NCBI GenBank assembly: GCA_963775795.1
Contig: CAVZKC010000004.1
Coordinates: 820,028 to 884,027 of the forward strand
Length of the DNA stretch: 64,000 nt
Source of the DNA: an uncultured Actinomycetes bacterium
GTDB lineage: Bacteria > Actinomycetota > Acidimicrobiia > IMCC26256 > DASPTH01
Direction of reading: 5' to 3'
The notes below the pieces were generated by a model, which was given only the letters and a program-made list of their open reading frames with translations, had not been told where the DNA came from and ran no database searches. Of this stretch, positions 1 through 64,000 are shown piece by piece; within the stretch, counting starts at the first letter, position 1, and each line of letters starts with the position of its first letter. The position numbers and the translations under genes are program-made.

Positions 1-2
1 GC

Positions 3-173
3 AACTTCTGCGATGCCGTCGGCGCGCTCCCCGAGCCACAGCCCGTCGTCGTCTCGATCGGACCCGTCACGAGCGAGACCGCCCGCCAGCGCGGGCTGCG
101 GGTCGACGCCGAGGCCCCCGAGCACACCATCGAGGGCCTCGTCGCGACCCTCCGCGAGGTCGTCCACCGGTAG
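3..173 (+). CDS. uroporphyrinogen-III synthase-like C-terminal end (5' partial, runs off window)
   Basis: Frame from nt 3 reads NFCDAVGALPEPQPVVVSIGPVTSETARQRGLRVDAEAPEHTIEGLVATLREVVHR, stop TAG 171-173. The IGPxT...G pattern is typical of HemD C-termini. Lies directly upstream of hemB/hemL. Confidence 0.5.
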   Translation, partial: NFCDAVGALPEPQPVVVSIGPVTSETARQRGLRVDAEAPEHTIEGLVATLREVVHR

Positions 174-262
174 CGATTCGGGTTCAGTGGGAATTGTGGC
201 GCTGCTCGCTGACCCCAGGATCCCAGTGAATGGCCCGGTGGGCGCACCGGTACCATCGCGCG

Positions 263-1240
263 ATGAGCTTCCCGGAGCGGCGGATGCGCCGGCTGCGGCG
301 CACGCCCGCGTTGCGGCGCCTCGTGGCGGAGGCCCGTCTGTCGGTGGACGACCTCGTGGCTCCGCTCTTCGTGAAGGAAGGGATCACGGCGCCCGAGCCG
401 ATCGCGTCGATGCCGGGCGTCGTGCAGCACACCCAGGAGAGCCTCCGCAAGGAGGTCCGTGCGCTCGCCGACCTCGGGGTACCGGCCGTGATCCTCTTCG
501 GTGTCCCCGCGACCAAGGACGCCCGCGGCTCGGGCGCCGACGCGTCCGACGGCGTGGTCCCGGTGGCGCTGCGCAACCTGCGTGACGAGGTGGGCGACGA
601 GCTGGTGCTCATGGCCGACGACTGCCTCGACGAGTACACCGATCACGGGCATTGCGGACTGCTGACGGCCACCGGCGCGGTCGACAACGACGCGACGCTC
701 GAGCGCTACGCCGAGATCGCGATCGCCCAGGCCGACGCCGGCGCGGACATGATCGCGCCCTCGGGGATGATGGACGGCCAGGTCGGCGCGATCCGCGCCG
801 CGCTCGACGGGACCGGCCACTCCGACCGCGCGATCCTCGCCTACGCGGTCAAGTACGCGTCGGTGCTGTACGGCCCGTTCCGCGACGCCGCCGAGTGCGC
901 GCCGCAGTTCGGCGACCGGCGCGGATACCAGATGGACCCCGCCAACGCGCGGGAGGCCCTCGACGAGGCCGCGCTCGACATCGCCGAGGGCGCCGACATG
1001 GTCATGGTGAAGCCCGCGCTGCCTTACCTCGACGTCGTTCGCTCGCTCCGCGACTCGTTCGACGTGCCCGTCGCCGCCTACCAGGTGAGCGGCGAGTACG
1101 CGATGGTGCAGGCCGCCGCCGAGCGGGGCTGGCTCGACGGCGACGGCGCGATGCTCGAGCAACTGGTCTCGATCCGGCGCGCCGGCGCCGACTTCGTGCT
1201 GACGTACTTCGCGCGCGCGGTTGCCGAACGTCTCTCGTGA
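263..1240 (+). CDS. hemB: porphobilinogen synthase (delta-aminolevulinate dehydratase)
   Basis: ORF 230-1240; likely start ATG 263 (MSFPERRMRRLRRTPALRRLV). ALAD signatures DDLVAPLFVKEG, GVPAVILFG, DEYTDHGHCG and active-site lysine context VMVKPALPYLD. Confidence 0.93.
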   Translation: MSFPERRMRRLRRTPALRRLVAEARLSVDDLVAPLFVKEGITAPEPIASMPGVVQHTQESLRKEVRALADLGVPAVILFGVPATKDARGSGADASDGVVPVALRNLRDEVGDELVLMADDCLDEYTDHGHCGLLTATGAVDNDATLERYAEIAIAQADAGADMIAPSGMMDGQVGAIRAALDGTGHSDRAILAYAVKYASVLYGPFRDAAECAPQFGDRRGYQMDPANAREALDEAALDIAEGADMVMVKPALPYLDVVRSLRDSFDVPVAAYQVSGEYAMVQAAAERGWLDGDGAMLEQLVSIRRAGADFVLTYFARAVAERLS

Positions 1241-2505
1241 GCTCGCTGTTCGAGCGCGCACAGGCGCGCATCCCCGGTGGTGTCGACTCACCCGTACGGT
1301 CGTTCCGCTCCGTCGGTGGCGAGCCGTTCTTCGTCGCCCGGGCGGAGGGCGCGTACGTCGTCGACACCGAGGGCCGGCGCTACGTCGACTACGTGCAGTC
1401 GTGGGGCGCGTCGATCCTCGGGCACGCCCACCCCGCCGTGGTGGAAGCGGTCCAGCGCGCGGCCGCGGCCGGCACGTCGTACGGCGCACCCACCGAGCGC
1501 GAGGTCGAGCTCGCGGAAGCGATCGCCGAACACGTGCCGTCGGTCGAGAAGGTGCGGTTCGTGTCGTCGGGCACGGAGGCGGCGATGACCGCGGTGCGGC
1601 TCGCCCGCGGCGCGACGGGCCGGACGAAGCTGCTCAAGTTCGCGGGCTGCTACCACGGACACGTCGACTCGCTCCTCGTCGCCGCGGGGAGCGGCGTGGC
1701 CACGCTGGGGCTTCCCGGCTCGGCCGGCGTCACCCCCGGCACGGCCGCCGACACCATCGTGGTGCCGTTCAACGACGACGCCGCCGTCGACGAGGCCTTC
1801 ACCCGTGCCGGCGACGACCTGGCCGCGGTCTTCGTCGAGCCGGTCCCCGCGAACATGGGCCTCGTGCCGCCCGCGGACGGATACCTGGCCGGTCTCCGAC
1901 GCCGTTGCACCGCCGCCGGCGCCCTGCTCGTGCTCGACGAGGTGATCAGCGGGTTCCGGGTCGGGATGGGCGGCGCGCAGGGCCGGTTCGGCGTCACGCC
2001 CGACCTCTCGCTCTTCGGCAAGGTGATCGGGGGCGGGCTCCCGCTGGCAGCGGTCGGCGGGCGAGCCGACGTGATGGACGAGCTGGCGCCACTCGGCCCC
2101 GTCTACCAGGCGGGAACCCTCTCGGGGAACCCGCTCGCGACCGCGGCGGGGCTGGCCGTCCTGTCACAGCTCGACAACGGCGTCCACGACGAGCTGGCGC
2201 GGCGCACGGCCGTCGTGCTCGACTCGATCACGGCCGCGTGCTCGGAGCACGGCGTCCCCGTGCAGACACCTCGGGTCGGTGCTCTCGGCGGCGTGTTCTT
2301 CTCCGAGCGCCCGGTGCACGACTACGCGGACGCGCAAGCCGCCGACCATGCGCGCTACGCCGCGTTCTTCCACGCAATGCTCGACCGGGGTGTGTTCCTC
2401 GCGCCGAGCGGCTACGAAGCGCTGTTCATCACCACCGCGCACACTGACGACGTCATGGAGTCGACCACCGACGCGGTCCGCGCGGCCGTGAGCACGATCG
2501 CCTGA
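1237..2505 (+). CDS. hemL: glutamate-1-semialdehyde 2,1-aminomutase
   Basis: GTG 1237 overlaps the hemB stop (GTGA). Reads SSLFERAQARIPGGVDSPVRSFRSVGGEPFF...SWGASILGHAHP...FVSSGTEAAMTAVRLARG...GKVIGGGLP. Class-III aminotransferase with HemL-specific N-terminus. Confidence 0.93.
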   Translation: MSSLFERAQARIPGGVDSPVRSFRSVGGEPFFVARAEGAYVVDTEGRRYVDYVQSWGASILGHAHPAVVEAVQRAAAAGTSYGAPTEREVELAEAIAEHVPSVEKVRFVSSGTEAAMTAVRLARGATGRTKLLKFAGCYHGHVDSLLVAAGSGVATLGLPGSAGVTPGTAADTIVVPFNDDAAVDEAFTRAGDDLAAVFVEPVPANMGLVPPADGYLAGLRRRCTAAGALLVLDEVISGFRVGMGGAQGRFGVTPDLSLFGKVIGGGLPLAAVGGRADVMDELAPLGPVYQAGTLSGNPLATAAGLAVLSQLDNGVHDELARRTAVVLDSITAACSEHGVPVQTPRVGALGGVFFSERPVHDYADAQAADHARYAAFFHAMLDRGVFLAPSGYEALFITTAHTDDVMESTTDAVRAAVSTIA

Positions 2506-2513
2506 TCGGCTCG

Positions 2514-2750
2514 CTACTCGTCGTCGTCGGGCGGGAGCCGATTCCGGCGCACGTGGTCCATGAAGAACAGCGCGCCGGCCATGATGACGATGGTGACGAC
2601 CAGCAGCACGAACGCGAGGCCGCCACCGCCGTTTTCGCCCCCCGCGTCGACGAGCTGCTGCGCACCCACGGGCGCGGCGAGCGCGAGCAGCGCCGCTCCG
2701 GCCACACCGACGAGCGTCAAGGCGATCCGCACCCGTCGCACCATCGTCAC
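2514..2750 (-). CDS. small membrane protein (signal/anchor helix plus one TM), last gene of the bc-type operon
   Basis: 78-aa ORF. Its GTG start overlaps the upstream stop (GTGA at 2747-2750). Two hydrophobic helices (IALTLVGVAGAALLALAAP; LAFVLLVVTIVIMAGALFF). No recognisable family. Confidence 0.45.
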   Translation of the reverse strand: MTMVRRVRIALTLVGVAGAALLALAAPVGAQQLVDAGGENGGGGLAFVLLVVTIVIMAGALFFMDHVRRNRLPPDDDE

Positions 2751-3571
2751 ACCTTCTCCGGGACACGCGCTGGCGTCGGCCTCGCGTTCGTCTTCGCCGC
2801 TTCCGCCTCCATCTCGTCCCGTTCGCGCCAGTGGAGAGCGAGCAGACCGAGACCGAACATGATCACCGCCATGCCGAACGCCACGAACGGCGGGAGCCGC
2901 AACGACCCGAGGTCACGGTGGAGGACGACGTACCCCGTCTTCGCACCGTCGGCAGTGTCGCACTCGGGGGGCAGGGGCGGGAGGCCGAAGGGCCGATCTT
3001 CCGGCGCTGGCTTCACCTGGCAGAACTGGGCCACCGCGACGAGCGGCTCGTGCGTGAGCTGGAGCTTCCAGAACTGCGGATCGCTGCCACCCGCTTCGTA
3101 GACCGCGAGCACCTGGTAGTCGCCCACCTCGGCGAACTGGGCGAACTGGTTCGCTCCCTCTCCCAACGGCGCGGTCGGGGTCTCCACCTGGGTGACGAGC
3201 GCCTCGTCGACGGCCGCCTTCACGTTGGACAGCTCGGTCGGGTCGACCTTGTTCGGCGCGGTGTCGATGTTGCGGACGTCGGGATTCTTCGCGTCGGTGA
3301 GGTCGGTCACGACCTGGTCGACCTTCCACGACGGGATCGTCCCCTTCAACGTGTTGAGCGGCGACGCGGTCGTCACCCACAGCAGGGTGAGGATCACCAT
3401 GAAGCCCGCGAAGCCGGTGAACGCGACGAGGAAGCCGAGCCGCGCGCCCAGGTTGGTGCCGAGGAGGAGGTAGATCGACCCCATGAAGAGCACGACCCCC
3501 GCGACGACGACGAGGACGCCGAGGATGGTCGGGTACCAGAGGGTCTTGTGGGTCAGCTCGCTCGCGAGCAT
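2747..3571 (-). CDS. membrane protein of unknown function, co-operonic with cytochrome c
   Basis: In ORF 2747-3757 the first plausible start is ATG 3571 (MLASELTHKTLWYPTILG), 6 nt after the cytochrome c stop. Two to three N-terminal TM helices, a soluble middle region and one C-terminal TM helix. No family recognised. Confidence 0.6.
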   Translation of the reverse strand: MLASELTHKTLWYPTILGVLVVVAGVVLFMGSIYLLLGTNLGARLGFLVAFTGFAGFMVILTLLWVTTASPLNTLKGTIPSWKVDQVVTDLTDAKNPDVRNIDTAPNKVDPTELSNVKAAVDEALVTQVETPTAPLGEGANQFAQFAEVGDYQVLAVYEAGGSDPQFWKLQLTHEPLVAVAQFCQVKPAPEDRPFGLPPLPPECDTADGAKTGYVVLHRDLGSLRLPPFVAFGMAVIMFGLGLLALHWRERDEMEAEAAKTNARPTPARVPEKV

Positions 3572-3576
3572 CAGGT

Positions 3577-4854
3577 TCACGCGACGCAGTCCTTGTTGAC
3601 GGTCCTGCTGTCCGGCGGGTTCTCGATGTTGCGCTCGTAGCCCATGATTAGGCAGATCTGGCTCTTGGTCAGCACCGCGCCGAAGTGGGGCATCCGTCCC
3701 GACGAGATGCCGCGCAAGCCGTAGCCCTGGCCGGCGGGCACGCCCTCGGTGATCCACGCGAAGAGCTTGTCCTCGCCGTCGGGTGGCGGGAACTGGTCGT
3801 CGACGTCGCCGTCACGCAGGTTCGGCCCGTACGCGCCGCCTCCGCTCGCCTCCGGTTGCGGGCTTGCCGGATCGAGCGGGTCGTAGGCGGACCAACCGCG
3901 TGTGTGGCAGCGGGCGCAGTTGTTCTCGAACAGCACTTGGCCCTCGTTGGCGGGGTTGTCGACCTTCGCTTGGTACGCGAGCGCCGCTACGAGCTTCTCC
4001 TGGGCGTCCTGCACCGCCGCTTCGGCGTCTGCACGGTCCGCGGCCAACGCGGTGGCGGGCAGCGCCGCCAGCGCGTCTTGGGCGGTCGTGAGTGTGTCCT
4101 TCGCCGACTTCACCGCCGCATCGGCCTTCTTGCGGGTGACGCTGATGTCGGCATCCTTCTTCGCCTGGTCGGGCGTGATCGCGATGCTCTCGACGTAGTT
4201 CACGAGGTCGTTGATGCTCTGCTCGTTGAGCGCGCCGCGACCACTCTTGACCCCCCACGCGGGCATGGGAGTGCCCGGGCGCCCGTACGTGATGATCTCG
4301 TGGAGCTGCGCGCGCGAGTAGCGCAGGCTGGCGAGCTGGAGGCTCGGGGCCTGCCAGGTGACCTGCTGCGGGAGACACTGGGGCTGGGTCGCCGCCAGCT
4401 CCTCGTTGACCACCTGGTCGGCCTTGCAACTCGGGTCGGTGCTCTTGAGCGTGTAGCTCGCCGACCCACCGCTGCCGTCGACCCCGTGACAGTTCGCGCA
4501 GAGGAGCGACACGGTGCTGTTGTAGTTCTCCGACTGGTCGTTGGCGAACAGCACCGCGCCGCGCTCGACCGACTGTTCCTTGAACGTGTCCTTCGCGTCC
4601 GCGCTGCGGAACGGCTCCCAGATGAAGTACGCGACCAGGCCGAGCACGAGGATCACCAGCGCGACGAGCGCGACTCCGAGCGCCCGCTCGAGGTGCGCGC
4701 CTTCCATCACGTCGTCGTCGAAAAACGGCGTGAGGTTCTCCGGCTCCGCCACTTCCGGGTTCCGGCGCAGGCTGAGCACCCGGTACACGATGTACGCGAG
4801 CACCGCGCCGAACATCACGAGGTTCAAGAGGATGAGAACGCTTCGGGTGCTCAT
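3577..4854 (-). CDS. membrane-anchored diheme cytochrome c subunit of a bc-type complex (QcrC-like)
   Basis: Two CxxCH heme motifs (LLCANCHGVDG and NNCARCHTRGW). N-terminal TM anchor plus a second TM. Directly downstream of the Rieske gene. Confidence 0.85.
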   Translation of the reverse strand: MSTRSVLILLNLVMFGAVLAYIVYRVLSLRRNPEVAEPENLTPFFDDDVMEGAHLERALGVALVALVILVLGLVAYFIWEPFRSADAKDTFKEQSVERGAVLFANDQSENYNSTVSLLCANCHGVDGSGGSASYTLKSTDPSCKADQVVNEELAATQPQCLPQQVTWQAPSLQLASLRYSRAQLHEIITYGRPGTPMPAWGVKSGRGALNEQSINDLVNYVESIAITPDQAKKDADISVTRKKADAAVKSAKDTLTTAQDALAALPATALAADRADAEAAVQDAQEKLVAALAYQAKVDNPANEGQVLFENNCARCHTRGWSAYDPLDPASPQPEASGGGAYGPNLRDGDVDDQFPPPDGEDKLFAWITEGVPAGQGYGLRGISSGRMPHFGAVLTKSQICLIMGYERNIENPPDSRTVNKDCVA

Positions 4855-4899
4855 GCGGTGGCGCGGGCGCGCGCGATCGAGTGACGGACGGACGGACGG

Positions 4900-5742
4900 T
4901 CACACACAGGGCGGCCCTTCGGCGCTCTGCCCGGTGGTGTTCGTGCCGATCGGCGGGCCGACGACGATGATGCTCGTGTCGACGGTGATCTCGCCGCCCG
5001 ACACGGTGAGGGGGAACCGGTCGAGACCACGCGGCGCGGGGCCGCCCTGCTTCTCTCCCACCCGGTCGTACTTCGAGCCGTGGCACGGGCACTCGAACCA
5101 CTGGGAGCTCTGGCACCATGGCACGCGGCAGCCGAGGTGCACGCACCGCTGGTAGAGCGCCACGTAACCGAGCTCCATCCCCGCGATGATCGCCGGCGTG
5201 TACGCAGGGACTCTCTTGGCCTTCGGGATGTCGCCCTTGGGGTACGGGACGATGTAGGTCTTGGCCCCGGCGTTGTAGAAGGGCTGCTTGAGGTCGAACG
5301 CCGCCTGGGCGTCGGCTTCCGAGCCCACGGTGATCTTGCCGCCGAAGCCGCCGCCCGCGCTCGGCCACAGGAACGCGAGCGCGGACACGCCGAAGATCCC
5401 GCCGAAGAGGCCGGAGAGGGCGAGGATCGACCGGTTGAAGAACTTGCGGCGCGTGACGCCGAGCTCGTCGAGGTCGACCGGCTCGTAGACCGCCGGCGTC
5501 GCCGGCGTCGCCGGCTCGAGCTCGCTCGAACCCGACTCGAGCGCCTTGCGCGCCTCGTCGGAACGGGCTCGGGCGGCCTCGCTGTCGACGACGTCGGGCT
5601 CCCCCGACGCGGGGGGCTCGCTCGCATCACTGCGGCGCGTCTCGCGACTCAAACGCCCGGTCGTGGTGCGCTGGCGCGCCATCGCGAACAACGCGACGAC
5701 CGCGAGCCCCAAGACGACGACGACGGCGATCGCGATGAGCAA
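4900..5742 (-). CDS. Rieske [2Fe-2S] subunit of a quinol-cytochrome c reductase
   Basis: Rieske boxes CVHLGC and CPCHGS. Tat-like RRKFFN motif and N-terminal TM helix. TTG start 5742 preceded by AGGAGG. Confidence 0.9.
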   Translation of the reverse strand: MLIAIAVVVVLGLAVVALFAMARQRTTTGRLSRETRRSDASEPPASGEPDVVDSEAARARSDEARKALESGSSELEPATPATPAVYEPVDLDELGVTRRKFFNRSILALSGLFGGIFGVSALAFLWPSAGGGFGGKITVGSEADAQAAFDLKQPFYNAGAKTYIVPYPKGDIPKAKRVPAYTPAIIAGMELGYVALYQRCVHLGCRVPWCQSSQWFECPCHGSKYDRVGEKQGGPAPRGLDRFPLTVSGGEITVDTSIIVVGPPIGTNTTGQSAEGPPCV

Positions 5743-5752
5743 GGTCTGCCTC

Positions 5753-6619
5753 CTACAGCTCGAAGAAGATGCCGTCGTTCCAGGGGAACGTGAAGTTGAA
5801 GCCCGGCCCGCGGAAGAACGAGCCGATGATCACGAGCACCGCCCAGAGCATCAGGAACATGGTGAAGATCGAGATGGCGAACTTGCGGTCCTTGGGCTTG
5901 TGCGACGGGTTCTTGTCGACGAACGGCGCCACCATCAGCAGGAACAGGCCCATGCCCGGGATGGTGACGCCCGCCACCATTGGGTGGAACATCGTGAGCA
6001 GCTCCTGGAGCCCGAGGAAGTACCAGGGCGCCTTCGACGGGTTCGGCGTCTTGTTGAAGTCGGCGAGGCCGAGCAGGGGGGCCTTCACCAGGGCCGAGAA
6101 CACGATCGTGCCCGCGGTCACGATGAGGAGCGCCGAGAACTCGATGACGAGCAGGTGCGGCCAGGTGTGCACCTTGTCCTGCGCCTCGGCGCGCGTCTGT
6201 TGGATCGACCCCGACTTGACGACAGTCAGGAGCCGCTGGGTGTGACCGCCCGGGCCGGTCGCACCGGTGGCGGGCGCGGCAACGGTCGCAGTGGCGGTGG
6301 CGGCCCGTCCGGCACCCGCGGCGGCGGGCACGTCGGCGCCCGCCTCCCCGCCTGCCTTGGCCGCTCGGCGCCGCTGGGAACGCTCGAGGAGGTGGGCGGG
6401 GATCTTCGTACCCGTCGCCGTCTCGACGTCTTCAGCGGGAGGCCCGTCGGCGGCGGGAGCCCCGGCGTCACCCGCGCCCGCTTCGGCCGGCGAGTCCGCG
6501 GCCGCGGGGGCGTCTTCGGCGGCGGGAGCGTCGGCCGGCTCCTCACCCTCGACGGGCAGGCCCAGCGCGCGCCGGCGCTCCTGGCTGCGCCGGAGGAGAT
6601 GTTCGGGGATCTCAGCCAT
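5753..6619 (-). CDS. cytochrome b6f subunit-IV-like protein (C-terminal half of cytochrome b) with a ~130-aa Ala/Pro/Glu-rich N-terminal extension
   Basis: C-terminal 150 aa carry the PEWY-type motif (SKAPWYFLGLQELL) and three TM helices. Follows the b6 gene by 12 nt. Confidence 0.85.
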   Translation of the reverse strand: MAEIPEHLLRRSQERRRALGLPVEGEEPADAPAAEDAPAAADSPAEAGAGDAGAPAADGPPAEDVETATGTKIPAHLLERSQRRRAAKAGGEAGADVPAAAGAGRAATATATVAAPATGATGPGGHTQRLLTVVKSGSIQQTRAEAQDKVHTWPHLLVIEFSALLIVTAGTIVFSALVKAPLLGLADFNKTPNPSKAPWYFLGLQELLTMFHPMVAGVTIPGMGLFLLMVAPFVDKNPSHKPKDRKFAISIFTMFLMLWAVLVIIGSFFRGPGFNFTFPWNDGIFFEL

Positions 6620-6631
6620 CGTCGCCTCCTC

Positions 6632-7417
6632 CTACAGCGGCCCGGAGATGCCGCCGTCCTTGCGGACGCGCCAGAAGTGGACGGCCATGAAGATGACGAT
6701 CACGAACGGCAGCAACAGGACGTGGAGGACGTACCAGCGCAGCAACGTCTCGTTGCTGATCTCCTTCGAGCCGAGCAGCACGAACTTCACGGAGCTGCCG
6801 AACACCGGCGTGTAGCCCATCATGTTCGTGCCGACGGTGACCGCCCACAGCGCGAGCTGGTCCCACGGGAGCAGGTAGCCGGTGAAGGAGAGCAGCAGGG
6901 TGAGCGTGAGCAGGATCACGCCGATCACCCAGTTGAACTCGCGGGGTGCCTTGTAGGCGCCGTGGTAGAAGACGCGCGCCATGTGGAGGAACACGGTGAG
7001 CACCATGAGGTGCGCGGCCCATCGGTGCATGTTGCGCACGATGGAGCCGAAGGTGACGGCGGTCTCCAACGTCTGCACGGTGCCCCACGCCGACGCCGCC
7101 GTCGGCCGGTAGAAGAACATGAGGAAGATGCCGGTGACGGTGAGCAGGATGAAGAGGAAGAAGGAGAGCCCGCCGAGGCACAGCGTGTAGGAGACTTTGA
7201 CCGCGTGCCGCTTCACCTTCACCGGGTGAAGGTGGTAGAGCACGTTGTTCATGATCACGTAGGAGCGGTTGCGGGGGCTGTCGGTGTAGCCGCGACGGAA
7301 CACCGAGCCGGGCCGGAAGATCGCGGTCCACGCCTGCGATCCGCGCACCTTCTCGTCGACCTTTTCGAGCACCTGGGACACCTTGTGCCCGTTGCCGCTG
7401 CCGTTGCCGTTCGCCAC
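6632..7417 (-). CDS. cytochrome b6-like protein (N-terminal four-helix half of cytochrome b)
   Basis: ORF 6632-7573; in-frame GTG 7417 is preceded by GAGGAG and lies after the ferredoxin stop (7435). Heme-ligand His pairs present (RNMHRWAAHLMV...; VLHVLLLPFVIVIFMAVHFWRVRKDG). Confidence 0.9.
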   Translation of the reverse strand: MANGNGSGNGHKVSQVLEKVDEKVRGSQAWTAIFRPGSVFRRGYTDSPRNRSYVIMNNVLYHLHPVKVKRHAVKVSYTLCLGGLSFFLFILLTVTGIFLMFFYRPTAASAWGTVQTLETAVTFGSIVRNMHRWAAHLMVLTVFLHMARVFYHGAYKAPREFNWVIGVILLTLTLLLSFTGYLLPWDQLALWAVTVGTNMMGYTPVFGSSVKFVLLGSKEISNETLLRWYVLHVLLLPFVIVIFMAVHFWRVRKDGGISGPL

Positions 7418-7434
7418 CTTGCTCCTCGGACCTG

Positions 7435-7848
7435 TCAGAACCGGACGCCGTACGCGTAGCCGTGCCGCGCGGTGCGGGTGTGGGGGTCGCCGTCGGCAAC
7501 CTGCGTCGAGATCTTGCCGAGCACGATCACGCCGGTCGGGCACCGGTCGACACACAGGGCGCAGCGGGTGCACACGTCTTCGTCGACGATGAAGGCCACG
7601 TGGTCACGCGGATCCTCGCCGGGCTGTTCCGTGTTGACGGCGCCGGTGATCGCGCTCACCGAGACCATGTGGATGCACTTCCAGGGGCAGATGTCGACGC
7701 AACCCTCACACAGGATGCATTCGGCCTGGTCGATGTGCAGGAACTGCTTCGGCTTGACCGATGCCGTGAGGAACGCGGGGTCGACCTCCTGGAGCTGGTA
7801 GTCGGTCACGAAGTCGGGCATCGGCGGGTTGGCGTCGGTGCGGGCCAT
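7435..7848 (-). CDS. 2x[4Fe-4S] dicluster ferredoxin-domain protein
   Basis: Two CxxCxxCxxxCP motifs (CILCEGCVDICP and CTRCALCVDRCP). Its ATG overlaps the upstream stop by 1 nt (TGATG). Confidence 0.8.
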   Translation of the reverse strand: MARTDANPPMPDFVTDYQLQEVDPAFLTASVKPKQFLHIDQAECILCEGCVDICPWKCIHMVSVSAITGAVNTEQPGEDPRDHVAFIVDEDVCTRCALCVDRCPTGVIVLGKISTQVADGDPHTRTARHGYAYGVRF

Positions 7849-8372
7849 CAGGCCTCACCTCCCCCGTCGGGAGCGGTCGCCATCGCGGGCTGACGGCGGC
7901 GGAGCGGGCGCCCGAAGCGCGACGTGCGCGGCTGCTCCGCGGCTGCGGTCTCGTCGGCACGGTGCCGCTGCTGCCACTTGACGAACAGCGCGAGGTTGAG
8001 GCCGAACACCATCGAGTAGATGCCGACGACGATGACGTCGCTCAACGACTTGTAGTCGAGGCTGAACGGCCACTGGATGCCGAGCACGATCTCGTGGCCG
8101 CCTTGGAAGAGGAACTTCGTCGTGTTCCACTGGAGGTACTTGTCGGAGAAGGTGATCCACTCGTGGGGGATCACCGCGTACCCGAGCGTCATCATCGCGA
8201 ACACGCCAACGGCGCCGAGCATGCACTCCGACCACGTCGCGGGACGGTCCTTCTTCGGCCGGCTCATGAGGTAGCCGACGATGAGCAGACCGATGACGAA
8301 GAGACTGACAGCCCAGAGCAAGCGGCCCGCAGGCCGCATCCAGGGCAACCAGTCCGGGATCAAGTTGGGCAT
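7848..8372 (-). CDS. polytopic membrane protein of unknown function, first gene of the bc-type operon
   Basis: ORF 7848-8399 (TTG). ATG 8372 (MPNLIPDWLPW) is the more conservative start. About 4 TM helices; no family recognised. Confidence 0.55.
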   Translation of the reverse strand: MPNLIPDWLPWMRPAGRLLWAVSLFVIGLLIVGYLMSRPKKDRPATWSECMLGAVGVFAMMTLGYAVIPHEWITFSDKYLQWNTTKFLFQGGHEIVLGIQWPFSLDYKSLSDVIVVGIYSMVFGLNLALFVKWQQRHRADETAAAEQPRTSRFGRPLRRRQPAMATAPDGGGEA

Positions 8373-8547
8373 CGGGCCCGGGGTCCTCCGTGGGGACAAC
8401 GCGGCGTGTGACGCTTCCTACCACGCTATCTGAGGGCCGTCACGAATCAGGACGCGAGCCGGGTGGGATCGAGCACCGGGATGCGCGCGACGATGCGTCC
8501 ATGCGAGCCCGCGTGATCACAAGCGCACAAGCCGGACGCGGCGGGCG

Positions 8548-9789
8548 ATGACGTCCGAGTGGGACGTCCTCGTCGTCGGGGGCGGTCCGTCGGGCGCCGC
8601 CGCGGCGCTGTGGCTCGCCGAGCGCGACCACCGGGTGCTCGTGATCGAGCGGAAGCGATTCCCCCGTGAAAAGACCTGCGGCGACGGTTTGACGCCGCGG
8701 GCCGTCCGCCAGCTCTACGACATGGGCCTCGAGCACCGCCTCTCGGGCTCGTTGCGCTTCGACGGGCTCCGCTCGATTGCCCACGGCGTCACCCTGGAGA
8801 TGCGCTGGCCCGATCATCCCGAGTTTCCGGACCACGGCTACGTCGTGCGGCGCCGGGACCTCGACGAGATGGTCGCCGAGCAGGCGGTCAAGTCGGGCGC
8901 GACGCTGTGGTCGGGCGCGGAGGCGGTGGCGCCGCTCGTCGACGGTGGGCTCGTCCGCGGCGCGAGCGTGCGGCGCGACGGCACGCTCGACGAGGTGCGC
9001 GCCCGTTACGTCGTGGTCGCGGACGGCGCGAACTCGCGCTTCGGCCGGGCGCTCGGCTCCGCTCGCGACCGCTCGTACCCCCTGGGTATGGCGGTGCGCG
9101 GCTACTTCACCAGCCCGTTCCACGACGAGCCGTGGATCGAGAGCCATCTCGATCTGCGCGACCGCGACGGCAACCACCTGCCGGGCTACGGCTGGATCTT
9201 CCCCGTCGGCGACGGCACGGTGAACGTCGGCGTCGGGCTGCTCTCGACGTTCAAGGGCTGGAAGTCCGTGAACACCAGCACCCTCATGGACGCGTTCGTG
9301 GCGACCGCGCCGTCGCGTTGGGGCATCACGCCCGAGACGAGCTGTGGCCCGCCGACCGGGGGCAAGCTCCCCACCGGCGGGTCGGTCACGCCGTCGGCCG
9401 GGCCCACGTGGCTCACGGTGGGCGACGCCGCCGGCAACGTCAACCCGTTCAACGGCGAGGGCATCTCCGTCGCGTACGAGACCGGCCGCCTCGCCGCCGA
9501 CGCGGTGTCGGCCGCGCTCACGTCCGGAGACGGCCTCGCGCTCACGCAGTACCCCGAGCAGCTCGAAGAGCTGTACGCGCTCTACTGGAAGGTGGCGCGC
9601 GCGTTCGTGCGCGCCATCGGCAACCCGGCCGTGATCCGCGAGCTGACGCGCGTCGGGATGCAGTCCCGCTCGCTCATGGAGTGGGTGCTGCGCATCATGG
9701 CGAACTTGCTTCGCCCCGACGAGCTCGGCCCCGCCGAAGCCGCGTACCAGATGGTCGCCTCGCTCGTCGCGCTCGCCCCTGAGCCCTGA
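8548..9789 (+). CDS. geranylgeranyl reductase family FAD-dependent oxidoreductase (menaquinone/polyprenyl saturation type)
   Basis: DVLVVGGGPSGAAAA Rossmann motif followed by the family-typical KTCGDGLTPRAV. 413 aa. Confidence 0.85.
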   Translation: MTSEWDVLVVGGGPSGAAAALWLAERDHRVLVIERKRFPREKTCGDGLTPRAVRQLYDMGLEHRLSGSLRFDGLRSIAHGVTLEMRWPDHPEFPDHGYVVRRRDLDEMVAEQAVKSGATLWSGAEAVAPLVDGGLVRGASVRRDGTLDEVRARYVVVADGANSRFGRALGSARDRSYPLGMAVRGYFTSPFHDEPWIESHLDLRDRDGNHLPGYGWIFPVGDGTVNVGVGLLSTFKGWKSVNTSTLMDAFVATAPSRWGITPETSCGPPTGGKLPTGGSVTPSAGPTWLTVGDAAGNVNPFNGEGISVAYETGRLAADAVSAALTSGDGLALTQYPEQLEELYALYWKVARAFVRAIGNPAVIRELTRVGMQSRSLMEWVLRIMANLLRPDELGPAEAAYQMVASLVALAPEP

Positions 9790-9806
9790 TTTCTCGCTCG
9801 CTCACT

Positions 9807-9829
9807 GCGGGCCGGGATACCCGGCCCGC
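9807..9829. terminator. GC-rich hairpin between convergent genes (bidirectional terminator candidate)
   Basis: GCGGGCCGGG-ATA-CCCGGCCCGC: perfect 10-bp stem, 3-nt loop, no T-tract. Lies between the reductase stop (9789) and the MoaD-like stop (9910). Confidence 0.4.
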
Positions 9830-9909
9830 GGCCGTTCGCTCCCTGGCGAGCAACCCGCTCCCTCTGGTCGCTCGCTGCCGCAATTCTCGCTCGCCTCGTG
9901 CCGCCGCTC

Positions 9910-10156
9910 CTAGCCGCCGCTCACGGGCGGGAGGATCGCTACTTCGTCGCCGTCGGTGAGGAGCGTGGCGTCGCCGTCGGAGGGCTCGTCGCCGTTGACC
10001 CAGACCGCGCGATCCGTCGAGCACGGCCGCGAAGTCGTCGCCGTACGTCTCCCGGGCGCTGGCCAACAGCTGGCCCAGGGTGGAGGGAGGGTGGATGGCC
10101 CGAGCACGACCGGCCGCCTCGCGAGCCTGCGCGAAGAAGAGGAGCCTGACACTCAG
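9910..10156 (-). pseudogene. MoaD/ThiS-family sulfur-carrier (beta-grasp, C-terminal GG) with apparent +1 frameshift
   Basis: One frame reads SVRLLFFAQAREAAGRARAIHPPSTLGQLLASARETYGDDFAAVLDGSR. After about nt 10005-10011 the next frame reads VWVNGDEPSDGDATLLTDGDEVAILPPVSGG*. Neither frame alone gives a complete protein, and no clean start codon exists in the N-terminal frame. Confidence 0.6.
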
Positions 10157-10305
10157 GCCTGATCCCCCGAGCCGTCCCCCGCGTCGGGGTCGTGGTCGGC
10201 TGCGTCGAGGTCGGCCTGCAGGGCTGCGAGCTCGCCCTCCAGCTCCTCGAGCGCCGAGAGGTCCTGTGCCTGCGGCCGCTCACCGGCGACGTCGTCGCGC
10301 TCCAT
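10153..10305 (-). CDS. small acidic coiled-coil protein (hypothetical)
   Basis: ATG 10305. Reads MERDDVAGERPQAQDLSALEELEGELAALQADLDAADHDPDAGDGSGDQA (50 aa). Its stop abuts the MoaD-like gene. Only composition and position support it. Confidence 0.3.
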   Translation of the reverse strand: MERDDVAGERPQAQDLSALEELEGELAALQADLDAADHDPDAGDGSGDQA

Positions 10306-10342
10306 CGAGTGCAAACGTACCGTGCGATCACCCGGCCGGTGG

Positions 10343-10966
10343 CTATCCGTGCCCGAGCTGGTGTTGGAGCAGCTCGGTGGCGTCGGCCAGCAGTGATTGC
10401 ACTCGGTCGAGCCGCTCGCCCGGGTCGTCGACCGCGAGGAGTCCCTGCGCGTCGAGCGGTCCGATCGGAGCCATCGCCGCGGCCTCGAAAGACGCCCGCA
10501 CGGGGTCGGCATCGAGGCGGACCGCGTCGACAGGAACGGCCCGCTCCCCCAGCTCGGCGAGCAGCGCCGAGACGCGCACGAGCATGCGCTCCACCGGTTC
10601 GCAGCGCGATCCGACGTCGGCACTCACCTTCTTCGGCTCACGGACGAGCTCGACGTCGGCACGCGGATACGGGTCGTCGGGGAGCCAGCGCTTCACCCGA
10701 CACCGCTCTGCGCCGACGACCTCGAGGAGATAGCGACCGTCCGGCGTGCGCGCGGCCTCGCCGATTCGGGCCACCGTCCCGACATCGAAGCGGGTGTCGC
10801 CGCCCCCGACCTCGTGGCCCCGTTCGATCAGCACGATCCCGAACCGGCCGTCGGTTTGCAGGCACGTCTCGACGAGCTGGCGGTATCGCGGCTCGAACAC
10901 GTGCAGCGACTGCACCGCGTACGGGAAGAGCACGGTCCCGAGCGGGAACATCGGCAGGGTGGGCAC
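10343..10966 (-). CDS. LON-peptidase N-terminal (substrate-binding) domain protein
   Basis: MPTLPMFPLGTVLFPYAVQSLHVFEPRYRQLV... is the hallmark start of stand-alone Lon N-domain proteins. Confidence 0.8.
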   Translation of the reverse strand: MPTLPMFPLGTVLFPYAVQSLHVFEPRYRQLVETCLQTDGRFGIVLIERGHEVGGGDTRFDVGTVARIGEAARTPDGRYLLEVVGAERCRVKRWLPDDPYPRADVELVREPKKVSADVGSRCEPVERMLVRVSALLAELGERAVPVDAVRLDADPVRASFEAAAMAPIGPLDAQGLLAVDDPGERLDRVQSLLADATELLQHQLGHG

Positions 10967-10990
10967 CCGCGGAACGCTACCGGCACACCA

Positions 10991-11776
10991 TCAGTTGGCA
11001 CGGGCGCGCAGCCGCGCCGCCTCGTGCGCGGCCTCGGCTGCGGGGCGACCGTGGAGCTTGGCGGCGACGTCGTCGAATGCCGCCGCGGCCTCCTCAAAAT
11101 GACCGACCCGGGCGAGCCACGCGGCGATCTCCGCCCGCGACACCGGGGTGCCCGTGGGGATCCGGAGGCGGAGGCGCAGCACCCACACGAGCTGCGCGGT
11201 GTCGCCGCGGATGAAGATTCCCTGGAGGTTCGTGAGCATGCGATCCAGGATCGCCAGCGCGCCGACCGGTGCGAGCAGCTCGCGACGGAATGGAGTGGAG
11301 AGCTGCATCGCCTCGTAGCGGGCGCGGCACGCGTCGCCGTCGAGCGCCGCGCCGCCCGAGAACGGGTCGTAGAACGCGCCGCCGGGTCCGCCGACGAGGA
11401 AGTGGCCCGGCATCCCGACGCCGTGCAGCTCCAGCCCGCGGCGGCGGCCGACCTCGATCATGAGCACGCTCAGCGTGATCGGGATGCCCAGCCCACGCGC
11501 GAGCACCTGGTCGAGATACGAATTCCGCGGGTCGTAGTAGTTCGCGGTGTTTCCCCGAAACCCGCGCGTGCGAAAGAGCGCGGTCGCGAGCTCGGTCGCG
11601 TCGCGGCAGTCGCACGAGGCGGCGAGCGCATCGAGCGCGCCGAGCTGCGCCTCCAGCCAGGCGTCGAGGTCGACGGCGGAGTGGGCGTGCGCCGCGACCA
11701 GCAGCGCCGCCTCGTCGAGCGCGACGTCCCCCGCCGGTCCCTGGACGAGGGCGGTGAAGCGACCCAGTGCGTCCAC
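10991..11776 (-). CDS. SirB1/UPF0162-type transglutaminase-like plus TPR protein
   Basis: NYYDPRNSYLDQVLARGLGIPITLSVLMIEVGRRRGLELHGVGMPGHFLV core motif. In-frame GTG 11776 avoids overlap with the divergent fur-family gene. Confidence 0.7.
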   Translation of the reverse strand: MDALGRFTALVQGPAGDVALDEAALLVAAHAHSAVDLDAWLEAQLGALDALAASCDCRDATELATALFRTRGFRGNTANYYDPRNSYLDQVLARGLGIPITLSVLMIEVGRRRGLELHGVGMPGHFLVGGPGGAFYDPFSGGAALDGDACRARYEAMQLSTPFRRELLAPVGALAILDRMLTNLQGIFIRGDTAQLVWVLRLRLRIPTGTPVSRAEIAAWLARVGHFEEAAAAFDDVAAKLHGRPAAEAAHEAARLRARAN

Positions 11777-11818
11777 CGTCGGACGGTACCGCAGGAAGCC
11801 CCCGGTACACTCGCTCGC

Positions 11819-12262
11819 ATGGCGGTCAGTCGCCAAGAGGTGCGCGACACCGCGGCACACCGGCTGCGCGGCGTCGGGCAGCGGCTCACTTCCAACCGCG
11901 AAGCCCTCGTCGACACGCTCGCGGACGCGACGCGGCCGCTCACGATCCCCGAGATCCTCGACCGCCGGAAGCGCCTCGCGCAGAGCTCCGTCTACCGGAA
12001 CCTGGTCGTGCTCGAAGACGCCGGGATCGTCCACCGGGTGCTCGGCGCCGGCGAGTTCGCGCGCTGGGAGCTCGCGGAAGACCTGACCGGGCACCACCAC
12101 CATCTCATCTGCGCGTCGTGCGGGCGCGTCGACGACGTCCCGGCGTCAGCCGGGCTCGAGCGATCGGTCGCAGCGGCCGCCGCCGCCATCCTCCGTACGA
12201 CCGGCTTCCGCACCGAGCACCACCGGGTCGACCTGGTGGGCCTGTGCGAGCAGTGCGCCTGA
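11819..12262 (+). CDS. Fur-family metalloregulator
   Basis: ATG 11819. Winged-helix region (SVYRNLVVLEDAGIV) followed by HHHHLICASCGRV...CEQC metal-site motifs. Confidence 0.85.
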   Translation: MAVSRQEVRDTAAHRLRGVGQRLTSNREALVDTLADATRPLTIPEILDRRKRLAQSSVYRNLVVLEDAGIVHRVLGAGEFARWELAEDLTGHHHHLICASCGRVDDVPASAGLERSVAAAAAAILRTTGFRTEHHRVDLVGLCEQCA

Positions 12263-12271
12263 CCCAGATCG

Positions 12272-13006
12272 TCAGGCCGACGTTCCCGCACCGTTCGAGG
12301 TGAGGGGGAGCTCCTTGCCCGCCGCGAGCGCCGCGAAGATCTCCGTCAGCACATCGTCGGGGATCTCGCCACTGGCTCTCCCGACCACCTTTCCGCTCCC
12401 GTCGACGAACACGTAGAAGGGATACGACGACAGCCCATACGCGTCGGCGGCGGCGAAGTCGCGGCTGTCGGCCATCGCCGGATAGGTGAACCCCTCCCGC
12501 TGCAACCAGGCTGAGGGCGGGTAGTTGGGGAAGTCCGGGTTGGTCCCGGTCGCCACCGCGGTGACGTCGACGCCATCGAGCGCGCCGGCCTTCGACAGCG
12601 ACACGATCCGGGGCACTTCGGCCTGGCAGTGGGGGCACCAGTCCGCGACGAACAGGATCGCCTGCGGCCGGCCGTTCGGCTCGATCGTCATGGCGTCGCC
12701 CTCGAGTGAGGTGCCGTGGAGGACGGGGATCGGTTGCCCGACCGCGGCGTCGTCGTTCGGTGAGCTGAAGCGGGGCAGCGCCTCGCCGTCGACCTTCACC
12801 GGTGCGACCTCGTGGCCGGTGCCGGCGTCCTTGTTGCTGCCGCCTCCCGATGCCGCGATCGCCGCGATGCCGGCGAGCGCGATCACCCCGATGAGCACGC
12901 TGAACACGACCTTCGACGAACCGCTGCTCCGGCGGCGGGGGGGCGGAACCGGCCGCTTGCGCTCCGAGGTGTAGGGGCGGGCGGGACGCGTGCGCTGCTT
13001 GCTCAT
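12272..13006 (-). CDS. TlpA/ResA-like membrane-anchored thiol-disulfide oxidoreductase
   Basis: ATG 13006 overlaps the upstream stop (ATGA). N-terminal TM anchor and thioredoxin motif WCPHC. Confidence 0.85.
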   Translation of the reverse strand: MSKQRTRPARPYTSERKRPVPPPRRRSSGSSKVVFSVLIGVIALAGIAAIAASGGGSNKDAGTGHEVAPVKVDGEALPRFSSPNDDAAVGQPIPVLHGTSLEGDAMTIEPNGRPQAILFVADWCPHCQAEVPRIVSLSKAGALDGVDVTAVATGTNPDFPNYPPSAWLQREGFTYPAMADSRDFAAADAYGLSSYPFYVFVDGSGKVVGRASGEIPDDVLTEIFAALAAGKELPLTSNGAGTSA

Positions 13007-13629
13007 GAGGGCACCGATTCTCGGGACGTCCGGGGGGAGGCTTCGTCCACCGTACCGACCGGCTCCTCGTCGGGAGCCTCGCGGCCGGCGGCCGCACCGA
13101 GCGCGAGCAGGGCGCCGATGAGAAGGAACGAGCTCAGGCACATCCACGCCAGGGTCACGAACCCGAGCTTCTCGAACCACGGCACGGCACACGGGGCGTC
13201 GAGCGAGCAGGACGTGCTCTCGGCGAGGCTGGGCACCCGCTCGACGAGCCAGTGGTACAGGGACAACGGCGCGCCGACCACCACGAACGGGAGCGCCACC
13301 AGCCAGGCTCCCCGGTCGCGCCGCAACCACCCGGCGCCGAGCACGACGACGAGCGGATACATGCAGATCCGCTGGTACCAACAGAGCGTGCAAGGGATGA
13401 GCCCGACCGATTCCGAGTAGTAGAGGCTGCCGGCGGTGGTGACGATCGCCACGATCCACGCGAGGAGCAGGGCGTGCGGTCCGACCGCGTCCGCGAGCCG
13501 TTGCCATGCGCTGCGACCGCGCGCCGACACGAGCGCGCCGATCGCAGCAAGCGCCACCATCACGACCGCGGCGTCGGCGGCCAGGGTGAGGACGAGGAAG
13601 AAGGTGTCCGCGGTCGCGTGATCGGACAT
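13003..13629 (-). CDS. DsbB/BdbC-family disulfide bond formation protein
   Basis: Four TM helices, CTLCWYQR motif in loop 1 and a second Cys pair (SCSLDAPC). Confidence 0.8.
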   Translation of the reverse strand: MSDHATADTFFLVLTLAADAAVVMVALAAIGALVSARGRSAWQRLADAVGPHALLLAWIVAIVTTAGSLYYSESVGLIPCTLCWYQRICMYPLVVVLGAGWLRRDRGAWLVALPFVVVGAPLSLYHWLVERVPSLAESTSCSLDAPCAVPWFEKLGFVTLAWMCLSSFLLIGALLALGAAAGREAPDEEPVGTVDEASPRTSRESVPS

Positions 13630-13684
13630 CAGAAGTCAGACATCAGACACCAGGCATCAGGCATCGGCGTGGGGCGTCGGGGAG

Positions 13685-15547
13685 TCACCGCAGCGTGAAC
13701 CGCCCCACCAGCGCCACCTGCTCGGTCGGTCCGATCCGCGCGCGCACGATCATCTCCCATCGGCCGGGGTAAGGGATGTCGAACAACGGCGCGTAGTAGT
13801 GACCCGGTCCGAGACGCCGGAGGGGAACATCGAAGGGAGCGAGGCCGCCACCCGGGCGCTGGAGCTGGAGCGTCATGTCGTCGACCGTCGTGAGCCCGCC
13901 CGGCGTGGGCACCGACGTGATGTGGATGTCGTTCGGGCCCGCGGCGCCGGGCGCGATCGTGACGTCGACGAGCAGCTGCTTCGACTCCAAGGTGAGCGCG
14001 ACCGGCTTCGTCTCCTGGCGGAGCGCCGGGGCCGTGTTCACGAGCAGCGACGTCACGCCGAGGATCACCGCCGCGAACACCACCTCGGCGACGACCGAGC
14101 GCCGCAACCGGCGCAGCTCGCCGTCGCCGGCCGCTTCGTCGCCGGGATCGGCGCCGCCCGCGCCCGAGCCACCCGAGCGACCCGCGTCGGGCGGCCCGGT
14201 GACGAGTGGGCCACCGACGCCCACCGCGACCCGGTCCTCGACGCGCTCGTCCGCCGCGTCCTCGACCGGTTCCCGCTCGGAGTCGTAGGGCTCGGTTCGG
14301 TACCGGCGGTTCACCACCTCGCGACTGAAGGCAGCCGCGACCAGGAGCGCGGCGAACACGAGCAGCTTGATGATGAGCAGTCGCCCGTAGTCGGTGTCAC
14401 GCAGTGCGTCGAGGCTGCCCACCTGGCGGTAGCCCTGAAACGCACCACTGATCACGAGCACCGCGATGGCGCCGAGCGCGAGCGACGAGAAGCGCGTCGT
14501 GGCGGTCCGCAGCTCGTCGGGATCGCGCGACGGAAGCACGACGAGGAGGAGCAGGACGATGCCGCCGAGCCACAAACTCATCGCGAGCACGTGCAGCATG
14601 TCGGCAGGGATGGCCGCGGCCGTCCAGCGACCCGTCGACGGGTGGCCGGCCAGTCCGATCGTGAGCGCAAGCGCGACGGCCAACACCCCGCCTGCGGCCG
14701 GCCACCAGCGCGGCACGTGCCGGTCCGCCGCCCGCTCACCGTCCGCACTGCTCGGCGGCAACAAGACGCGGAGGAGCGGCAGCATCAACGCCAACACCAC
14801 GAGCCGCCCGATCGAGACGTGCCCGAAACGCGTGCCGAGCACGTCGCCGAACACCGTCGGGTCGAGCACCTTGCTCGCCGGCAGGGCCTGGGCGTACGCG
14901 CCTTCGAGGGCGATGCCCGCGACCGTGGTGACCACCACCCCGATCCATCCCGCCCACACCGCTCGGCGCGCCCGACGCCGTCGGCGCGCGCTCGGGAGCA
15001 CCACGACCAGAAACGCCGCCCCACCGATCAACAGCGCAACCGACGCGTAGAGCAGCCCGCGATCTACCGCGTAGACCACACCCAAGAGCTCGCTGCCCCC
15101 CTGGTCCGCGAGCAGGCGACGGGCGAGAGCACCGGCGTCGCACGTGGTCGCGTCGGGACCGATCTGGAAGGTGAACGAGCCGTCGACGGGATGCGAGTCG
15201 GCCGACACGACCCGCCAGGTGACGACGTAGGTACCCCCGTCGAGGTCGGGGAGCGACGACCGGACCACCGAATGGTCGCCTGCAGGATGGTGCGGCGCGC
15301 CTGCCACGACGCGGTGGGCATCGCCGTCGAACACGCGGACCGAGCCCAGCGACGACTCGACGGGCTCGTTGAACCGCAACGTGATTGCCTGCGGCGCCGC
15401 GTCGAGCACGGTCCCCGGCGCGGGCTCCGTGGTGAGAAGCGTCGCGTGGGCAGACGCGGGAGCGACGCCGAGCACGAAGGTGGTCGCGACCGCGACGAAG
15501 ACGCACGCTCCGAATGCCCGCGCGCGCCGGCCGACGGCAGTCGTCAT
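13685..15547 (-). CDS. CopC-CopD fusion copper resistance/uptake protein (YcnJ-like) with extra C-terminal domain
   Basis: ATG 15547 overlaps the anti-sigma stop (ATGA). Signal peptide ...APASA|HATLLTTEPAPG gives His as the first mature residue (CopC type), with VVSADSHPVDG. A multi-TM CopD region and a C-terminal soluble domain follow. Confidence 0.85.
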   Translation of the reverse strand: MTTAVGRRARAFGACVFVAVATTFVLGVAPASAHATLLTTEPAPGTVLDAAPQAITLRFNEPVESSLGSVRVFDGDAHRVVAGAPHHPAGDHSVVRSSLPDLDGGTYVVTWRVVSADSHPVDGSFTFQIGPDATTCDAGALARRLLADQGGSELLGVVYAVDRGLLYASVALLIGGAAFLVVVLPSARRRRRARRAVWAGWIGVVVTTVAGIALEGAYAQALPASKVLDPTVFGDVLGTRFGHVSIGRLVVLALMLPLLRVLLPPSSADGERAADRHVPRWWPAAGGVLAVALALTIGLAGHPSTGRWTAAAIPADMLHVLAMSLWLGGIVLLLLVVLPSRDPDELRTATTRFSSLALGAIAVLVISGAFQGYRQVGSLDALRDTDYGRLLIIKLLVFAALLVAAAFSREVVNRRYRTEPYDSEREPVEDAADERVEDRVAVGVGGPLVTGPPDAGRSGGSGAGGADPGDEAAGDGELRRLRRSVVAEVVFAAVILGVTSLLVNTAPALRQETKPVALTLESKQLLVDVTIAPGAAGPNDIHITSVPTPGGLTTVDDMTLQLQRPGGGLAPFDVPLRRLGPGHYYAPLFDIPYPGRWEMIVRARIGPTEQVALVGRFTLR

Positions 15548-16149
15548 GCGAGGCGCACCGGTCGGTCGTCGCTCCGACCGACCAACCACATCACGAGCAG
15601 TCCGGCCAACGCCAGGAGGTGGTGCGCTTCGGGCGCGAACGTCGTGCGGCCCTCGGCGACGTCGAGGAACGAAGAGACGACGAGGCACGTCGCCAGCGCC
15701 GCGACGAACGGGAACATCCCCGAGATGCGGAACGGGCGCCACGCCGCGAAGAGGAGCCCGACCGCGAGCGCGACCTCGAACGACCCGATGTGGCGGGCGC
15801 TGTGCACGGGCAGCCCCGCATCCGATCCGAGGACGAGCGCGGGGAGGGCGACGACGAGCTGCACGAGCGCGATCGCCGCCAGCATGACCCGGAGGGGCCG
15901 GATGTCGGACAACGGGCGGCGCGTCGAGGCCGCGCTCGATCCGATCGCGACAAGCACCGCGTCACCGAGGTCGGGGACTTCGGGCGCGGGCGAGAGTCGC
16001 ACCAGCCGGTGCAGCCGCTCGGCTTCTTCCACGAAGGCGCGGCAGTCTGCGCACGAGTCGAGGTGGGCGCGGAGCACGCCGTCGTCGAGACCGGGATCCT
16101 CGCCGTCGAGACGGGCGGAGAACGCATTGCGAAACCTGATGCACGTCAT
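15544..16149 (-). CDS. zf-HC2 anti-sigma factor with polytopic membrane domain
   Basis: ATG 16149. HLDSCADCRAF zinc-finger anti-sigma motif near the N-terminus, followed by about 4 TM helices. Confidence 0.7.
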   Translation of the reverse strand: MTCIRFRNAFSARLDGEDPGLDDGVLRAHLDSCADCRAFVEEAERLHRLVRLSPAPEVPDLGDAVLVAIGSSAASTRRPLSDIRPLRVMLAAIALVQLVVALPALVLGSDAGLPVHSARHIGSFEVALAVGLLFAAWRPFRISGMFPFVAALATCLVVSSFLDVAEGRTTFAPEAHHLLALAGLLVMWLVGRSDDRPVRLA

Positions 16150-16156
16150 GGCCCGG

Positions 16157-16184
16157 TAGTCGACTCGAAGCCGGAGATGGTTCC
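16157..16184 (-). promoter_or_regulatory. candidate ECF-type promoter GGAAC-N17-CGAC ending 9 nt before the anti-sigma ATG (near-leaderless)
   Basis: Minus strand reads GGGGGAACcatctccggcttcgagtCGACtaccgggccATG. Resembles the GGAAC-N16/17-CGTC ECF consensus with one mismatch in the -10. Pattern match only. Confidence 0.25.
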
Positions 16185-16743
16185 CCCAGTATCGTCGGTC
16201 GCAGTGGACGAGCTCACGCGGCTGTTCCTCGCCGCTCGTGACGGTGACCGTGCCGCACTGCTGGCGGCGATCCGCACGAGCCAGGCCGACATCTGGCGCC
16301 TGGCCGCCCACCTGGTTGACCCGTCCGAGGCCGACGACGTCACGCAGGACACGTTCGTGCGAGCCTGGCAGGCACTCCCCGCGTTTCGGGGCGACGCGAG
16401 CGCCCGGACCTGGCTGTTGTCGATCGCCCGCCGGGCCTGCGCGGATGCCGTCCGCCGCCGCAGCCGCAGCCGCCGTCTCGTCGAACGGCTGCGAGGGGAG
16501 GCGCACGACGACCAACCCGACGGGCACGCGCACGAAGACCCGCTGGCACGGTCGGCCCTGTTCGAGCTGGTCGAGCAGCTCGACGGGAACCAACGCAGCG
16601 CGTTCGTGCTGACCCAGATCGTCGGCTGCTCGTACTCCGAAGCAGCCGAGGTGTGTGACGTACCGGTAGGGACGATCCGCTCGCGCGTCGCCCGCGCGCG
16701 CAACCGCCTCCTCGCGCAGCTCCGCGCCGCGGAGACCGCGTGA
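16177..16743 (+). CDS. ECF (group 4) sigma-70 family RNA polymerase sigma factor
   Basis: Region 2 (DDVTQDTFVRAWQALPAFRG) and region 4 (FVLTQIVGCSYSEAAEVCDVPVGTIRSRVARAR). Start is ATG 16177 or GTG 16204. Confidence 0.85.
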   Translation: MVPPVSSVAVDELTRLFLAARDGDRAALLAAIRTSQADIWRLAAHLVDPSEADDVTQDTFVRAWQALPAFRGDASARTWLLSIARRACADAVRRRSRSRRLVERLRGEAHDDQPDGHAHEDPLARSALFELVEQLDGNQRSAFVLTQIVGCSYSEAAEVCDVPVGTIRSRVARARNRLLAQLRAAETA

Positions 16744-17861
16744 GAGCGCTCTCGCGCGGGTTGCTCCGGGTCGCTGCGATCGGCTCGTTCGTGGTCGGCA
16801 TCATGCTCGCGACGGCGTCGCCCGCCGCCGCCCACGGCGTCGGCGGCGTGTCCCCGACCGACTACACGACCCGGATCGTGTCGGTGACTCCGACGGTCGA
16901 CGGGCTCACACTCCGGACGGTCGACCTCGGGCAGCGGTTCGAGCTCACGAACCGCGGCACCCGTGACGTGGTCGTGCTCGGCTACGACGGTGAGCCGTAC
17001 TTGCGAGTTGGGCCCCGAGGCGTGTTCGAGAACTCGCACTCCCCCGCGACGTATCTGAACCGATCGTTCACGCCGACCGGTCGCCCCCCGACCATCGCAG
17101 ACCCCACGGCCCCACCCGCATGGCATCGCACCAGCGCCGGCCACACCGTGCGGTGGCACGACCATCGGGCGCACTACATGGGCATCGACGACCCACCGGT
17201 CGTGCAGCGCGACCGGAGCCATCGGCATGTGGTCCAGTTGTGGGAGATCGACCTGCGCCGCGGATCGACGACCATCGTCGCCAAGGGAGACGTCGTCTGG
17301 GTGCCGCCGCCGTCACCCTGGCCGTGGCTCGTCCTCGCCGCCGCGCTCGCGGTCGGCGTGTTCTTCGGGACGCGCGGTGCACGCCGGGCCCGTTTCGTGG
17401 CGCCGGTGCTGGCGACGCTGATCGCGGCGGAGACGCTGCACGTGATCGGCCTGTGGGGTGCCACGACCGCGTCGACGGGCAGCCTCCTGCTCCAGAGCGC
17501 GTATTCAGCCGGTGGCATCGTGATCGGCCTGGTCGCGCTCGTGTGGGTCGCACGACGCGGGGCGGTCGCCGCCGCGCCCGGCGTGCTGGTCGCCGCGTTG
17601 TTCCTGCTCGTCGCGGGCGGCCTCGCGGACATCCCCTCGCTGAGCCACTCGCAGATCCCGACGACTTTCTCGCCCGCCGTCACCCGCACCCTCGTCACCG
17701 TGCTGCTGGGTGGCGGGGCCGGCCTCGCGATCACCGCCGCTCTCCGCCTGCGCCTGCCACCGGCGGCGACGGTGACCTCACGCGGCGCGCCCGTACCCAC
17801 CCCGGTGCGGACGGGCACGAGCTCGGGCGGCACGACTGCCTCGGACGGGCCCGGCCCCTAG
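16740..17861 (+). CDS. exported His-rich domain protein with about 5 C-terminal TM helices (unknown family)
   Basis: GTG 16740 overlaps the sigma stop (GTGA). Signal peptide ...ASPAAA|HGVGG. His clusters WHDHRAHYMG and DRSHRHVV. C-terminal half is hydrophobic. Confidence 0.65.
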   Translation: MRALSRGLLRVAAIGSFVVGIMLATASPAAAHGVGGVSPTDYTTRIVSVTPTVDGLTLRTVDLGQRFELTNRGTRDVVVLGYDGEPYLRVGPRGVFENSHSPATYLNRSFTPTGRPPTIADPTAPPAWHRTSAGHTVRWHDHRAHYMGIDDPPVVQRDRSHRHVVQLWEIDLRRGSTTIVAKGDVVWVPPPSPWPWLVLAAALAVGVFFGTRGARRARFVAPVLATLIAAETLHVIGLWGATTASTGSLLLQSAYSAGGIVIGLVALVWVARRGAVAAAPGVLVAALFLLVAGGLADIPSLSHSQIPTTFSPAVTRTLVTVLLGGGAGLAITAALRLRLPPAATVTSRGAPVPTPVRTGTSSGGTTASDGPGP

Positions 17862-17871
17862 ACTGAGAATC

Positions 17872-18660
17872 ATGCTCAATTCCGAGGCGTCGACGCTTCG
17901 GCCGCTCCCCACCGGTGAGATCGTGCTGGCGGCCCACCACGTCTCGTTCTCCTACGGAGCCGAGCGCGTGCTCGACGACGTCAGCCTCGAGGTGCGCGCC
18001 GGCGAGTTCGCCGCCCTGGCCGGCCCCAACGGGTCGGGCAAGTCCACGCTGCTCCGGGTGCTGCTCGGGCTGGCGCCACCGAATGCCGGCACCGTGCAGA
18101 CGTTCGGCGTGGCACCCGGATCGCTGCGCGACCGCTGGCGGGTGGGGTACGTGCCCCAGCGTTCCCGCATCGGCACCGAGCTTCCCGCCACGGTCGAAGA
18201 GGTCGTCGCCACGGGGCGTCTCGCGCGGCTCGGCTGGTGGCGCCGCCTGCGGGCCGCCGACCGCGCCGCCGTCGACCATGCGCTCGAGTCGGTCGCGCTC
18301 GCCCCCCAACGGCGGAGGCGCCTGAGCGAGCTCTCGGGCGGTCAGCAGCAGCGCGCGCTCATCGCGCGCGCGCTGGCCGCCGAGCCGGAGCTGCTCGTGC
18401 TCGACGAGCCGATCGCCGGGGTCGACGCGGAGTCGCAGCGGCTCTTCCGCGACTCGCTCGTCCATCTGCAACGCGAGCACGGCGCCGCGGTCTTGCTCGT
18501 GTCGCACGAGCTCGGTGCGGTCGCCGACGATCTCGACCACCTCGTCGTGCTCAAGCGTCGGGTCCTGTTCGACGGACTGCCCGGTGACCTCGCCGCGACC
18601 GGCGTGAGCCTCGGCATCCACGGCGACGACCTTCCCCGCTGGCTCGAAGACCTCGGCTGA
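17872..18660 (+). CDS. metal (Zn/Mn-type) ABC transporter ATP-binding protein
   Basis: Walker A GPNGSGKST, signature LSGGQQQR, Walker B LLVLDEP. ZnuC/MntB-like length and order with the ABC-3 permease. Confidence 0.9.
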   Translation: MLNSEASTLRPLPTGEIVLAAHHVSFSYGAERVLDDVSLEVRAGEFAALAGPNGSGKSTLLRVLLGLAPPNAGTVQTFGVAPGSLRDRWRVGYVPQRSRIGTELPATVEEVVATGRLARLGWWRRLRAADRAAVDHALESVALAPQRRRRLSELSGGQQQRALIARALAAEPELLVLDEPIAGVDAESQRLFRDSLVHLQREHGAAVLLVSHELGAVADDLDHLVVLKRRVLFDGLPGDLAATGVSLGIHGDDLPRWLEDLG

Positions 18661-18693
18661 TGGGGGCAGACCTCATCTGATGGGGAGGGCGAA

Positions 18694-19557
18694 ATGATGG
18701 GGATGCCGTGGTCGCTGCCGTGGCCGTTCGACCGCGAATACATGCAGCTGGCGTTGCTGGCGGGCATCGTGGTCGGCGCGACCGCGCCCCTGATCGGCAC
18801 GTTCATGGTGCAGAAGGGCGTCTCGCTCCTGGGTGACGGGCTGGGCCACGTCGCGGTGGCGGGCATCGGCGCCGCGCTGCTCTTCGACACGTCGCCGACG
18901 TGGACGGCGATGGCGGCCGCGGTCGCCGCGGCGCTCCTCATCGAGTGGCTCCGCGAGCACGGGGGAACGACCGGCGACCTCGCGCTTGCGCTCGTGTTCT
19001 ACGGAGGCATCGCCGCCGGCGTCGTGCTCGCCAGCCGGTCGGCGACCAACACCAACCTCCAGCCCTACCTGTTCGGCTCGATCCTCACGACCACCGAGCG
19101 CGACGTGTGGACGGTCGTCGCGCTCGGCGTGGCGATCATCGGCGTCGTCGCGATCACCGGTCGCGCGTTGCTCGCCGTCGTGCTCGACGAGGACGCGGCT
19201 CGCGTGTCCGGCATCCCCGCACGCACACTCAACGCGCTGCTCGCGGTGCTGACCGCCGTCACCGTGGTCGCGGCGATGCGGATCGTCGGCGTGCTGCTCG
19301 TCGCCGCGCTCATGGTCCTGCCCGTCGCCACGAGCCGCCTGCTGGCAGGGTCGTTCCGGGCCACGCTGCTGCTGGCGACGGCGGTGGGCGTGCTCTCGGC
19401 CGTGCTCGGCCTCGCGGCCGCGCGAGCCTGGGCCCTCGCAGCCGGCGGCGCGATCGTGCTCGTGGCCGCAACCCTGTTCGCGCTGACCTCGGTGTTCGTC
19501 GGCGCGCGGCGAGCCGGTCTCCAGGGTCGTTCGCTCCTGTCCGGTCCTCCCGGTTAG
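18694..19557 (+). CDS. ABC-3 family metal ABC transporter permease (ZnuB-like)
   Basis: FMQLALLAGIVVGATAPLIGTFMVQKGVSLLGDGLGHVAVAGI... is typical of ABC-3 permeases. About 8 TM helices. Confidence 0.9.
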   Translation: MMGMPWSLPWPFDREYMQLALLAGIVVGATAPLIGTFMVQKGVSLLGDGLGHVAVAGIGAALLFDTSPTWTAMAAAVAAALLIEWLREHGGTTGDLALALVFYGGIAAGVVLASRSATNTNLQPYLFGSILTTTERDVWTVVALGVAIIGVVAITGRALLAVVLDEDAARVSGIPARTLNALLAVLTAVTVVAAMRIVGVLLVAALMVLPVATSRLLAGSFRATLLLATAVGVLSAVLGLAAARAWALAAGGAIVLVAATLFALTSVFVGARRAGLQGRSLLSGPPG

Positions 19558-19583
19558 CCTGCGCTTTTTGCTGGGGGGTACGC

Positions 19584-20381
19584 GTGCCGGAACAGACGTG
19601 GACGCCTGAACAGCTGCGCGCCGAGGTCGCGTCGCGAACGTGGTTCCACACGATCGACCTCGGCCGCGGGATCAGAACGCCCGGCGAGAAGGACACCAAC
19701 GCCGAGGTCGACCACATGCACCTCCCTGACCTCACCGGTCGCACCGTCCTCGACATCGGCGCGTACGACGGGTACTACTCGTTCGTGGCCGAGCAACGCG
19801 GCGCTTCACGGGTGCTGGCCACGGACAGCTGGACCTGGAACTGGCCCGGTGCTGACGCGCGGCGGAACTTCGAGCTGGCGCACGAGGTGCTGGGTAGCCG
19901 GGTGGAATCACAAGTCATCTCTGTCGAAGACCTCAGACCGGAGACGGTGGGCGGGACGTTCGACGTGGTGCTGTTCCTCGGCGTCCTCTACCACGCGCCC
20001 GATCCGATCGGGTACCTGCGGCGCGTGCGCGACGTCACCGCCGGTGTCGCCATCGTGGAAACTCTCGTCGACCTGCTCGACATCCCCGTCCCGGCCGCGG
20101 CCTACTACCCGGGCGGCACGCTCAACCACGACGCGAGCAACCAGTTCGGTCCCAACGCCCTCGCGGTCACCGCCTGGCTCATGGAGGCCGGGTTCAGTCG
20201 GGTGGTCGAGTTCGAGCCGTGGCACACCAACCCGGTCTGGGCGGTTGCCGGACCTCCGCCCCCGCCCGTCCCCCTTCACGGGATCCCCCGGATCGTCCGC
20301 GGCGTCAAGCACCGCCTTCCGAAACGGCGGCGCAAGCGCATCGCCCGCAGCGGACGGATGGTCTTCCACGCGTACGTCTAG
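19584..20381 (+). CDS. class I SAM-dependent methyltransferase (CmoB/DUF1698-like)
   Basis: In-frame GTG 19584. SAM motif I TVLDIGAYDGYYSF and post-I region DVVLFLGVLYHAPDP. Confidence 0.7.
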   Translation: MPEQTWTPEQLRAEVASRTWFHTIDLGRGIRTPGEKDTNAEVDHMHLPDLTGRTVLDIGAYDGYYSFVAEQRGASRVLATDSWTWNWPGADARRNFELAHEVLGSRVESQVISVEDLRPETVGGTFDVVLFLGVLYHAPDPIGYLRRVRDVTAGVAIVETLVDLLDIPVPAAAYYPGGTLNHDASNQFGPNALAVTAWLMEAGFSRVVEFEPWHTNPVWAVAGPPPPPVPLHGIPRIVRGVKHRLPKRRRKRIARSGRMVFHAYV

Positions 20382-20443
20382 CTTCGTCACCGGGCCCACC
20401 ACGGGCACACGCCCGGCGATTGGTCGTCGCTAGCCTCGTGCTC

Positions 20444-20866
20444 GTGCCTTCGGTTTTCACCCGCATCATCGACGGCCAGCTGCCCGGCCGGTTCGTCTGG
20501 CGCGACCCGGAGTGCGTCGCGTTCCTCTCCATTGAGCCGATGCACACCGGTCACACGCTCGTGGTTCCCCGCGTCGAGATCGATCACTGGATCGACCTCG
20601 AGCCGACGCTCGCCGCCCACTGCTTCCAGGTCGCGCAGACCATCGGGCGCGCCCAGCAGGAGGCGTTCGGGCCGCGGCGGATCGGCATGATGATCGCGGG
20701 CGACGAGGTGCCCCACACCCATCTCCACGTCGTGCCGTTCGACCGCGTATCGGAGCTCTCCTTCGCCACCGTCGACCATGATCCAGCCCCGGCTTCGCTC
20801 GACCGGGCAGCTGCAGCCATCCGCGCTGCGCTGGTGACCCTCGGCGCCGAGCACGCCGCCGAGTAG
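20444..20866 (+). CDS. HIT-family (histidine triad) protein
   Basis: VPSVFTRIIDGQLPGRFVW... start and histidine triad HTHLHVVP. Confidence 0.85.
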   Translation: MPSVFTRIIDGQLPGRFVWRDPECVAFLSIEPMHTGHTLVVPRVEIDHWIDLEPTLAAHCFQVAQTIGRAQQEAFGPRRIGMMIAGDEVPHTHLHVVPFDRVSELSFATVDHDPAPASLDRAAAAIRAALVTLGAEHAAE

Positions 20867-20878
20867 TAGCGGCGCACC

Positions 20879-22174
20879 GTGGGAGACCGACACCGCGAAT
20901 GGATCGAGCGTGACGCGGCGACCGTGTGGCACGGCTTCACGCAGATGGCGACCTACGCCCGGAACGCACCGATCGTCGTCGCCGGTGCGGACGGCCACGA
21001 GCTCATCGACGTCGACGGCCGCCGCTACCTCGACGCTATCTCCTCCCTCTGGGTGAACACGCTCGGTCACCGCGTTCCGGAGCTCGACGACGCGCTTCGC
21101 GAGCAGCTCGACCGGGGTGCGCACTCGACCATGCTCGGCAACGGGAACGAGATCGTGATCGAGCTGTCGGAAGCGCTGGCGCGGGTCGTCCCTGTCGACG
21201 CACCACACCTCCTCTACGCGTCGGACGGCGCGTCCGCGGTGGAGCAGGCGCTCAAGATCGCGTTCCAGTACTGGGTGAACCGCGGCGTCGAAGGTCGAAC
21301 GACGTTCCTCGGGTTCGGCGGCGCGTACCACGGCGACACGCTCGGTGCGCTCTCGGTCGGCGACGACGGGTTCGGCAGCTCGCTGTTCGACCCGCTTCGA
21401 TTCCCGGTGTTCCGGGCGCCCGGCTTCGCGGACCCGTCGTGCTTCGCCACGGCGTGCGCGCTGGTGGCCGAGCACGCGCACCGCATCGCCGCGGTGGTGG
21501 TCGAACCGCTCGTGCAGGGCGCGGGCGGGATGCACCTCGGCGATCCCGACGGCCTGGCCGAGCTCGGACGTGCCTGCGCCGAACACGACGTGCTGCTGAT
21601 CTGCGACGAGGTCGCCACCGGCTTCGGGCGCACCGGCACGCTGTTCGCGAGTGAGCAGTGCGGCCTGCGCCCCGATCTCCTCGTGCTCGGCAAGGGCCTT
21701 ACCGGCGGCTACATCCCGATGTCGGCCACGGTGGCGAACGAGCGGGTGTACGCCGCCTTCCTCGGTGCGGACCTCGGACCGAGCACCCTCTACCACGGGC
21801 ACTCCTACGGGGGGAACGCGCTCGGGGCCGCTGTGGCGCTGCGACATCTGGAGCTGCTCGAGGCGTGGGACGTCCTCGCCAACGTGCGCGCGCGATCGGC
21901 CGAGCTACGGGCATTGCTCGACGACCGGATCGCCCCGCACCCCGCCGTCGCCGACGTGCGGCTCGCGGGCCTCATGGGCGGCGTGGAGCTGGCGCCCCCG
22001 CGCGACGGGCTCCGGTGGGGGCGGCAGGTGTCGGCCGGCGCGGTGGAGCGGGGCGTGCTGCTGCGCCCGCTCGGCGACGTCGTGGTGCTCGTCCCGCCGC
22101 TCACTGTCCGCTCGGAGGAGTTGCACCGGGTTGTCGGCGTGCTCGCCGAAGCGCTGGACGACGTCTCGCCATGA
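20879..22174 (+). CDS. bioA: adenosylmethionine-8-amino-7-oxononanoate aminotransferase
   Basis: WHGFTQM...SSLWVNTLGH...AYHGDTLGALSVG...DEVATGFGRTG. Followed by bioF and bioD. Confidence 0.92.
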   Translation: MGDRHREWIERDAATVWHGFTQMATYARNAPIVVAGADGHELIDVDGRRYLDAISSLWVNTLGHRVPELDDALREQLDRGAHSTMLGNGNEIVIELSEALARVVPVDAPHLLYASDGASAVEQALKIAFQYWVNRGVEGRTTFLGFGGAYHGDTLGALSVGDDGFGSSLFDPLRFPVFRAPGFADPSCFATACALVAEHAHRIAAVVVEPLVQGAGGMHLGDPDGLAELGRACAEHDVLLICDEVATGFGRTGTLFASEQCGLRPDLLVLGKGLTGGYIPMSATVANERVYAAFLGADLGPSTLYHGHSYGGNALGAAVALRHLELLEAWDVLANVRARSAELRALLDDRIAPHPAVADVRLAGLMGGVELAPPRDGLRWGRQVSAGAVERGVLLRPLGDVVVLVPPLTVRSEELHRVVGVLAEALDDVSP

Positions 22175-23313
22175 TGGTCCCGGGAACATGGCGCGACTGG
22201 GCGGCGGCCGAGCGGGACGCGGTCCACGCGCAGGGGCGATGGCGCGCGCCCCGCTCGTTCGACGCACAGGGAGTCGAGGGAACGCTGGCCCCGGACGGCG
22301 ATCCGGTCGTGTCGTTCGCGTCCAACGACTACCTGGGGCTGACCCGCCACCCGGCCGTCGTCGAGGCCGCGCACCACGCGCTCGATCGCTGGGGAACCGG
22401 TGCCGGTGCCGCGCGCCTGATCGTGGGGGCCCGGCCCGTCCACGAAGAGCTCGAGCAGGCGATCGCGGCGTGGAAACAGTGCCCCTCGGCGGTGCTCTTC
22501 GGCACCGGCTTCGCGGCCAACCTCGGTGTCCTCACGACGTTCGGCGGCCCGGACGTGCTCGTCTGCTCCGACGAGCTCAACCATGCGTCGATCGTCGACG
22601 GGCGCCTTCTCGCGGGCTCCGAGCTCGCGGTCTACCCGCACCTCGACGCCGCCTACGCCGACAAGATCATGGACGAAGCCCGCCGGCGGCGCAAGGCAAC
22701 GCGTCTCGTTCTCGTCAGCGAGACGGTGTTCTCGATGGACGGCGACGTCGCGCCGGTGCGCGACCTCATGGACGTCTGTGCGCGCCACGGTGCACTGCTC
22801 GTCCTCGACGAGGCCCACGCAGTGCTCGGCCCCGAGGTCGAACCCGACCCCGCGGTGGACGTGCTGCGTGTTGGGACGCTCTCGAAGACCCTCGGCGCGC
22901 TCGGAGGATTCGTCGCCGGCGCGACCGAGCTCACCGAGCTGCTCGTCAACCGAGCGCGCTCCTACATCTTCACGACCGCGTCGACGCCGGCCGACAGTGC
23001 CGCCGCGTTGGCGGCCATCAGAGTGCTCCGGTCGCCCGAGGGCGACGAGCTCCGGGAGCGGCTGCGCACGAACATCGATCGGCTGCGCCCCGGCCATCCG
23101 TCGCCGATCATCCCCTACCTGTGCGGCGACGAGCAGCGTGCGCTCGCAGTCGCCGAACGCCTGCTCGCCGAAGGCTTCCTGTGTACCGGGATCCGTCCGC
23201 CCACGGTCCCGCCCGGCACGTCGCGCCTGCGCGTCACGGTGTCGGCAGCCCATTCGCCCGACCAGGTCGATCGGTTCGCCCGCCTGCTCCACGAGCTCTT
23301 CCCCGCGCCGTGA
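22171..23313 (+). CDS. bioF: 8-amino-7-oxononanoate synthase
   Basis: ATG 22171 overlaps the bioA stop (ATGA). SNDYLGL..., DELNHASIVDG, SETVFSMDGD, GTLSKTLG (PLP lysine). Confidence 0.9.
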   Translation: MMVPGTWRDWAAAERDAVHAQGRWRAPRSFDAQGVEGTLAPDGDPVVSFASNDYLGLTRHPAVVEAAHHALDRWGTGAGAARLIVGARPVHEELEQAIAAWKQCPSAVLFGTGFAANLGVLTTFGGPDVLVCSDELNHASIVDGRLLAGSELAVYPHLDAAYADKIMDEARRRRKATRLVLVSETVFSMDGDVAPVRDLMDVCARHGALLVLDEAHAVLGPEVEPDPAVDVLRVGTLSKTLGALGGFVAGATELTELLVNRARSYIFTTASTPADSAAALAAIRVLRSPEGDELRERLRTNIDRLRPGHPSPIIPYLCGDEQRALAVAERLLAEGFLCTGIRPPTVPPGTSRLRVTVSAAHSPDQVDRFARLLHELFPAP

Positions 23314-23965
23314 ACGGGTCCCGGCCCGGGGCAGTCGCGTTCGTCAGTGGCACCGGCACCGAGGTCGGCAAGACGTGGTGGGGCTGTGCAACCGCGCGCC
23401 AGCTGCGGAGCCAGCGGCGCCGCGTGGCGGCACGCAAGCCCGCGCAGTCGAGCGAGGCCGGCGCGCCGACCGATGCGGCGCGCCTCGCCGCGGCCACCGG
23501 CGAGGAGCCGACGGAGGTGTGCCTCCCCCATCGGTCGTACGCGAGGGCCTGGGCACCGCCGTTCGCGGCCGACGCACTCGGAGAGCCGCCGTTCTCGATC
23601 GCGGAGCTCGTGGCAGAGCTCGACTGGCCCGAGGGCGTCGACGTCGGCCTCGTGGAGGGCGCGGGCGGACCGCGTTCACCACTCGCCGCCGACGGCGACA
23701 ATGTCGACTTCGCGCGCGCGCGTTGCGCCCCGAGCTCGTGGTCATCGTCGCCGACGCCGGACTCGGCACTATCAACGCAGTGCGCCTCGCCGTCGACGCG
23801 TTCGCCGGCTTGCCGACGGTCGTGGCGCTGAACCGCTTCGACCGTGACGACGACCTTCACGGGGTGAACTTCGCGCACTTGCGCGACGCGTGCGGGTTCG
23901 CGGTCGTGACGACACCCGTCGAGCTCGCCGCCCGTCTCACCCGCGAAGAACGTCGGCTTCCGTGA
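23310..23965 (+). pseudogene. bioD: dethiobiotin synthetase, apparent single-base frameshift in a (CG)n run
   Basis: GTG 23310 overlaps the bioF stop. Frame 1 reads AFVSGTGTEVGKTW...VEGAGGPRSPLAADGDNVDFARA. After the cgcgcgcgcgcg run at 23711-23722 the protein continues in another frame (LRPELVVIVADAGLGTINAVRL...VALNRF...). Total length 656 nt is not a multiple of 3. Confidence 0.8.
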
Positions 23966-24052
23966 GCGACCGCGGTGGCCGGACTAGCCGTGTTGCGCCA
24001 AGCGACCGCCGATCACGCCGCCTACCGCCCGCGCCGACCACGACGATCCTGG

Positions 24053-25365
24053 TCATGGGAACGAGGCCTCGGGGTCGACATCAGGCCCGGGGATCGGATC
24101 GACGGCCGCGACCGCGAGGATGGGCTCGGGCCGGATGTCGACGCGGGCGGGAGCCTCTTCCCGGGACGCACGGCTCAACACGAGCCCGCCGAGCACGAAC
24201 ACGATCGCGATCGCGCCGATGGCCACGGCCGCGCGCGCGGACACCGTGTCGGTCAGCCACCCGGTGAGCAGGGCGCCGAGCGGAGTCGTCCCCATCACGC
24301 CCATGTAGTAGAGGCTCATCACCCGCCCGAGGAAGTCGGGGCGGGTGTTCTGCTGGATGTAGGTCTGAGAGGTGGTCTGGTAGACGACGAACGCCACCCC
24401 GAGGATCGTCATCGACGCCAGATACACGGCCAGCGTCGGCGCGAGGGCTTGCACCGCTAAGGCCGTGCCCAGCAGCGCGCACGCGCCCTCGTACACACGC
24501 ATCGTCGCTCGATGGAAGTAGCGCGCGAGCAGGAGTCCGCCGAGCACCGAGCATGCCGCGTTGATCGCGTGCGAGGCACCCACCACCCCGGAACCCTCGT
24601 GGAAGACGAACGTGAGCATCGCCGGAACCAGCGTGAGGAAGTTGAATGCGAAGAGACCGATCACGGCGTTCGCCACCATCAGTGCACGGAGACCGGGATG
24701 GCCCCAGACGTAGCGGAACCCCTCGCGGATCTGTCCCCGATCGCGCTGTCGATGCTCGCGGGGAAGAGGTCGCGCGTACGCATCGCGAACATGGCGGCTA
24801 TCACGAAGAGGAACGACACTGCGTTTCCGAAGAAGCAGAACTGGGGCCCCTTCCAGGCGTACAGCAGACCGCCGATCGCGGGGCCGGCGAGGCGGGCGAT
24901 CGAGACGAGGATCGTGTTCATGGTCACCGCGCTCGCGATCGCGTTCGGTGCGACGAGCTCGGGCAGCAGCGCCTGCGCGGACGGGCGGTCGAACACTTGG
25001 AAGCAGCCCATCAGGAACGCGAGCGAGATCACCCAGCCGTACGTGACGTGACCGGTCGCGGTGAGGATGCCAAGGGTGAGCGACTGGCAGGCGGCGAGTC
25101 CGGACGAAACGATGATCACGTGCCGTACGTTCAGGCGGTCCAGGAGCACGCCGGCCCAGGCGCTGAACAGCAGCACCGGCAGGAACTGGAGCGCGGCCGT
25201 CAGGCCCAGGGCCGACGCCTTGCCGGTGAGATGGAGGACCAGCAATCCCTCGGCGAGCAGCTGCAGCCAGGTGCCCATGTTGGACAGCATCTGCCCGCCG
25301 AAGTACAGCCGGTAGTTCCGATAGCCGAGCGCCTGCGACGGGCGTTCGGTTCGCGTTGCGGGCAT
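24053..25365 (-). pseudogene. MFS transporter (MFS_3/EntS-like), apparent frameshift near 24735-24760
   Basis: The N-terminal half (ORF 24679-25365) ends in out-of-frame junk. The C-terminal frame (ORF 24053-24679) extends upstream as ...DRGQIREGFRYVWGHPGLRALMVANAVIG, the canonical mid-protein motif. The shift sits at a G4 run (atcggggaca). Confidence 0.75.
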
Positions 25366-25444
25366 TGCCCGGACGCTACCTGTCCACTCCCGACCCGCGA
25401 ATTCGACGCGCGGCGCTCAGCGCATCGCTACGTCCGCCCCCGCG

Positions 25445-25729
25445 TCATGCCTTCCATCGCGCCGCGGGGTCGATCACCCGAATCGGAAGGTTTTCCGCGA
25501 TCCGATCACGTGCCGGGCTCATGCGCGTGCACCCGAGCACAATGGACTTCGCTCCCGCGGCCGCCGCGGCACGTGCTTGCTCCCACCCGCGCTCGAGCAA
25601 CCCGCCGCCACCGGCCCGCGGCTCGTGCACCTGGCTGTCGCCGGGCATGACGTTCTCGTTGTTCCGGGCGGCAAGAATGGTGGATCGTCGAGGAGCTGGA
25701 TCGAGGTGCATCGATGGCCGTTCCCGCAC
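25445..25729 (-). pseudogene. C-terminal remnant of an Asp/Glu/hydantoin-racemase-family gene
   Basis: Only the last ~70 residues look real (...GAKSIVLGCTRMSPARDRIAENLPIRVIDPAARWKA). The upstream part is missing and the ORF collides with the ald start. Confidence 0.4.
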
Positions 25730-26850
25730 CGCTCGTGGTGGGCGTGCCGCGTGAGACCAAGGAGGGTGAGCACCGCGTCGCGATCACCCCCGACGGCGTG
25801 CATGAGCTGGTTGTCAACGACGTGTCGGTGCTCGTCGAGCGGGACGCGGGTGCGGGAAGCGCCATTCCCGACGACGTCTACCGCGCCGCGGGTGCCGAGA
25901 TCGTGCCGACCGCCGACGACACGTGGAGACGCGCCGACCTCGTGCTCAAGGTGAAGGAGCCCCAAGCGGGTGAGCTGGAGCATCTCCGTCCCGGGCTCGT
26001 CCTCTTCACCTATCTCCATCTCGCGGCCTATCCCACGGTCGCCGACGCGCTGCTCGACCGCAAGGTGCTCGGCATCGCGTACGAAACCGTCCAGGTCGAC
26101 ACCGGCGCGCTCCCGCTGCTCGCCCCGATGAGTGAGGTCGCGGGGAGGATGGCGCCCCAGATCGGTGCGCACTTCCTCGAGCGCGAGCACGGCGGACGCG
26201 GCGTCCTGCTCGGCGGCGCACCCGGGGTGCGACCCGCGCGGGTCGTGGTGCTGGGCGCAGGGAACGTCGGGTGGAACGCCGCGTGGATCGCGCAGGGCAT
26301 GGAGGCGGAGGTGCTGCTGTTCGACCGCAACATCGACCGGTTGCGGTTCGTCGACCAGATCCACCGCGGGCGGATCATGACGCTGGCGAGCACCCGTCTC
26401 GCCGTCGAACGGGCCGTCGCGGACGCAGATCTCGTCATCGGTGCCGTGCTCGTGCCGGGTGGGCGCGCCCCGGTGGTCGTGACGGAGCGGATGGTTGGGT
26501 CGATGCGCCCCGGAGCCGTGATCGTCGACTGCGCGATCGATCAGGGCGGCTCCGTCGCGGGAATCCGCGAGACGTCCCACGCGGAACCCGTCTACGAGCG
26601 GCTCGGAGTTCTGCACTACGCGGTGGGCAATGTCCCCGGCGCCGTGCCCCACACGTCGACCTACGCGCTGACGAACGCCACGCTCCCGTACGCGGTAGCG
26701 CTGGCGACTCGCGGCGTCCGCGCCGCGGTCGCGTCGGATTCCGCGCTCGGCCTGGGCGTGAACACGGTTGATGGCGCGGTGACCAACCCCGTGGTGGCCG
26801 CGGCGCTGCACCGACCCGTGGTCGATCTCGCCGACGCCCTCGCCACCTGA
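25714..26850 (+). CDS. ald: alanine dehydrogenase
   Basis: VGVPRETKEGEHRVAITP..., VLGAGNVGWNAA Rossmann motif, 378 aa full length. Confidence 0.92.
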   Translation: MAVPAPLVVGVPRETKEGEHRVAITPDGVHELVVNDVSVLVERDAGAGSAIPDDVYRAAGAEIVPTADDTWRRADLVLKVKEPQAGELEHLRPGLVLFTYLHLAAYPTVADALLDRKVLGIAYETVQVDTGALPLLAPMSEVAGRMAPQIGAHFLEREHGGRGVLLGGAPGVRPARVVVLGAGNVGWNAAWIAQGMEAEVLLFDRNIDRLRFVDQIHRGRIMTLASTRLAVERAVADADLVIGAVLVPGGRAPVVVTERMVGSMRPGAVIVDCAIDQGGSVAGIRETSHAEPVYERLGVLHYAVGNVPGAVPHTSTYALTNATLPYAVALATRGVRAAVASDSALGLGVNTVDGAVTNPVVAAALHRPVVDLADALAT

Positions 26851-26938
26851 TCGGGTCCGGGTGCGCTCGGAGCTGCATCGTTTACATTCGAGAGGTCCGT
26901 GCTGCCGGTACGTTCCGGGCACGTTCGAGGGGTGTGGC

Positions 26939-27223
26939 ATGGCGATCCGCGAAGCGGTCCGCGGTGGCTTCGCCGACGTGATGCTCGCCGACGGCACCAT
27001 GTTGAGCGAGCTCATCGACCCCGAGCGACGCGAGGTCGACCTGCGGGTGCTCTCCGACCCGTTGATCTACGAGCTCGAGATGGAGCGACTCTTCACCCGT
27101 ACGTGGATCATGGTCGGCCACGAGACCGAGGTCCCCGAGCCGGGCGACTTCGTGCTCCGGACCATTGGCGACGACGTGGTGATCGTGAGCCGCCAGGACG
27201 ACTGGTGGTCCCGCGGGACCTAG
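26939..27223 (+). pseudogene. N-terminal fragment of a Rieske aromatic-ring-hydroxylating oxygenase alpha subunit
   Basis: LSDPLIYELEMERLFTRTWIMVGHETEVPEPGDFVLRTIGDDVVIVSRQDD matches the region just before the Rieske CxH box. The ORF then ends (WWSRGT*) about 15 nt later. Confidence 0.6.
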
Positions 27224-27235
27224 ATGCTCGGTGCC

Positions 27236-27679
27236 TCATGGAGTCGAGAAGAGGTCGAACGGCTCGTCAGGCGAGCCGTCGCCGCTGCGAGCGCGTCGAC
27301 GTCCAGCGTCGGGTCCTTGTGACACGCGGACAGGCTCGGGTGGAGCGTCGATCCGGGAGACCGGGAGCCGCACCTCATAGCGACCGGCCGCAAAGCGCGA
27401 CGACGCGTCGCGGCTCGTGTGCGCCTCCACCAGCGAGGCGGCGCGCAACATCCCCAGCGCCGCCGCAGCACGGTCCTTGCCGATCCCCGACCGCGACCCG
27501 AGGTCACGGGCACTCGTCGTCGCAACCCACGTCCCGCCCGCGTCGCTACCAGTGAGGGCCAGGGCCTCGAGGACCGACCACGCCACCGCACTCAGCTCTC
27601 GTCGAGCCGCCATCGAAGCGCTGTCGACTTCGAGCGTTAGCGCCTCGCCATGGAGCATGATCCGGATCCCGGCGTTCAC
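27236..27679 (-). CDS. winged-helix DNA-binding protein of a mobile-element module (replication/regulatory type, unknown family)
   Basis: 147 aa, 4-nt overlap with the excisionase gene. wHTH-like segment WVATTSARDLGSRSGIGKDRAAAALGMLRAASLV. Confidence 0.5.
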   Translation of the reverse strand: MNAGIRIMLHGEALTLEVDSASMAARRELSAVAWSVLEALALTGSDAGGTWVATTSARDLGSRSGIGKDRAAAALGMLRAASLVEAHTSRDASSRFAAGRYEVRLPVSRIDAPPEPVRVSQGPDAGRRRARSGDGSPDEPFDLFSTP

Positions 27680-27876
27680 GACACGGACGGCAGCTCAGCC
27701 ACCAAACCCAGCAGAGACTCGATCGCGTGCTTGGGCACCACGATCCGCCGGCCCAGCCGAACATGGGCAAGGTCGCCCCGGGTGACGAGCTCGTACGCAT
27801 GCGTCCGAGCGATACCGAGTAGGCGCGCCGCCTCGGGCACGGTCACCACGAGTGCCTTCCGATCAGAACCCGTCAT
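27676..27876 (-). CDS. excisionase/MerR-type helix-turn-helix DNA-binding protein (Xis/AlpA family)
   Basis: 66 aa. LVVTVPEAARLLGIARTHAYELVTRGDLAHVRLGRRIVVP is the classic excisionase-family HTH. AAGGAG lies 8 nt before the ATG. Confidence 0.75.
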   Translation of the reverse strand: MTGSDRKALVVTVPEAARLLGIARTHAYELVTRGDLAHVRLGRRIVVPKHAIESLLGLVAELPSVS

Positions 27877-28008
27877 CTCACAAGCTCCTTGTCCGCTCCG
27901 TTGCTACATGTACGGCAGTGCCCCGAGCTGCGCTGATGCGAAGGGACCGGCCGTCACCTCCCTAGGCCGCTCGAAGGCCCAGAACTTCGCGAACGATCCG
28001 CGTGAGAG

Positions 28009-28080
28009 GGGAGGTCGAACGGGAGGTCGAACGGGAGGTCGAACGGGAGGTCGAACGGGAGGTCGAACGGGAGGTCAACG
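28009..28080. repeat. 12-bp perfect tandem repeat GGGAGGTCGAAC x5 plus one degenerate copy
   Basis: Read directly: five identical units at 28009-28068, then gggaggtcaacg. Lies between xis and the ABC-2 permease stop. Confidence 0.95.
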
Positions 28081-28389
28081 AGAACCGCCTGGCGAGCGGC
28101 GGGCATGCGGGATCACGGAGGCCTACCGTGATGAGCGCGCCGGAACCGCCCTCGGGCTGATGGCTCCTACTCGGTGCACACACCAGTCGTTGCTCGTCCG
28201 CAACGGGGCTGGTCCAAGTGGGTGCGTGCGCAGGGACCCCCGATGAGAGTCCATGCGCCGATCCAAGGAACGTCGGAGCACTCTCAGGATCACATCGTCG
28301 GCGACACCCATCACGAGGAGGAAGTCGGGAACGAGGTCGATGGGCATTAACACGTAGCTGATCGGGCGCAGGCAGAACGCTGCCGCCTG

Positions 28390-29207
28390 TCAGGAGAGGA
28401 TGTCTTTTCGGTTGAACCACCACCACGCGATGACCAACGGCACGACGATGTAGGGGATGACGAGGAGCGCGCCGCGCAGCATGTCGTTGGTGGGGCCAGT
28501 GCCGCGAATGAACATGGTGGTCCAGGCATCGAAGTGGTGCGTGGGGAATGCTGACCGGATTCGTCCGAGGGCGCTGATGCCATCGAGAACCTGGGACACG
28601 ATGTAGATGCCGATCGCCGAGAAGATCGCGCCGGCCGGGGTATCGGTCATGGTCGAGGCCATGAATCCGAATGCGATGGCCGGCGTGAGGCTCCACAGGA
28701 CGTAGACGGTGGCGAGGGCCAGGCTTGCGAGGATGTGGGTGCTGGATTCGGGCGGGGCGCCGGAGATCTGGAGCGGGTGCCAACCGAAGGCGACGCCGCC
28801 GAGGGCGAGACCGGTGAGTGGGACGAGTGTCGCGGCCACCACGGCGAGCAGCGCCGCGCTCGCGAGCTTGACGGTGAGGAGCCGGGAACGGGTGATGGGT
28901 CGGACGAGCATTGCGCGCAGGTTTCCCCAGCTGGCCTCGGAGGCGATCGCGTCGCCGGCGAAGACGGCGACGACCACCACGAGGAGGAATCGGCTCAGGA
29001 AGAACAATGATGCGACACCGAGGTACAGGCCCGTCTTGGTGGCCAGGTAGGCGTAGGCGTCTTCTGCGTCGTTGGGATTGGGCGACGGTGGGTTGGATTT
29101 CAGGGCGATGGTGAAGATCAGTGGGATCAGGACGAGGATGCCCAACGCGATGTAGGTGCGCGGTCGGCGCCATTGCTTGAACATCTCGGTGCGAAACAAG
29201 GCAACGG

Positions 29208-29211
<4 letters not shown>
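28390..29211 (-). CDS. ABC-2 type exporter permease
   Basis: GTG 29211 overlaps the ATPase stop (GTGA). 273 aa, 6 TM helices, typical ABC-2 layout. Confidence 0.8.
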
Positions 29212-30122
<911 letters not shown>

Positions 30123-30125
30123 AGC

Positions 30126-31205
30126 TCACGCACCGTACTGGGGCGCGAGTGCCGTTCCTGGGTCGTACAGCCTCGGGATCGCGGGCGGTTGATCGGCGTT
30201 CATCGTTGGCATCGGGGTGCGGCGGATCCACCACCAGGCCGTCCCCGCGGCGCCGAAGGGGATCTCCATCCAGCGGGTGAAGGTGCTGTACAGGATCACG
30301 CCGGCAGCCGCGGCGGCCGGATTCGCTCCGAACGCGACGAGCAGGCCGGCGGTGCCGGCCTCGGCGAAGCCCACGCCGCCCGGGGTCAGGGGAACCAGGG
30401 TGAGTGCTGCTCCGGTGGCGTAGGCCGCGAACACGCCGATCGGCGAGACCGTGCCACCGACGCACACCAGGCAGAGGTACAGCAGCGTGGCCTGGAGCAG
30501 GACGTAGACCGACATCCCCAGGCTCATGCGCCGCCATGACCGCCGTACCACCTGGCCAACCTCGGTCCGCAGTGCGGCGATCACCTCGTGCGCGGGATGC
30601 CCGGCGAGACGCGACAACGCCGCAGTGGCGGTGCGCTGGAACGGACCGGGATCGCGGTTCCCAGGGTTGCGGGTCGCGAGGCGTACGGCGAAGGCGATCC
30701 CGACGAACGCGAACATGCTTATGAACGCGACCGGAAGGAGGCCGTGGGCCTTGTGATCGGTGCACGCGACCAGCAGCGCGAGCGCGAGTGCAGGGAGCAG
30801 CAGCCTGACCAATGCGTTCCACGCGTTGTTCAACAGCACGAGCACGGTGAAGTCGCTGCCGTCGTAGCCCCATGAGCGCAGCATCGTGAAGTTGAGGCCC
30901 ATCCCCAGCACTCCACCGAACGGAGCCAGGTGCGAGACCGTGCTCCCGCTGAAGTTGAGGACCAGCGCGCGGCGGTGGGACAACCCCGGTAGCGCTCCGG
31001 TGGTGACGTAGGTGTGGACGAAGAGCCCGCCAAACCAGATGGCGCCGAGCAATCCGAGCTGCACCAGCGTGAGCTGCTGGAACCGTGCGCCGACGGTCGA
31101 CCAGGCGGTGTGTGTCGTGAGCGGAACGAGCACGAGGGGCAGCGCCAACGCCACGACGCCACCGAGCAGCGTGAGTGCAGTGCGTGCGAGGCGAAGACGG
31201 CTCAC
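30126..31205 (-). CDS. MprF-like LPG_synthase_TM/UPF0104 flippase-like membrane protein
   Basis: GTG 31205 overlaps the PIG-L stop (GTGA). About 8 TM helices and the C-terminal LVPLTPGGVGFAEAG motif characteristic of this family. Confidence 0.7.
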   Translation of the reverse strand: MSRLRLARTALTLLGGVVALALPLVLVPLTTHTAWSTVGARFQQLTLVQLGLLGAIWFGGLFVHTYVTTGALPGLSHRRALVLNFSGSTVSHLAPFGGVLGMGLNFTMLRSWGYDGSDFTVLVLLNNAWNALVRLLLPALALALLVACTDHKAHGLLPVAFISMFAFVGIAFAVRLATRNPGNRDPGPFQRTATAALSRLAGHPAHEVIAALRTEVGQVVRRSWRRMSLGMSVYVLLQATLLYLCLVCVGGTVSPIGVFAAYATGAALTLVPLTPGGVGFAEAGTAGLLVAFGANPAAAAAGVILYSTFTRWMEIPFGAAGTAWWWIRRTPMPTMNADQPPAIPRLYDPGTALAPQYGA

Positions 31206-32035
31206 GAAACCGGCTCCCGGGTCGCAGCGCCCAACCCAGCGAACACGTCGTCGAGATGGGGACGCATCGGCACGTGACCACGCTCGACGAACCACTCGTG
31301 GCCGAAGATCCACCGGAATGTGCGGCGCGGTAGGCGGAGGAACATGGCCAGCGTCCGGGGCCCGGTGCCGCCCGAGATCTGCGAGCCGTGTGCCGCCATC
31401 GCCGCGCGCTTCTGCTCGGCGAACGCGCGCACGTCGATGCGGTGCGTGATCACCTCACCGTGTGAGTACGCATGCATCAGCCGCTCGGGGCGGAACTCCG
31501 ACGGCAGCCCCGGGACGAGCCGGAGTAGCCGCGCGATCCGCACGAGCAGGCCTCGGTCGACGGTGGCCTCGAGAACGATCGGGGTCGACGCGAACGCGCC
31601 GGCTCGCTGGCCAACCTCGTGAACCTGGCGATGGTCCGGATGGCCGTAGCCGCCCGCGGGGTCGTAGGTCGTGAGGACGTCGGCGTCCTCGGCGCGCAGG
31701 ATCGCGGCGAGTCGCTCCGCGGCGGCATCCGGGTCGACTCGGGAGAACGCGTCCGGATCGTCGACCAATCCGTCCAAACCGGAGTCCGCGTACCCGAGCC
31801 ACTCGACGCGCGCGCAACCCAGGATCGTGGCCGCCATCCGGAGCTCTTCGAGGCGTAGCACTCCGAGCGCGGCTCGACCGAAGCCGGGAACGCCGGTGAG
31901 GCCCGCCTCACCGCGCGTGGCCACCACGAGGACAACCCGGTGCCCGTCCGCGGCGGCCTTGGCCATCGTTCCGCCGGTGAGCGCAGCTTCGTCGTCGGGG
32001 TGCGCGTGGAAGGCGACGAGCGTGCGGCGGATCAT
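31202..32035 (-). CDS. PIG-L/LmbE-family N-acetylglucosaminyl deacetylase
   Basis: VAFHAHPDDEA motif plus HPDH downstream. ATG overlaps the GT4 stop (ATGA). Confidence 0.85.
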   Translation of the reverse strand: MIRRTLVAFHAHPDDEAALTGGTMAKAAADGHRVVLVVATRGEAGLTGVPGFGRAALGVLRLEELRMAATILGCARVEWLGYADSGLDGLVDDPDAFSRVDPDAAAERLAAILRAEDADVLTTYDPAGGYGHPDHRQVHEVGQRAGAFASTPIVLEATVDRGLLVRIARLLRLVPGLPSEFRPERLMHAYSHGEVITHRIDVRAFAEQKRAAMAAHGSQISGGTGPRTLAMFLRLPRRTFRWIFGHEWFVERGHVPMRPHLDDVFAGLGAATREPVS

Positions 32036-33150
32036 GCACCGGCTCCCGCTCGGGAGAGGAGCTCGATTCCGACGCCACGTCGTGCCGGGACGCGCTGGAT
32101 CGCCGCGGCCCGTGCGTACTCACGCTCGGTGCTGGCGAGGGCGTCGGCCCATCCGAATGTCGGCGGGTGTACCCGGTTGTGGGCGGCGATGCTCTCCCGG
32201 GTGCCGGCGTCGGCGGTGAGCGCCGTGATCGCCGCCGCGAGGCCCCGGTCGTCATCGACGAGCAGACCTTCGCGGCCGTGACGGATGTACGTGCCGACGC
32301 CCGCCTGGGCCATGCCGATGACGGGAAGGCCCGCCGCGCGAGCTTCGAGCGCCGCGATGCCGAACGACTCGAGGCGCGCCGGAGCGACGAATACGTCGGC
32401 CCGACGGTAGAGCCGTCGGATCGCGCGGTGAGGCAGACGTCCGGCGAGGTGCACCCAGTCGCTCATCGCGGCGCGATCGATCGCGCGTTCGAGTGCTGCT
32501 CGCTGCGGCCCGTCGCCAACCACGACGGCCGTCATCCGGATCTCGGCGGGAACTGCGGCTCGGGCGCGCCGCAAGGCGCGGAGCAACGGCAGGGGGCGTT
32601 TTCGGGCGGCGAGACGGTTGACCGCCACGATCACGACATGGTCTGGATCGCGCCTGACCGGACTCACCTGCCATGCCTCGGTGTCGATGGCGTTGGGGAG
32701 CACGCTCACTGGGGTGGCGGGATCGACAAGACGCTGCAGCGGGCCCGCGGCCCGTTCGCTCACTGCCGTCCACGCGATGGGGAGCTGGGTCCAGTGGGTG
32801 GCGAGGTCGAGCGAGTGCAGCGGTGTGTGCGCGCCGTCGAGCAGCGAGTGCATGGTGACGAGGGTCGGGACGCCCGCTCGACTCGCGGCGACGGCTGCAC
32901 CGAACGCGAGTGGCGTGAACAGGCCCGCGTGGCAGTGGACCTGGTCGTACCCTCCACCGAGCACGGCGCGTTTGACCTCGCGTGCAGCGGAGGGTCGCGC
33001 GCGTGCGAGGCACGACCCATCGCCGCCGAAGGCGGTCACGATGTCGACATCGTGGCTTGCGGCTCGCTGGTGCTCGACGAGTCCCGCGACGTGGATCTCG
33101 ATGCCCCCGAGGCGAGGCAGGCAGAAGTCGGAGACATGGGCGATGCGCAC
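32032..33150 (-). CDS. GT4-family glycosyltransferase (PimA/MshA/PIG-A fold class)
   Basis: N-terminal MRIAHVSDFCLPRLGGIEIHV and C-terminal E-x7-E region (ESFGIAALEARAAGLPVIG). Confidence 0.85.
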   Translation of the reverse strand: MRIAHVSDFCLPRLGGIEIHVAGLVEHQRAASHDVDIVTAFGGDGSCLARARPSAAREVKRAVLGGGYDQVHCHAGLFTPLAFGAAVAASRAGVPTLVTMHSLLDGAHTPLHSLDLATHWTQLPIAWTAVSERAAGPLQRLVDPATPVSVLPNAIDTEAWQVSPVRRDPDHVVIVAVNRLAARKRPLPLLRALRRARAAVPAEIRMTAVVVGDGPQRAALERAIDRAAMSDWVHLAGRLPHRAIRRLYRRADVFVAPARLESFGIAALEARAAGLPVIGMAQAGVGTYIRHGREGLLVDDDRGLAAAITALTADAGTRESIAAHNRVHPPTFGWADALASTEREYARAAAIQRVPARRGVGIELLSRAGAGA

Positions 33151-33254
33151 GCGTCGATGTTCGGTCGGGGAGCCTGAACTGGCGCTGAACTGCGGGCGAA
33201 CGGCTGCTCGTCGGGTTCAGCGGCGATTCAGCCGCACCCCGGCACGATCACGGT

Positions 33255-34286
33255 GTGTATCCCGTGCGCACTGCTGGGTCGCTCCCGGTGCGACGTCGGG
33301 TGCGGCCACTGATCATTGGGGAGCTCGCGGTCGTCGCGTTGCTCCTGGTCGTCTACGACCGCGTCCGCGGAGTCGCGCACGTCCACCGGGCGGCGGCCGT
33401 CGCGCACGGTTGGGCAATCATCCATCTCGAGACCGCACTCCACCTGGGCGTCGAATCCACGGTCAACCAATGGCTCGCGGGTCACACACTGCTCGGCCGG
33501 ATCGCCGTCGACTACTACCAATACCTGCACGTCACGGTGGCTCTGTGCCTGCTCGTTGCCTGCTATGTGTTCCGGCCGTCGGTGTACCGCCCCGCGCGCA
33601 ACGCGCTGCTCATCGTCAATGCCGTGGGCCTCGCCATCTATCTGCTCTACCCGGTCGCACCGCCCCGCCTGCTGCCCGGAACCACGTTCCTCGACCTGGT
33701 GGCCCGGGCCGGCTTCGGGCCGACCCATGGCGGGCCGATCCCCATCAACGAGTACGGAGCCATGCCGTCGCTGCACCTCGCGTGGGCGGCCTGGGCCGCA
33801 CTCGTCGGGTTCGCCATCACCGAAGTGCTCTGGATACGCGGCCTCGTCGTCGTACATGTGTTCCTGACCGCGTTCGTCGTCGTCGGGACGGCGAACCACT
33901 ACCTCCTCGACGTCGTGATGGGTGTCGCACTCGCGGGCTTCGCCGGCGGGTCCGCCCTCCTCCTGCGGACAGGCACGATCGCCGGCCGGTCTCGGAGCGC
34001 CACATCAACGGAGGCGCTAGCGGACGCCGGAATCGATGTCGAGCGGTGCGAGGGCGAATGTGAGGTCGGCGACCCAGACGCTTCCGAGTATCCACCCGCC
34101 AAGGACATCCGTTGCCCAGTGCACGCCGAGGTAGACGCGCGACACGCCGACGAGGAACACGATCAGCGTCGCAGCGGTCCGGGTCAACAAGGACACGAGG
34201 CCGGAGCGGCCAATGACGGTGACCACGCCGGCGAGCGCGAAGTAGGTCGCTGCGACTTGGGTCGAATGGCCGGACGGGAACGCTGA
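33255..34286 (+). CDS. PAP2_3 / Aur1-Ipt1-like phospho(inositol)transferase-type membrane protein; C-terminal limit uncertain
   Basis: Motifs AMPSLHLAWA and GTANHYLLDVV. The ORF runs 270 nt into the convergent PAP2 gene, so the true 3' end is doubtful. Confidence 0.65.
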   Translation: MYPVRTAGSLPVRRRVRPLIIGELAVVALLLVVYDRVRGVAHVHRAAAVAHGWAIIHLETALHLGVESTVNQWLAGHTLLGRIAVDYYQYLHVTVALCLLVACYVFRPSVYRPARNALLIVNAVGLAIYLLYPVAPPRLLPGTTFLDLVARAGFGPTHGGPIPINEYGAMPSLHLAWAAWAALVGFAITEVLWIRGLVVVHVFLTAFVVVGTANHYLLDVVMGVALAGFAGGSALLLRTGTIAGRSRSATSTEALADAGIDVERCEGECEVGDPDASEYPPAKDIRCPVHAEVDARHADEEHDQRRSGPGQQGHEAGAANDGDHAGEREVGRCDLGRMAGRER

Positions 34287-34529
34287 CGAGAGCGGTTGTT
34301 GGAGGTGTATCCCGACGGGCGGCCGAGCGCGCTGCACGACCTCTTTGCTCAGGATGCTGAGGATCGATGCTCCGCCGACGGCGAGCGCGACGAACAGTGC
34401 GAGCCAACCTCGGGAGCAGATGACAAGAGCCACGGCAGCCGCGAAGGCGATCGGAATGACCACCGCGCTGCTTCCGAGCCAGGTGACGATCTGCATCGTG
34501 TGAGTCCACGTCGGCGTGCGGTGGTCCAC
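34017..34529 (-). CDS. PAP2-superfamily lipid phosphatase
   Basis: Acid-phosphatase motifs KEVVQRARP, SFPSGHS, SRVYLGVHWATDVLGG. Confidence 0.75.
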   Translation of the reverse strand: MDHRTPTWTHTMQIVTWLGSSAVVIPIAFAAAVALVICSRGWLALFVALAVGGASILSILSKEVVQRARPPVGIHLQQPLSSAFPSGHSTQVAATYFALAGVVTVIGRSGLVSLLTRTAATLIVFLVGVSRVYLGVHWATDVLGGWILGSVWVADLTFALAPLDIDSGVR

Positions 34530-34722
34530 GAATCAGCGGGTGATCTCGGCGTCGAACGCGGTTGAGCTGTCATGCGCCGACGCCAACTCGACGAGGGATC
34601 CCCAGCGCGACGGCGACAACGAACGCTCCGCCGAAGACAATGAAGACACGGAGAGCGACGCGTCGTGCATCGTGGGCGGGCATGAGATGAGCGTCTACGG
34701 CCGGGACCTGGGGATCCATTGA

Positions 34723-34992
34723 CTAGTTGGTCACATACGGCCAGAACACGATCACACCGATGGTCGCCGCGAGCCCAGAGGTCAACAGCGCTGCGGCCGC
34801 AGCGAGATCCTTCACGGCGCGGATGTCCTCGTCGTACTCCCGCTGGACGTAGTCGGCAAGCCTCTCGATCGACGTGTTCAGGATCTCGGACGTCATGACA
34901 ACACTTGCGCAGACAAGCAACACGGCCCAGCGCGTCGTCGACACATCGAGCGTCGCCGCGAGCACGAAAACGGCAAGGAACACTCCCACCAT
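34723..34992 (-). pseudogene. dgkA: DgkA-family diacylglycerol/undecaprenol kinase, N-terminally truncated
   Basis: SEILNTSIERLADYV...IRAVKDLAAAAALL is the DgkA core. Family-like sequence continues upstream of the ATG (RWLAGQGPNLRI) with no start codon before an in-frame TGA. 89 aa versus about 120 expected. Confidence 0.6.
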
Positions 34993-35114
34993 GATCCGCA
35001 GGTTGGGTCCCTGACCTGCGAGCCAGCGCGGCTGAACCGGCCGGATCCTCAGTCTTGCTTCAGCGCGCGTTCAGATTCGCTGCGCGATCCTGTGGGTCTG
35101 GGGAAGGAGCGCGC

Positions 35115-35792
35115 GTGCGCGTGCTGGTCGTCGAGGACGAGAAGAAGGTCGCGGCGGCGGTTCGGCGCGGGCTCGAGGCCGAGGGGTTCGCCGTCGATGT
35201 CGCACTCACCGGAACCGACGGGCTCTGGATGGCGACCGAGAGCACCTACGACGTGATCGTGCTCGACATCATGCTCCCGGGCATGAACGGGTTCGACGTG
35301 TGCGCGAAGGTCCGCGATGCCGGGATCTGGACACCGATCCTGATGCTCACGGCGAAGGACGGCGAGTACGACCAGGCCGAAGCCCTCGACACCGGCGCGG
35401 ACGACTACCTCACCAAACCCTTCTCGTTCGTCGTGCTCCTGGCCCGGATTCGTGCATTGCTCCGCCGGAGTGGCCGGTGGGAGCGGGTGATCCACCAGGC
35501 CGGCGACCTGTCGGTCGACCCGGCGACACATCGGTGCACGCGCGCCGGCGTCGACGTGAAGCTCACCGCCCGCGAGTTCGCAGTCCTGGAGTTCCTGATC
35601 CGCCGCCGAGGTGAGGTGGTGTCGAAGGCCGAGATCCTGGACAACGTCTGGGATTTCGCGTTCGACGGGGATCCGAACATCGTCGAGGTGTACATCCGCC
35701 ACCTGCGCACGAAGATCGACGAGCCGTTCGACCGCCAGGCGATCCACACGATCCGAGGAGCCGGCTATCGGCTCGATCCGGACGGCGGTTGA
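35115..35792 (+). CDS. OmpR/PhoB-family response regulator
   Basis: GGAAGGAG then GTG 35115. VLVVEDE...DVIVLDIMLPGMNG...LTAK receiver domain and winged-helix output (LTAREFAVLEFL...RGAGYRL). Confidence 0.9.
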   Translation: MRVLVVEDEKKVAAAVRRGLEAEGFAVDVALTGTDGLWMATESTYDVIVLDIMLPGMNGFDVCAKVRDAGIWTPILMLTAKDGEYDQAEALDTGADDYLTKPFSFVVLLARIRALLRRSGRWERVIHQAGDLSVDPATHRCTRAGVDVKLTAREFAVLEFLIRRRGEVVSKAEILDNVWDFAFDGDPNIVEVYIRHLRTKIDEPFDRQAIHTIRGAGYRLDPDGG

Positions 35793-35794
35793 GC

Positions 35795-35995
35795 ATGCGG
35801 CGTCGCCTCGCGACAGTCCGCGTGCGGATCACAGTGGTCGCAGTGCTCGTGGTGGGCCTCGCGCTCCTCGCCGGCGGCGCGTTGCTCCTCGTAACGTATC
35901 GGGCATCGCTCAAGAACGACGTGGAGACGGCTGCGCGTTTGCGCTCCCGCGACATCGGCGACGCGCTCACGAGCGGAGGGCTCACACCGACGGTC
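35795..35995 (+). pseudogene. sensor histidine kinase, N-terminal about 65 aa only
   Basis: ATG 35795 lies 3 nt after the RR stop. TM helix VRITVVAVLVVGLALLAGGALLLV and the start of a sensor region follow. Sequence then becomes the reverse complement of an integrase gene. No HisKA/ATPase domains. Confidence 0.6.
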
Positions 35996-35996
35996 T

Positions 35997-36402
35997 TGAA
36001 CGCTCGACGCAACACCGCATGCACATTGCGGATCGACTTCGGGGATAGATCCTCGCGAAGCTGCCCGTAGAAGCGATCGAGCATCGCCGGGGTCACCTTC
36101 GCCAACTTCGTGCTGCCGCGCACGGGGTTGATCTGACGGTCAATGATTCGGCGGTAGTCGTAGACCGTCGTCAGAGCCAGGTCCGGAGCTGCATGCTCGA
36201 GCCACGCCGCCAGCGCCTCGGCGACGGTCTTGCGCGGGTCGTCGACGTTGCCCGAGCGTGCCTCGATGATCAGCTGACGCTCGGCGTCCTCGGCGTCCCG
36301 CTTCGTGCCGTGCACGGTGCGTCGGACGCGTCGCTCTTTCCCCGTCGTTGTGTCTGTGCCGGCGTACACGACGACCCGCCAGGTGCCACGCGCTCGTATC
36401 AC
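35997..36402 (-). pseudogene. tyrosine integrase, N-terminal (arm-binding/SAM-like) about 135 aa only
   Basis: IRARGTWRVVVYAGTDTTTGKERRVRRTVHGTKRDAEDAERQL...KVTPAMLDRFYGQLREDLSPKSIRNVHAVLRRAFKT. The catalytic domain is absent and the reading frame runs into the antisense of the kinase fragment. Confidence 0.7.
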
Positions 36403-36498
36403 GGGCCCGAGGGTTATCCGGTGCCAAATCCGGTGCCAAGGCCCAGTTGAGAATCCAATAGGTCCCAGGTAGGGCGCATCTGACCAGGGACTCTGCGG

Positions 36499-36571
36499 TG
36501 GGCCGCCAGGGACTCGAACCCTGAACCTGCGGGTTAAAAGCCCGATGCTCTGCCAGTTGAGCTAGCGGCCC
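36499..36571 (-). tRNA. tRNA-Lys (anticodon UUU)
   Basis: GGGCCGC-TA-GCTC-AACTGGCA-GAGC-A-TCGGG-CTTTTAA-CCCGC-AGGTT-CAGGG-TTCGAGT-CCCTG-GCGGCCC-A. Full 73-nt cloverleaf folded by hand with one U-C mismatch at 27:43. No encoded CCA. Confidence 0.9.
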
Positions 36572-36589
36572 GTAAAACGGCTTGAGGTC

Positions 36590-36770
36590 TACTCCGTGCC
36601 GGTTTGACAGCCGTTCCGACAGCCAAACAGCGAGTCGACGGCGTTCTGCCGCTTGTCGGTGCATGGTAGGCGTGACATGCGAATAGAGGTCGAGGGTGAT
36701 GGCCGATGTCGAGGGGTCTGCTGCACGGTGGGGTGACACCTTGACCTGGCTTGCCTGAGGGTGGGCTTAA
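36590..36770 (-). pseudogene. C-terminal remnant of a second tyrosine integrase, internally frameshifted
   Basis: HRAADPSTSAITLDLYSHVTPTMHRQAAE carries the catalytic-Tyr box. In another frame ...NAVDSLFG resembles the usual tail. An in-frame TAA sits immediately upstream. Confidence 0.5.
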
Positions 36771-37013
36771 ACGACCGCCACCTCGCGATTGTCGGCTGAC
36801 CCGCCGTGACCTCGAAGTCAGCTGAGCGCCTGCCCCCAGTCGCCGGCTCCGGATGGCACTGGCCCGATTGCAAGCAGGCCGGCAGCAATCCCGTTGGTTC
36901 CGCGCACGGCGCACCATTGACCTTTGCCGCGATCTATGGCCGACGCCGCCCGAACTTCGAGCGCCACGCCGCCTACGTCCCCGGTGCGTTCGTCGCCGGC
37001 GGCTGGGTCAGGG

Positions 37014-37415
37014 TCAACCCCCCGGCGGCTCGACCCGCTCGATCGTGTCGATCCGGTCGATTGACCGATCGAAGGAGGCGACCCTGCCGACGCCGGTGCT
37101 CTCGGCACAAGCGACGAGATACGCCTCGGCGAAGTCGATTCGGTCGGTCTCGTACACCTCGGTCACCCGCAGAAGCAGCGCCGGATCGACGCAGACGATC
37201 GAATCAAACGCCATGAGGGATCGCACCACTTGCGCGACCTCATCGCGGGGTGCTTCGTAGAACGATTCCAGCACGTACACCGTCTCCGCAGCCACGAGGT
37301 CGGTGAGTAGCAAGTCGCGCTCGGAGCGAAGGTACGCGGTCGCTCGTGCCGCCATCGCTGGGGGATCGCCAGTGAGGTGACGGACGAGGACGTTCGTGTC
37401 GACGAACGCGCTCAA
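37014..37415 (-). CDS. vapC: PIN-domain ribonuclease toxin (VapC family)
   Basis: TTG 37415. SAFVDTNVLVRHLTGDPP...LLLTDLVAAETVYVL...DFAEAYLVACAE...ASFDRS carry the PIN acidic residues. Confidence 0.75.
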   Translation of the reverse strand: MSAFVDTNVLVRHLTGDPPAMAARATAYLRSERDLLLTDLVAAETVYVLESFYEAPRDEVAQVVRSLMAFDSIVCVDPALLLRVTEVYETDRIDFAEAYLVACAESTGVGRVASFDRSIDRIDTIERVEPPGG

Positions 37416-37559
37416 CGGCGCGCTGCAGCTCGATCGGAACCACTTGGTTGACAAGCGCCGACTCGGCCGCCCGTCTCCGGACCCGGTTGCGGCAGCTTTC
37501 CAGCGGGGCAAAACTTCACCTGCAGAGCGTGAGACTCGGAACGACGGGGAGGAGCATCG

Positions 37560-38108
37560 ATGTTCGATGTGGACCAGCTCGTGGCCGATTGTCACGCAGC
37601 GGCGGACGAGCCCGAGCCCCGCCTCGCCGTCAAGGAGATCCTGCAGCGAGCGGTTCGCGAGCCCGCGGCGATCGAGCAAGCGCTTCCGCCCACGCACGCC
37701 GAGATCTCGCCGCTCCACGTCGAGCCCGGCCTCACGATCCTCAAGGTGGTGTGGGCGCCGGGCATGACGCTCCCCGCGCACAACCACCTCATGTGGGCTG
37801 CGATCGGGCTGTACGGCGGCCAGGAGGACAACGCCTTCTTCCGTCGCGGTGGGTCGGGGCTCGTCAGCTCCGGTGGACTCGAGCTGCGGACGGGCGACGC
37901 CGTCCTGCTCGGTGACGACACGATCCACAAGGTCACGAACCCACTCAGGGATTTCACGGCAGCCCTCCACGTCTACGGCGGGGACCTGCCGGCCCAGCGG
38001 GGGCGGAGCGAGTGGGACGACGAGACCGGTGGCGAGCTCGCCTACGACTTCGATCGGACGGTCCGCTACTTCGAGGAGGCGAACGCGTCACGAGCACCGT
38101 CGAGCTGA
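37560..38108 (+). CDS. cupin-fold metalloprotein (cysteine-dioxygenase-like DSBH family)
   Basis: KVVWAPGMTLPAHNHLMWAAIGLYGGQE...DTIHKVTNP cupin motifs. 182 aa. Confidence 0.7.
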   Translation: MFDVDQLVADCHAAADEPEPRLAVKEILQRAVREPAAIEQALPPTHAEISPLHVEPGLTILKVVWAPGMTLPAHNHLMWAAIGLYGGQEDNAFFRRGGSGLVSSGGLELRTGDAVLLGDDTIHKVTNPLRDFTAALHVYGGDLPAQRGRSEWDDETGGELAYDFDRTVRYFEEANASRAPSS

Positions 38109-38131
38109 CCGCCAACGACCGGTGCGGCCCG

Positions 38132-38944
38132 TCAAGAACGGCGCTTGGCGAGCCAGTCGTCGACGAATGCCTGGTCGTCCGGTGGATAGATCCCCCCCAT
38201 GCTCAGGTTGATGCCGCCGTCGACGTAGATCGTCTGGCCGTTGACGAACTGTGAGTCCTCGGTCGCAAGAAACAGCGCGACGGGCGCGATGTCGGTCTCG
38301 GGATCACCCGTCCGCCCGAGAGGGAGGCCCTTCACCATCTCGGCGATCCCCGGGTTCTTCTCGACCAGCTCGTAGTACGCGGCGCTCGCGGCCGCAGGAG
38401 CGATCGCGTTGCATCCGATTCGGTATCGGCCCCATTCCGCTGCCGCCGACACGGTGAGCGCCCGGATCCCCGCCTTGGTCGCGTTGTAGTCGCTGTGGAA
38501 CCACTGGCCGTTGTCGCCGTCCGAGGAATAGAAGTTGACGATCCGGCCGCCACCCTGGTCCTTCATGATCGGAAACACCGCCTGCATCGCCCAGAGGGTG
38601 GCGTAGAGACCGACCCGGAGCATGAAGTCCCACATTTCGTCGGACTTGTCCTCCAGCGGCACGTGCGGCGACAATGCGATGGCGTCGTTGACGAGCACGT
38701 CGACTCGGCCGAACTGTTCGTGCGCGGTCGCTACCATGCGCTCCACGTCGGCGCGCCGCGACACGTCGGTGCGCAGGAACGTCACTCGGTCGCCGGCTTC
38801 CTCCGCGACGCGCCGGCCGTCGTCCTCCGCGATATCTGCGACGAAGATGTGAGCTCCCTCGTTCGCGAACCGTCGGCAGATCCCGCGCCCGATGCCGCGC
38901 GCACCACCCGTGACGATCGCCACCTTGCCGTCCAGTCGCCCCAT
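38132..38944 (-). CDS. SDR-family short-chain dehydrogenase/reductase
   Basis: TGGARGIG cofactor motif and YNATK catalytic motif. 270 aa. Confidence 0.9.
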   Translation of the reverse strand: MGRLDGKVAIVTGGARGIGRGICRRFANEGAHIFVADIAEDDGRRVAEEAGDRVTFLRTDVSRRADVERMVATAHEQFGRVDVLVNDAIALSPHVPLEDKSDEMWDFMLRVGLYATLWAMQAVFPIMKDQGGGRIVNFYSSDGDNGQWFHSDYNATKAGIRALTVSAAAEWGRYRIGCNAIAPAAASAAYYELVEKNPGIAEMVKGLPLGRTGDPETDIAPVALFLATEDSQFVNGQTIYVDGGINLSMGGIYPPDDQAFVDDWLAKRRS

Positions 38945-39056
38945 GTCGAGCTCCGATTTCCCGGGCCGTGCCGCCGCACAAGAGGCTACCTTCGCGACCG
39001 AGGCTCAGAACGTCCCGCTCGCGAAGCTCGTCGCAGAAGGCAGCGCATGACCGCGT

Positions 39057-39420
39057 TCACGCGTTGATCGCGTCGACGATCCGCTGGAAGGTGATCGGCA
39101 GGTCGCGTACGCGGACCCCGAGCGCCGCGAACACCGCGTTGCCGATCGCGCCGCCGCCGCCAGACCCTGCGCGATCTGGACCGAGAACAAGACCCGGACG
39201 GAATCGCCCTCCCATTCACGACCGCGCACGACGGGCCGATCGACGCGTGGAAGGGGCGCGAGTACGACGCGCGCACGGTCGTCGCGGCCGATTTGCCCAG
39301 GCCCCGGTCGGCTCGTCCAGGATCTCGGTCGTGCACGGGCCGAGCGCAGGACCGCGTCGAGCTCGTCCTCGTCCGGGGAGGCCCACGCCGCACTGCATAA
39401 TCGGGGCGGCTGGCGGGGCA
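39057..39420 (-). pseudogene. C-terminal remnant of a molybdopterin oxidoreductase large subunit (CoxL/XdhB-like), multiply frameshifted
   Basis: The last 30 codons read AIGNAVFAALGVRVRDLPITFQRIVDAINA* (stop 39057-39059), the typical family C-terminus. Upstream similarity (VQIAQGL..) is in other frames only. Confidence 0.45.
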
Positions 39421-39463
39421 AGCTGAACGACGACTCTCCAGCCGAGTGACAAAGGAGGAGCCG

Positions 39464-39880
39464 ATGGCCTTCTACCCATACCTCTTCTTCAGCGGCAATT
39501 GCCGCGAGGCGTTCACTCGCTATCAGGAGATATTCGGCGGCGAGCTCGTCCTTCTCAAGATGTCGGACATGCCTCCCGGCGAAGGCGAGGTGCCGCCCGA
39601 GCAGGCGGATCTCATCATGCACGCGGCCATCACGATCGGTGACCAGCTGCTCATGGCCTCTGACGACCCGACCGGCGACGGTGGGCCTGTCAAGGGCATG
39701 TCGGTGAACTACTCGGTCACCGACGTCGGCGAAGCCGAGCGCGCGTTCAACGCCCTCGCGGAGGGGGGCAAGGTCACGGCGCCCTTCGAGAAGACCTTCT
39801 GGTCGCCGGGATTCGGGATGTGCGTCGACCGGTTCGGCATCCCCTGGATGGTGGGCGCGGAGAGACCCGAGGAGAGCTAG
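39464..39880 (+). CDS. VOC/glyoxalase-fold protein (PhnB-like)
   Basis: AAAGGAGGAG then ATG 39464. MAFYPYLFFSGNCREAFTRYQEIFGG...FWSPGFGMCVDRFGIPWMV. Confidence 0.8.
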   Translation: MAFYPYLFFSGNCREAFTRYQEIFGGELVLLKMSDMPPGEGEVPPEQADLIMHAAITIGDQLLMASDDPTGDGGPVKGMSVNYSVTDVGEAERAFNALAEGGKVTAPFEKTFWSPGFGMCVDRFGIPWMVGAERPEES

Positions 39881-40002
39881 TCGATGGGGCGACACTCCGG
39901 AGGCAGACTGCGACGTCGCGCCAGAACGTCTCCGATCTCGTTGTCGGTGAGGGGCGGAGGAGGTTGCGGTCCATGCCGCGACTCCACGGAAGGCGGCCGA
40001 CC

Positions 40003-40383
40003 ATGAAATGCGTGCCGCGGAATGATCGGCACGACCCCGCGTACGCTCACTCAGTGCCACGCGCCTCCGCACTGCTGTCGCCCCTGGCGGGGCCGCCCGG
40101 CCTGTCCGAGGCCGACGTCCGCACGTCGTGCCCGAGCTGCGGCCATTCGCAGCGCCTCGACCAGGCGCTCTATCTCGACGGTGACCCGTGGGAGTCGACG
40201 TACTGCTGCGCCGAGTGCACGCTCCCGCTCCTCCTCATCTCGCCCGCGGGTCCGGTGCCCTGGGAGGGCCGAGGGTTCGAAGTCGCCGGGTGGCTCCTTC
40301 GCAACCCGACTGACGTGTTCTGCCGCGCGAGCAGCGCCGCGCCCGAGATCCGCATCCCGGCGTCGCCCGACGCGCTCGACTGA
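40003..40383 (+). CDS. hypothetical Cys-rich (zinc-ribbon-like) protein
   Basis: CPSCG...CCAEC pairs. No family recognised and the start is uncertain. Confidence 0.3.
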   Translation: MKCVPRNDRHDPAYAHSVPRASALLSPLAGPPGLSEADVRTSCPSCGHSQRLDQALYLDGDPWESTYCCAECTLPLLLISPAGPVPWEGRGFEVAGWLLRNPTDVFCRASSAAPEIRIPASPDALD

Positions 40384-40574
40384 GACGCGGCGGTGGACGC
40401 GGGGCCGGTGGCGTCGTAGGGTCCCGTGGCGCCGGGGACGGCTGAAGGCCGTCGACGTGCGCGAGGCGCCGGGCGCGGAGACATCCGCACCGATCGGCGC
40501 GACAATCCCGCTGCTGCCGGTTTCACCGAGCAGTAGCGGTCGTCAAGCCTGACACCAGTAATGGGGGGGAACAG

Positions 40575-41774
40575 ATGAAGCGGAAGGTTCTTGCGTTGCT
40601 CAGCGCGACTGCGGTCGTCGCCGCGCTCGTATCCGTCACTGCGCCGGCGGGCGCGGCCAAGCCGGCGTCGGGAGAGCCGCTCCAGTTCGGCTACATAGAC
40701 TCGTTAATTGGTGCGAGCGCCGTCCCGTCGCTCAGGCAGGCCCTCGATGCGTACGTCGACGACTGGAACCAGCGGGGCGGCCACGACGGCCAACCCATCG
40801 AGATCGTCTACGAAGAGGCCGGCATCATCAACGCGGGCGAGCAGTTGGCGGCGGCGCGCACCTTGAACTCCAACCCGAAGATCCTCGGGGTCCTCCAGCC
40901 AGGAACCTGCCAGGTGACCACGCCGCTGTTCGCGACGTCCCAGATCCCGATCCTCATTCAGGGGGTCAACACCACGGACTGTGTGCAGGACCCGTCGTTC
41001 ATGTTCACCCAGGCTGAGCAGGCAGACACGCTCCCGGCACTGAAGTGGGCGATCGACAAGGGCGTCAAGAACTACGGCGTGATGTATCCCGCCATCCCGC
41101 AGCTCCGCGCCGGCTTCGTCACGCCGCTCGAGGACTACCTCGCCCTCCACCCGGATCTGGACGTCAAGCTCACCGTGACCGAGGTCCCACTCGTGGCGAC
41201 CGGCGCCGACTTCGACGGCGCGGTCGCGAAGCTCAAGGCGGCCGGGGTCACCGCGTTGTTCCAGGCCGGGACCCCGGAAAGTACACCCCTTGCGATCCAG
41301 TCCGGGATCCGCAACGGGTTCGGACCCGCGGACGGCGTGAAGTGGATCCTCGGTTCGAACCTCTACGACCCGAAGATCCTGCCCGGCCTCCCCGAACTCG
41401 AAGGGACCTACATCCTGTCGAGCAACTACCCGTGGGAGGACACGAGCAACAAGCAAGTGAAGAAGATGAACAAGACCATCGGCAACGAGGTCGATAACAA
41501 GGACGGGTTCGCCGAGTTCGGCTACAAGTTCGGATACCTGCTCGAGCAGAGCCTCAAGAAGATCGACGGCGAGGTCACGCGAGAAGCGTTGTCCAAGGTC
41601 TGGGCATCGAAGGCCTTCAAGAAGTTCCAGCCCGTCCTGGTGCCCTACACCGTCAACTTCACGGACGGCCTGTCGAACCCCGCCGGGGGGATGATCCTCG
41701 TCGTCAAGAACGGCCAATTCGTGCCCGAGAGCGACTTCGTGACGATCCCGGCGAAGCAGTTCATCAAGCAGTAG
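40575..41774 (+). CDS. ABC transporter substrate-binding protein, LivJ/Peripla_BP_6 type, copy 1
   Basis: 399 aa. Signal peptide MKRKVLALLSATAVVAALVSVTAPAGAAKP. Type-I periplasmic binding protein layout. Confidence 0.85.
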   Translation: MKRKVLALLSATAVVAALVSVTAPAGAAKPASGEPLQFGYIDSLIGASAVPSLRQALDAYVDDWNQRGGHDGQPIEIVYEEAGIINAGEQLAAARTLNSNPKILGVLQPGTCQVTTPLFATSQIPILIQGVNTTDCVQDPSFMFTQAEQADTLPALKWAIDKGVKNYGVMYPAIPQLRAGFVTPLEDYLALHPDLDVKLTVTEVPLVATGADFDGAVAKLKAAGVTALFQAGTPESTPLAIQSGIRNGFGPADGVKWILGSNLYDPKILPGLPELEGTYILSSNYPWEDTSNKQVKKMNKTIGNEVDNKDGFAEFGYKFGYLLEQSLKKIDGEVTREALSKVWASKAFKKFQPVLVPYTVNFTDGLSNPAGGMILVVKNGQFVPESDFVTIPAKQFIKQ

Positions 41775-41815
41775 CCACGGATCAGCCGGGCGAAGTTCAC
41801 CATGACGTGGTCGGC

Positions 41816-41847
41816 GACCGACGTCGGGGTCATCCTCGACGTCGGTC
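41816..41847 (+). terminator. hairpin about 40 nt after the SBP copy 1 stop (11-bp perfect stem, 10-nt loop)
   Basis: GACCGACGTCG-gggtcatcct-CGACGTCGGTC. No T-tract. Confidence 0.4.
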
Positions 41848-42022
41848 GCAGCCGCCCACCCGGGAGCAACGCCGCGTCCTCCCGGTAGGCGTTCCGGTGT
41901 TCGAAGTGCCTTGTGCTCGGTTCGGGGGGGCCGTACACAACGGGTGACAATGTGCGACACTCTTGCAGTTCAGACTTCATGGACCAGGGAGGAAATTGAT
42001 GCAATTGATTAGGGGGGAACGG

Positions 42023-43222
42023 ATGAAGCGGAAGGTTCTTGCGTTGCTCAGCGCGGCTGCGGTCGTCGCCGCGCTCGTGTCCGTCACTGCGCCGGCGGGC
42101 GCGGCCAAGCCGGCGTCGGGAGAGCCGCTCCAGTTCGGCTACATAGACTCGTTAATTGGTGCGAGCGCCGTCCCGTCGCAAACGCAGGCCCTCGATGCGT
42201 ACGTCGACGACTGGAACCAGCGGGGCGGCCACGACGGCCAACCCATCGAGATCGTCTACGAAAAGGCCGGCATCATCGACACGGGCGCGCAGTTGGCGGC
42301 GGCGCGCACCTTCGGCTCCAACCCGAACATCCTCGCGGTCCTCCAGCCAGGAATCTGCCAGGTGACCACGCCGCTGCTCGCGACGTTCCAGATCCCGATC
42401 CTCGTTCAGCAGACCAATACCACGGACTGTGTGCAGGACCCGTCGTTCATGTTCAACCCGAACCAGCAGGCAGACACGCTCCCGGCACTGAAGTGGGCGA
42501 TCGACAAGGGCGTCAAGAACTACGGCGTGATGTATCCCGCCATCCCGCAGCTCCGAGCCGGCTTCGTCACGCCGCTCGAGGACTACCTCGCCCTCCACCC
42601 GGATCTGGACGTCAAGCTCACCGTGACCGAGGTCCCACTCGTGGCGACCGGCGCCGACTTCGACGGCGCGGTCGCGAAGCTCAAGGCGGCCGGGGTCACC
42701 GCGTTGTTCCAGGCCGGGACCCCGGAAAGTACACCCCTTGCGATCCAGTCCGGGATCCGCAACGGGTTCGGACCCGCGGACGGCGTGAAGTGGATCCTCG
42801 GTTCGAACCTCTACGACCCGAACATCCTGCCCGACCTCCCCGAACTCGAAGGGACCTACATCCTGTCGAGCAACTACCCGTGGGAGGACACGAGCAACAA
42901 GCAAGTGAAGAAGATGAACAAGACCATCGGCAACGAGATCGAAATCAAGGACGGGTTCGCCGAGTTCGGCTACAAGCTCGGATACCTGCTCGAGCAGAGC
43001 CTCAAGAAGATCGACGGCGAGGTCACGCGAGAAGCGTTGTCCAAGGTCTGGGCATCGAAGGCCTTCAAGAAGTTCCAGCCCGCCCTGGTGCCCTACACCG
43101 TCAACTTCACGGACGGCCTGTCGAACCCCGCCGGGGGGATGATCCTCGTCGTCAAGAACGGCCAATTCGTAACCGAGAGCGACTTCGTGACGATCCCGGC
43201 GAAGCAGTTCATCAAGCAGTAG
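42023..43222 (+). CDS. ABC transporter substrate-binding protein, copy 2
   Basis: 399 aa. About 29 residue differences from copy 1 by hand alignment. Confidence 0.85.
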   Translation: MKRKVLALLSAAAVVAALVSVTAPAGAAKPASGEPLQFGYIDSLIGASAVPSQTQALDAYVDDWNQRGGHDGQPIEIVYEKAGIIDTGAQLAAARTFGSNPNILAVLQPGICQVTTPLLATFQIPILVQQTNTTDCVQDPSFMFNPNQQADTLPALKWAIDKGVKNYGVMYPAIPQLRAGFVTPLEDYLALHPDLDVKLTVTEVPLVATGADFDGAVAKLKAAGVTALFQAGTPESTPLAIQSGIRNGFGPADGVKWILGSNLYDPNILPDLPELEGTYILSSNYPWEDTSNKQVKKMNKTIGNEIEIKDGFAEFGYKLGYLLEQSLKKIDGEVTREALSKVWASKAFKKFQPALVPYTVNFTDGLSNPAGGMILVVKNGQFVTESDFVTIPAKQFIKQ

Positions 43223-43263
43223 CCACGGATCAGCCGGGCGAAGTTCACCATGACGTGGTCGGC

Positions 43264-43295
43264 GACCGACGTCGGGGTCATCCTCGACGTCGGTC
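43264..43295 (+). terminator. same hairpin after SBP copy 2
   Basis: Identical GACCGACGTCG...CGACGTCGGTC inverted repeat. Confidence 0.4.
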
Positions 43296-43468
43296 GCAGC
43301 CGCCCACCCGGGAGCAACGCCGCGTCCTCCCGGTAGGCGTTCCGGTGTTCGAAGTGCCTTGTGCTCGGTTCGGGGGGGCCGTACACAACGGGTGACAATG
43401 TGCGACACTGTTGCAGTTCAGACTTCATGGACCAGGGGGAATTGATGCAATTGGTGAGGGGGGAACAG

Positions 43469-44668
43469 GTGAAGCGGAAGGTTCTTGCGTTGCTCAGCGC
43501 GGCTGCGGTCGTCGCCGCGCTCGTGTCCGTCACTGCGCCGGCGGGCGCGGCCAAGCCGGCGTCGGGAGAGCCGCTCCAGTTCGGCTCCATAGACTCGTTA
43601 ATTGGTGCGAGCGCCGTCCCGTCGGTCAGGCAGGCCCTCGATGCGTACGTCGACGACTGGAACCAGCGGGGCGGCCACGACGGCCAACCCATCGAGATCG
43701 TCTACGAAGAGGCCGGCATCATCGACACGGGCGCGCAGTTGGCGGCGGCGCGCACCTTCGGCTCCAACCCGAACATCCTCGCGGTCCTCCAGCCAGGAAT
43801 CTGCCAGGTGACCACGCCGCTGTTCGCGACGTTCCAGATCCCGATCCTCGTTCAGCCGGTCAACACCACGGACTGTGTGCAGGACCCGTCGTTCATGTTC
43901 ACCCCGGCTGCACAGGCAGACACGCTCCCGGCACTGAAGTGGGCGATCGACAAGGGCGTCAAGAACTACGGCGTGATGTATCCCGCCATCCCGCAGCTCC
44001 GCGCCGGCTTCGTCACGCCGCTCGAGGACTACCTCGCCCTCCACCCGGATCTGGACGTCAAGCTCACCGTGACCGAGGTCCCGCTCGTGGCGACCGGCGC
44101 CGACTTCGACGGCGCGGTCGCGAAGCTCAAGGCGGCCGGGGTCACCGCGTTGTTCCAGGCCGGGACCCCGGAAAGTACACCCCTTGCGATCCAGTCCGGG
44201 ATCCGCAACGGGTTCGGACCCGCGGACGGCGTGAAGTGGATCCTCGGTTCGAACCTCTACGACCCGAACATCCTGCCCGACCTCCCCGAACTCGAAGGGA
44301 CCTACATCCTGTCGAGCAGCTACCCGTGGGAGGACACGAGCAACAAGCAAGTGAAGAAGATGAACAAGACCATCGGCAACGAGATCGAAATCAAGGACGG
44401 GTTCGCCGAGCGCGGCTACGAGTTCGGATACCTGCTCGAGCAGAGCCTCAAGAAGATCGACGGCGAGGTCACGCGAGAAGCGTTGTCCAAGGTCTGGGCA
44501 TCGAAGGCCTTCAAGAAGTTCCAGCCCGCCCTGGTGCCCTACACCGTCAACTTCACGGACGGCCTGTCGAACCCCGCCGGGGGGATGATCCTCGTCGTCA
44601 AGAACGGCCAATTCGTGCCCGAGAGCGACTTCGTGACGATCCCGGCGAAGCAGTTCATCAAGCAGTAG
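43469..44668 (+). CDS. ABC transporter substrate-binding protein, copy 3 (GTG start)
   Basis: 399 aa. The start codon position reads GTG instead of ATG. No hairpin-containing spacer follows. Confidence 0.8.
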   Translation: MKRKVLALLSAAAVVAALVSVTAPAGAAKPASGEPLQFGSIDSLIGASAVPSVRQALDAYVDDWNQRGGHDGQPIEIVYEEAGIIDTGAQLAAARTFGSNPNILAVLQPGICQVTTPLFATFQIPILVQPVNTTDCVQDPSFMFTPAAQADTLPALKWAIDKGVKNYGVMYPAIPQLRAGFVTPLEDYLALHPDLDVKLTVTEVPLVATGADFDGAVAKLKAAGVTALFQAGTPESTPLAIQSGIRNGFGPADGVKWILGSNLYDPNILPDLPELEGTYILSSSYPWEDTSNKQVKKMNKTIGNEIEIKDGFAERGYEFGYLLEQSLKKIDGEVTREALSKVWASKAFKKFQPALVPYTVNFTDGLSNPAGGMILVVKNGQFVPESDFVTIPAKQFIKQ

Positions 44669-44779
44669 CCACGGATTCACCCCGACCGCAACGCCGCGAC
44701 TCAGTGCCCTCTCAGGTCGGGATCGCCATGCTCCGCCGTGAAAGTGGAGTGTGAGATCCCGATCAGGGAGGTGCACGAG

Positions 44780-45319
44780 GTGCGATCCAAACCGAGCGTT
44801 GCTCGTTTCTCAGCTGCTCTGGCCGCCGGCGTCGTGCTCCTCGTCACCATCGGGTTGACGGGTCCCGCGTTCGCAGCCCAGGACCCGGTGCTCACGGATC
44901 AGCAGCGAACGCAGCTCACCCAGGAGTTCGCGGCGTTCCGCGACTGCCTGCAACGGAACGGCGTGACCTTGTCGGAGCGACCCGCCGCCGGGCTCCGCGG
45001 GCCGCGTCCCATGCTCACCGACGAGCAGCGCGCCGCGTTCGAGGGAGCACGGGAGGCGTGCGGTGACCTCCTCCCCGATCGGCCGGTGCTGAGCGACGAG
45101 CAGCGTGCACAGCTCCGGACGCAGCACGAGGCGTTCCGCAGCTGTCTCCAGGAGAACGGCGTCACGTTGCCGGAGCGCGCCGCGGCCGCCCATCCGCTGA
45201 CCCGACCGATGCTCACTTACGAGCAGCACGCCGAGCTCGAGCAGGCCCGTCAGGCATGCGGTGACCTCCGCCCGGACCTTGGGTTCCGGGATGGACACCA
45301 GCCAGACGGGATGGTCTGA
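44780..45319 (+). CDS. secreted repeat protein with four LTxxQ-type motifs and four Cys (Spy/CpxP/ZraP-like?)
   Basis: AGGGAGG then GTG 44780 and a signal peptide ending AFA|AQD. Motifs PVLTDQQRTQL..C, PMLTDEQRAAF..C, PVLSDEQRAQL..C, PMLTYEQHAEL..C. Confidence 0.55.
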   Translation: MRSKPSVARFSAALAAGVVLLVTIGLTGPAFAAQDPVLTDQQRTQLTQEFAAFRDCLQRNGVTLSERPAAGLRGPRPMLTDEQRAAFEGAREACGDLLPDRPVLSDEQRAQLRTQHEAFRSCLQENGVTLPERAAAAHPLTRPMLTYEQHAELEQARQACGDLRPDLGFRDGHQPDGMV

Positions 45320-45467
45320 CGGCCTCGCTCGGTCTCGCTTTACGCCGCAGTGTCGGGGTTCGAAGCTGGCGGCCTCGTCGGCGCTCGCGGCTCGAACTGC
45401 CCGCTCGCCCATGCGAAAACCGTACCGCTACCGCACCGAGCTCGACCGTGAGGCGGGTCGCTGCGCC

Positions 45468-45731
45468 TCAGCGGTCGTCGCGGCGTTCCTTCCGGCGGTT
45501 GTGCCGGCGCAGCACGCCCAGCCCGAACCACACCAGCGCGCCGAGCACCGCCGACACGATGACGAGCAGCCACAGGGGCCAGGTGAAGTCCCAGAACAGG
45601 AAACTGAGCTTGACGTCGTTCGTGTTCTGCACGATGAAGACGCCGAGGAACCCGACGCCAGTGATCGAGGCGATCGCACCCCTGCTGAGGCCACGCGTGT
45701 CACCTCCGCCGTCACCCGGACGCTGCGACAT
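45468..45731 (-). CDS. LapA/DUF1049-like small membrane protein
   Basis: FIVQNTNDVKLSFLFWDFTWPLWLLVIVSAVLGALV, then a basic tail. Confidence 0.65.
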   Translation of the reverse strand: MSQRPGDGGGDTRGLSRGAIASITGVGFLGVFIVQNTNDVKLSFLFWDFTWPLWLLVIVSAVLGALVWFGLGVLRRHNRRKERRDDR

Positions 45732-45817
45732 GACTCCCCCTTCCCGACGCGCCGCCCTCACGGCGGCGGTGCGTCATGTCGGCATCGTGGCACGTCACGG
45801 GCCGACCCGCGCGGACG

Positions 45818-46915
45818 TCAGCCACGGGCGTTGGCGGTGATCAGCCCGAGCTGCTGGGCAGCGGCCGCGACGCCGGCGCGTCGCTCCACCCCGAGCTTGG
45901 CGAGGATGCTCGACACGTGCACGCTCGCGGTCTTCGGGCTGATGAACAGCTCCGCCGCGATCTGCTTGTTGGTGTGGCCGACAGCCACCAGGCGCAACAC
46001 CTCCACCTCCCGCGCGGTGAGCCCCAGCGCGGGAGGAGTCGTCGGTTCCTTCCCGGCGGACGGGCCGACAGTCCGGAGGAAGTCCTCGACCTCGCCCAGC
46101 ACGGCATCCTGGTCGCCGGCCCAGAAGAGATGGTCGGTCCCCGGCTGCTCCACGTAGCGAGCACCGGGGATCCCGTCGGCCAACTTGCGGCCCTGGCGCA
46201 CGGGGATGACGAGATCTCCGGACCGGTGGAGCACGAGCGTGGGTACGTGGATGTCGCCGAGCGCGTCCTCCCAATCGATCTGGTAGCCGAGCTGCATCAG
46301 CGATCGGGCGGATCCCGGGCTCACCCCCGAGCGCGTCAAGCGCAGGTACGCCTCCTTCACGTCCTCGTCGTGCATGAGGCTGGGCGCCCAGAACGCGACG
46401 CCCACACCGTCGGTGCCCCACTCGCGTTCGATGCGGTCGAGAGCGGCGTCCTGGTCGTCGGCCAGGCGTGAGAGCAGCCCCGTGTCCGGCTCGAGCTTGG
46501 CGAACGTTCCGTAGAGGATGAGCCCGAGGCACCGCTCGGGGTAAGCCCGGGCGAAGAGGCCGCACATCGCGCCGCCGCCGAGGGTCCCGAAGAGCGCCGC
46601 CCGCTCGGATCCGACCGCGTCGAGGATGACGCGGACGTCCTGCATCCGATGGTCGAGAGTCGGCAGCGTGTCGGGGTCGAGCCGGTCGGAGAGGCCGGTG
46701 CCTTGCTTGTCGAACAGGACCAACCGTGAGACCGCGGCGAGGCGCTCGAGGAAGCGGGCGAGCGGCGGGATCTCCCACGCGAGGTCGAGGTGGGTGACCC
46801 ATCCGGGCGAGAACACGAGATCGATCGGCCCGTCGCCCACGACCTGGTAGGCGATGTTGCAGTCCCCGCTCTTCGCGTAGCGGATCTTCCGTTCCAACGC
46901 GGGTTCGCCTCTCAT
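45818..46915 (-). CDS. alpha/beta-hydrolase domain fused to a LuxR-type HTH (transcriptional regulator)
   Basis: N-terminal ~280 aa have an alpha/beta-hydrolase fold (DLVFSPGWVTHLD..., the GGGAM segment sits at the nucleophile elbow with no Ser). C-terminal LTAREVEVLRLVAVGHTNKQIAAELFISPKTASVHVSSILAKLG. Confidence 0.85.
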   Translation of the reverse strand: MRGEPALERKIRYAKSGDCNIAYQVVGDGPIDLVFSPGWVTHLDLAWEIPPLARFLERLAAVSRLVLFDKQGTGLSDRLDPDTLPTLDHRMQDVRVILDAVGSERAALFGTLGGGAMCGLFARAYPERCLGLILYGTFAKLEPDTGLLSRLADDQDAALDRIEREWGTDGVGVAFWAPSLMHDEDVKEAYLRLTRSGVSPGSARSLMQLGYQIDWEDALGDIHVPTLVLHRSGDLVIPVRQGRKLADGIPGARYVEQPGTDHLFWAGDQDAVLGEVEDFLRTVGPSAGKEPTTPPALGLTAREVEVLRLVAVGHTNKQIAAELFISPKTASVHVSSILAKLGVERRAGVAAAAQQLGLITANARG

Positions 46916-47061
46916 TTCACGAGAACGGGTGCAGCAGCGACGGAGAATACGTCATTTGCCCTACGCGAGAACGCGACAGGTGCCCAATACCCAACGGAGA
47001 CCGAAGTCGCCACACTCGAACTCGACACAACGTCCACGAAAACGAACAAGGAGCCGAGCAG

Positions 47062-47289
47062 ATGCCGATCATCAACGTGAAAGTCCTGGAAGGTGTGTTC
47101 AGCGACGAGCAGAAGCACGACATGATCAGGGAGCTCACCGACGCGATGGTGTCCGTCGAGGGTGAGAACCTGCGCGGCGTGACCTGGTGCGTGGTCGAGG
47201 AGATCAAGAGCGGTGACGTGGGGATCGGCGGCGAGCTGCTCACGACCGAGGCGGCGCGGGCGCTCCGGGAAGGCGTGCCCGTCGGCTGA
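47062..47289 (+). CDS. 4-oxalocrotonate tautomerase-family protein
   Basis: MPIINVKVLEGVFSDEQKHDMIRELTDAMV: Pro-1 and the beta-alpha-beta signature. 75 aa. Confidence 0.85.
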   Translation: MPIINVKVLEGVFSDEQKHDMIRELTDAMVSVEGENLRGVTWCVVEEIKSGDVGIGGELLTTEAARALREGVPVG

Positions 47290-47523
47290 GCCCGACACAA
47301 GTGTTCTTCGCCTCGGTTCGGCCGGGCGGGTTGCCACCTCGGCGACCGTCCGGCCGGACCGCGCCTGCTCCCCTCCGGCCGCCCCTCGGCTCAGCGTGCG
47401 CGCCGCGACTACATGAGGCGCACATATCGCCCCGCACCGCGGTCGGACCACTCACAAAGACCCAGCTGCGGCACTGTGCTCCGAGCGCGCAGGTTGCTCG
47501 ATCGGTTACGGTCAGCGCACGCG

Positions 47524-48147
47524 CTACTCGGTGAGCGGTGGTAGTCCGGCCACTTCGCGGAACTCGTCGGTCGTGTTGGTAACCGGGAACGGCTCTGTGG
47601 GTACCGGAAGGTTGAGCCGTTCACAGATCGGCTCCCAGCCATCGCCTGGGGTCCACTCGAGCAGACGGCTAGCCGAGACTTCTGCGCGCACGGCGTCGTT
47701 GTGGCGTGTGTACGCGTCCATCATCGCGGCTGGGTCATCGAAGCGATCGCTGAACCGATCGTGCAGCAGCCTCCGGACTTCATCCATCCAGGGTTTGAGC
47801 TCAGGCGGCATGGTGTCGAACGACAAGAAGATCGTGTTCGAGGCGCTGCGATACCACGCCTCGGGATCGCGAATCGACAACAACACGAGCGCCTCTGGGT
47901 ACGCCGCTGACAATTCCCGCCAGAACGCGCCTCCTGGCCAATCGACGATCGAGCGATAACGGGCCAACATCGCGTCCCAATCTACGGGGCGGCCTTCGAT
48001 CGCGTCGGTCCACGCCGGGATTTGGGACGGATCCGCAAGAATCTCGACCATGTGATGGCACGGGGCGCCGAGCAACTGCTCGAGCGCGACCTTCAAGGAA
48101 TGCGTGCCCGTCCGGCCCACGCCGGCACCAACAACGGCGAGCTCCAT
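47524..48147 (-). CDS. sulfotransferase-family protein
   Basis: AGGAG then ATG 48147. VGRTGTHSL (PAPS 5'-phosphate loop-like) and RDPEAWYRS motifs. Confidence 0.7.
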   Translation of the reverse strand: MELAVVGAGVGRTGTHSLKVALEQLLGAPCHHMVEILADPSQIPAWTDAIEGRPVDWDAMLARYRSIVDWPGGAFWRELSAAYPEALVLLSIRDPEAWYRSASNTIFLSFDTMPPELKPWMDEVRRLLHDRFSDRFDDPAAMMDAYTRHNDAVRAEVSASRLLEWTPGDGWEPICERLNLPVPTEPFPVTNTTDEFREVAGLPPLTE

Positions 48148-48406
48148 CAAGGACTCCTGACAGCACTGACCGCGCACGATGCGCGGCGACACGATCCACT
48201 TCTACCACCGATCACACTGACGCGCGATGACCGCACGCAATACTCACGTCTCGCGCTCCAGAATCCAATCGTCATCTCACTTCAGTTGCATCTGCGCCAG
48301 GAACCGGGTCCGCGAGTTCACCCAGACCGCGACGGACGACGTAACCGATCCCGCGATCTCTTAGTCTCAGCCAGCTCGCTCGGAGGACTGCGGAATCGAT
48401 GATGCG

Positions 48407-49129
48407 CTACGAGACGTCGAAGGAGCCGTACATCCCCTGGGTGAAGTGGGGCGCGCCATTCCGCTTCCCGCCCACAGGGAGGAAGCACGCGTAGACGTAT
48501 GTCCCCGGCTCGAGGTTGGCGGGTGAGTAGGCGACCTCGCCCGCCTGCGCGAAGAGGAACGCCCCGCCTGTCTGCTCGATGTACTTGTTCTGCTTCTTCT
48601 CGGGCAGATCGAGGATCTTGCTCACGTCCTCACCTTCGGCGGCGGGAGTCAGCTTGGCGATCGCCATCATGTGGTCTTCCTTCGGGGCGGTGTTCGTCAT
48701 CTTGAAATTGGTGGGCCCCGCCGCCAGGGTCGCCGGGACGCCCTCATACCCATAGTCGATCGCGGTCACCGCCACCTGGGTGCCCGGACAGTTGTCGTAC
48801 ACCCAGCTGTCGAGCGCGGCGATGAGCCGTAGCCCCTTCGCGCCGTTGAACAGCTTGTCGCCCTTCTTCTGGTAGGCGTCGCGAAGCGCAGTGATCTGGG
48901 GCAACACCGAAGCCGGCGCGGCAGCGAGCGCCCGGTTCATGATCGCCAGATTCTCGGCCTTGCCCTGGGCGTCATTACCCTCGAGCCGTGCCGCGCAGAA
49001 CGCGGCTACATCACCAGTTTCGGTCTGAGCTCCGGCGGGGCCGGCAAGCACTCCGATTCCGCTGACGGCAACCAACGCGGCCGTGACGAGCGTGATGATG
49101 CGACGCAATGGACTCTCGCTTCCGTTCAT
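48407..49129 (-). CDS. secreted protein with cupredoxin-like C-terminal domain (hypothetical)
   Basis: Signal peptide ...LAGPAGA|QTE. The C-terminal domain has candidate His...Cys...His...Met ligands (KEDHMMAI; YACFLPVGGKRNGAPHFTQGMYG). Confidence 0.5.
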   Translation of the reverse strand: MNGSESPLRRIITLVTAALVAVSGIGVLAGPAGAQTETGDVAAFCAARLEGNDAQGKAENLAIMNRALAAAPASVLPQITALRDAYQKKGDKLFNGAKGLRLIAALDSWVYDNCPGTQVAVTAIDYGYEGVPATLAAGPTNFKMTNTAPKEDHMMAIAKLTPAAEGEDVSKILDLPEKKQNKYIEQTGGAFLFAQAGEVAYSPANLEPGTYVYACFLPVGGKRNGAPHFTQGMYGSFDVS

Positions 49130-49228
49130 TGGGGCCGGTGGTCCTGCCCCTCTCAGATAGGAACAGGAGACTACCGGGCGGAGAGCGGCAAAGAGAGCGC
49201 GGCCCGCGCTGTACGAGGGGGTCTATCC

Positions 49229-49480
49229 TCACCCCTCGGGAACTCCGCAGGCGATGTCGATTCGCAGCTGGAACGACCTCGACGGGGACTTCTCCGGCGA
49301 GGCGCGGCGTTCTTCGACCAGCTCGCTCGCCAGCTCCTCGATGCCAGTGTTGTGGCCGAGCAGGGCCGCGGCGTGCCGCCCCCGAGTGTTGAGGGGACGG
49401 TCGTGATCGGCGACGTCGGGATCGGCCCAGCTCGACTTGGCATGCGAACCAGCACGAGACGCCGGCGCTCCGTCGCCGAG
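49229..49480 (-). pseudogene. histidine-phosphatase (SixA/PGM-like) remnant with a 1-nt deletion in the RHA motif
   Basis: One frame reads ERRRLVLVR. The adjacent frame continues HAKSSWADPDVADHDRPLNTRGRHAAALLG (expected cgccat, observed cgcat). No start codon, and the downstream part is not family-like. Confidence 0.4.
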
Positions 49481-49623
49481 CGTTCCTGCCCGGATACCGC
49501 GCCACCACGCCGGGCCCGCCGCGGGAGTAGGAATTCCAGGGGCACCGAGGCGTGCGCCCTCGCATTCCGACAAGGGAGACAGGCCCCGAGCGGGGCCGCG
49601 CACGAGTACAAGGAGGCCCGACG

Positions 49624-49902
49624 ATGTTGGACGAGGTGGTCGAGACGAAGGTCTGGGCTCTCGAGATCACGATCGGCGAAACCCGAACGAGACATAAGCA
49701 CAGCGCGCTGCTGCGTATCGGTGAGATCGAGATAGCAGGCTCGGGTCTAGCGAGACGCAACCCCCATGATCCGGCGCGGCTACGGATCGGCGAAGAGCTC
49801 GCGGTCGCGTGGGCGCCGTCGGATCCTTCCCACCAGTTGCTCGACGCGGCGGCGAGCGACATCGAAGCATTCGAAGGATGCGCGGGCCACCTAGAGGTCT
49901 GA
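49624..49902 (+). CDS. DUF1876-like small protein
   Basis: AAGGAGG then ATG 49624. WALEITIGETRTRHKHSALLRIGEIEIAGSGLARRNPHDPARLRIGEELAV fits the DUF1876 pattern. Confidence 0.55.
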   Translation: MLDEVVETKVWALEITIGETRTRHKHSALLRIGEIEIAGSGLARRNPHDPARLRIGEELAVAWAPSDPSHQLLDAAASDIEAFEGCAGHLEV

Positions 49903-49925
49903 CGCTCCGAGTTCGGCGGCCGTAG

Positions 49926-50570
49926 CTACCGCCGCCAGAACAACAGGTGCGTGACTCCACTCGGACTGGGCACGGATTCGAGTTGGAAGCGGTCGTGGAG
50001 CTCCTCGTGCGAGCTCCACAGCCGTTCGCCTCGCTGGAGCTCGATCGGCGCGACGGCTACGTGCATCGAGTCGACGAGATCCGCGTCGAGAAACTCCCGA
50101 ACGGTCGCGACGCCGCCACCGATGCGCACGTCCTTGCCGTTCGCGGCCTGTTGCGCCTGATGCTTCGCTTCGCTGGGAGTGGCATCGATGAAGTGAAAGG
50201 TCGTGTCCGACAGCGAGAACGAGGGACGGACGTGATGCGTCAACACGAACACCGGCGTGTGGAATGGCGGCGTGTCCCCCCACCAACCCTTCCAGTCGTG
50301 GTCCTTCCACGGGCCGCGCTGCGGTCCGAACTTGTTGCGGCCCATGATCTCGGCGCCGATGTTGCGGGCGAAGTCACGGGTGAAGTAATCGTCGAGCCCT
50401 CGCGAACCGCCGGGCTCAGCCCGGTTCACCCAGCTCGCGGTCGCGCCAGCCCATGCGAACAGGTCGCCCGGATCGGCGTGCCCGAAGGGATGCTCCAGGC
50501 TCTGACCCTTGCCCGCGCCGAACCCATCCCGCGACACGCCGAAGCACTGCACGCGCAATAGCTGCGACAT
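49926..50570 (-). CDS. dihydrofolate-reductase-like (RibD C-terminal domain) family protein
   Basis: IMGRNKF...WGDTPPFHTPVFVLTH...VRIGGGVATVREFLDADLVDSMHVAVAPI. Confidence 0.85.
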   Translation of the reverse strand: MSQLLRVQCFGVSRDGFGAGKGQSLEHPFGHADPGDLFAWAGATASWVNRAEPGGSRGLDDYFTRDFARNIGAEIMGRNKFGPQRGPWKDHDWKGWWGDTPPFHTPVFVLTHHVRPSFSLSDTTFHFIDATPSEAKHQAQQAANGKDVRIGGGVATVREFLDADLVDSMHVAVAPIELQRGERLWSSHEELHDRFQLESVPSPSGVTHLLFWRR

Positions 50571-50724
50571 CCTTCTCCTCCTCGGTGCCGGGCCCCAAGG
50601 TCCACCGTTATATTCGACGCACGTCGAGACTCGAAATCATCGGTGACACCGGAGGCGCGGAGATGCTCACCACCTACACCTGGGACAACGTCTTCCTGTA
50701 ACCGCTCGGTCAGCTGACCGCGTG

Positions 50725-53700
50725 TCACGCGGTCAGCTCGGTCTCCTCGACGGTGATCTCGTGGCCCGCCGTGACGAGCGCGCGGACGCGCTCGACCGTG
50801 GCGACGAGGTCAGTGAGATGGCGCTCGACGGGGCCCGTCGGCGTGAGGAAGAGGAACGTGACGCGGCTGACGGGCTCGTCGGTCGTCGCCGCGATCGTGA
50901 GCGCATAGCTGGCGCCCTGGAGGCGGTAACCCTCGACGCGGCGGTCGAGCTCGGCGGGGTCGTGGGTTGCACTCGTCTTGTAGTCGAGGACGACGAGGCC
51001 GTCACGGTCGCGATACAGGAGGTCGATGTAGCCCTCGAGCAGCCGTCCACCGACGGGCGTGCAGGCGTACACCTCACGCCAGTGTGCGCTGCCGGCGGCC
51101 GCGACGACCGACGGTGAGCGGAGCGCGTCGGCGACCAACTCGCGCACCTGGTCGGCCCGGTCGGGGATCGCCTCGGCCTCGCATTGTGCAGCGACAACGG
51201 GTTCGAGGCCGTCGCCGCTCGCGAGGTCGATGGTCTGGAGCGCGCCGTGCACCGCACGGCCGACCGCGGTGCCGTACCGGCCCTTCAACCATGGCGGGAG
51301 GTCGAGGTCGCGCGGGCGCTTCTGCAAGCCGGCGGTGAGCTCCGCCTCGGGGTCGTGCACGCCCTCGTCGGTGAGCGCGGTCGCGGCGACCGCGCTCGGC
51401 CGGGTACCGCGCGCGAGGGCCGCTTCACGTTCGGCGCTCCAGTCGGGAAACGACGGGATCGGCGCCGGCACCGCAGATTCAGGCACTGTGATGGCGGCAT
51501 CGTCGTCGACGACGGCGTCGGGAAGGTCGCCGAGCAGTGTGTCCATTCCGGCGATCAGCAGCTCCGCGTTCGTGCGCGCGTTCGGCTTCGCCTCCGCCTT
51601 CCGCTCCGCCCGGTGCAACGACACGACCAGGTGGTCGCACGCCCGCGTGCACGCGACGTAGAGGAGGCGGATGCGCTCGTCGAAGCCCATCTGCTCGTCG
51701 ATGGGCTTCCACTCCGACCACTCCTCGGTCTGCACGAAGCTGCCGAAACGGTACGCGACCTCGCGCCCCGGCGGGAACGCGACCTCGGCGGGCGCGTACT
51801 GACCTCTCGGCGCGGTCGACATGCCCGACACGATCGTGATCGGGAACTCGAGCCCCTTCGCGGCGTGGATGGTCATGATCCGCACCGCGTCGTCGTCGGT
51901 CTCGGGCAGGATCGCCTCGGTGACCCGGCTGCCCTCGGCGCTCTGCATCTCGACCCAGTGCACGTACTGCCGCAGGCTTCCCGCAGTCGCGTCGCTCCAC
52001 GCGCGTGCCTGGTCGATGACAAAGCGCAGGCGACGCCACACGTCACGCGGGCGGCGATCACCGAACCCGAGCTCGAGCGCGCGGCGGTCCCGGACGATGC
52101 GGTCGAGCAGCTCCGACGGTGCGCTCCACACCCGGTCTTCGTAGAGGCCGCGGAAGTAAGCGACGCCGGCAAGCACCGGATCGTCCGCCGGCACCGTGTC
52201 GGGCTGGTCCCCGATGATGCTCCAACGACCCCCGCGCTCGACCTTGAAGCGGAACAGGTCGTCGTCGCCACAGCCGAGCAACGGTGTACGGAGCGCGGCG
52301 ACGAGATGCATCCCGTTGGTCGGGTCGTTCACCGCGCGCAGCACCATGAGCAGGTCGCGCACCGCTCTGGTGGCGTAGACGAGGGAGCTCGACTCGGCGC
52401 GGTGCGGGATCTTGCGCTCCTCGAGCGCGTACTGCAGGAACGGCAGCGAGGTGCGGGCCGGGACGAGGATCGCAATGTCCCCGAGACGGGCCGGCCGCCA
52501 GCCGTCTTCGCCGTCGCGGACCGACCATCCCTCGGTGATGACGCGCGCGACCGTCGCGGCGACGTCGCCGGCCTCGGCCTCGCGCACGTCGTCGGCGGGA
52601 GTTTTGTTCGGGTGCGCGTCGCGTCCGACCACTGCGACCGGTGGACCGTCCGGCGGCGCGCCGCGGGTCGCGTCGAGCGCGACATACTCGGGTTGCGACG
52701 GCACCGGCACCTCGAGGTCGGGCGTCTCCGACATCAACCGGTCGAACACCTGGTTCACCCACGCGATGACGGGCGCAGTGCTGCGGAAGTTCGACGTCAG
52801 CTCGACGAGCGTGCCCACCTCTTGGCCGAGACGGGCCCGAGCGTTCAGGAACGTCGCGATGTCGGCCCGCCGGAACCGGTAGATCGACTGCTTCGGGTCG
52901 CCCACGACGAAGAGATGGCCGGGTGCGACGGCAACCTCACCCCACGGCGTCGTGGCCAGCTCGGCGTCGCGCGGATCGGCCGCGGCGATGCGGACCGAGA
53001 GCTCGATCTGGATCGGATCGGTGTCCTGGAACTCGTCGAGGAGGAGCCGCGTGTAGCGCTGATGGAGCCGCGCCCGCACGATCGGGCCCTGCTCGGGATC
53101 ACCGAGGAGCTGACGGGCAAGCACGAGCAGGTCGTGGAACTCGAGCTGACCGGCGGCACGCCGCTCCTCCGCCGCTCGCAGCGTGAACGGCCGCATCGCG
53201 GCGCCCAGCTTCGCGGCGCACGCCTGACCGACCTGGTTGCACACGGCGTCGAGCCTGTCGCCGACCTCGTGCACACGCGCGCGCAGGTTGTCGATGTCGG
53301 GCCAGTGGCTCTTGGCGCCTGCCCGGCCGACCGAGAAGCTCGGCGCCTTCCGAACCGGGTTCTCGCCGAGTGCGTCGAGCAGCGCGAACTCGTCGGTGAT
53401 GCTGCGGAGCCACGCGGCATGCTCGGCGATCTGGCCGAGACGAACACAGAGCTTGTCGTCGGGACGGGAACAGTCGGCTCGTTCGTCGCAGATCGCGTCG
53501 ATCTCGGCGAGCACCGGGGCGAGAAGCGGGGACACGTGCGGCGGCTCCGGTGCCGCTGCCGGCACGCGTTCGGCGATCAGGTCCCAGTTCGCTTCGAACG
53601 CTCGCGCCAGCGCGTCGAGCGCGTTCGGCTTCACACCGGTGGCGAGCAGGAGCAACAGCGTGCGTTCGAGATCGGGATCGGCGAGCAACTCCCCGCGGAA

Positions 53701-54138
53701 CGCGCTCCAGCGCCGGTCGAACTCGACGCCCGAACTGACCTCGTCGAGCACATCGACGCGCGGGGGAAGCCCGGCCTCGATCGGGTTCTCCGACAGCAGT
53801 CGCTGGGCGAAGGAGTGCAGCGTGCCGATCGCGGCGCCGTCGAGCTGGTCGAGCGCGAGGCGGCAGCGCGCGACGACTTCCGCGTCGACCTCGTGCGTCG
53901 ACAACTCCTGCAGCTTGCGTCGGACGCGGTCGCGCAGCTCGGCACCAGCCTTCTCGGTGAAGGTGATGGCCGCGACCTCGCGCAGTTCGGCGGTACCGGT
54001 CGTGACCAGCGCGACGACCCGGTCGACCAGCGCGGTGGTCTTCCCTGAGCCCGCGCCGGCCTCCACGAAGAGCGTGTCGCCGAGATCGCGCCGGATCCGG
54101 TCGCGGGCGGCGGCGTCGGCGAGCAGCGCGTCAGGCAT
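50725..54138 (-). CDS. UvrD/Rep-type helicase with C-terminal RecB-family nuclease (AdnB/AddA-like)
   Basis: ATG 54138 overlaps the upstream stop by 8 nt. Walker A EAGAGSGKTT, LLDEFQDTDP, VGDPKQSIYRFR. C-terminal nuclease GYIDLLY...VVLDYKT. Confidence 0.9.
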   Translation of the reverse strand: MPDALLADAAARDRIRRDLGDTLFVEAGAGSGKTTALVDRVVALVTTGTAELREVAAITFTEKAGAELRDRVRRKLQELSTHEVDAEVVARCRLALDQLDGAAIGTLHSFAQRLLSENPIEAGLPPRVDVLDEVSSGVEFDRRWSAFRGELLADPDLERTLLLLLATGVKPNALDALARAFEANWDLIAERVPAAAPEPPHVSPLLAPVLAEIDAICDERADCSRPDDKLCVRLGQIAEHAAWLRSITDEFALLDALGENPVRKAPSFSVGRAGAKSHWPDIDNLRARVHEVGDRLDAVCNQVGQACAAKLGAAMRPFTLRAAEERRAAGQLEFHDLLVLARQLLGDPEQGPIVRARLHQRYTRLLLDEFQDTDPIQIELSVRIAAADPRDAELATTPWGEVAVAPGHLFVVGDPKQSIYRFRRADIATFLNARARLGQEVGTLVELTSNFRSTAPVIAWVNQVFDRLMSETPDLEVPVPSQPEYVALDATRGAPPDGPPVAVVGRDAHPNKTPADDVREAEAGDVAATVARVITEGWSVRDGEDGWRPARLGDIAILVPARTSLPFLQYALEERKIPHRAESSSLVYATRAVRDLLMVLRAVNDPTNGMHLVAALRTPLLGCGDDDLFRFKVERGGRWSIIGDQPDTVPADDPVLAGVAYFRGLYEDRVWSAPSELLDRIVRDRRALELGFGDRRPRDVWRRLRFVIDQARAWSDATAGSLRQYVHWVEMQSAEGSRVTEAILPETDDDAVRIMTIHAAKGLEFPITIVSGMSTAPRGQYAPAEVAFPPGREVAYRFGSFVQTEEWSEWKPIDEQMGFDERIRLLYVACTRACDHLVVSLHRAERKAEAKPNARTNAELLIAGMDTLLGDLPDAVVDDDAAITVPESAVPAPIPSFPDWSAEREAALARGTRPSAVAATALTDEGVHDPEAELTAGLQKRPRDLDLPPWLKGRYGTAVGRAVHGALQTIDLASGDGLEPVVAAQCEAEAIPDRADQVRELVADALRSPSVVAAAGSAHWREVYACTPVGGRLLEGYIDLLYRDRDGLVVLDYKTSATHDPAELDRRVEGYRLQGASYALTIAATTDEPVSRVTFLFLTPTGPVERHLTDLVATVERVRALVTAGHEITVEETELTA

Positions 54139-57100
54139 CGGCACGCTCGTGTTCCTCGATTTCGACCTCGCCCTCGTCGAACGGCTCGGCGAGCTCCGCG
54201 TAGGGGGCGAGGTTGGGGTCGAGACGCTTGCGATCCCATGCACGGCGGAGCTCCACGACGCCGAGCGCGTCGGGGTCGCACGCGGCGCATTCGACGAAGA
54301 TCGAGGTGCTCTGTGCGGTGGGATGCGCGGCGAACACGCCCTCCTCGATGCCGGTGACGATCTTGCCGAGCGTTTCGCTGACCCGTGCGACGACGCCGTC
54401 GTTGACGGGATAGCCGTACGACTTGAAGTCGCCCTTCTGCGACACGAACCAGTACTCGGCGTGCACCTCCGCATCGGGCTCGTGCTGATGGGCGCGGGCC
54501 GCGGCGCCGTAGATCGCGAGCTGCAACCGGAGCCCGCCCTCGGCGGGGTCCTCTTCGGTGATCTGCGTGTAGCTCCTGGGGCTCCCGGTCTTGTAGTCGA
54601 CGATGTGCAGACTCCCGTCGCCAGCGCGGTCGATGCGGTCGGCCTGGCCGTGGAAGCGCAGCTCCCGTCCGTCGGGGAGGGCGAACGGGACCGCGTCGAT
54701 CTCCTCGCTGCGGAAGCCGAACGCGAGCTCGGCCGCGATCGGCCGGGTGCCCTTCTCGCGCCGGATACGCTCGTCTTCGTCGAGGAACCGCTGCAGGTCG
54801 GCCAAGATGTGGCCGCGGTCGCGGTGCCAGAAGACCGCCCGGCCGGTGAGGCCGCGCGCCTCGAACTCGTCGCAGAGCGCTTCGCCGACCTCGTTCATGC
54901 GCGCCCGGTCGGCTGGCGTCCACGGCTCGCCCGGTTGCGGTTGGTCGTCGCCAGGCCGCTCGAGCACTTCGAGGATGAACCGTTCGAGCGCGGCGTGGAC
55001 GAGGTTGCCCCGGTCGAGCGCCGTGATCTGCAGCCGGTCCTCCGGGTTCTCAACGGTGTCGGCGCGCAACACGTACTCGACGAAGTAGCGAAACGGGCAC
55101 GCAGCCCACTTCTCCAGGCGCGTCGCCGAGGTCGGTCTTTCGATCGGCGATGGAATCGAGAGCCCGGCGAGGTTGCCGTCGAAGCGCGTGAACCTCCCGC
55201 TGCGGCGCGCCGCGAGCGCGGTCGCCGCGCGCACGATGTCGGGGTCGGTGCTCGCGTCGACCAGGGTTTGCGCGTCGCGCGGCGCCGACGCCATCAGCGA
55301 GCGGAGGTGATGCTCCTGCGCGGTCGCGGGGAAGTCGAGGGCGCGTAGGCCGGCCTCGAACGACGCGCTCGGTTCGACCCACGGCTCGTCGGCGCCGAGC
55401 AGGTGCTCGGTCCACCATCGCGTGCCGGCGAAGTGCGACGCGATGTCGAGCACCCAGCGCGACGCGATGCGCTCGCTGCTGCGGCGGAGGTCGCCGCGCG
55501 GCACGCCGAGGACGCGGTTCGACGCGCCCGCGAGTGTCGCCAGGAATTGCCGGTGCTCGCGTTCGATGCGCTGGTGGCGGAGCGGGAGCTCGTCACCCGC
55601 GGCCTGCCGTTCGAGATCTGGGAGCAGCGAGTCGTCACGGACCGGTGCCGGGAACGTGCCCTCGGCGAGGCCGAGGAGGATCACGAGGTCGAGGTCGAGC
55701 CCGATGCCCATCGTGATCGGGCCGACGAGGACGCCGTCGCCGAAGCGGCCGACGCGTCCGAGGTCGGACTCGAGCTCGAGCGCGAGCGTGCGCGTGAAGA
55801 CGTCGAGGCCGACCGGGCCTTCGACGTGGTCGAGGGTCGCCAGCCGGTCGAGCGCGGCCTCGACCCGCTCGGTGGCCTTGCGTTCGGCGTCGGGCCAGCG
55901 TTCGCGGCGTGCGGCGCCGCCGAGTGATTCGGCGAGGCGCGTGCACGCCCATGCGGCGCGTGCACTCCAGGGACGCGACTGCTTCGCTTCGGCGGCGAGG
56001 GTTCGGATGAGGTCGAGCACGAAGGCGCGCAGCTCGCCGCGCGGGTGGCGTTCCGTCGGAGTCGCTCGGCGCGCCACTCCAGTGCGTCGGGGTCGGCGTC
56101 GGCGACCTCCGCGGCGGCGTCGGCTTCGTCGGCGAACACCGCGAGCCGCTGGCTCCAGTCGGACTCGCCGCCGACGACGCCGGCCTCGCGCGACAGCCGC
56201 TCCCACACGGTCGTCGGGATCCACCGACCGTCGACGCGCAGCGGCGCGGACGCGAGCCACCCCATCACGTCCTGCCGTCGGAAGTCGCCCTCGGGAAGTC
56301 GCAACAGATCGAGCAGCACGCGTCCCGCCATGCGTCCCGCGAGGGGGACGACCGCGGGCCCGTTGACCTTCACCTGCGCAGCAGCAAGGTGTTCGTGCAC
56401 CAGTCGCGCGTACGGCTCCGCGCTCGCGTGGAGGATGGCGATGCGGTCGAGCGGTGTGCCGGCGCGGACGGCATCGATGACCTTGCGCACGGCGACGCGG
56501 ACCTCGTCGTCGGCGTCGGAGACGAGCACGATGCGGGTGCTGACGGGAGTGACGCCGCCGTTCGGCTCGACGATCGGCTTGGTTGGTTGCTCTCGGGTCA
56601 GCCGGTCGAGGCTCCGATCGACCTCGGCATCGGCGTTCTCGTCGCCGGTGCAGCCGACGAGAACGGCGACGTCGGTGGCAACGCCTGCTGCCTGCAGGAG
56701 TCGAGCCGCGTGCGGCGTGAGCTGCTGCGGCAGGTACACGACGACGGTGCCGAGCTGCGCGGCAGCGCTGGGGGTACGCAGCGCGTCGGCGGCCGCGGTC
56801 ATCAGGTCTTGCTCGTCGTACCAATCGCGTTCGAGCTTGGCGCGCGCGACTCGGTGCAGCCGCACGACGTCCCTGGCTCGAGGCCCGGTCGCGGCGATGG
56901 ATTCGAGACCGAGTTCCGAGACCTCGCGCAACTCGCGATACGTCGCGACGAGCGCGGTCTCGGTGGCGTCGTGCTGTGCGACGGGTGCGAAGAGCCCCGC
57001 GTCGACGGCGAGTGCGGCGCGCAGCGCAACGGCGATGACCGGCGTCGACACCGGCCGGCGGCCGGCGCTCGCGAGTGCGGGCGCCCCGAGGAACTCGGCC

Positions 57101-57330
57101 AGGCGGTAGGGAGTGACGAAGCTGACGGCTGCGAGCCCGATGCCGCGGGGGCTGATCGGCCCGAGCGATCCGGAGGCAAGCAACCGGCGCGTGGCGACAC
57201 CGACGTGGTTCGACGGCACGACGACGGTCACGGGCGCGAGCGGATCGTCCCCCTTGATTGCGCCGAGTTGCGCCCGCAACGCCTCCGCCCCGCCCCGCCC
57301 GTAACCCACGGACTCCACCCGTAGTGCCAT
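54131..57330 (-). pseudogene. AdnA/AddB-like helicase-nuclease partner subunit, apparent frameshift near 56035-56055
   Basis: The N-terminal frame (from ATG 57330, MALRVESVGYG...) is protein-like up to ...EWRAERLRRNATR. The protein continues in another frame (RGELRAFVLDLIRTLAAE...IVDYKTG...ECAAC...). Length 3200 nt is not a multiple of 3. Confidence 0.8.
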
Positions 57331-57362
57331 CCGAGCGATGGTACGCAGCGGGTGTGACGGTG

Positions 57363-60300
57363 TCAGGAGGGCGGCGCGGCCAGCTCCCGGTAACGGCACA
57401 GCGCGTTCGCCAGCCTGACCTGCTCGGGGGTGCGGCACAGGGCGTCGAACAGCGCCGGGCTGCACACCAGCACGCACATCGCCCGCGCCCGCGACACCGC
57501 GACGTTGAGCCGGTGCAGGTCGTAGAGGAAGTCCATCCCACGCGGGATGTCGTCGGGGGTCGACGTCGCCATCGAGTAGATGGTGAGCGGCGCCTCTCTT
57601 CCCTGGAACTTGTCGACCGTCCCCACCCGCGCGCCGGCCGGTAGGTGCTGCCGCAACATCGCGACCTGCGCGTTGTACGGCGCGATCACCAGCACGTCAT
57701 CGAGCATCAACGGGCGCGTCCTCACGTCGGCATCGGTCCACGGCCTGCCCATCTGCGCGTGCACGAGCGCGTCCACCGCTTCGGCCTCCTCGAGCGACGA
57801 ACTGCGGTTCCCCCGGTGCTCCACCAGCTCGAGGCGCAGGCCCGCCTCGCCCGCGATCGCCTGGCCCTCCAGCCCCGGCTCCGAATGGAGCCGCTCGTCG
57901 TACGCGACCTCACTCACGAACGCGCACACCGCCGGGTGCATCCGGTACGTCGTGCCGAGGAACAGACCCAAGTCCTCGGGCAGCGTTGCCGCGTCGCCCA
58001 GCAGGTGCGCGAGCGCGGAGGCCTCCGCGCCCTTCGGGTGCGCGCCCTTCGACGGCTGCGCGAGCTGCTGGGGATCGCCCAGCAACACCACGCTCTCCGC
58101 CGCGCCGCTCATCGCCACCACGTCGGCGAGTGACTTCTGCCCCGCTTCGTCGACGAACAGCACGTCGACCGAGCCCGCCATGTCGGCACGCGCCCACAAC
58201 CACGACGTGCCCGCCACCACATCGACCCGGTCGTCCCCGATCGCCGTGACCACCTCGTCGTTCCCGCCGACGCACTCGACCTCGGCCGACGTGCAGCGCT
58301 GGTGATCTTCCGCCTTCTGCAGGGCCCGCACCTTCACACCGGCCTCGGCGGCGTGTTCGCACATCGCGTCGAGCAAGTTGCCGATGGCAGCGTGGCTGTG
58401 CGCGGTGATGCCCACGCGCTTCCCCGACCGCACAAGGTCGACGATCATGCGCGCACCCGTATACGTCTTGCCCGACCCGGGCGGGCCCTGGACCGCCAGG
58501 CTCGTGTGGTCGAGCGAGCCCACCACTCGGCGCGCCGCGTCGCCGCCGTGCTCACCGAGGCGGGCGATCGGACCGACCGGCAGCGTGCCCACCAGGCGGG
58601 GCGGCCGACGGCGCAGCAGGTCGCACGCGGCCTGGTAGCGGGGAGTGCCGAGCCCGTCGGTCAGCACCGCCTCCGCGACCCGCACGATCGCGTCGGCCTG
58701 TGCGTTCTGGCTCACCGGCGCGCGCGGCATCAGCGCCCGGGGATGAGGCACGTCGTTCAGGCTCGGGCCGCGCACCAGGTCGATCGTGCCGGCGATGTCG
58801 TCGACGCGGGCGACCCGGCCCGCGGGCCGCAGGCCGAACGGATCGAACGGCTCCGACCCGATGCCGAACTTGTGGTCTTGCGGTGGGAAGCGGTACCGCA
58901 CGACCGTCGACTTCCTCTCCGTGCCCACCAAGCCGTCGAGCTCGAGGCCGCCGATGCACTCGCGGTCTTCAAGGAAGTCGTCGTCGCCCAGGTAGTCGCG
59001 CTGCTGGAAGTAGGCCCACCAGTCGGGCTTCTCCTCCCGACGGTGGAACTGCAGGAGGTGCGCGAGGAGCCAGCGGGCCTGATCGTCGGCGGTGCGGTCG
59101 TCGGCCTCGGCGGGCAGGCCGTCGAGGAGCTGATCGGTCAGCTCGGCTGCCCGCTCGTCGCGCTCCTGCACCTGTTCCGACGGCGCGCCGTCGCCCGGGG
59201 CCGGGCGTGCCATCGGGCCGAGGCGAGCGACCAGGACCTCACGCTGGCCTTCCAGCCAATCGCGCAGGAGATAGGCGGAGCGGCAGTCGTCTTCGTTGTA
59301 GGCGCGGATGGCTTCGAGCCGCTGCGGGTCGTGGTCTGCCAGGTAGTGCTCGTAGGCGACGACGCTCGCGCCCGCGTCCATCACCTCGCCCTCGGGCCGC
59401 GCCGTGTAGAGGCGTTCGACCTGCTTGAGCGAGTACGACTCGGACCCGTAGCGCACGCCCTGGCGGAACACCGCGTAGAGGTCGACGAACGCCTCGCCGC
59501 GCAGCAGCTCGTCGACCTCCGCTTCGCGGGTGCCGTGCATGCCCATGAGACGCTTCAGCGCGACCGGCTCGTAGGGCGCGTAGTGGTAGACGTGCAGCTC
59601 GGGAAACACGCGGCGGCGCTCGCTCAGCCAGTCGACGAATTGCTCGAACGCCCGGCCCTCGTCCTCGCGGTCGTGGGCCCAGAAGTCGCGGTACTGCGCC
59701 TCGCCGGCGTCGTCGAGGTACACGACGCCGAACAGATACTCGAGGCCGCCCTCGAGCGCGAAGCGGTCGCCTTCCATGTCGAAGAACACGTCGCCGGGCG
59801 ACGGTTCGGGCAGCGCCGCGAACCCGCGGTGGCGCCAGCCGCCGCCGTTCGCCACCGCGACCGGATCGGGTGCCTCGGGCTCGAGCAGCTCGAAGAACGG
59901 CGGGTCGACGCCCTCGCTTCGCACCTGGAGCTCGGCCTGCTGGCGGAGCCGCTCGAGCACTGGCTCCTGGATGCGGCCGACGGGAGTGTCGGGCGGCAGC
60001 GCCGCGAGCGCGCGGCGGGTGGCGACGTCCGCGTCGACGAGCTTGCGGGTGTGGTCACGTCGCATCCCCGACACGAGCGAGAGGTGATCGTCGGTGCGGC
60101 GGCGTTCGATGCAGACGTCGTTCCAGCGGCAGATGCCGCAGTGATCCACGGGATCGGGGTAGGTGATCGCGACGTCGGCCGCGACGAGCGCCTCGCAGCG
60201 CGCCTTCAGCGACCGGTAGTACGCGGCCGCGTCGCGCAGCAGGTGGGAGTGCTGCTCACCGTCGCCGGTGAGCACGTGGATGTGCTCGGGCGCTCGGCCC

Positions 60301-60788
60301 TGGAGGCGCTCGACGTGCTCGGAGTAGGAGCACATCTGCACGATGGCCGCCGCCTTCACGCGAACGGCGAGCTTGGCGTCGGCGACCTCGTAGGAGTGGT
60401 GGCCGAGAGCGCTCGGGGTGTCGACCTTGAAGAGGAAGTCGGCGTGGCCCCGCCAGCGACCGTCGAAGAACGTGGCCTGGTAGATCACGTCGACGCCGTC
60501 TCGCATCGCTGCGAGCGTGGCCGCTTCGGCGGCGACGAGCTCGGCGCGGGTGAAGCTGTCGTTCGTGATCTCGACGACCGACCGTCCTTCGGCACGCAGG
60601 CGCGCCAAGTAGGCGGCCTCGTGCTCGTCGCCCTTGCGGCCGAGCACGTCGAGCATGGGGTCTTCGCGGCTGGGGCGCTCGAGCGCACCGCTCGCGGCGG
60701 CCAGCTCGAGGCGCGTCAGGTGCCGGCACACGGCGAACCCCGTGAGGTCGGTCGCGCTGAGGATCAGCTCACCATCGACGCGCTGCAC
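57363..60788 (-). CDS. three-domain nuclease-helicase: Cas4/RecB-like Fe-S nuclease, RNase-H-like domain and SF1B (Upf1/Dna2-like) helicase (TM0106-type family)
   Basis: N-terminus has Cys21 plus CGICRWNDVC and D..EVADAK. Middle has DVFFDMEGD...YNEDDC. C-terminus has GPPGSGKTY, LFVDEAGQ, LLGDPQQL, VDKFQGREAP, NVAVSRAR. 1141 aa. Confidence 0.85.
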   Translation of the reverse strand: MQRVDGELILSATDLTGFAVCRHLTRLELAAASGALERPSREDPMLDVLGRKGDEHEAAYLARLRAEGRSVVEITNDSFTRAELVAAEAATLAAMRDGVDVIYQATFFDGRWRGHADFLFKVDTPSALGHHSYEVADAKLAVRVKAAAIVQMCSYSEHVERLQGRAPEHIHVLTGDGEQHSHLLRDAAAYYRSLKARCEALVAADVAITYPDPVDHCGICRWNDVCIERRRTDDHLSLVSGMRRDHTRKLVDADVATRRALAALPPDTPVGRIQEPVLERLRQQAELQVRSEGVDPPFFELLEPEAPDPVAVANGGGWRHRGFAALPEPSPGDVFFDMEGDRFALEGGLEYLFGVVYLDDAGEAQYRDFWAHDREDEGRAFEQFVDWLSERRRVFPELHVYHYAPYEPVALKRLMGMHGTREAEVDELLRGEAFVDLYAVFRQGVRYGSESYSLKQVERLYTARPEGEVMDAGASVVAYEHYLADHDPQRLEAIRAYNEDDCRSAYLLRDWLEGQREVLVARLGPMARPAPGDGAPSEQVQERDERAAELTDQLLDGLPAEADDRTADDQARWLLAHLLQFHRREEKPDWWAYFQQRDYLGDDDFLEDRECIGGLELDGLVGTERKSTVVRYRFPPQDHKFGIGSEPFDPFGLRPAGRVARVDDIAGTIDLVRGPSLNDVPHPRALMPRAPVSQNAQADAIVRVAEAVLTDGLGTPRYQAACDLLRRRPPRLVGTLPVGPIARLGEHGGDAARRVVGSLDHTSLAVQGPPGSGKTYTGARMIVDLVRSGKRVGITAHSHAAIGNLLDAMCEHAAEAGVKVRALQKAEDHQRCTSAEVECVGGNDEVVTAIGDDRVDVVAGTSWLWARADMAGSVDVLFVDEAGQKSLADVVAMSGAAESVVLLGDPQQLAQPSKGAHPKGAEASALAHLLGDAATLPEDLGLFLGTTYRMHPAVCAFVSEVAYDERLHSEPGLEGQAIAGEAGLRLELVEHRGNRSSSLEEAEAVDALVHAQMGRPWTDADVRTRPLMLDDVLVIAPYNAQVAMLRQHLPAGARVGTVDKFQGREAPLTIYSMATSTPDDIPRGMDFLYDLHRLNVAVSRARAMCVLVCSPALFDALCRTPEQVRLANALCRYRELAAPPS

Positions 60789-60935
60789 GACTCCCCGTCC
60801 CGGGCATTGGGAGCATCACGGCCAGTTGTGCGCTCCGTGCTCGGCAGCCGCGATCAACGCGGCGGCTTCAGTTCTCCCGAGGAAGCCGCGACGGCGGCGG
60901 CCGGCCATCAGGGAACGCACTCTCGGGCGAGGTTC

Positions 60936-61115
60936 CTATTCGTCCTTCATCAGCGAGAGCAGCTGCTTGCGGAGCTCAGGACTGTCCTCGTGAAGATGCA
61001 CCGAAACCGCGTGCTCGGCGGCGGCTTGGAGCAACTCGCTTTCGGTTCCGCACATCAGCAATGTGCAACCGGTCTCGCTTGGAAAGTCGCGACAGTCGAT
61101 CACCTTGCGCGTCAT
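60936..61115 (-). CDS. DUF1059-like small protein
   Basis: MTRKVIDCRDFPSETGCTLLMCGTESELLQAAAEHAVSVH from the internal ATG 61115. Confidence 0.6.
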   Translation of the reverse strand: MTRKVIDCRDFPSETGCTLLMCGTESELLQAAAEHAVSVHLHEDSPELRKQLLSLMKDE

Positions 61116-61306
61116 CGCCGCCTCCCGGCCCGTCCCCGCGACGACCCTCGTCCAGCCGCCGTCACCGTGCAGTATGCCCCACGCCAGGTCAGCGCAAAAT
61201 GCGCGTTCCAGAGCGGCGGTGCCTGGAGTGCGAGCGCGCGTCAATCGGGTTTGAGGCTCCCAGCGGAACGCCTGAGCGGCGCGCGAGCTCCCGGCGCCAA
61301 GCCCGG

Positions 61307-61909
61307 CTACGGAAGATCGATGAAGACGACCTCACGCAGGCTCTGCTCGCCAATGGTGACTCCTTGATCGGAGAAGTCCACCGTCTCCACCACCGCGGCC
61401 GCCGCCGCGAACGCCCGCGTCGCCGCCTCGTCCGCCCAGACCGTGCCGTTGATCGAGTCGCCGGTCTGGCGGTTGATCAGCTGGCGCATGGCCCGGTACC
61501 CGGGTTGCTGTTTGAGCATCGGGAGTATGTCACGCTTGAAGGAGTCGAGATTGTCGTCGATCTTGGCCAGTTCTATTCTGCTCCGGCGGATATAAAGCCC
61601 GGAGCCGATGCCGGGCGGTTCGGCGACATCCATGACCGCCTGCTCGAAGGTCTCGACCGAGAGCTCTCCGCCGACGACAGCACGACCTTCCTCGCGGGTC
61701 TGGGCCAGGACGCCATCGCTCGCGTCTCTGTCCGCCGCGGTCTCCCATACGGTCAACACGCCCAGCACGCCACCTGCGCGGTCCGCGCTCGCGGTCATCT
61801 CTCGGTAGCCCTTTTGTTGGCGCAGCAGCGGCGCCACCTTCTCCCCGAGAAACGTCACTCCCCCGTCGACATTTGTGGCGCCGGTGAAGTTCACGACACG
61901 AACGAACAT
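61307..61909 (-). CDS. tandem ABM/dimeric alpha-beta-barrel domain protein (hypothetical)
   Basis: Two ~95-aa halves with similar pattern (MFVRVVNFTG...GVLTVWETAADRDA / LYIRRSRIEL...GTVWADEAATRAF). Confidence 0.5.
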   Translation of the reverse strand: MFVRVVNFTGATNVDGGVTFLGEKVAPLLRQQKGYREMTASADRAGGVLGVLTVWETAADRDASDGVLAQTREEGRAVVGGELSVETFEQAVMDVAEPPGIGSGLYIRRSRIELAKIDDNLDSFKRDILPMLKQQPGYRAMRQLINRQTGDSINGTVWADEAATRAFAAAAAVVETVDFSDQGVTIGEQSLREVVFIDLP

Positions 61910-62104
61910 TGAATCCCCCTCTGCGCTGATGAGGGACCGAACTCTACTAGTGGCCCTACGCGAATGAAAGCTCTACGCGTCTGAGTAGGGAGTGACTTGT
62001 AGCTGAGGGTCCACCAGTCGGGGGAGGGGTCCGTCATCGTTGCGGCTGCTGAAGGCTGACCATGGCTCCCCCCAAGCGCCCCAACGATCCGATCCGCTGG
62101 GTGA

Positions 62105-62242
62105 CTCGCGCGCGATCTCCACGCATCGACGTCGGAGCTGCAGTGGATCGTCGACGCGTACGCGCTCGTGTTCGCGGGGCTGCTGCTCGTCGGGGGCAGC
62201 CTGGGTGACCGATTCGGCCGCCGGGGCGTGCTCTCGCTCGGG
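62105..62242 (+). pseudogene. 46-codon fragment of a DHA2/EmrB-type MFS transporter
   Basis: [46 protein letters not shown] is the TM2-TM3 signature. A TGA lies immediately upstream, and the sequence becomes non-family-like downstream. Confidence 0.5.
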
Positions 62243-62363
62243 CCCGCTCGTCGCTCGCCGGCCAACGGGCGGCGCTACGCCACCGGCTTGGGCGCGCCCA
62301 ACCCGCCGCTTTCCTCCTTGGGCCCCGCAGCGCGAGGATCAGGACCACAGCAGGAGGACAACC

Positions 62364-62678
62364 ATGACGGTGCACCAGTGTCCGTTCTGCGAACTGCGGT
62401 TCGCGAACACGACCGAGCTCGAGCAGCACATCACGACGGACCATGCGGAACACATCCGGCTCCAGGGCGCGCCGCGCTTCGACCAGGACGCCCCGCCGCC
62501 CGAGCCCCAACCGCACCACCCCGACGTACCCCGCACCTGGGACGACGCGCGCTACCAGACCGCCGAGTTCGAGGCCCTGCTCCGCAAGTACGACGGCGAC
62601 TACCAGAAGGCGGTCGACGCGCTACTGCGGGGCGAGCACGAGGACACGCAGGGCACGGGCATGTCCAACCCGATGTAG
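62364..62678 (+). CDS. small protein with one classical C2H2 zinc finger
   Basis: AGGAGG then ATG 62364. CPFC-x12-H-x4-H ([24 protein letters not shown]). 104 aa. Confidence 0.65.
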
Positions 62679-63512
62679 CGCACGGGGCTCGGCGGGCCTG
62701 CCCGCCGTGACGCCGGGGGCACCAGTCGCGCCGGGTCACACGGGCCCCGCTGGCGGACCGCGCCCAGATCCAACAGTCGGCGGCGGAGCACCGGCTCTCG
62801 CATCGTCCCGTCACCCGTGTGGCGTTCGGCACACGCACCCGGCTCGGGTGACGGTGACGGCGGCGGCGCCCGGAGTGCCGCGTCGTACGCGCGCAGGTGC
62901 TGCAGCACGAGCGCTGCCATGGCGTCCGCACCGGCGGGCGTGAGGTGGACGTTGTCGCCCGCGAGCAGCGCGGGTTGTGCCGACGCGACCGCGTTCCAGT
63001 CGACTACCTCGATCGAGGGATGGCGGGCGACAGCCGCACCCAGCTGCGCGTTCATCTCCGCGCGCCCGTTCTCGAACACATGCTGCGTCAGCCACATGAC
63101 CTTGGGGACGCCGACGAGCGCGGCCATCGCGGCATCGATGCGGCGGGCGAACTCGACCGCGTCGGTGCCGTCGTTGTAGCCGAGGTCGGTGACGACGACG
63201 TCGGGCGCCAGCGCGCGGGCGGCGGCCAACTGACCGGTCGCACCGAGGAGCGAGAGGTTCTCCGCCGCGTCCGCGTGCACCTCGAATCCCGCACCTCCGA
63301 GCGCGGCGGTGAAGGCCGGCACCGCGCCGAGCAGCACCGAGTCGCCGACGACCGCCACCCGCAGCGGTGCGACGACCGGCGCGGCAGTCGCCGTGCCGCG
63401 CCGGGCCCGCGGGAGCCGCGACGAGCGCGAGCAACGCGAGCGCGAGCGCCACGGCGGCGCGACGGCGCGCGGCTGCCCGCGTCAGCGGCGCTCGAGCGAT
63501 GAGCGGTCCCAC
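62600..63512 (-). pseudogene. secreted SGNH/GDSL hydrolase; signal peptide and catalytic domain lie in different frames
   Basis: The catalytic frame (ORF 62600-63358) reads VAVVGDSVLLG...DLGYNDG...DNVHLTPAG. Immediately upstream in another frame is a good signal peptide (RAAARRRAAVALALALLALVAAPAGPA). The switch is near 63390-63410. The 3' ~80 codons are not protein-like. Confidence 0.5.
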
Positions 63513-64000
63513 CCTCCGAGATCGGCGGTGGCCTCGTAGGTGCCTTGCAGGAACTCGAGCACCAGCGCGTCGGGATCGGTCGCCGCCCGCACCGCTTCGT
63601 ACGGGAGGAGGAACTCGCCCAGCTCGGTGTCATAGCGCGCGACGTCGGGGAGCACCACCGCGTCACGGAACCCGTCGGGCTCGGCGTACGCGTACGAGTA
63701 GAACGCGCCCTCGCGGCCCCCACTCGGCCAGAATCCCGCGCTGCTCACCTCGTGCGAGTACGCCTCCTCCATCACGAACGGCCCGCAGTGCGGTGCCTGG
63801 CCCACCCAGCGCGGCGCGCCACGGCCCGAGAAGCGCGTGACCGCGAGGTCCATACCGCCCCAGAAGAAGTGCACGGGACTCACCTTTCCCAACCAGCGCG
63901 CCCGGAACACCTGCATCAGGCGATCCGACTCGACGAGCACGCGCCAGAACCGCTGCACCGCGTCGCCGTCGTACGAGGCGTGCTCGGTGTCGTCGGGGAA
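63482..64000 (-). CDS. DUF5996-family protein (5' partial, continues beyond window)
   Basis: VQRFWRVLVESDRLMQVFRARWLGKVSPVHFFWGGMDLAVTRFSGR...EEAYSHEVSSAGFWP fits the family pattern. Confidence 0.6.
   Translation of the reverse strand, partial: FPDDTEHASYDGDAVQRFWRVLVESDRLMQVFRARWLGKVSPVHFFWGGMDLAVTRFSGRGAPRWVGQAPHCGPFVMEEAYSHEVSSAGFWPSGGREGAFYSYAYAEPDGFRDAVVLPDVARYDTELGEFLLPYEAVRAATDPDALVLEFLQGTYEATADLGGWDRSSLERR

Follow-up and report, generated by a model that had tools for sequence, protein, structure and literature searches.

A young tandem array of three LivJ-like binding-protein genes with amino-acid change at about the neutral rate

Relation to described systems

Binding proteins of the LivJ/LivK/BraC (HAAT) type (PF13458, type I or cluster B) are the closest described relatives of the products of three tandem genes in a 64,000-nt stretch of DNA from an uncultured Actinomycetes bacterium (the window; contig CAVZKC010000004.1). 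They share with the array proteins the family, the two-lobe fold and an N-terminal export signal, and the GPxDG motif and F312 of the array proteins align with LivJ E226 and F276. In contrast to these systems, the array has no adjoining LivHM permease or LivGF ATPase genes, its proteins lack a lipobox and form a very small, isolated subfamily, and omega (dN/dS) within the array clade is about 1 and not about 0.1. A single transporter served by several tandem binding-protein paralogues is known, for instance, from oppA1-A2-A3 of Borrelia burgdorferi, where the paralogues presumably extend the range of ligands; those genes have their permease and ATPase genes beside them, and the copies are old and strongly diverged. 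The array is similar in that adjacent full-length binding-protein genes each have their own start codon and signal peptide, but its copies are young (dS 0.01-0.04), recently homogenised, orphan and change at about the neutral rate.

Gene conversion combined with selection for diversity is characteristic of the cassette systems vls and pilS. Paralogous antigen families of Mycobacterium tuberculosis have been described as gene-conversion-driven diversity hotspots (PMC13061034). These systems and the array share a segmental, non-reciprocal exchange between paralogues that yields mosaic alleles, as well as neighbouring strains that differ sharply at the locus while the flanks are nearly identical. 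The array differs from them in that no silent partial cassettes feed an expression site and every gene is complete, by a fold that is small-molecule-binding and not that of a known antigen or adhesin, and by its host, a free-living soil bacterium. With slightly less than even confidence, we propose that the array is a small diversifying panel of exported binding proteins, which would have a common ligand anchor and differing specificity loops.

Architecture, composition and products of the array

Three direct repeats with 97% identity start at positions 40564, 42012 and 43458, spaced by 1448 and 1446 nt, and each contains a coding sequence of 1200 nt (399 codons plus TAG; Table 1). Repeat and ORF coordinates thereby confirmed the three 1200-bp ORFs of 399 aa, with these periods, that had been proposed by a sequence-only reading of the window; its remarks on the GTG start of copy 3, the TTA codon in each copy and the lower GC content of the region were equally correct.

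Table 1. Features of the array and its downstream neighbour (positions in the window).
Feature	Coordinates	Strand	Description and basis
PBP copy 1 (W1)	40575..41774	+	399 aa, ATG start; ORF and translation
PBP copy 2 (W2)	42023..43222	+	399 aa, ATG start; ORF and translation
PBP copy 3 (W3)	43469..44668	+	399 aa, GTG start; ORF and translation
Spacer 1	41775..42022	+	248 nt, part of repeat unit; alignment of units
Spacer 2	43223..43468	+	246 nt; alignment of units
Predicted Sec-type signal peptide	40575..40658, 42023-42106, 43469-43552	+	codons 1-28: MKRK, hydrophobic core, AGA|AKP; from translation
TTA Leu codon (codon 44)	40704..40706, 42152-42154, 43598-43600	+	one per copy
Variable patch 1	40731..41018, 42179-42466, 43625-43912	+	codons 53-148, N-lobe
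Amino-acid-invariant block	41019..41372, 42467-42820, 43913-44266	+	codons 149-266, most of C-lobe
Variable patch 2	41373..41531, 42821-42979, 44267-44425	+	codons 267-319, return to N-lobe; flanks invariant F312
Downstream gene	44738..45319	+	193-aa exported protein, internal 198-nt duplication (repeat D4), paired cysteines

The two spacers differ by 5 substitutions and a 2-nt indel (2 gap columns). Spacer 1 is unlike the sequence 5′ of copy 1 and the sequence 3′ of copy 3; its homologue in the array of assembly L002 is spacer 2 (11 mismatches in 165 aligned positions) and not spacer 1, and neither a promoter or terminator consensus nor a match to Rfam was found in it. The GC content of the array is 0.63-0.65 compared to about 0.70-0.73 in nearby DNA. 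This dip is caused by codon positions 1 and 2, i.e. by amino-acid composition, and GC3 of the array genes (0.88-0.90) is normal for this genome; the dip is thus no sign of a foreign origin. TTA is absent from the 11,129 codons of the 28 other window genes. Codon 44 is among the fastest-changing codons (site-model posterior 1.0), with TTA, TTG, TCG, ACA, CTA, TTT and TTC as its states among alleles.

W1 matched the Pfam family PF13458 Peripla_BP_6 (E 1.8e-28, 100.7 bits with a cutoff of 31.7), and a Foldseek search with its AF2 model (pLDDT 83.8, pTM 0.83) gave HAAT-type binding proteins as top matches, the best of which bind branched-chain amino acids, aromatic acids, fatty acids or urea. Between array types the signal segment is conserved (dN 0.035-0.053, with 0.10-0.25 in the mature part); the window copies have no lipobox cysteine there, and no homologue has any Cys in this segment. 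The products are predicted exported, non-lipoprotein type I (LivJ/HAAT-like) ligand-binding proteins, in agreement with the LivJ-like fold and Sec signal of the sequence-only reading. If the organism is single-membraned, a transport binding protein that lacks a lipid anchor would be unusual.

The family-invariant motifs TGADFDG and RNGFGPxDG are located in the block of codons 149-266. An hhalign match to LivJ at 74% probability placed Q108/P109 at C78/S79, G130/V131 at A100/T102, T233 at Y202, A252/D253 at E226 and the invariant F312 at F276; this loop mapping, which is tentative, relies on the LivJ sequence and its ligand-contact residues, and in it the GPxDG motif aligns with the LivJ residue binding the amino group of the ligand. 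The subfamily is very small: a word-indexed search of 5.8 billion proteins yielded 10 relatives, and 28 cluster representatives were found at E < 1e-30, while none occurred in GTDB species representatives or in plasmids and NCBIfam holds no model for it. Long-term purifying selection acts on the distant homologues (omega about 0.1, with dS saturated), and fragments of the family were found in rhizosphere metatranscriptome assemblies. Pfam scans of the 64-kb window detected no LivH/M permease and no LivG/F ATPase genes, as the sequence-only reading had stated, and none were present beside the homologues examined.

Differences among the copies and rates of change

The three copies differ pairwise at 39, 32 and 28 nucleotides, and W1 is the most divergent, with about 10 N-lobe residues unique to it. 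Among the 40 variable codons, 35 alter the encoded residue and the remaining 5 show synonymous variation only; 25 are found in the first 150 codons, 2 of these being synonymous. Over codons 29-148, W1 and W2 differ by 24.5 non-synonymous and 2.5 synonymous changes. Patch 1 includes the loops aligned to LivJ C78/S79 and A100/T102 as well as loop 131-148, which has low confidence in the AF2 model, and several window-variable sites map to the distal ends of alpha2 and alpha3, two helices. In codons 149-266, 0 non-synonymous and 1-2 synonymous changes were counted per pair, the only differences in these 354 nt being at codon 178 (copy 2) and codon 205 (copy 3). Thus the near-identical central block of about 350 nt, the variable patches and three quoted multi-nucleotide codon rewrites were all recovered as first described, with amino-acid change concentrated in the N-lobe, and an estimate of about 29 residue differences between W1 and W2 turned out to be exact; for the first 450 nt or so, the 2 synonymous codons were right, and about 18 changed codons was an undercount.

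Synonymous divergence in the central block (0.011-0.023) is not below that in the variable patches (0.012-0.041), and the block does differ between the paralogues of L002 and L010 (dN 0.15-0.21). Its identity among the three window copies is due to purifying selection in a young triplication. Of the concerted evolution suggested earlier, the conserved block as its product was not upheld; the copies are, judging from alignments with the B-type arrays of other strains, to which this statement is limited, homogenised in this lineage.

With GC3 at close to 0.9, 87.8% of changes should be non-synonymous under neutrality, and the window copies show 87.5% (35/40); omega is therefore near 1 and not above, and the apparent non-synonymous excess does not translate into a dN/dS above 1 as originally supposed. 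While NG86 gave omega values of 2-3, codon-frequency-aware likelihood gave 0.97-1.06, with tree-based M0 estimates of 1.06 for 11 alleles and 0.97 for 14 alleles, and values of 0.45-1.85 for the pairs of window copies, not significantly different from 1. For comparison, the flanking genes have an ML dN of 0.012, a dS of 0.068 and an omega of 0.18 against L010, the flank intergenic divergence is 0.051, and the array genes have a dN of 0.09-0.19 and a dS of 0.10-0.12 (ML) against the sister array type. An omega of 0.18 on the tree of the array genes was rejected (p = 2e-48), and their amino acids change about as fast as neutral DNA.

Both the omega indistinguishable from 1 and the neutral proportion of replacements in the window would follow from relaxed constraint, under which redundant paralogues would need only to fold and to be exported, loops would drift and conversion would shuffle them with no adaptive role. 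A tree-free per-codon count also fits this explanation, as two classes, about 1/3 frozen and 2/3 nearly neutral, are sufficient and a strongly selected class is unneeded; so do omega values of 0.27-0.6, below 1, for K1-B1 orthologues within one array type, and single-base indels breaking one of the L001 copies and two of the L002 copies, although these may be assembly errors, since both assemblies also break flanking genes. However, the genes are under selection and not decaying. The window and L010 both retain three intact copies, every allele is free of stop codons, with 12-16 expected without selection against stops, and all indels in the window and Illumina-derived alleles are multiples of 3. 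In addition, 178 of the 371 mature codons never change the amino acid, about one third of the codons are frozen, and there is a strong filter against radical replacements that extends to the variable codons, yet the mean rate equals the neutral one (mean Grantham distance of accepted replacements 51 vs 71.5 expected; 4.9% vs 20.9% above 100).

The filters on stops, frozen codons and radical changes cap the mean omega at about 0.47 unless there is positive selection, and this value was rejected (tree LRT 33, p = 9e-9; tree-free count p = 3e-5). Model M2a was preferred to M1a for the whole tree (LRT 95; 11% of sites at omega 6.75) and in each of four segments with its own tree (LRTs 16-26), with an omega of 5-7 in the high class, the test being prone to false positives under recombination, which is demonstrably present here. 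These results suggest, but do not prove, strong positive selection on the array genes. Moreover, no copy is conserved as a 'working' copy between array types, and we regard relaxed constraint as a serious, though less likely, alternative.

Concerning the diversification of a ligand pocket proposed at first sight, the high-omega sites of the wider allele set are indeed enriched in LivJ-equivalent ligand-binding loops (p 0.0005-0.02); this part did not extend to the window-variable sites, 8 of 32 of which are in putative pocket loops (p = 0.11). Fast loops are also expected under relaxed constraint, and the enrichment in binding loops discriminates poorly between the two readings. Against a panel of binding proteins speak the whole-gene omega, which is not above 1 with codon bias modelled, and the window copies, which on their own have no significant non-synonymous excess.

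Alleles in other assemblies and exchange between copies

The same locus carries three-copy arrays in three further long-read assemblies (L001, L002 and L010), tandem junctions were found in two Illumina-based JGI contigs (L007 and L009), and specific variant states recur in short-read soil contigs. The W2 protein has 0 amino-acid differences to the slot-2 copy of L001, which carries a 1-nt assembly deletion, and is identical to the slot-2 copy of L007 over the extent of that contig; W3 and the slot-3 copy of L001 differ by 4 non-synonymous and 2 synonymous changes. W1 and A1, in the same slot of genomes with about 98-99.6% identity, are separated by 29 non-synonymous and 3 synonymous changes. 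The array types are discrete (K1-B1 23 nt, K2-B2 6 nt, W1-B1 about 104 nt) at similar flank divergence and coexist in strains that are otherwise 97-98% identical. One allele, F1, is B3/C1-like at nt 1-360, B1-like at 361-600, B3-like at 601-840 and B2-like at 841-1200, and a slot-1 soil contig combines the N half of W1 with a W3-like C half. Alleles from other soil assemblies are thus mosaics of paralogues, which demonstrates gene conversion.

In the lineage of this strain, one repeat unit (coding sequence plus spacer) spread over the array by re-duplication or gene conversion, at a synonymous distance about one quarter to one third of that to the sister array type. Since then, the copies have diverged almost solely by N-lobe amino-acid changes. 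Across the population, about one third of the codons, including the fold core and the C-lobe GPxDG motif, are frozen and the other codons change at or above the neutral rate; segmental gene conversion moves variants between copies and strains and thereby creates mosaic alleles. As a diversifying panel, the binding proteins would probably pass their ligands on to a transporter or sensor whose genes lie elsewhere.

Mosaic alleles formed by segmental conversion, as in antigenic-variation families, discrete types in closely related strains and a slot 1 that differs between near-identical strains would also be expected if the exposed proteins were recognised by a phage receptor-binding protein, a bacteriocin or a competitor protein. 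Selection would then favour change anywhere on the exposed surface, variation being supplied by shuffling among the paralogues, and both lobes do diverge fast between array types (dN 0.09-0.28 across all parts of the mature protein), the signal peptide alone being conserved. However, the high-omega sites gather in cleft-type loops and are not evenly spread, all copies are full-length expressed-type genes and not silent cassettes, no phage, toxin or partner was identified, and no precedent for a binding protein of this family as such a target was found in the literature searches; we consider such an arms race a serious alternative of rather low probability.

An origin of the pattern in an antisense gene, a diversity-generating retroelement, GC-biased gene conversion or an assembly artefact is highly improbable. 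Antisense ORFs of 418 aa cover copies 1 and 2 (392 aa for copy 3), and NG86 omega in the antisense frame is 0.5-0.66, which results from the first position of the forward codons being changed most often. The + frame alone agrees with the GC content by codon position (0.60 / 0.42 / 0.90), and the antisense gene was rejected; the Pfam match, the signal peptide and the homologues, reaching down to 25% identity, all belong to the + frame. The antisense ORF is a shadow frame as is common in high-GC genes, where the scarcity of TTA, CTA and TCA codons leaves it free of stops; in the array, the TTA of codon 44 provides its stop codon. Targets of diversity-generating retroelements likewise vary on ligand-binding surfaces and at codon positions 1 and 2. 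Such an element was rejected, as no reverse transcriptase was found among about 50 ORFs scanned across the window; the array also lacks a template repeat and adenine specificity, all base pairs being involved in the differences. GC-biased gene conversion was rejected because the changes are not AT-to-GC biased, derived GC-to-AT changes being at least as frequent as AT-to-GC changes. The public assemblies used come from long-read metagenomes and contain some indel errors; nevertheless, the recurrence of arrays and variant states in independent long-read and short-read data excluded an artefact.

The 193-aa downstream gene has the highest dN of the flanking genes. It is syntenic with the array in 4 of 4 arrays and is called on the + strand in L010 as well.

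Layout of the array and family of the encoded proteins

The window, with high-GC DNA (0.65-0.73), is part of a contig of 2.41 Mb from an uncultured soil bacterium. It carries three tandem binding-protein (PBP) genes, W1 to W3, which start 1448 and 1446 nt apart (see the table). Each copy is a full-length ORF with its own start codon and signal peptide, preceded by a G-rich ribosome-binding site. Three further long-read assemblies (L001, L002 and L010) have this three-slot array at the corresponding locus, its junctions recur in two Illumina-based JGI contigs (L007 and L009), and short-read soil contigs repeat single variant states. Indels in the genes come in multiples of three, with the exception of four single-base ones in two long-read assemblies whose flanking genes are broken as well; L010 has these slots intact. 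The array is thus real, and explanations of the artefact type are very improbable.

Features of the window and of a related contig
Feature	Position	Strand	Remarks
Respiratory cluster	3577-7854	-	gene order: ferredoxin, two genes for the N- and C-terminal parts of cytochrome b, Rieske protein, 440-aa cytochrome c
Strain-variable stretch	26858-36494 and 36497-36571		about 9.6 kb, missing from L001
Integrase fragments	35563-36402		N-terminal arm/SAM-like part only
Short-chain dehydrogenase gene	38132-38944	-	
Region of the repeat unit	40564-44676		
W1	40575-41774	+	1200 nt, 399 residues
W2	42023-43222	+	1200 nt, 399 residues
W3	43469-44668	+	1200 nt, 399 residues
Spacers between the copies			248 and 246 nt
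TTA codons at codon 44	40704-40706, 42152-42154, 43598-43600		one per copy
Antisense ORF, 418 aa	40704-41960	-	codon boundaries shared with W1
Antisense ORF, 418 aa	42152-43408	-	codon boundaries shared with W2
Antisense ORF, 392 aa	43598-44776	-	codon boundaries shared with W3
Exported-protein gene, 193 aa	44738-45319	+	
66-residue repeats of the 193-aa protein	44885-45078, 45083-45276		71% DNA identity
Hydrolase-LuxR fusion gene, 365 aa	45818-46915	-	
Counterpart of the 200-aa gene beside C1	61266-61968	-	96% identical
C1, dispersed PBP copy	L003 1933-3572		
200-aa gene adjoining C1	L003 3965-4667		

The encoded proteins score 100.7 bits with Pfam family PF13458 (Peripla_BP_6; E 1.8e-28), whose curated cutoff is 31.7 bits, the match spanning positions 12-306 of the 343 in the profile, and profile matches in the PDB to HAAT binding proteins reach E values down to 6e-14. 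An AF2 model built from 22 sequences (pLDDT 83.8, pTM 0.83) shows alternating strand-helix units, and nearly all of its best 50 Foldseek matches in the PDB are type I binding proteins (E 3e-17 to 3e-12, TM 0.52-0.69). Most of these 50 are bacterial HAAT-type solute-binding proteins, and the AmiC amide receptor and the ligand-binding domains of GABA-B and glutamate receptors are also among them; the closest are HAAT-type proteins binding branched-chain amino acids, aromatic acids, fatty acids or urea. The PBPs are accordingly predicted to have the two-lobed, hinged alpha/beta type I fold of the HAAT/LivJ type.

The N-terminus reads as a Sec signal peptide (MKRK, a 17-residue hydrophobic core, AGA|AKP). 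Unlike lipoprotein binding proteins of single-membrane bacteria, which carry a lipobox with an invariant cysteine, the PBPs have none, and residues 1-111 contain no cysteine in any of the alleles and homologues checked. LivJ-type proteins are encoded together with LivHM and LivGF, whereas Pfam scans of about 50 ORFs in the 64 kb found neither a LivH/LivM permease nor a LivG/LivF ATPase gene, so that the orphan status proposed in the sequence-only reading holds within the window. Genes of this type were likewise absent from the flanks of L001, L002 and L010 and from those of L004 and L006, the loci of homologues with 59-61% identity. Scans of the spacers against Rfam and for promoter and terminator consensus motifs gave no match.

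The codon-position GC of the PBP genes (0.60/0.42/0.90) identifies the plus frame as the coding frame and indicates that the locally low GC content reflects amino-acid composition and not foreign origin. A long ORF also runs antisense to each copy and ends at its single TTA codon. In this frame the substitutions mimic purifying selection, with dN/dS (omega) of 0.5-0.66 by Nei-Gojobori counting (NG86). Codon-position GC, the Pfam match and shadow-frame logic ruled out the antisense ORFs as true genes; judged on sequence grounds, they are shadow ORFs of the kind that usually accompanies high-GC genes.

The subfamily is very small: ten relatives came from a word-indexed search of 5.8 billion proteins, and a full HMMER scan of 1.84 billion representatives gave 28 at E < 1e-30, the closest with 47% identity. 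Two scans of GTDB species representatives and one of metagenome contigs yielded no related locus, and neither a tblastn search of plasmids nor an NCBIfam scan matched the PBPs. The close clade was sampled with 18 alleles, comprising W1-3 (this window), A1-3 (L001), B1-3 (L002), K1-3 (L010), C1 (L003), D1-2 (L007), E1 (L008) and F1 (L009). C1 is a fourth, dispersed copy close to B3/K3 on another contig of the sample that gave L010. It is flanked by a 69-aa fragment that by eye resembles the C-terminal end of an IS110-family transposase, and it also adjoins a 200-aa gene with a counterpart in the window. Evidently, PBP copies can move out of the array.

Substitution rates and evidence for selection

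Among the three copies 40 codons vary, 35 of them with an amino-acid change, and W1 and W2 differ at 29 residues. These counts, the multi-base codon differences and the conserved centre (codons 149-266, with only two synonymous differences) agree with the sequence-only reading, to which the pattern looked like diversifying selection on a ligand pocket. NG86 counting seemed to favour such selection: dN/dS came to 1.05-3.1 when the W copies were compared with one another and to 1.8-3.2 across array types, the lowest Fisher p being 1e-7. We set the values of 2-3 aside, as codon-frequency-aware methods put omega at about 1; NG86 overstates the ratio because a GC3 near 0.9 leaves few synonymous changes available, and the two- to three-fold inflation at such GC3 is a methodological warning. 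Pairwise maximum-likelihood (ML) estimates were 0.85-1.8 between array types and 0.5-2.5 in the closest pairs, GY94-F61 likelihood-ratio tests against omega = 1 were not significant, and the one-ratio model M0 on the tree gave 1.06 for 11 alleles and 0.97 for 14. Since the neutral non-synonymous share is 0.878, the 35 of 40 changes in the window (0.875) are as expected under unconstrained evolution.

These values, which assume like all our rate calibration that synonymous and intergenic sites are near neutral, are still exceptional. Omega of the flanking genes is 0.18 (ML, 1439 codons) and that of distant homologues about 0.1, with saturated dS; amino-acid change in the PBP genes is eight to sixteen times faster than in neighbouring genes. 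Between the W and B strains, flanking intergenic DNA differs by 0.051 and non-synonymous sites of the PBP genes by 0.10-0.21. Saturation of synonymous sites was rejected as a cause, since about 6% of conserved codons differ compared with roughly 40% estimated by us at saturation, and so was GC-biased gene conversion, as the changes show no AT-to-GC bias.

A whole-gene omega near 1 is also what relaxed constraint in redundant copies would produce, and this explanation is possible, if doubtful. That the copies are pseudogenes was rejected, and the genes are not decaying: the alleles contain no stop codon, where 12-16 would be expected per about 500 substitutions without selection against stops. 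At 178 of 371 mature codons the amino acid never changes, and the accepted replacements are far milder than chance would give at those codons (Grantham distance averaging 51 vs 71.5; 4.9% vs 20.9% above 100). Together, frozen codons and the filter for conservative replacements would hold mean omega at or below about 0.47 if no replacement were fixed above the neutral rate, and the likelihood on the tree rejected this value (LRT 33, p = 9e-9), as did a tree-free count (p = 3e-5). About a third of the codons are frozen and the remainder evolve at approximately the neutral rate or faster. The site model M2a was preferred to M1a (LRT 95), with 11% of sites at omega 6.75 in alleles with recombination, which inflates such tests; it was also favoured in four of four segments with their own trees (LRT 16-26), while the tree-free per-codon distribution also fits without a strongly selected class. 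Positive selection is thus supported indirectly and by recombination-sensitive tests, and this part of the earlier claim stands in that weaker form, whole-gene omega being about 1.

Gene conversion, position of the changes and interpretation

Strains B and K carry three clearly distinct paralogues (dN 0.14-0.22 between slots), whereas strains W, A and D have a single type in all slots, nearest to B1/K1. In the B array, spacer 2 and not spacer 1 is the homologue of both W spacers (11 mismatches in 165); together with the single slot type, this means that one unit spread over the array of the W lineage by re-duplication or conversion. Synonymous distances among the W copies (0.010-0.023, NG86) are between about one quarter and one third of that separating W from B. 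Later amino-acid differences among the W copies lie only in the N-lobe (codons 29-148 and 267-330), with none in the C-lobe block. As synonymous divergence is alike in the N-lobe parts and the block, the identity of the block reflects purifying selection in a young triplication and not later conversion. The locus is therefore a young, homogenised and then N-lobe-diverged triplet of exported LivJ-like proteins.

Gene conversion is active and segmental and yields mosaic alleles. F1 consists of four pieces (B3/C1-like at nt 1-360, B1-like at 361-600, B3-like at 601-840, B2-like at 841-1200), with 0-2 mismatches per 120 nt to the closest donor type in the B1/B2-like segments and 3-9 in the B3/C1-like ones. 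A1 is W1 carrying a W3-like tract, and a soil contig of run X1, placed at slot 1 by the unique sequence that precedes it, combines an N half like that of W1 with a C half like that of W3. W1 and A1, in the same slot and with flanking genes about 99.6% identical, differ by 29 non-synonymous and 3 synonymous changes. At a flank divergence of about 2-3%, array types are discrete (K2-B2 6 nt, K1-B1 23 nt, W1-B1 about 104 nt). Close strains thus show both conversion-made mosaics and discrete array types.

The mosaics recall cassette-type antigenic variation, in which segmental conversion likewise operates; that system, however, has one expressed gene and silent partial donors, whereas all three copies here are full-length. 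A diversity-generating retroelement was rejected: no reverse transcriptase domain was found among about 50 window ORFs scanned, the required template repeat has no counterpart other than the gene copies themselves, and instead of adenine-confined differences there are also C/G, C/T and G/T pairs, at every codon position.

For the location of the changes, the PBP profile was aligned to E. coli LivJ by hhalign (74% probability). In this alignment, Q108/P109 correspond to LivJ C78/S79, G130/V131 to A100/T102, T233 to Y202, D253 within an invariant GPxDG to E226 within GPEG, and the invariant F312 to F276; the remaining positions aligned to presumed contacts hold variable residues. Sites with a posterior above 0.9 for omega > 1 include 44, 53, 108, 110, 130, 148, 230-237, 307 and 315. 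High-omega sites are enriched within ±3 residues of LivJ-aligned positions (8 of 19, p = 0.005; 12 of 28, p = 0.0005), also after removal of a stretch placed by eye (p = 0.02 and 0.0045). For the sites variable among W1-W3 the enrichment is not significant (8 of 32, p = 0.11). Targeting of the pocket, as earlier proposed, is therefore only partly borne out, in that the alignment points to it across the wider allele set and not for the window copies alone. Several of the W1-W3 sites sit at far helix ends, and between array types both lobes diverge, the signal peptide alone being conserved. Divergence of both lobes would suit an arms race over exposed surface, which we consider unlikely; if an antagonist does drive the changes, these proteins would represent a kind of arms-race target that is new for soil bacteria.

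Hypervariable codon 44 is TTA in each window copy and TTG, TCG, ACA, CTA, TTT or TTC in other alleles; TTA occurs in none of the 11,129 codons of 28 other window genes. Rapid turnover at this site, with TTA as a by-product, would be a likelier explanation than a regulatory codon of the bldA type.

Our tentatively preferred reading, to which we give close to an even chance, is that the PBPs bind small ligands through a conserved C-lobe anchor, that the copies may differ in specificity loops, that selection would favour this diversity, and that the proteins would work with a transporter or sensor encoded elsewhere. If the copies do differ in ligand, they constitute a natural experiment in re-tuning specificity within a few per cent of neutral divergence and could supply closely related scaffolds for biosensor design. 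In a more far-reaching version, which is improbable, the array would be a dedicated diversification device with full-length paralogues as products and donors, conversion recombining specificity loops and frequency-dependent selection keeping many alleles. It might serve to capture or neutralise changing molecules of competitors or plants (signals, antibiotics, siderophore-like compounds) or, alternatively, to evade phages or toxins docking on PBPs; if true, bacteria would have an analogue of variable receptor repertoires, built on the periplasmic-binding-protein fold. Literature searches for precedents turned up nothing specific on binding proteins under diversifying selection or as phage receptors.

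The locus is real and unusual, yet of a known kind, namely tandem paralogous binding-protein genes. Among envelope proteins, solute-binding proteins normally rank with the better conserved ones, and their binding residues are usually the part that varies least. In contrast, this is a retained three-gene family with swapped segments, whose changes appear to include cleft loops; fragments in rhizosphere metatranscriptome assemblies are weak evidence that it is also transcribed, DNA carry-over being possible.

Neighbouring features

The zone just upstream of the array is strain-variable. Besides a response regulator, the stretch of about 9.6 kb missing from the otherwise 98% identical L001 encodes envelope-lipid functions: an ABC ATPase, an LPG-synthase transmembrane domain, a PIG-L deacetylase, a GT4 glycosyltransferase, two PAP2 proteins and a diacylglycerol kinase. 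Its end adjoins a tRNA-Lys(TTT) gene and integrase fragments, with a C-terminal ...YSH... motif just past the tRNA; a search for a second copy of the tRNA-Lys end, which would bound an island on the upstream side, found none. In L010 the response regulator adjoins a kinase and MptA_B/GT87 and PAP2 genes instead. Less than 2 kb from the array lies a further presence/absence difference: the window and L001 have the short-chain dehydrogenase gene, whereas L002 and L010 lack it.

Directly downstream of the array, an exported protein without a match to a known family consists of two repeats with two cysteines each. The dN of its gene (0.034-0.038; NG86 omega about 0.7-0.8) exceeds that of every other flanking gene, and public annotations place the gene on the minus strand in L001 and on the plus strand in L010, codon-position GC favouring plus; a functional link between this protein and the binding proteins is possible. 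Some 1.1 kb past the downstream end of the array, a gene encodes a fusion of an alpha/beta-hydrolase fold with a DNA-binding domain of the LuxR type (GerE). This protein shows strong conservation between strains (omega about 0.1) and is possibly a small-molecule-sensing regulator. Far upstream, the gene order of the respiratory cluster differs from the qcrCAB arrangement typical of Actinomycetota.
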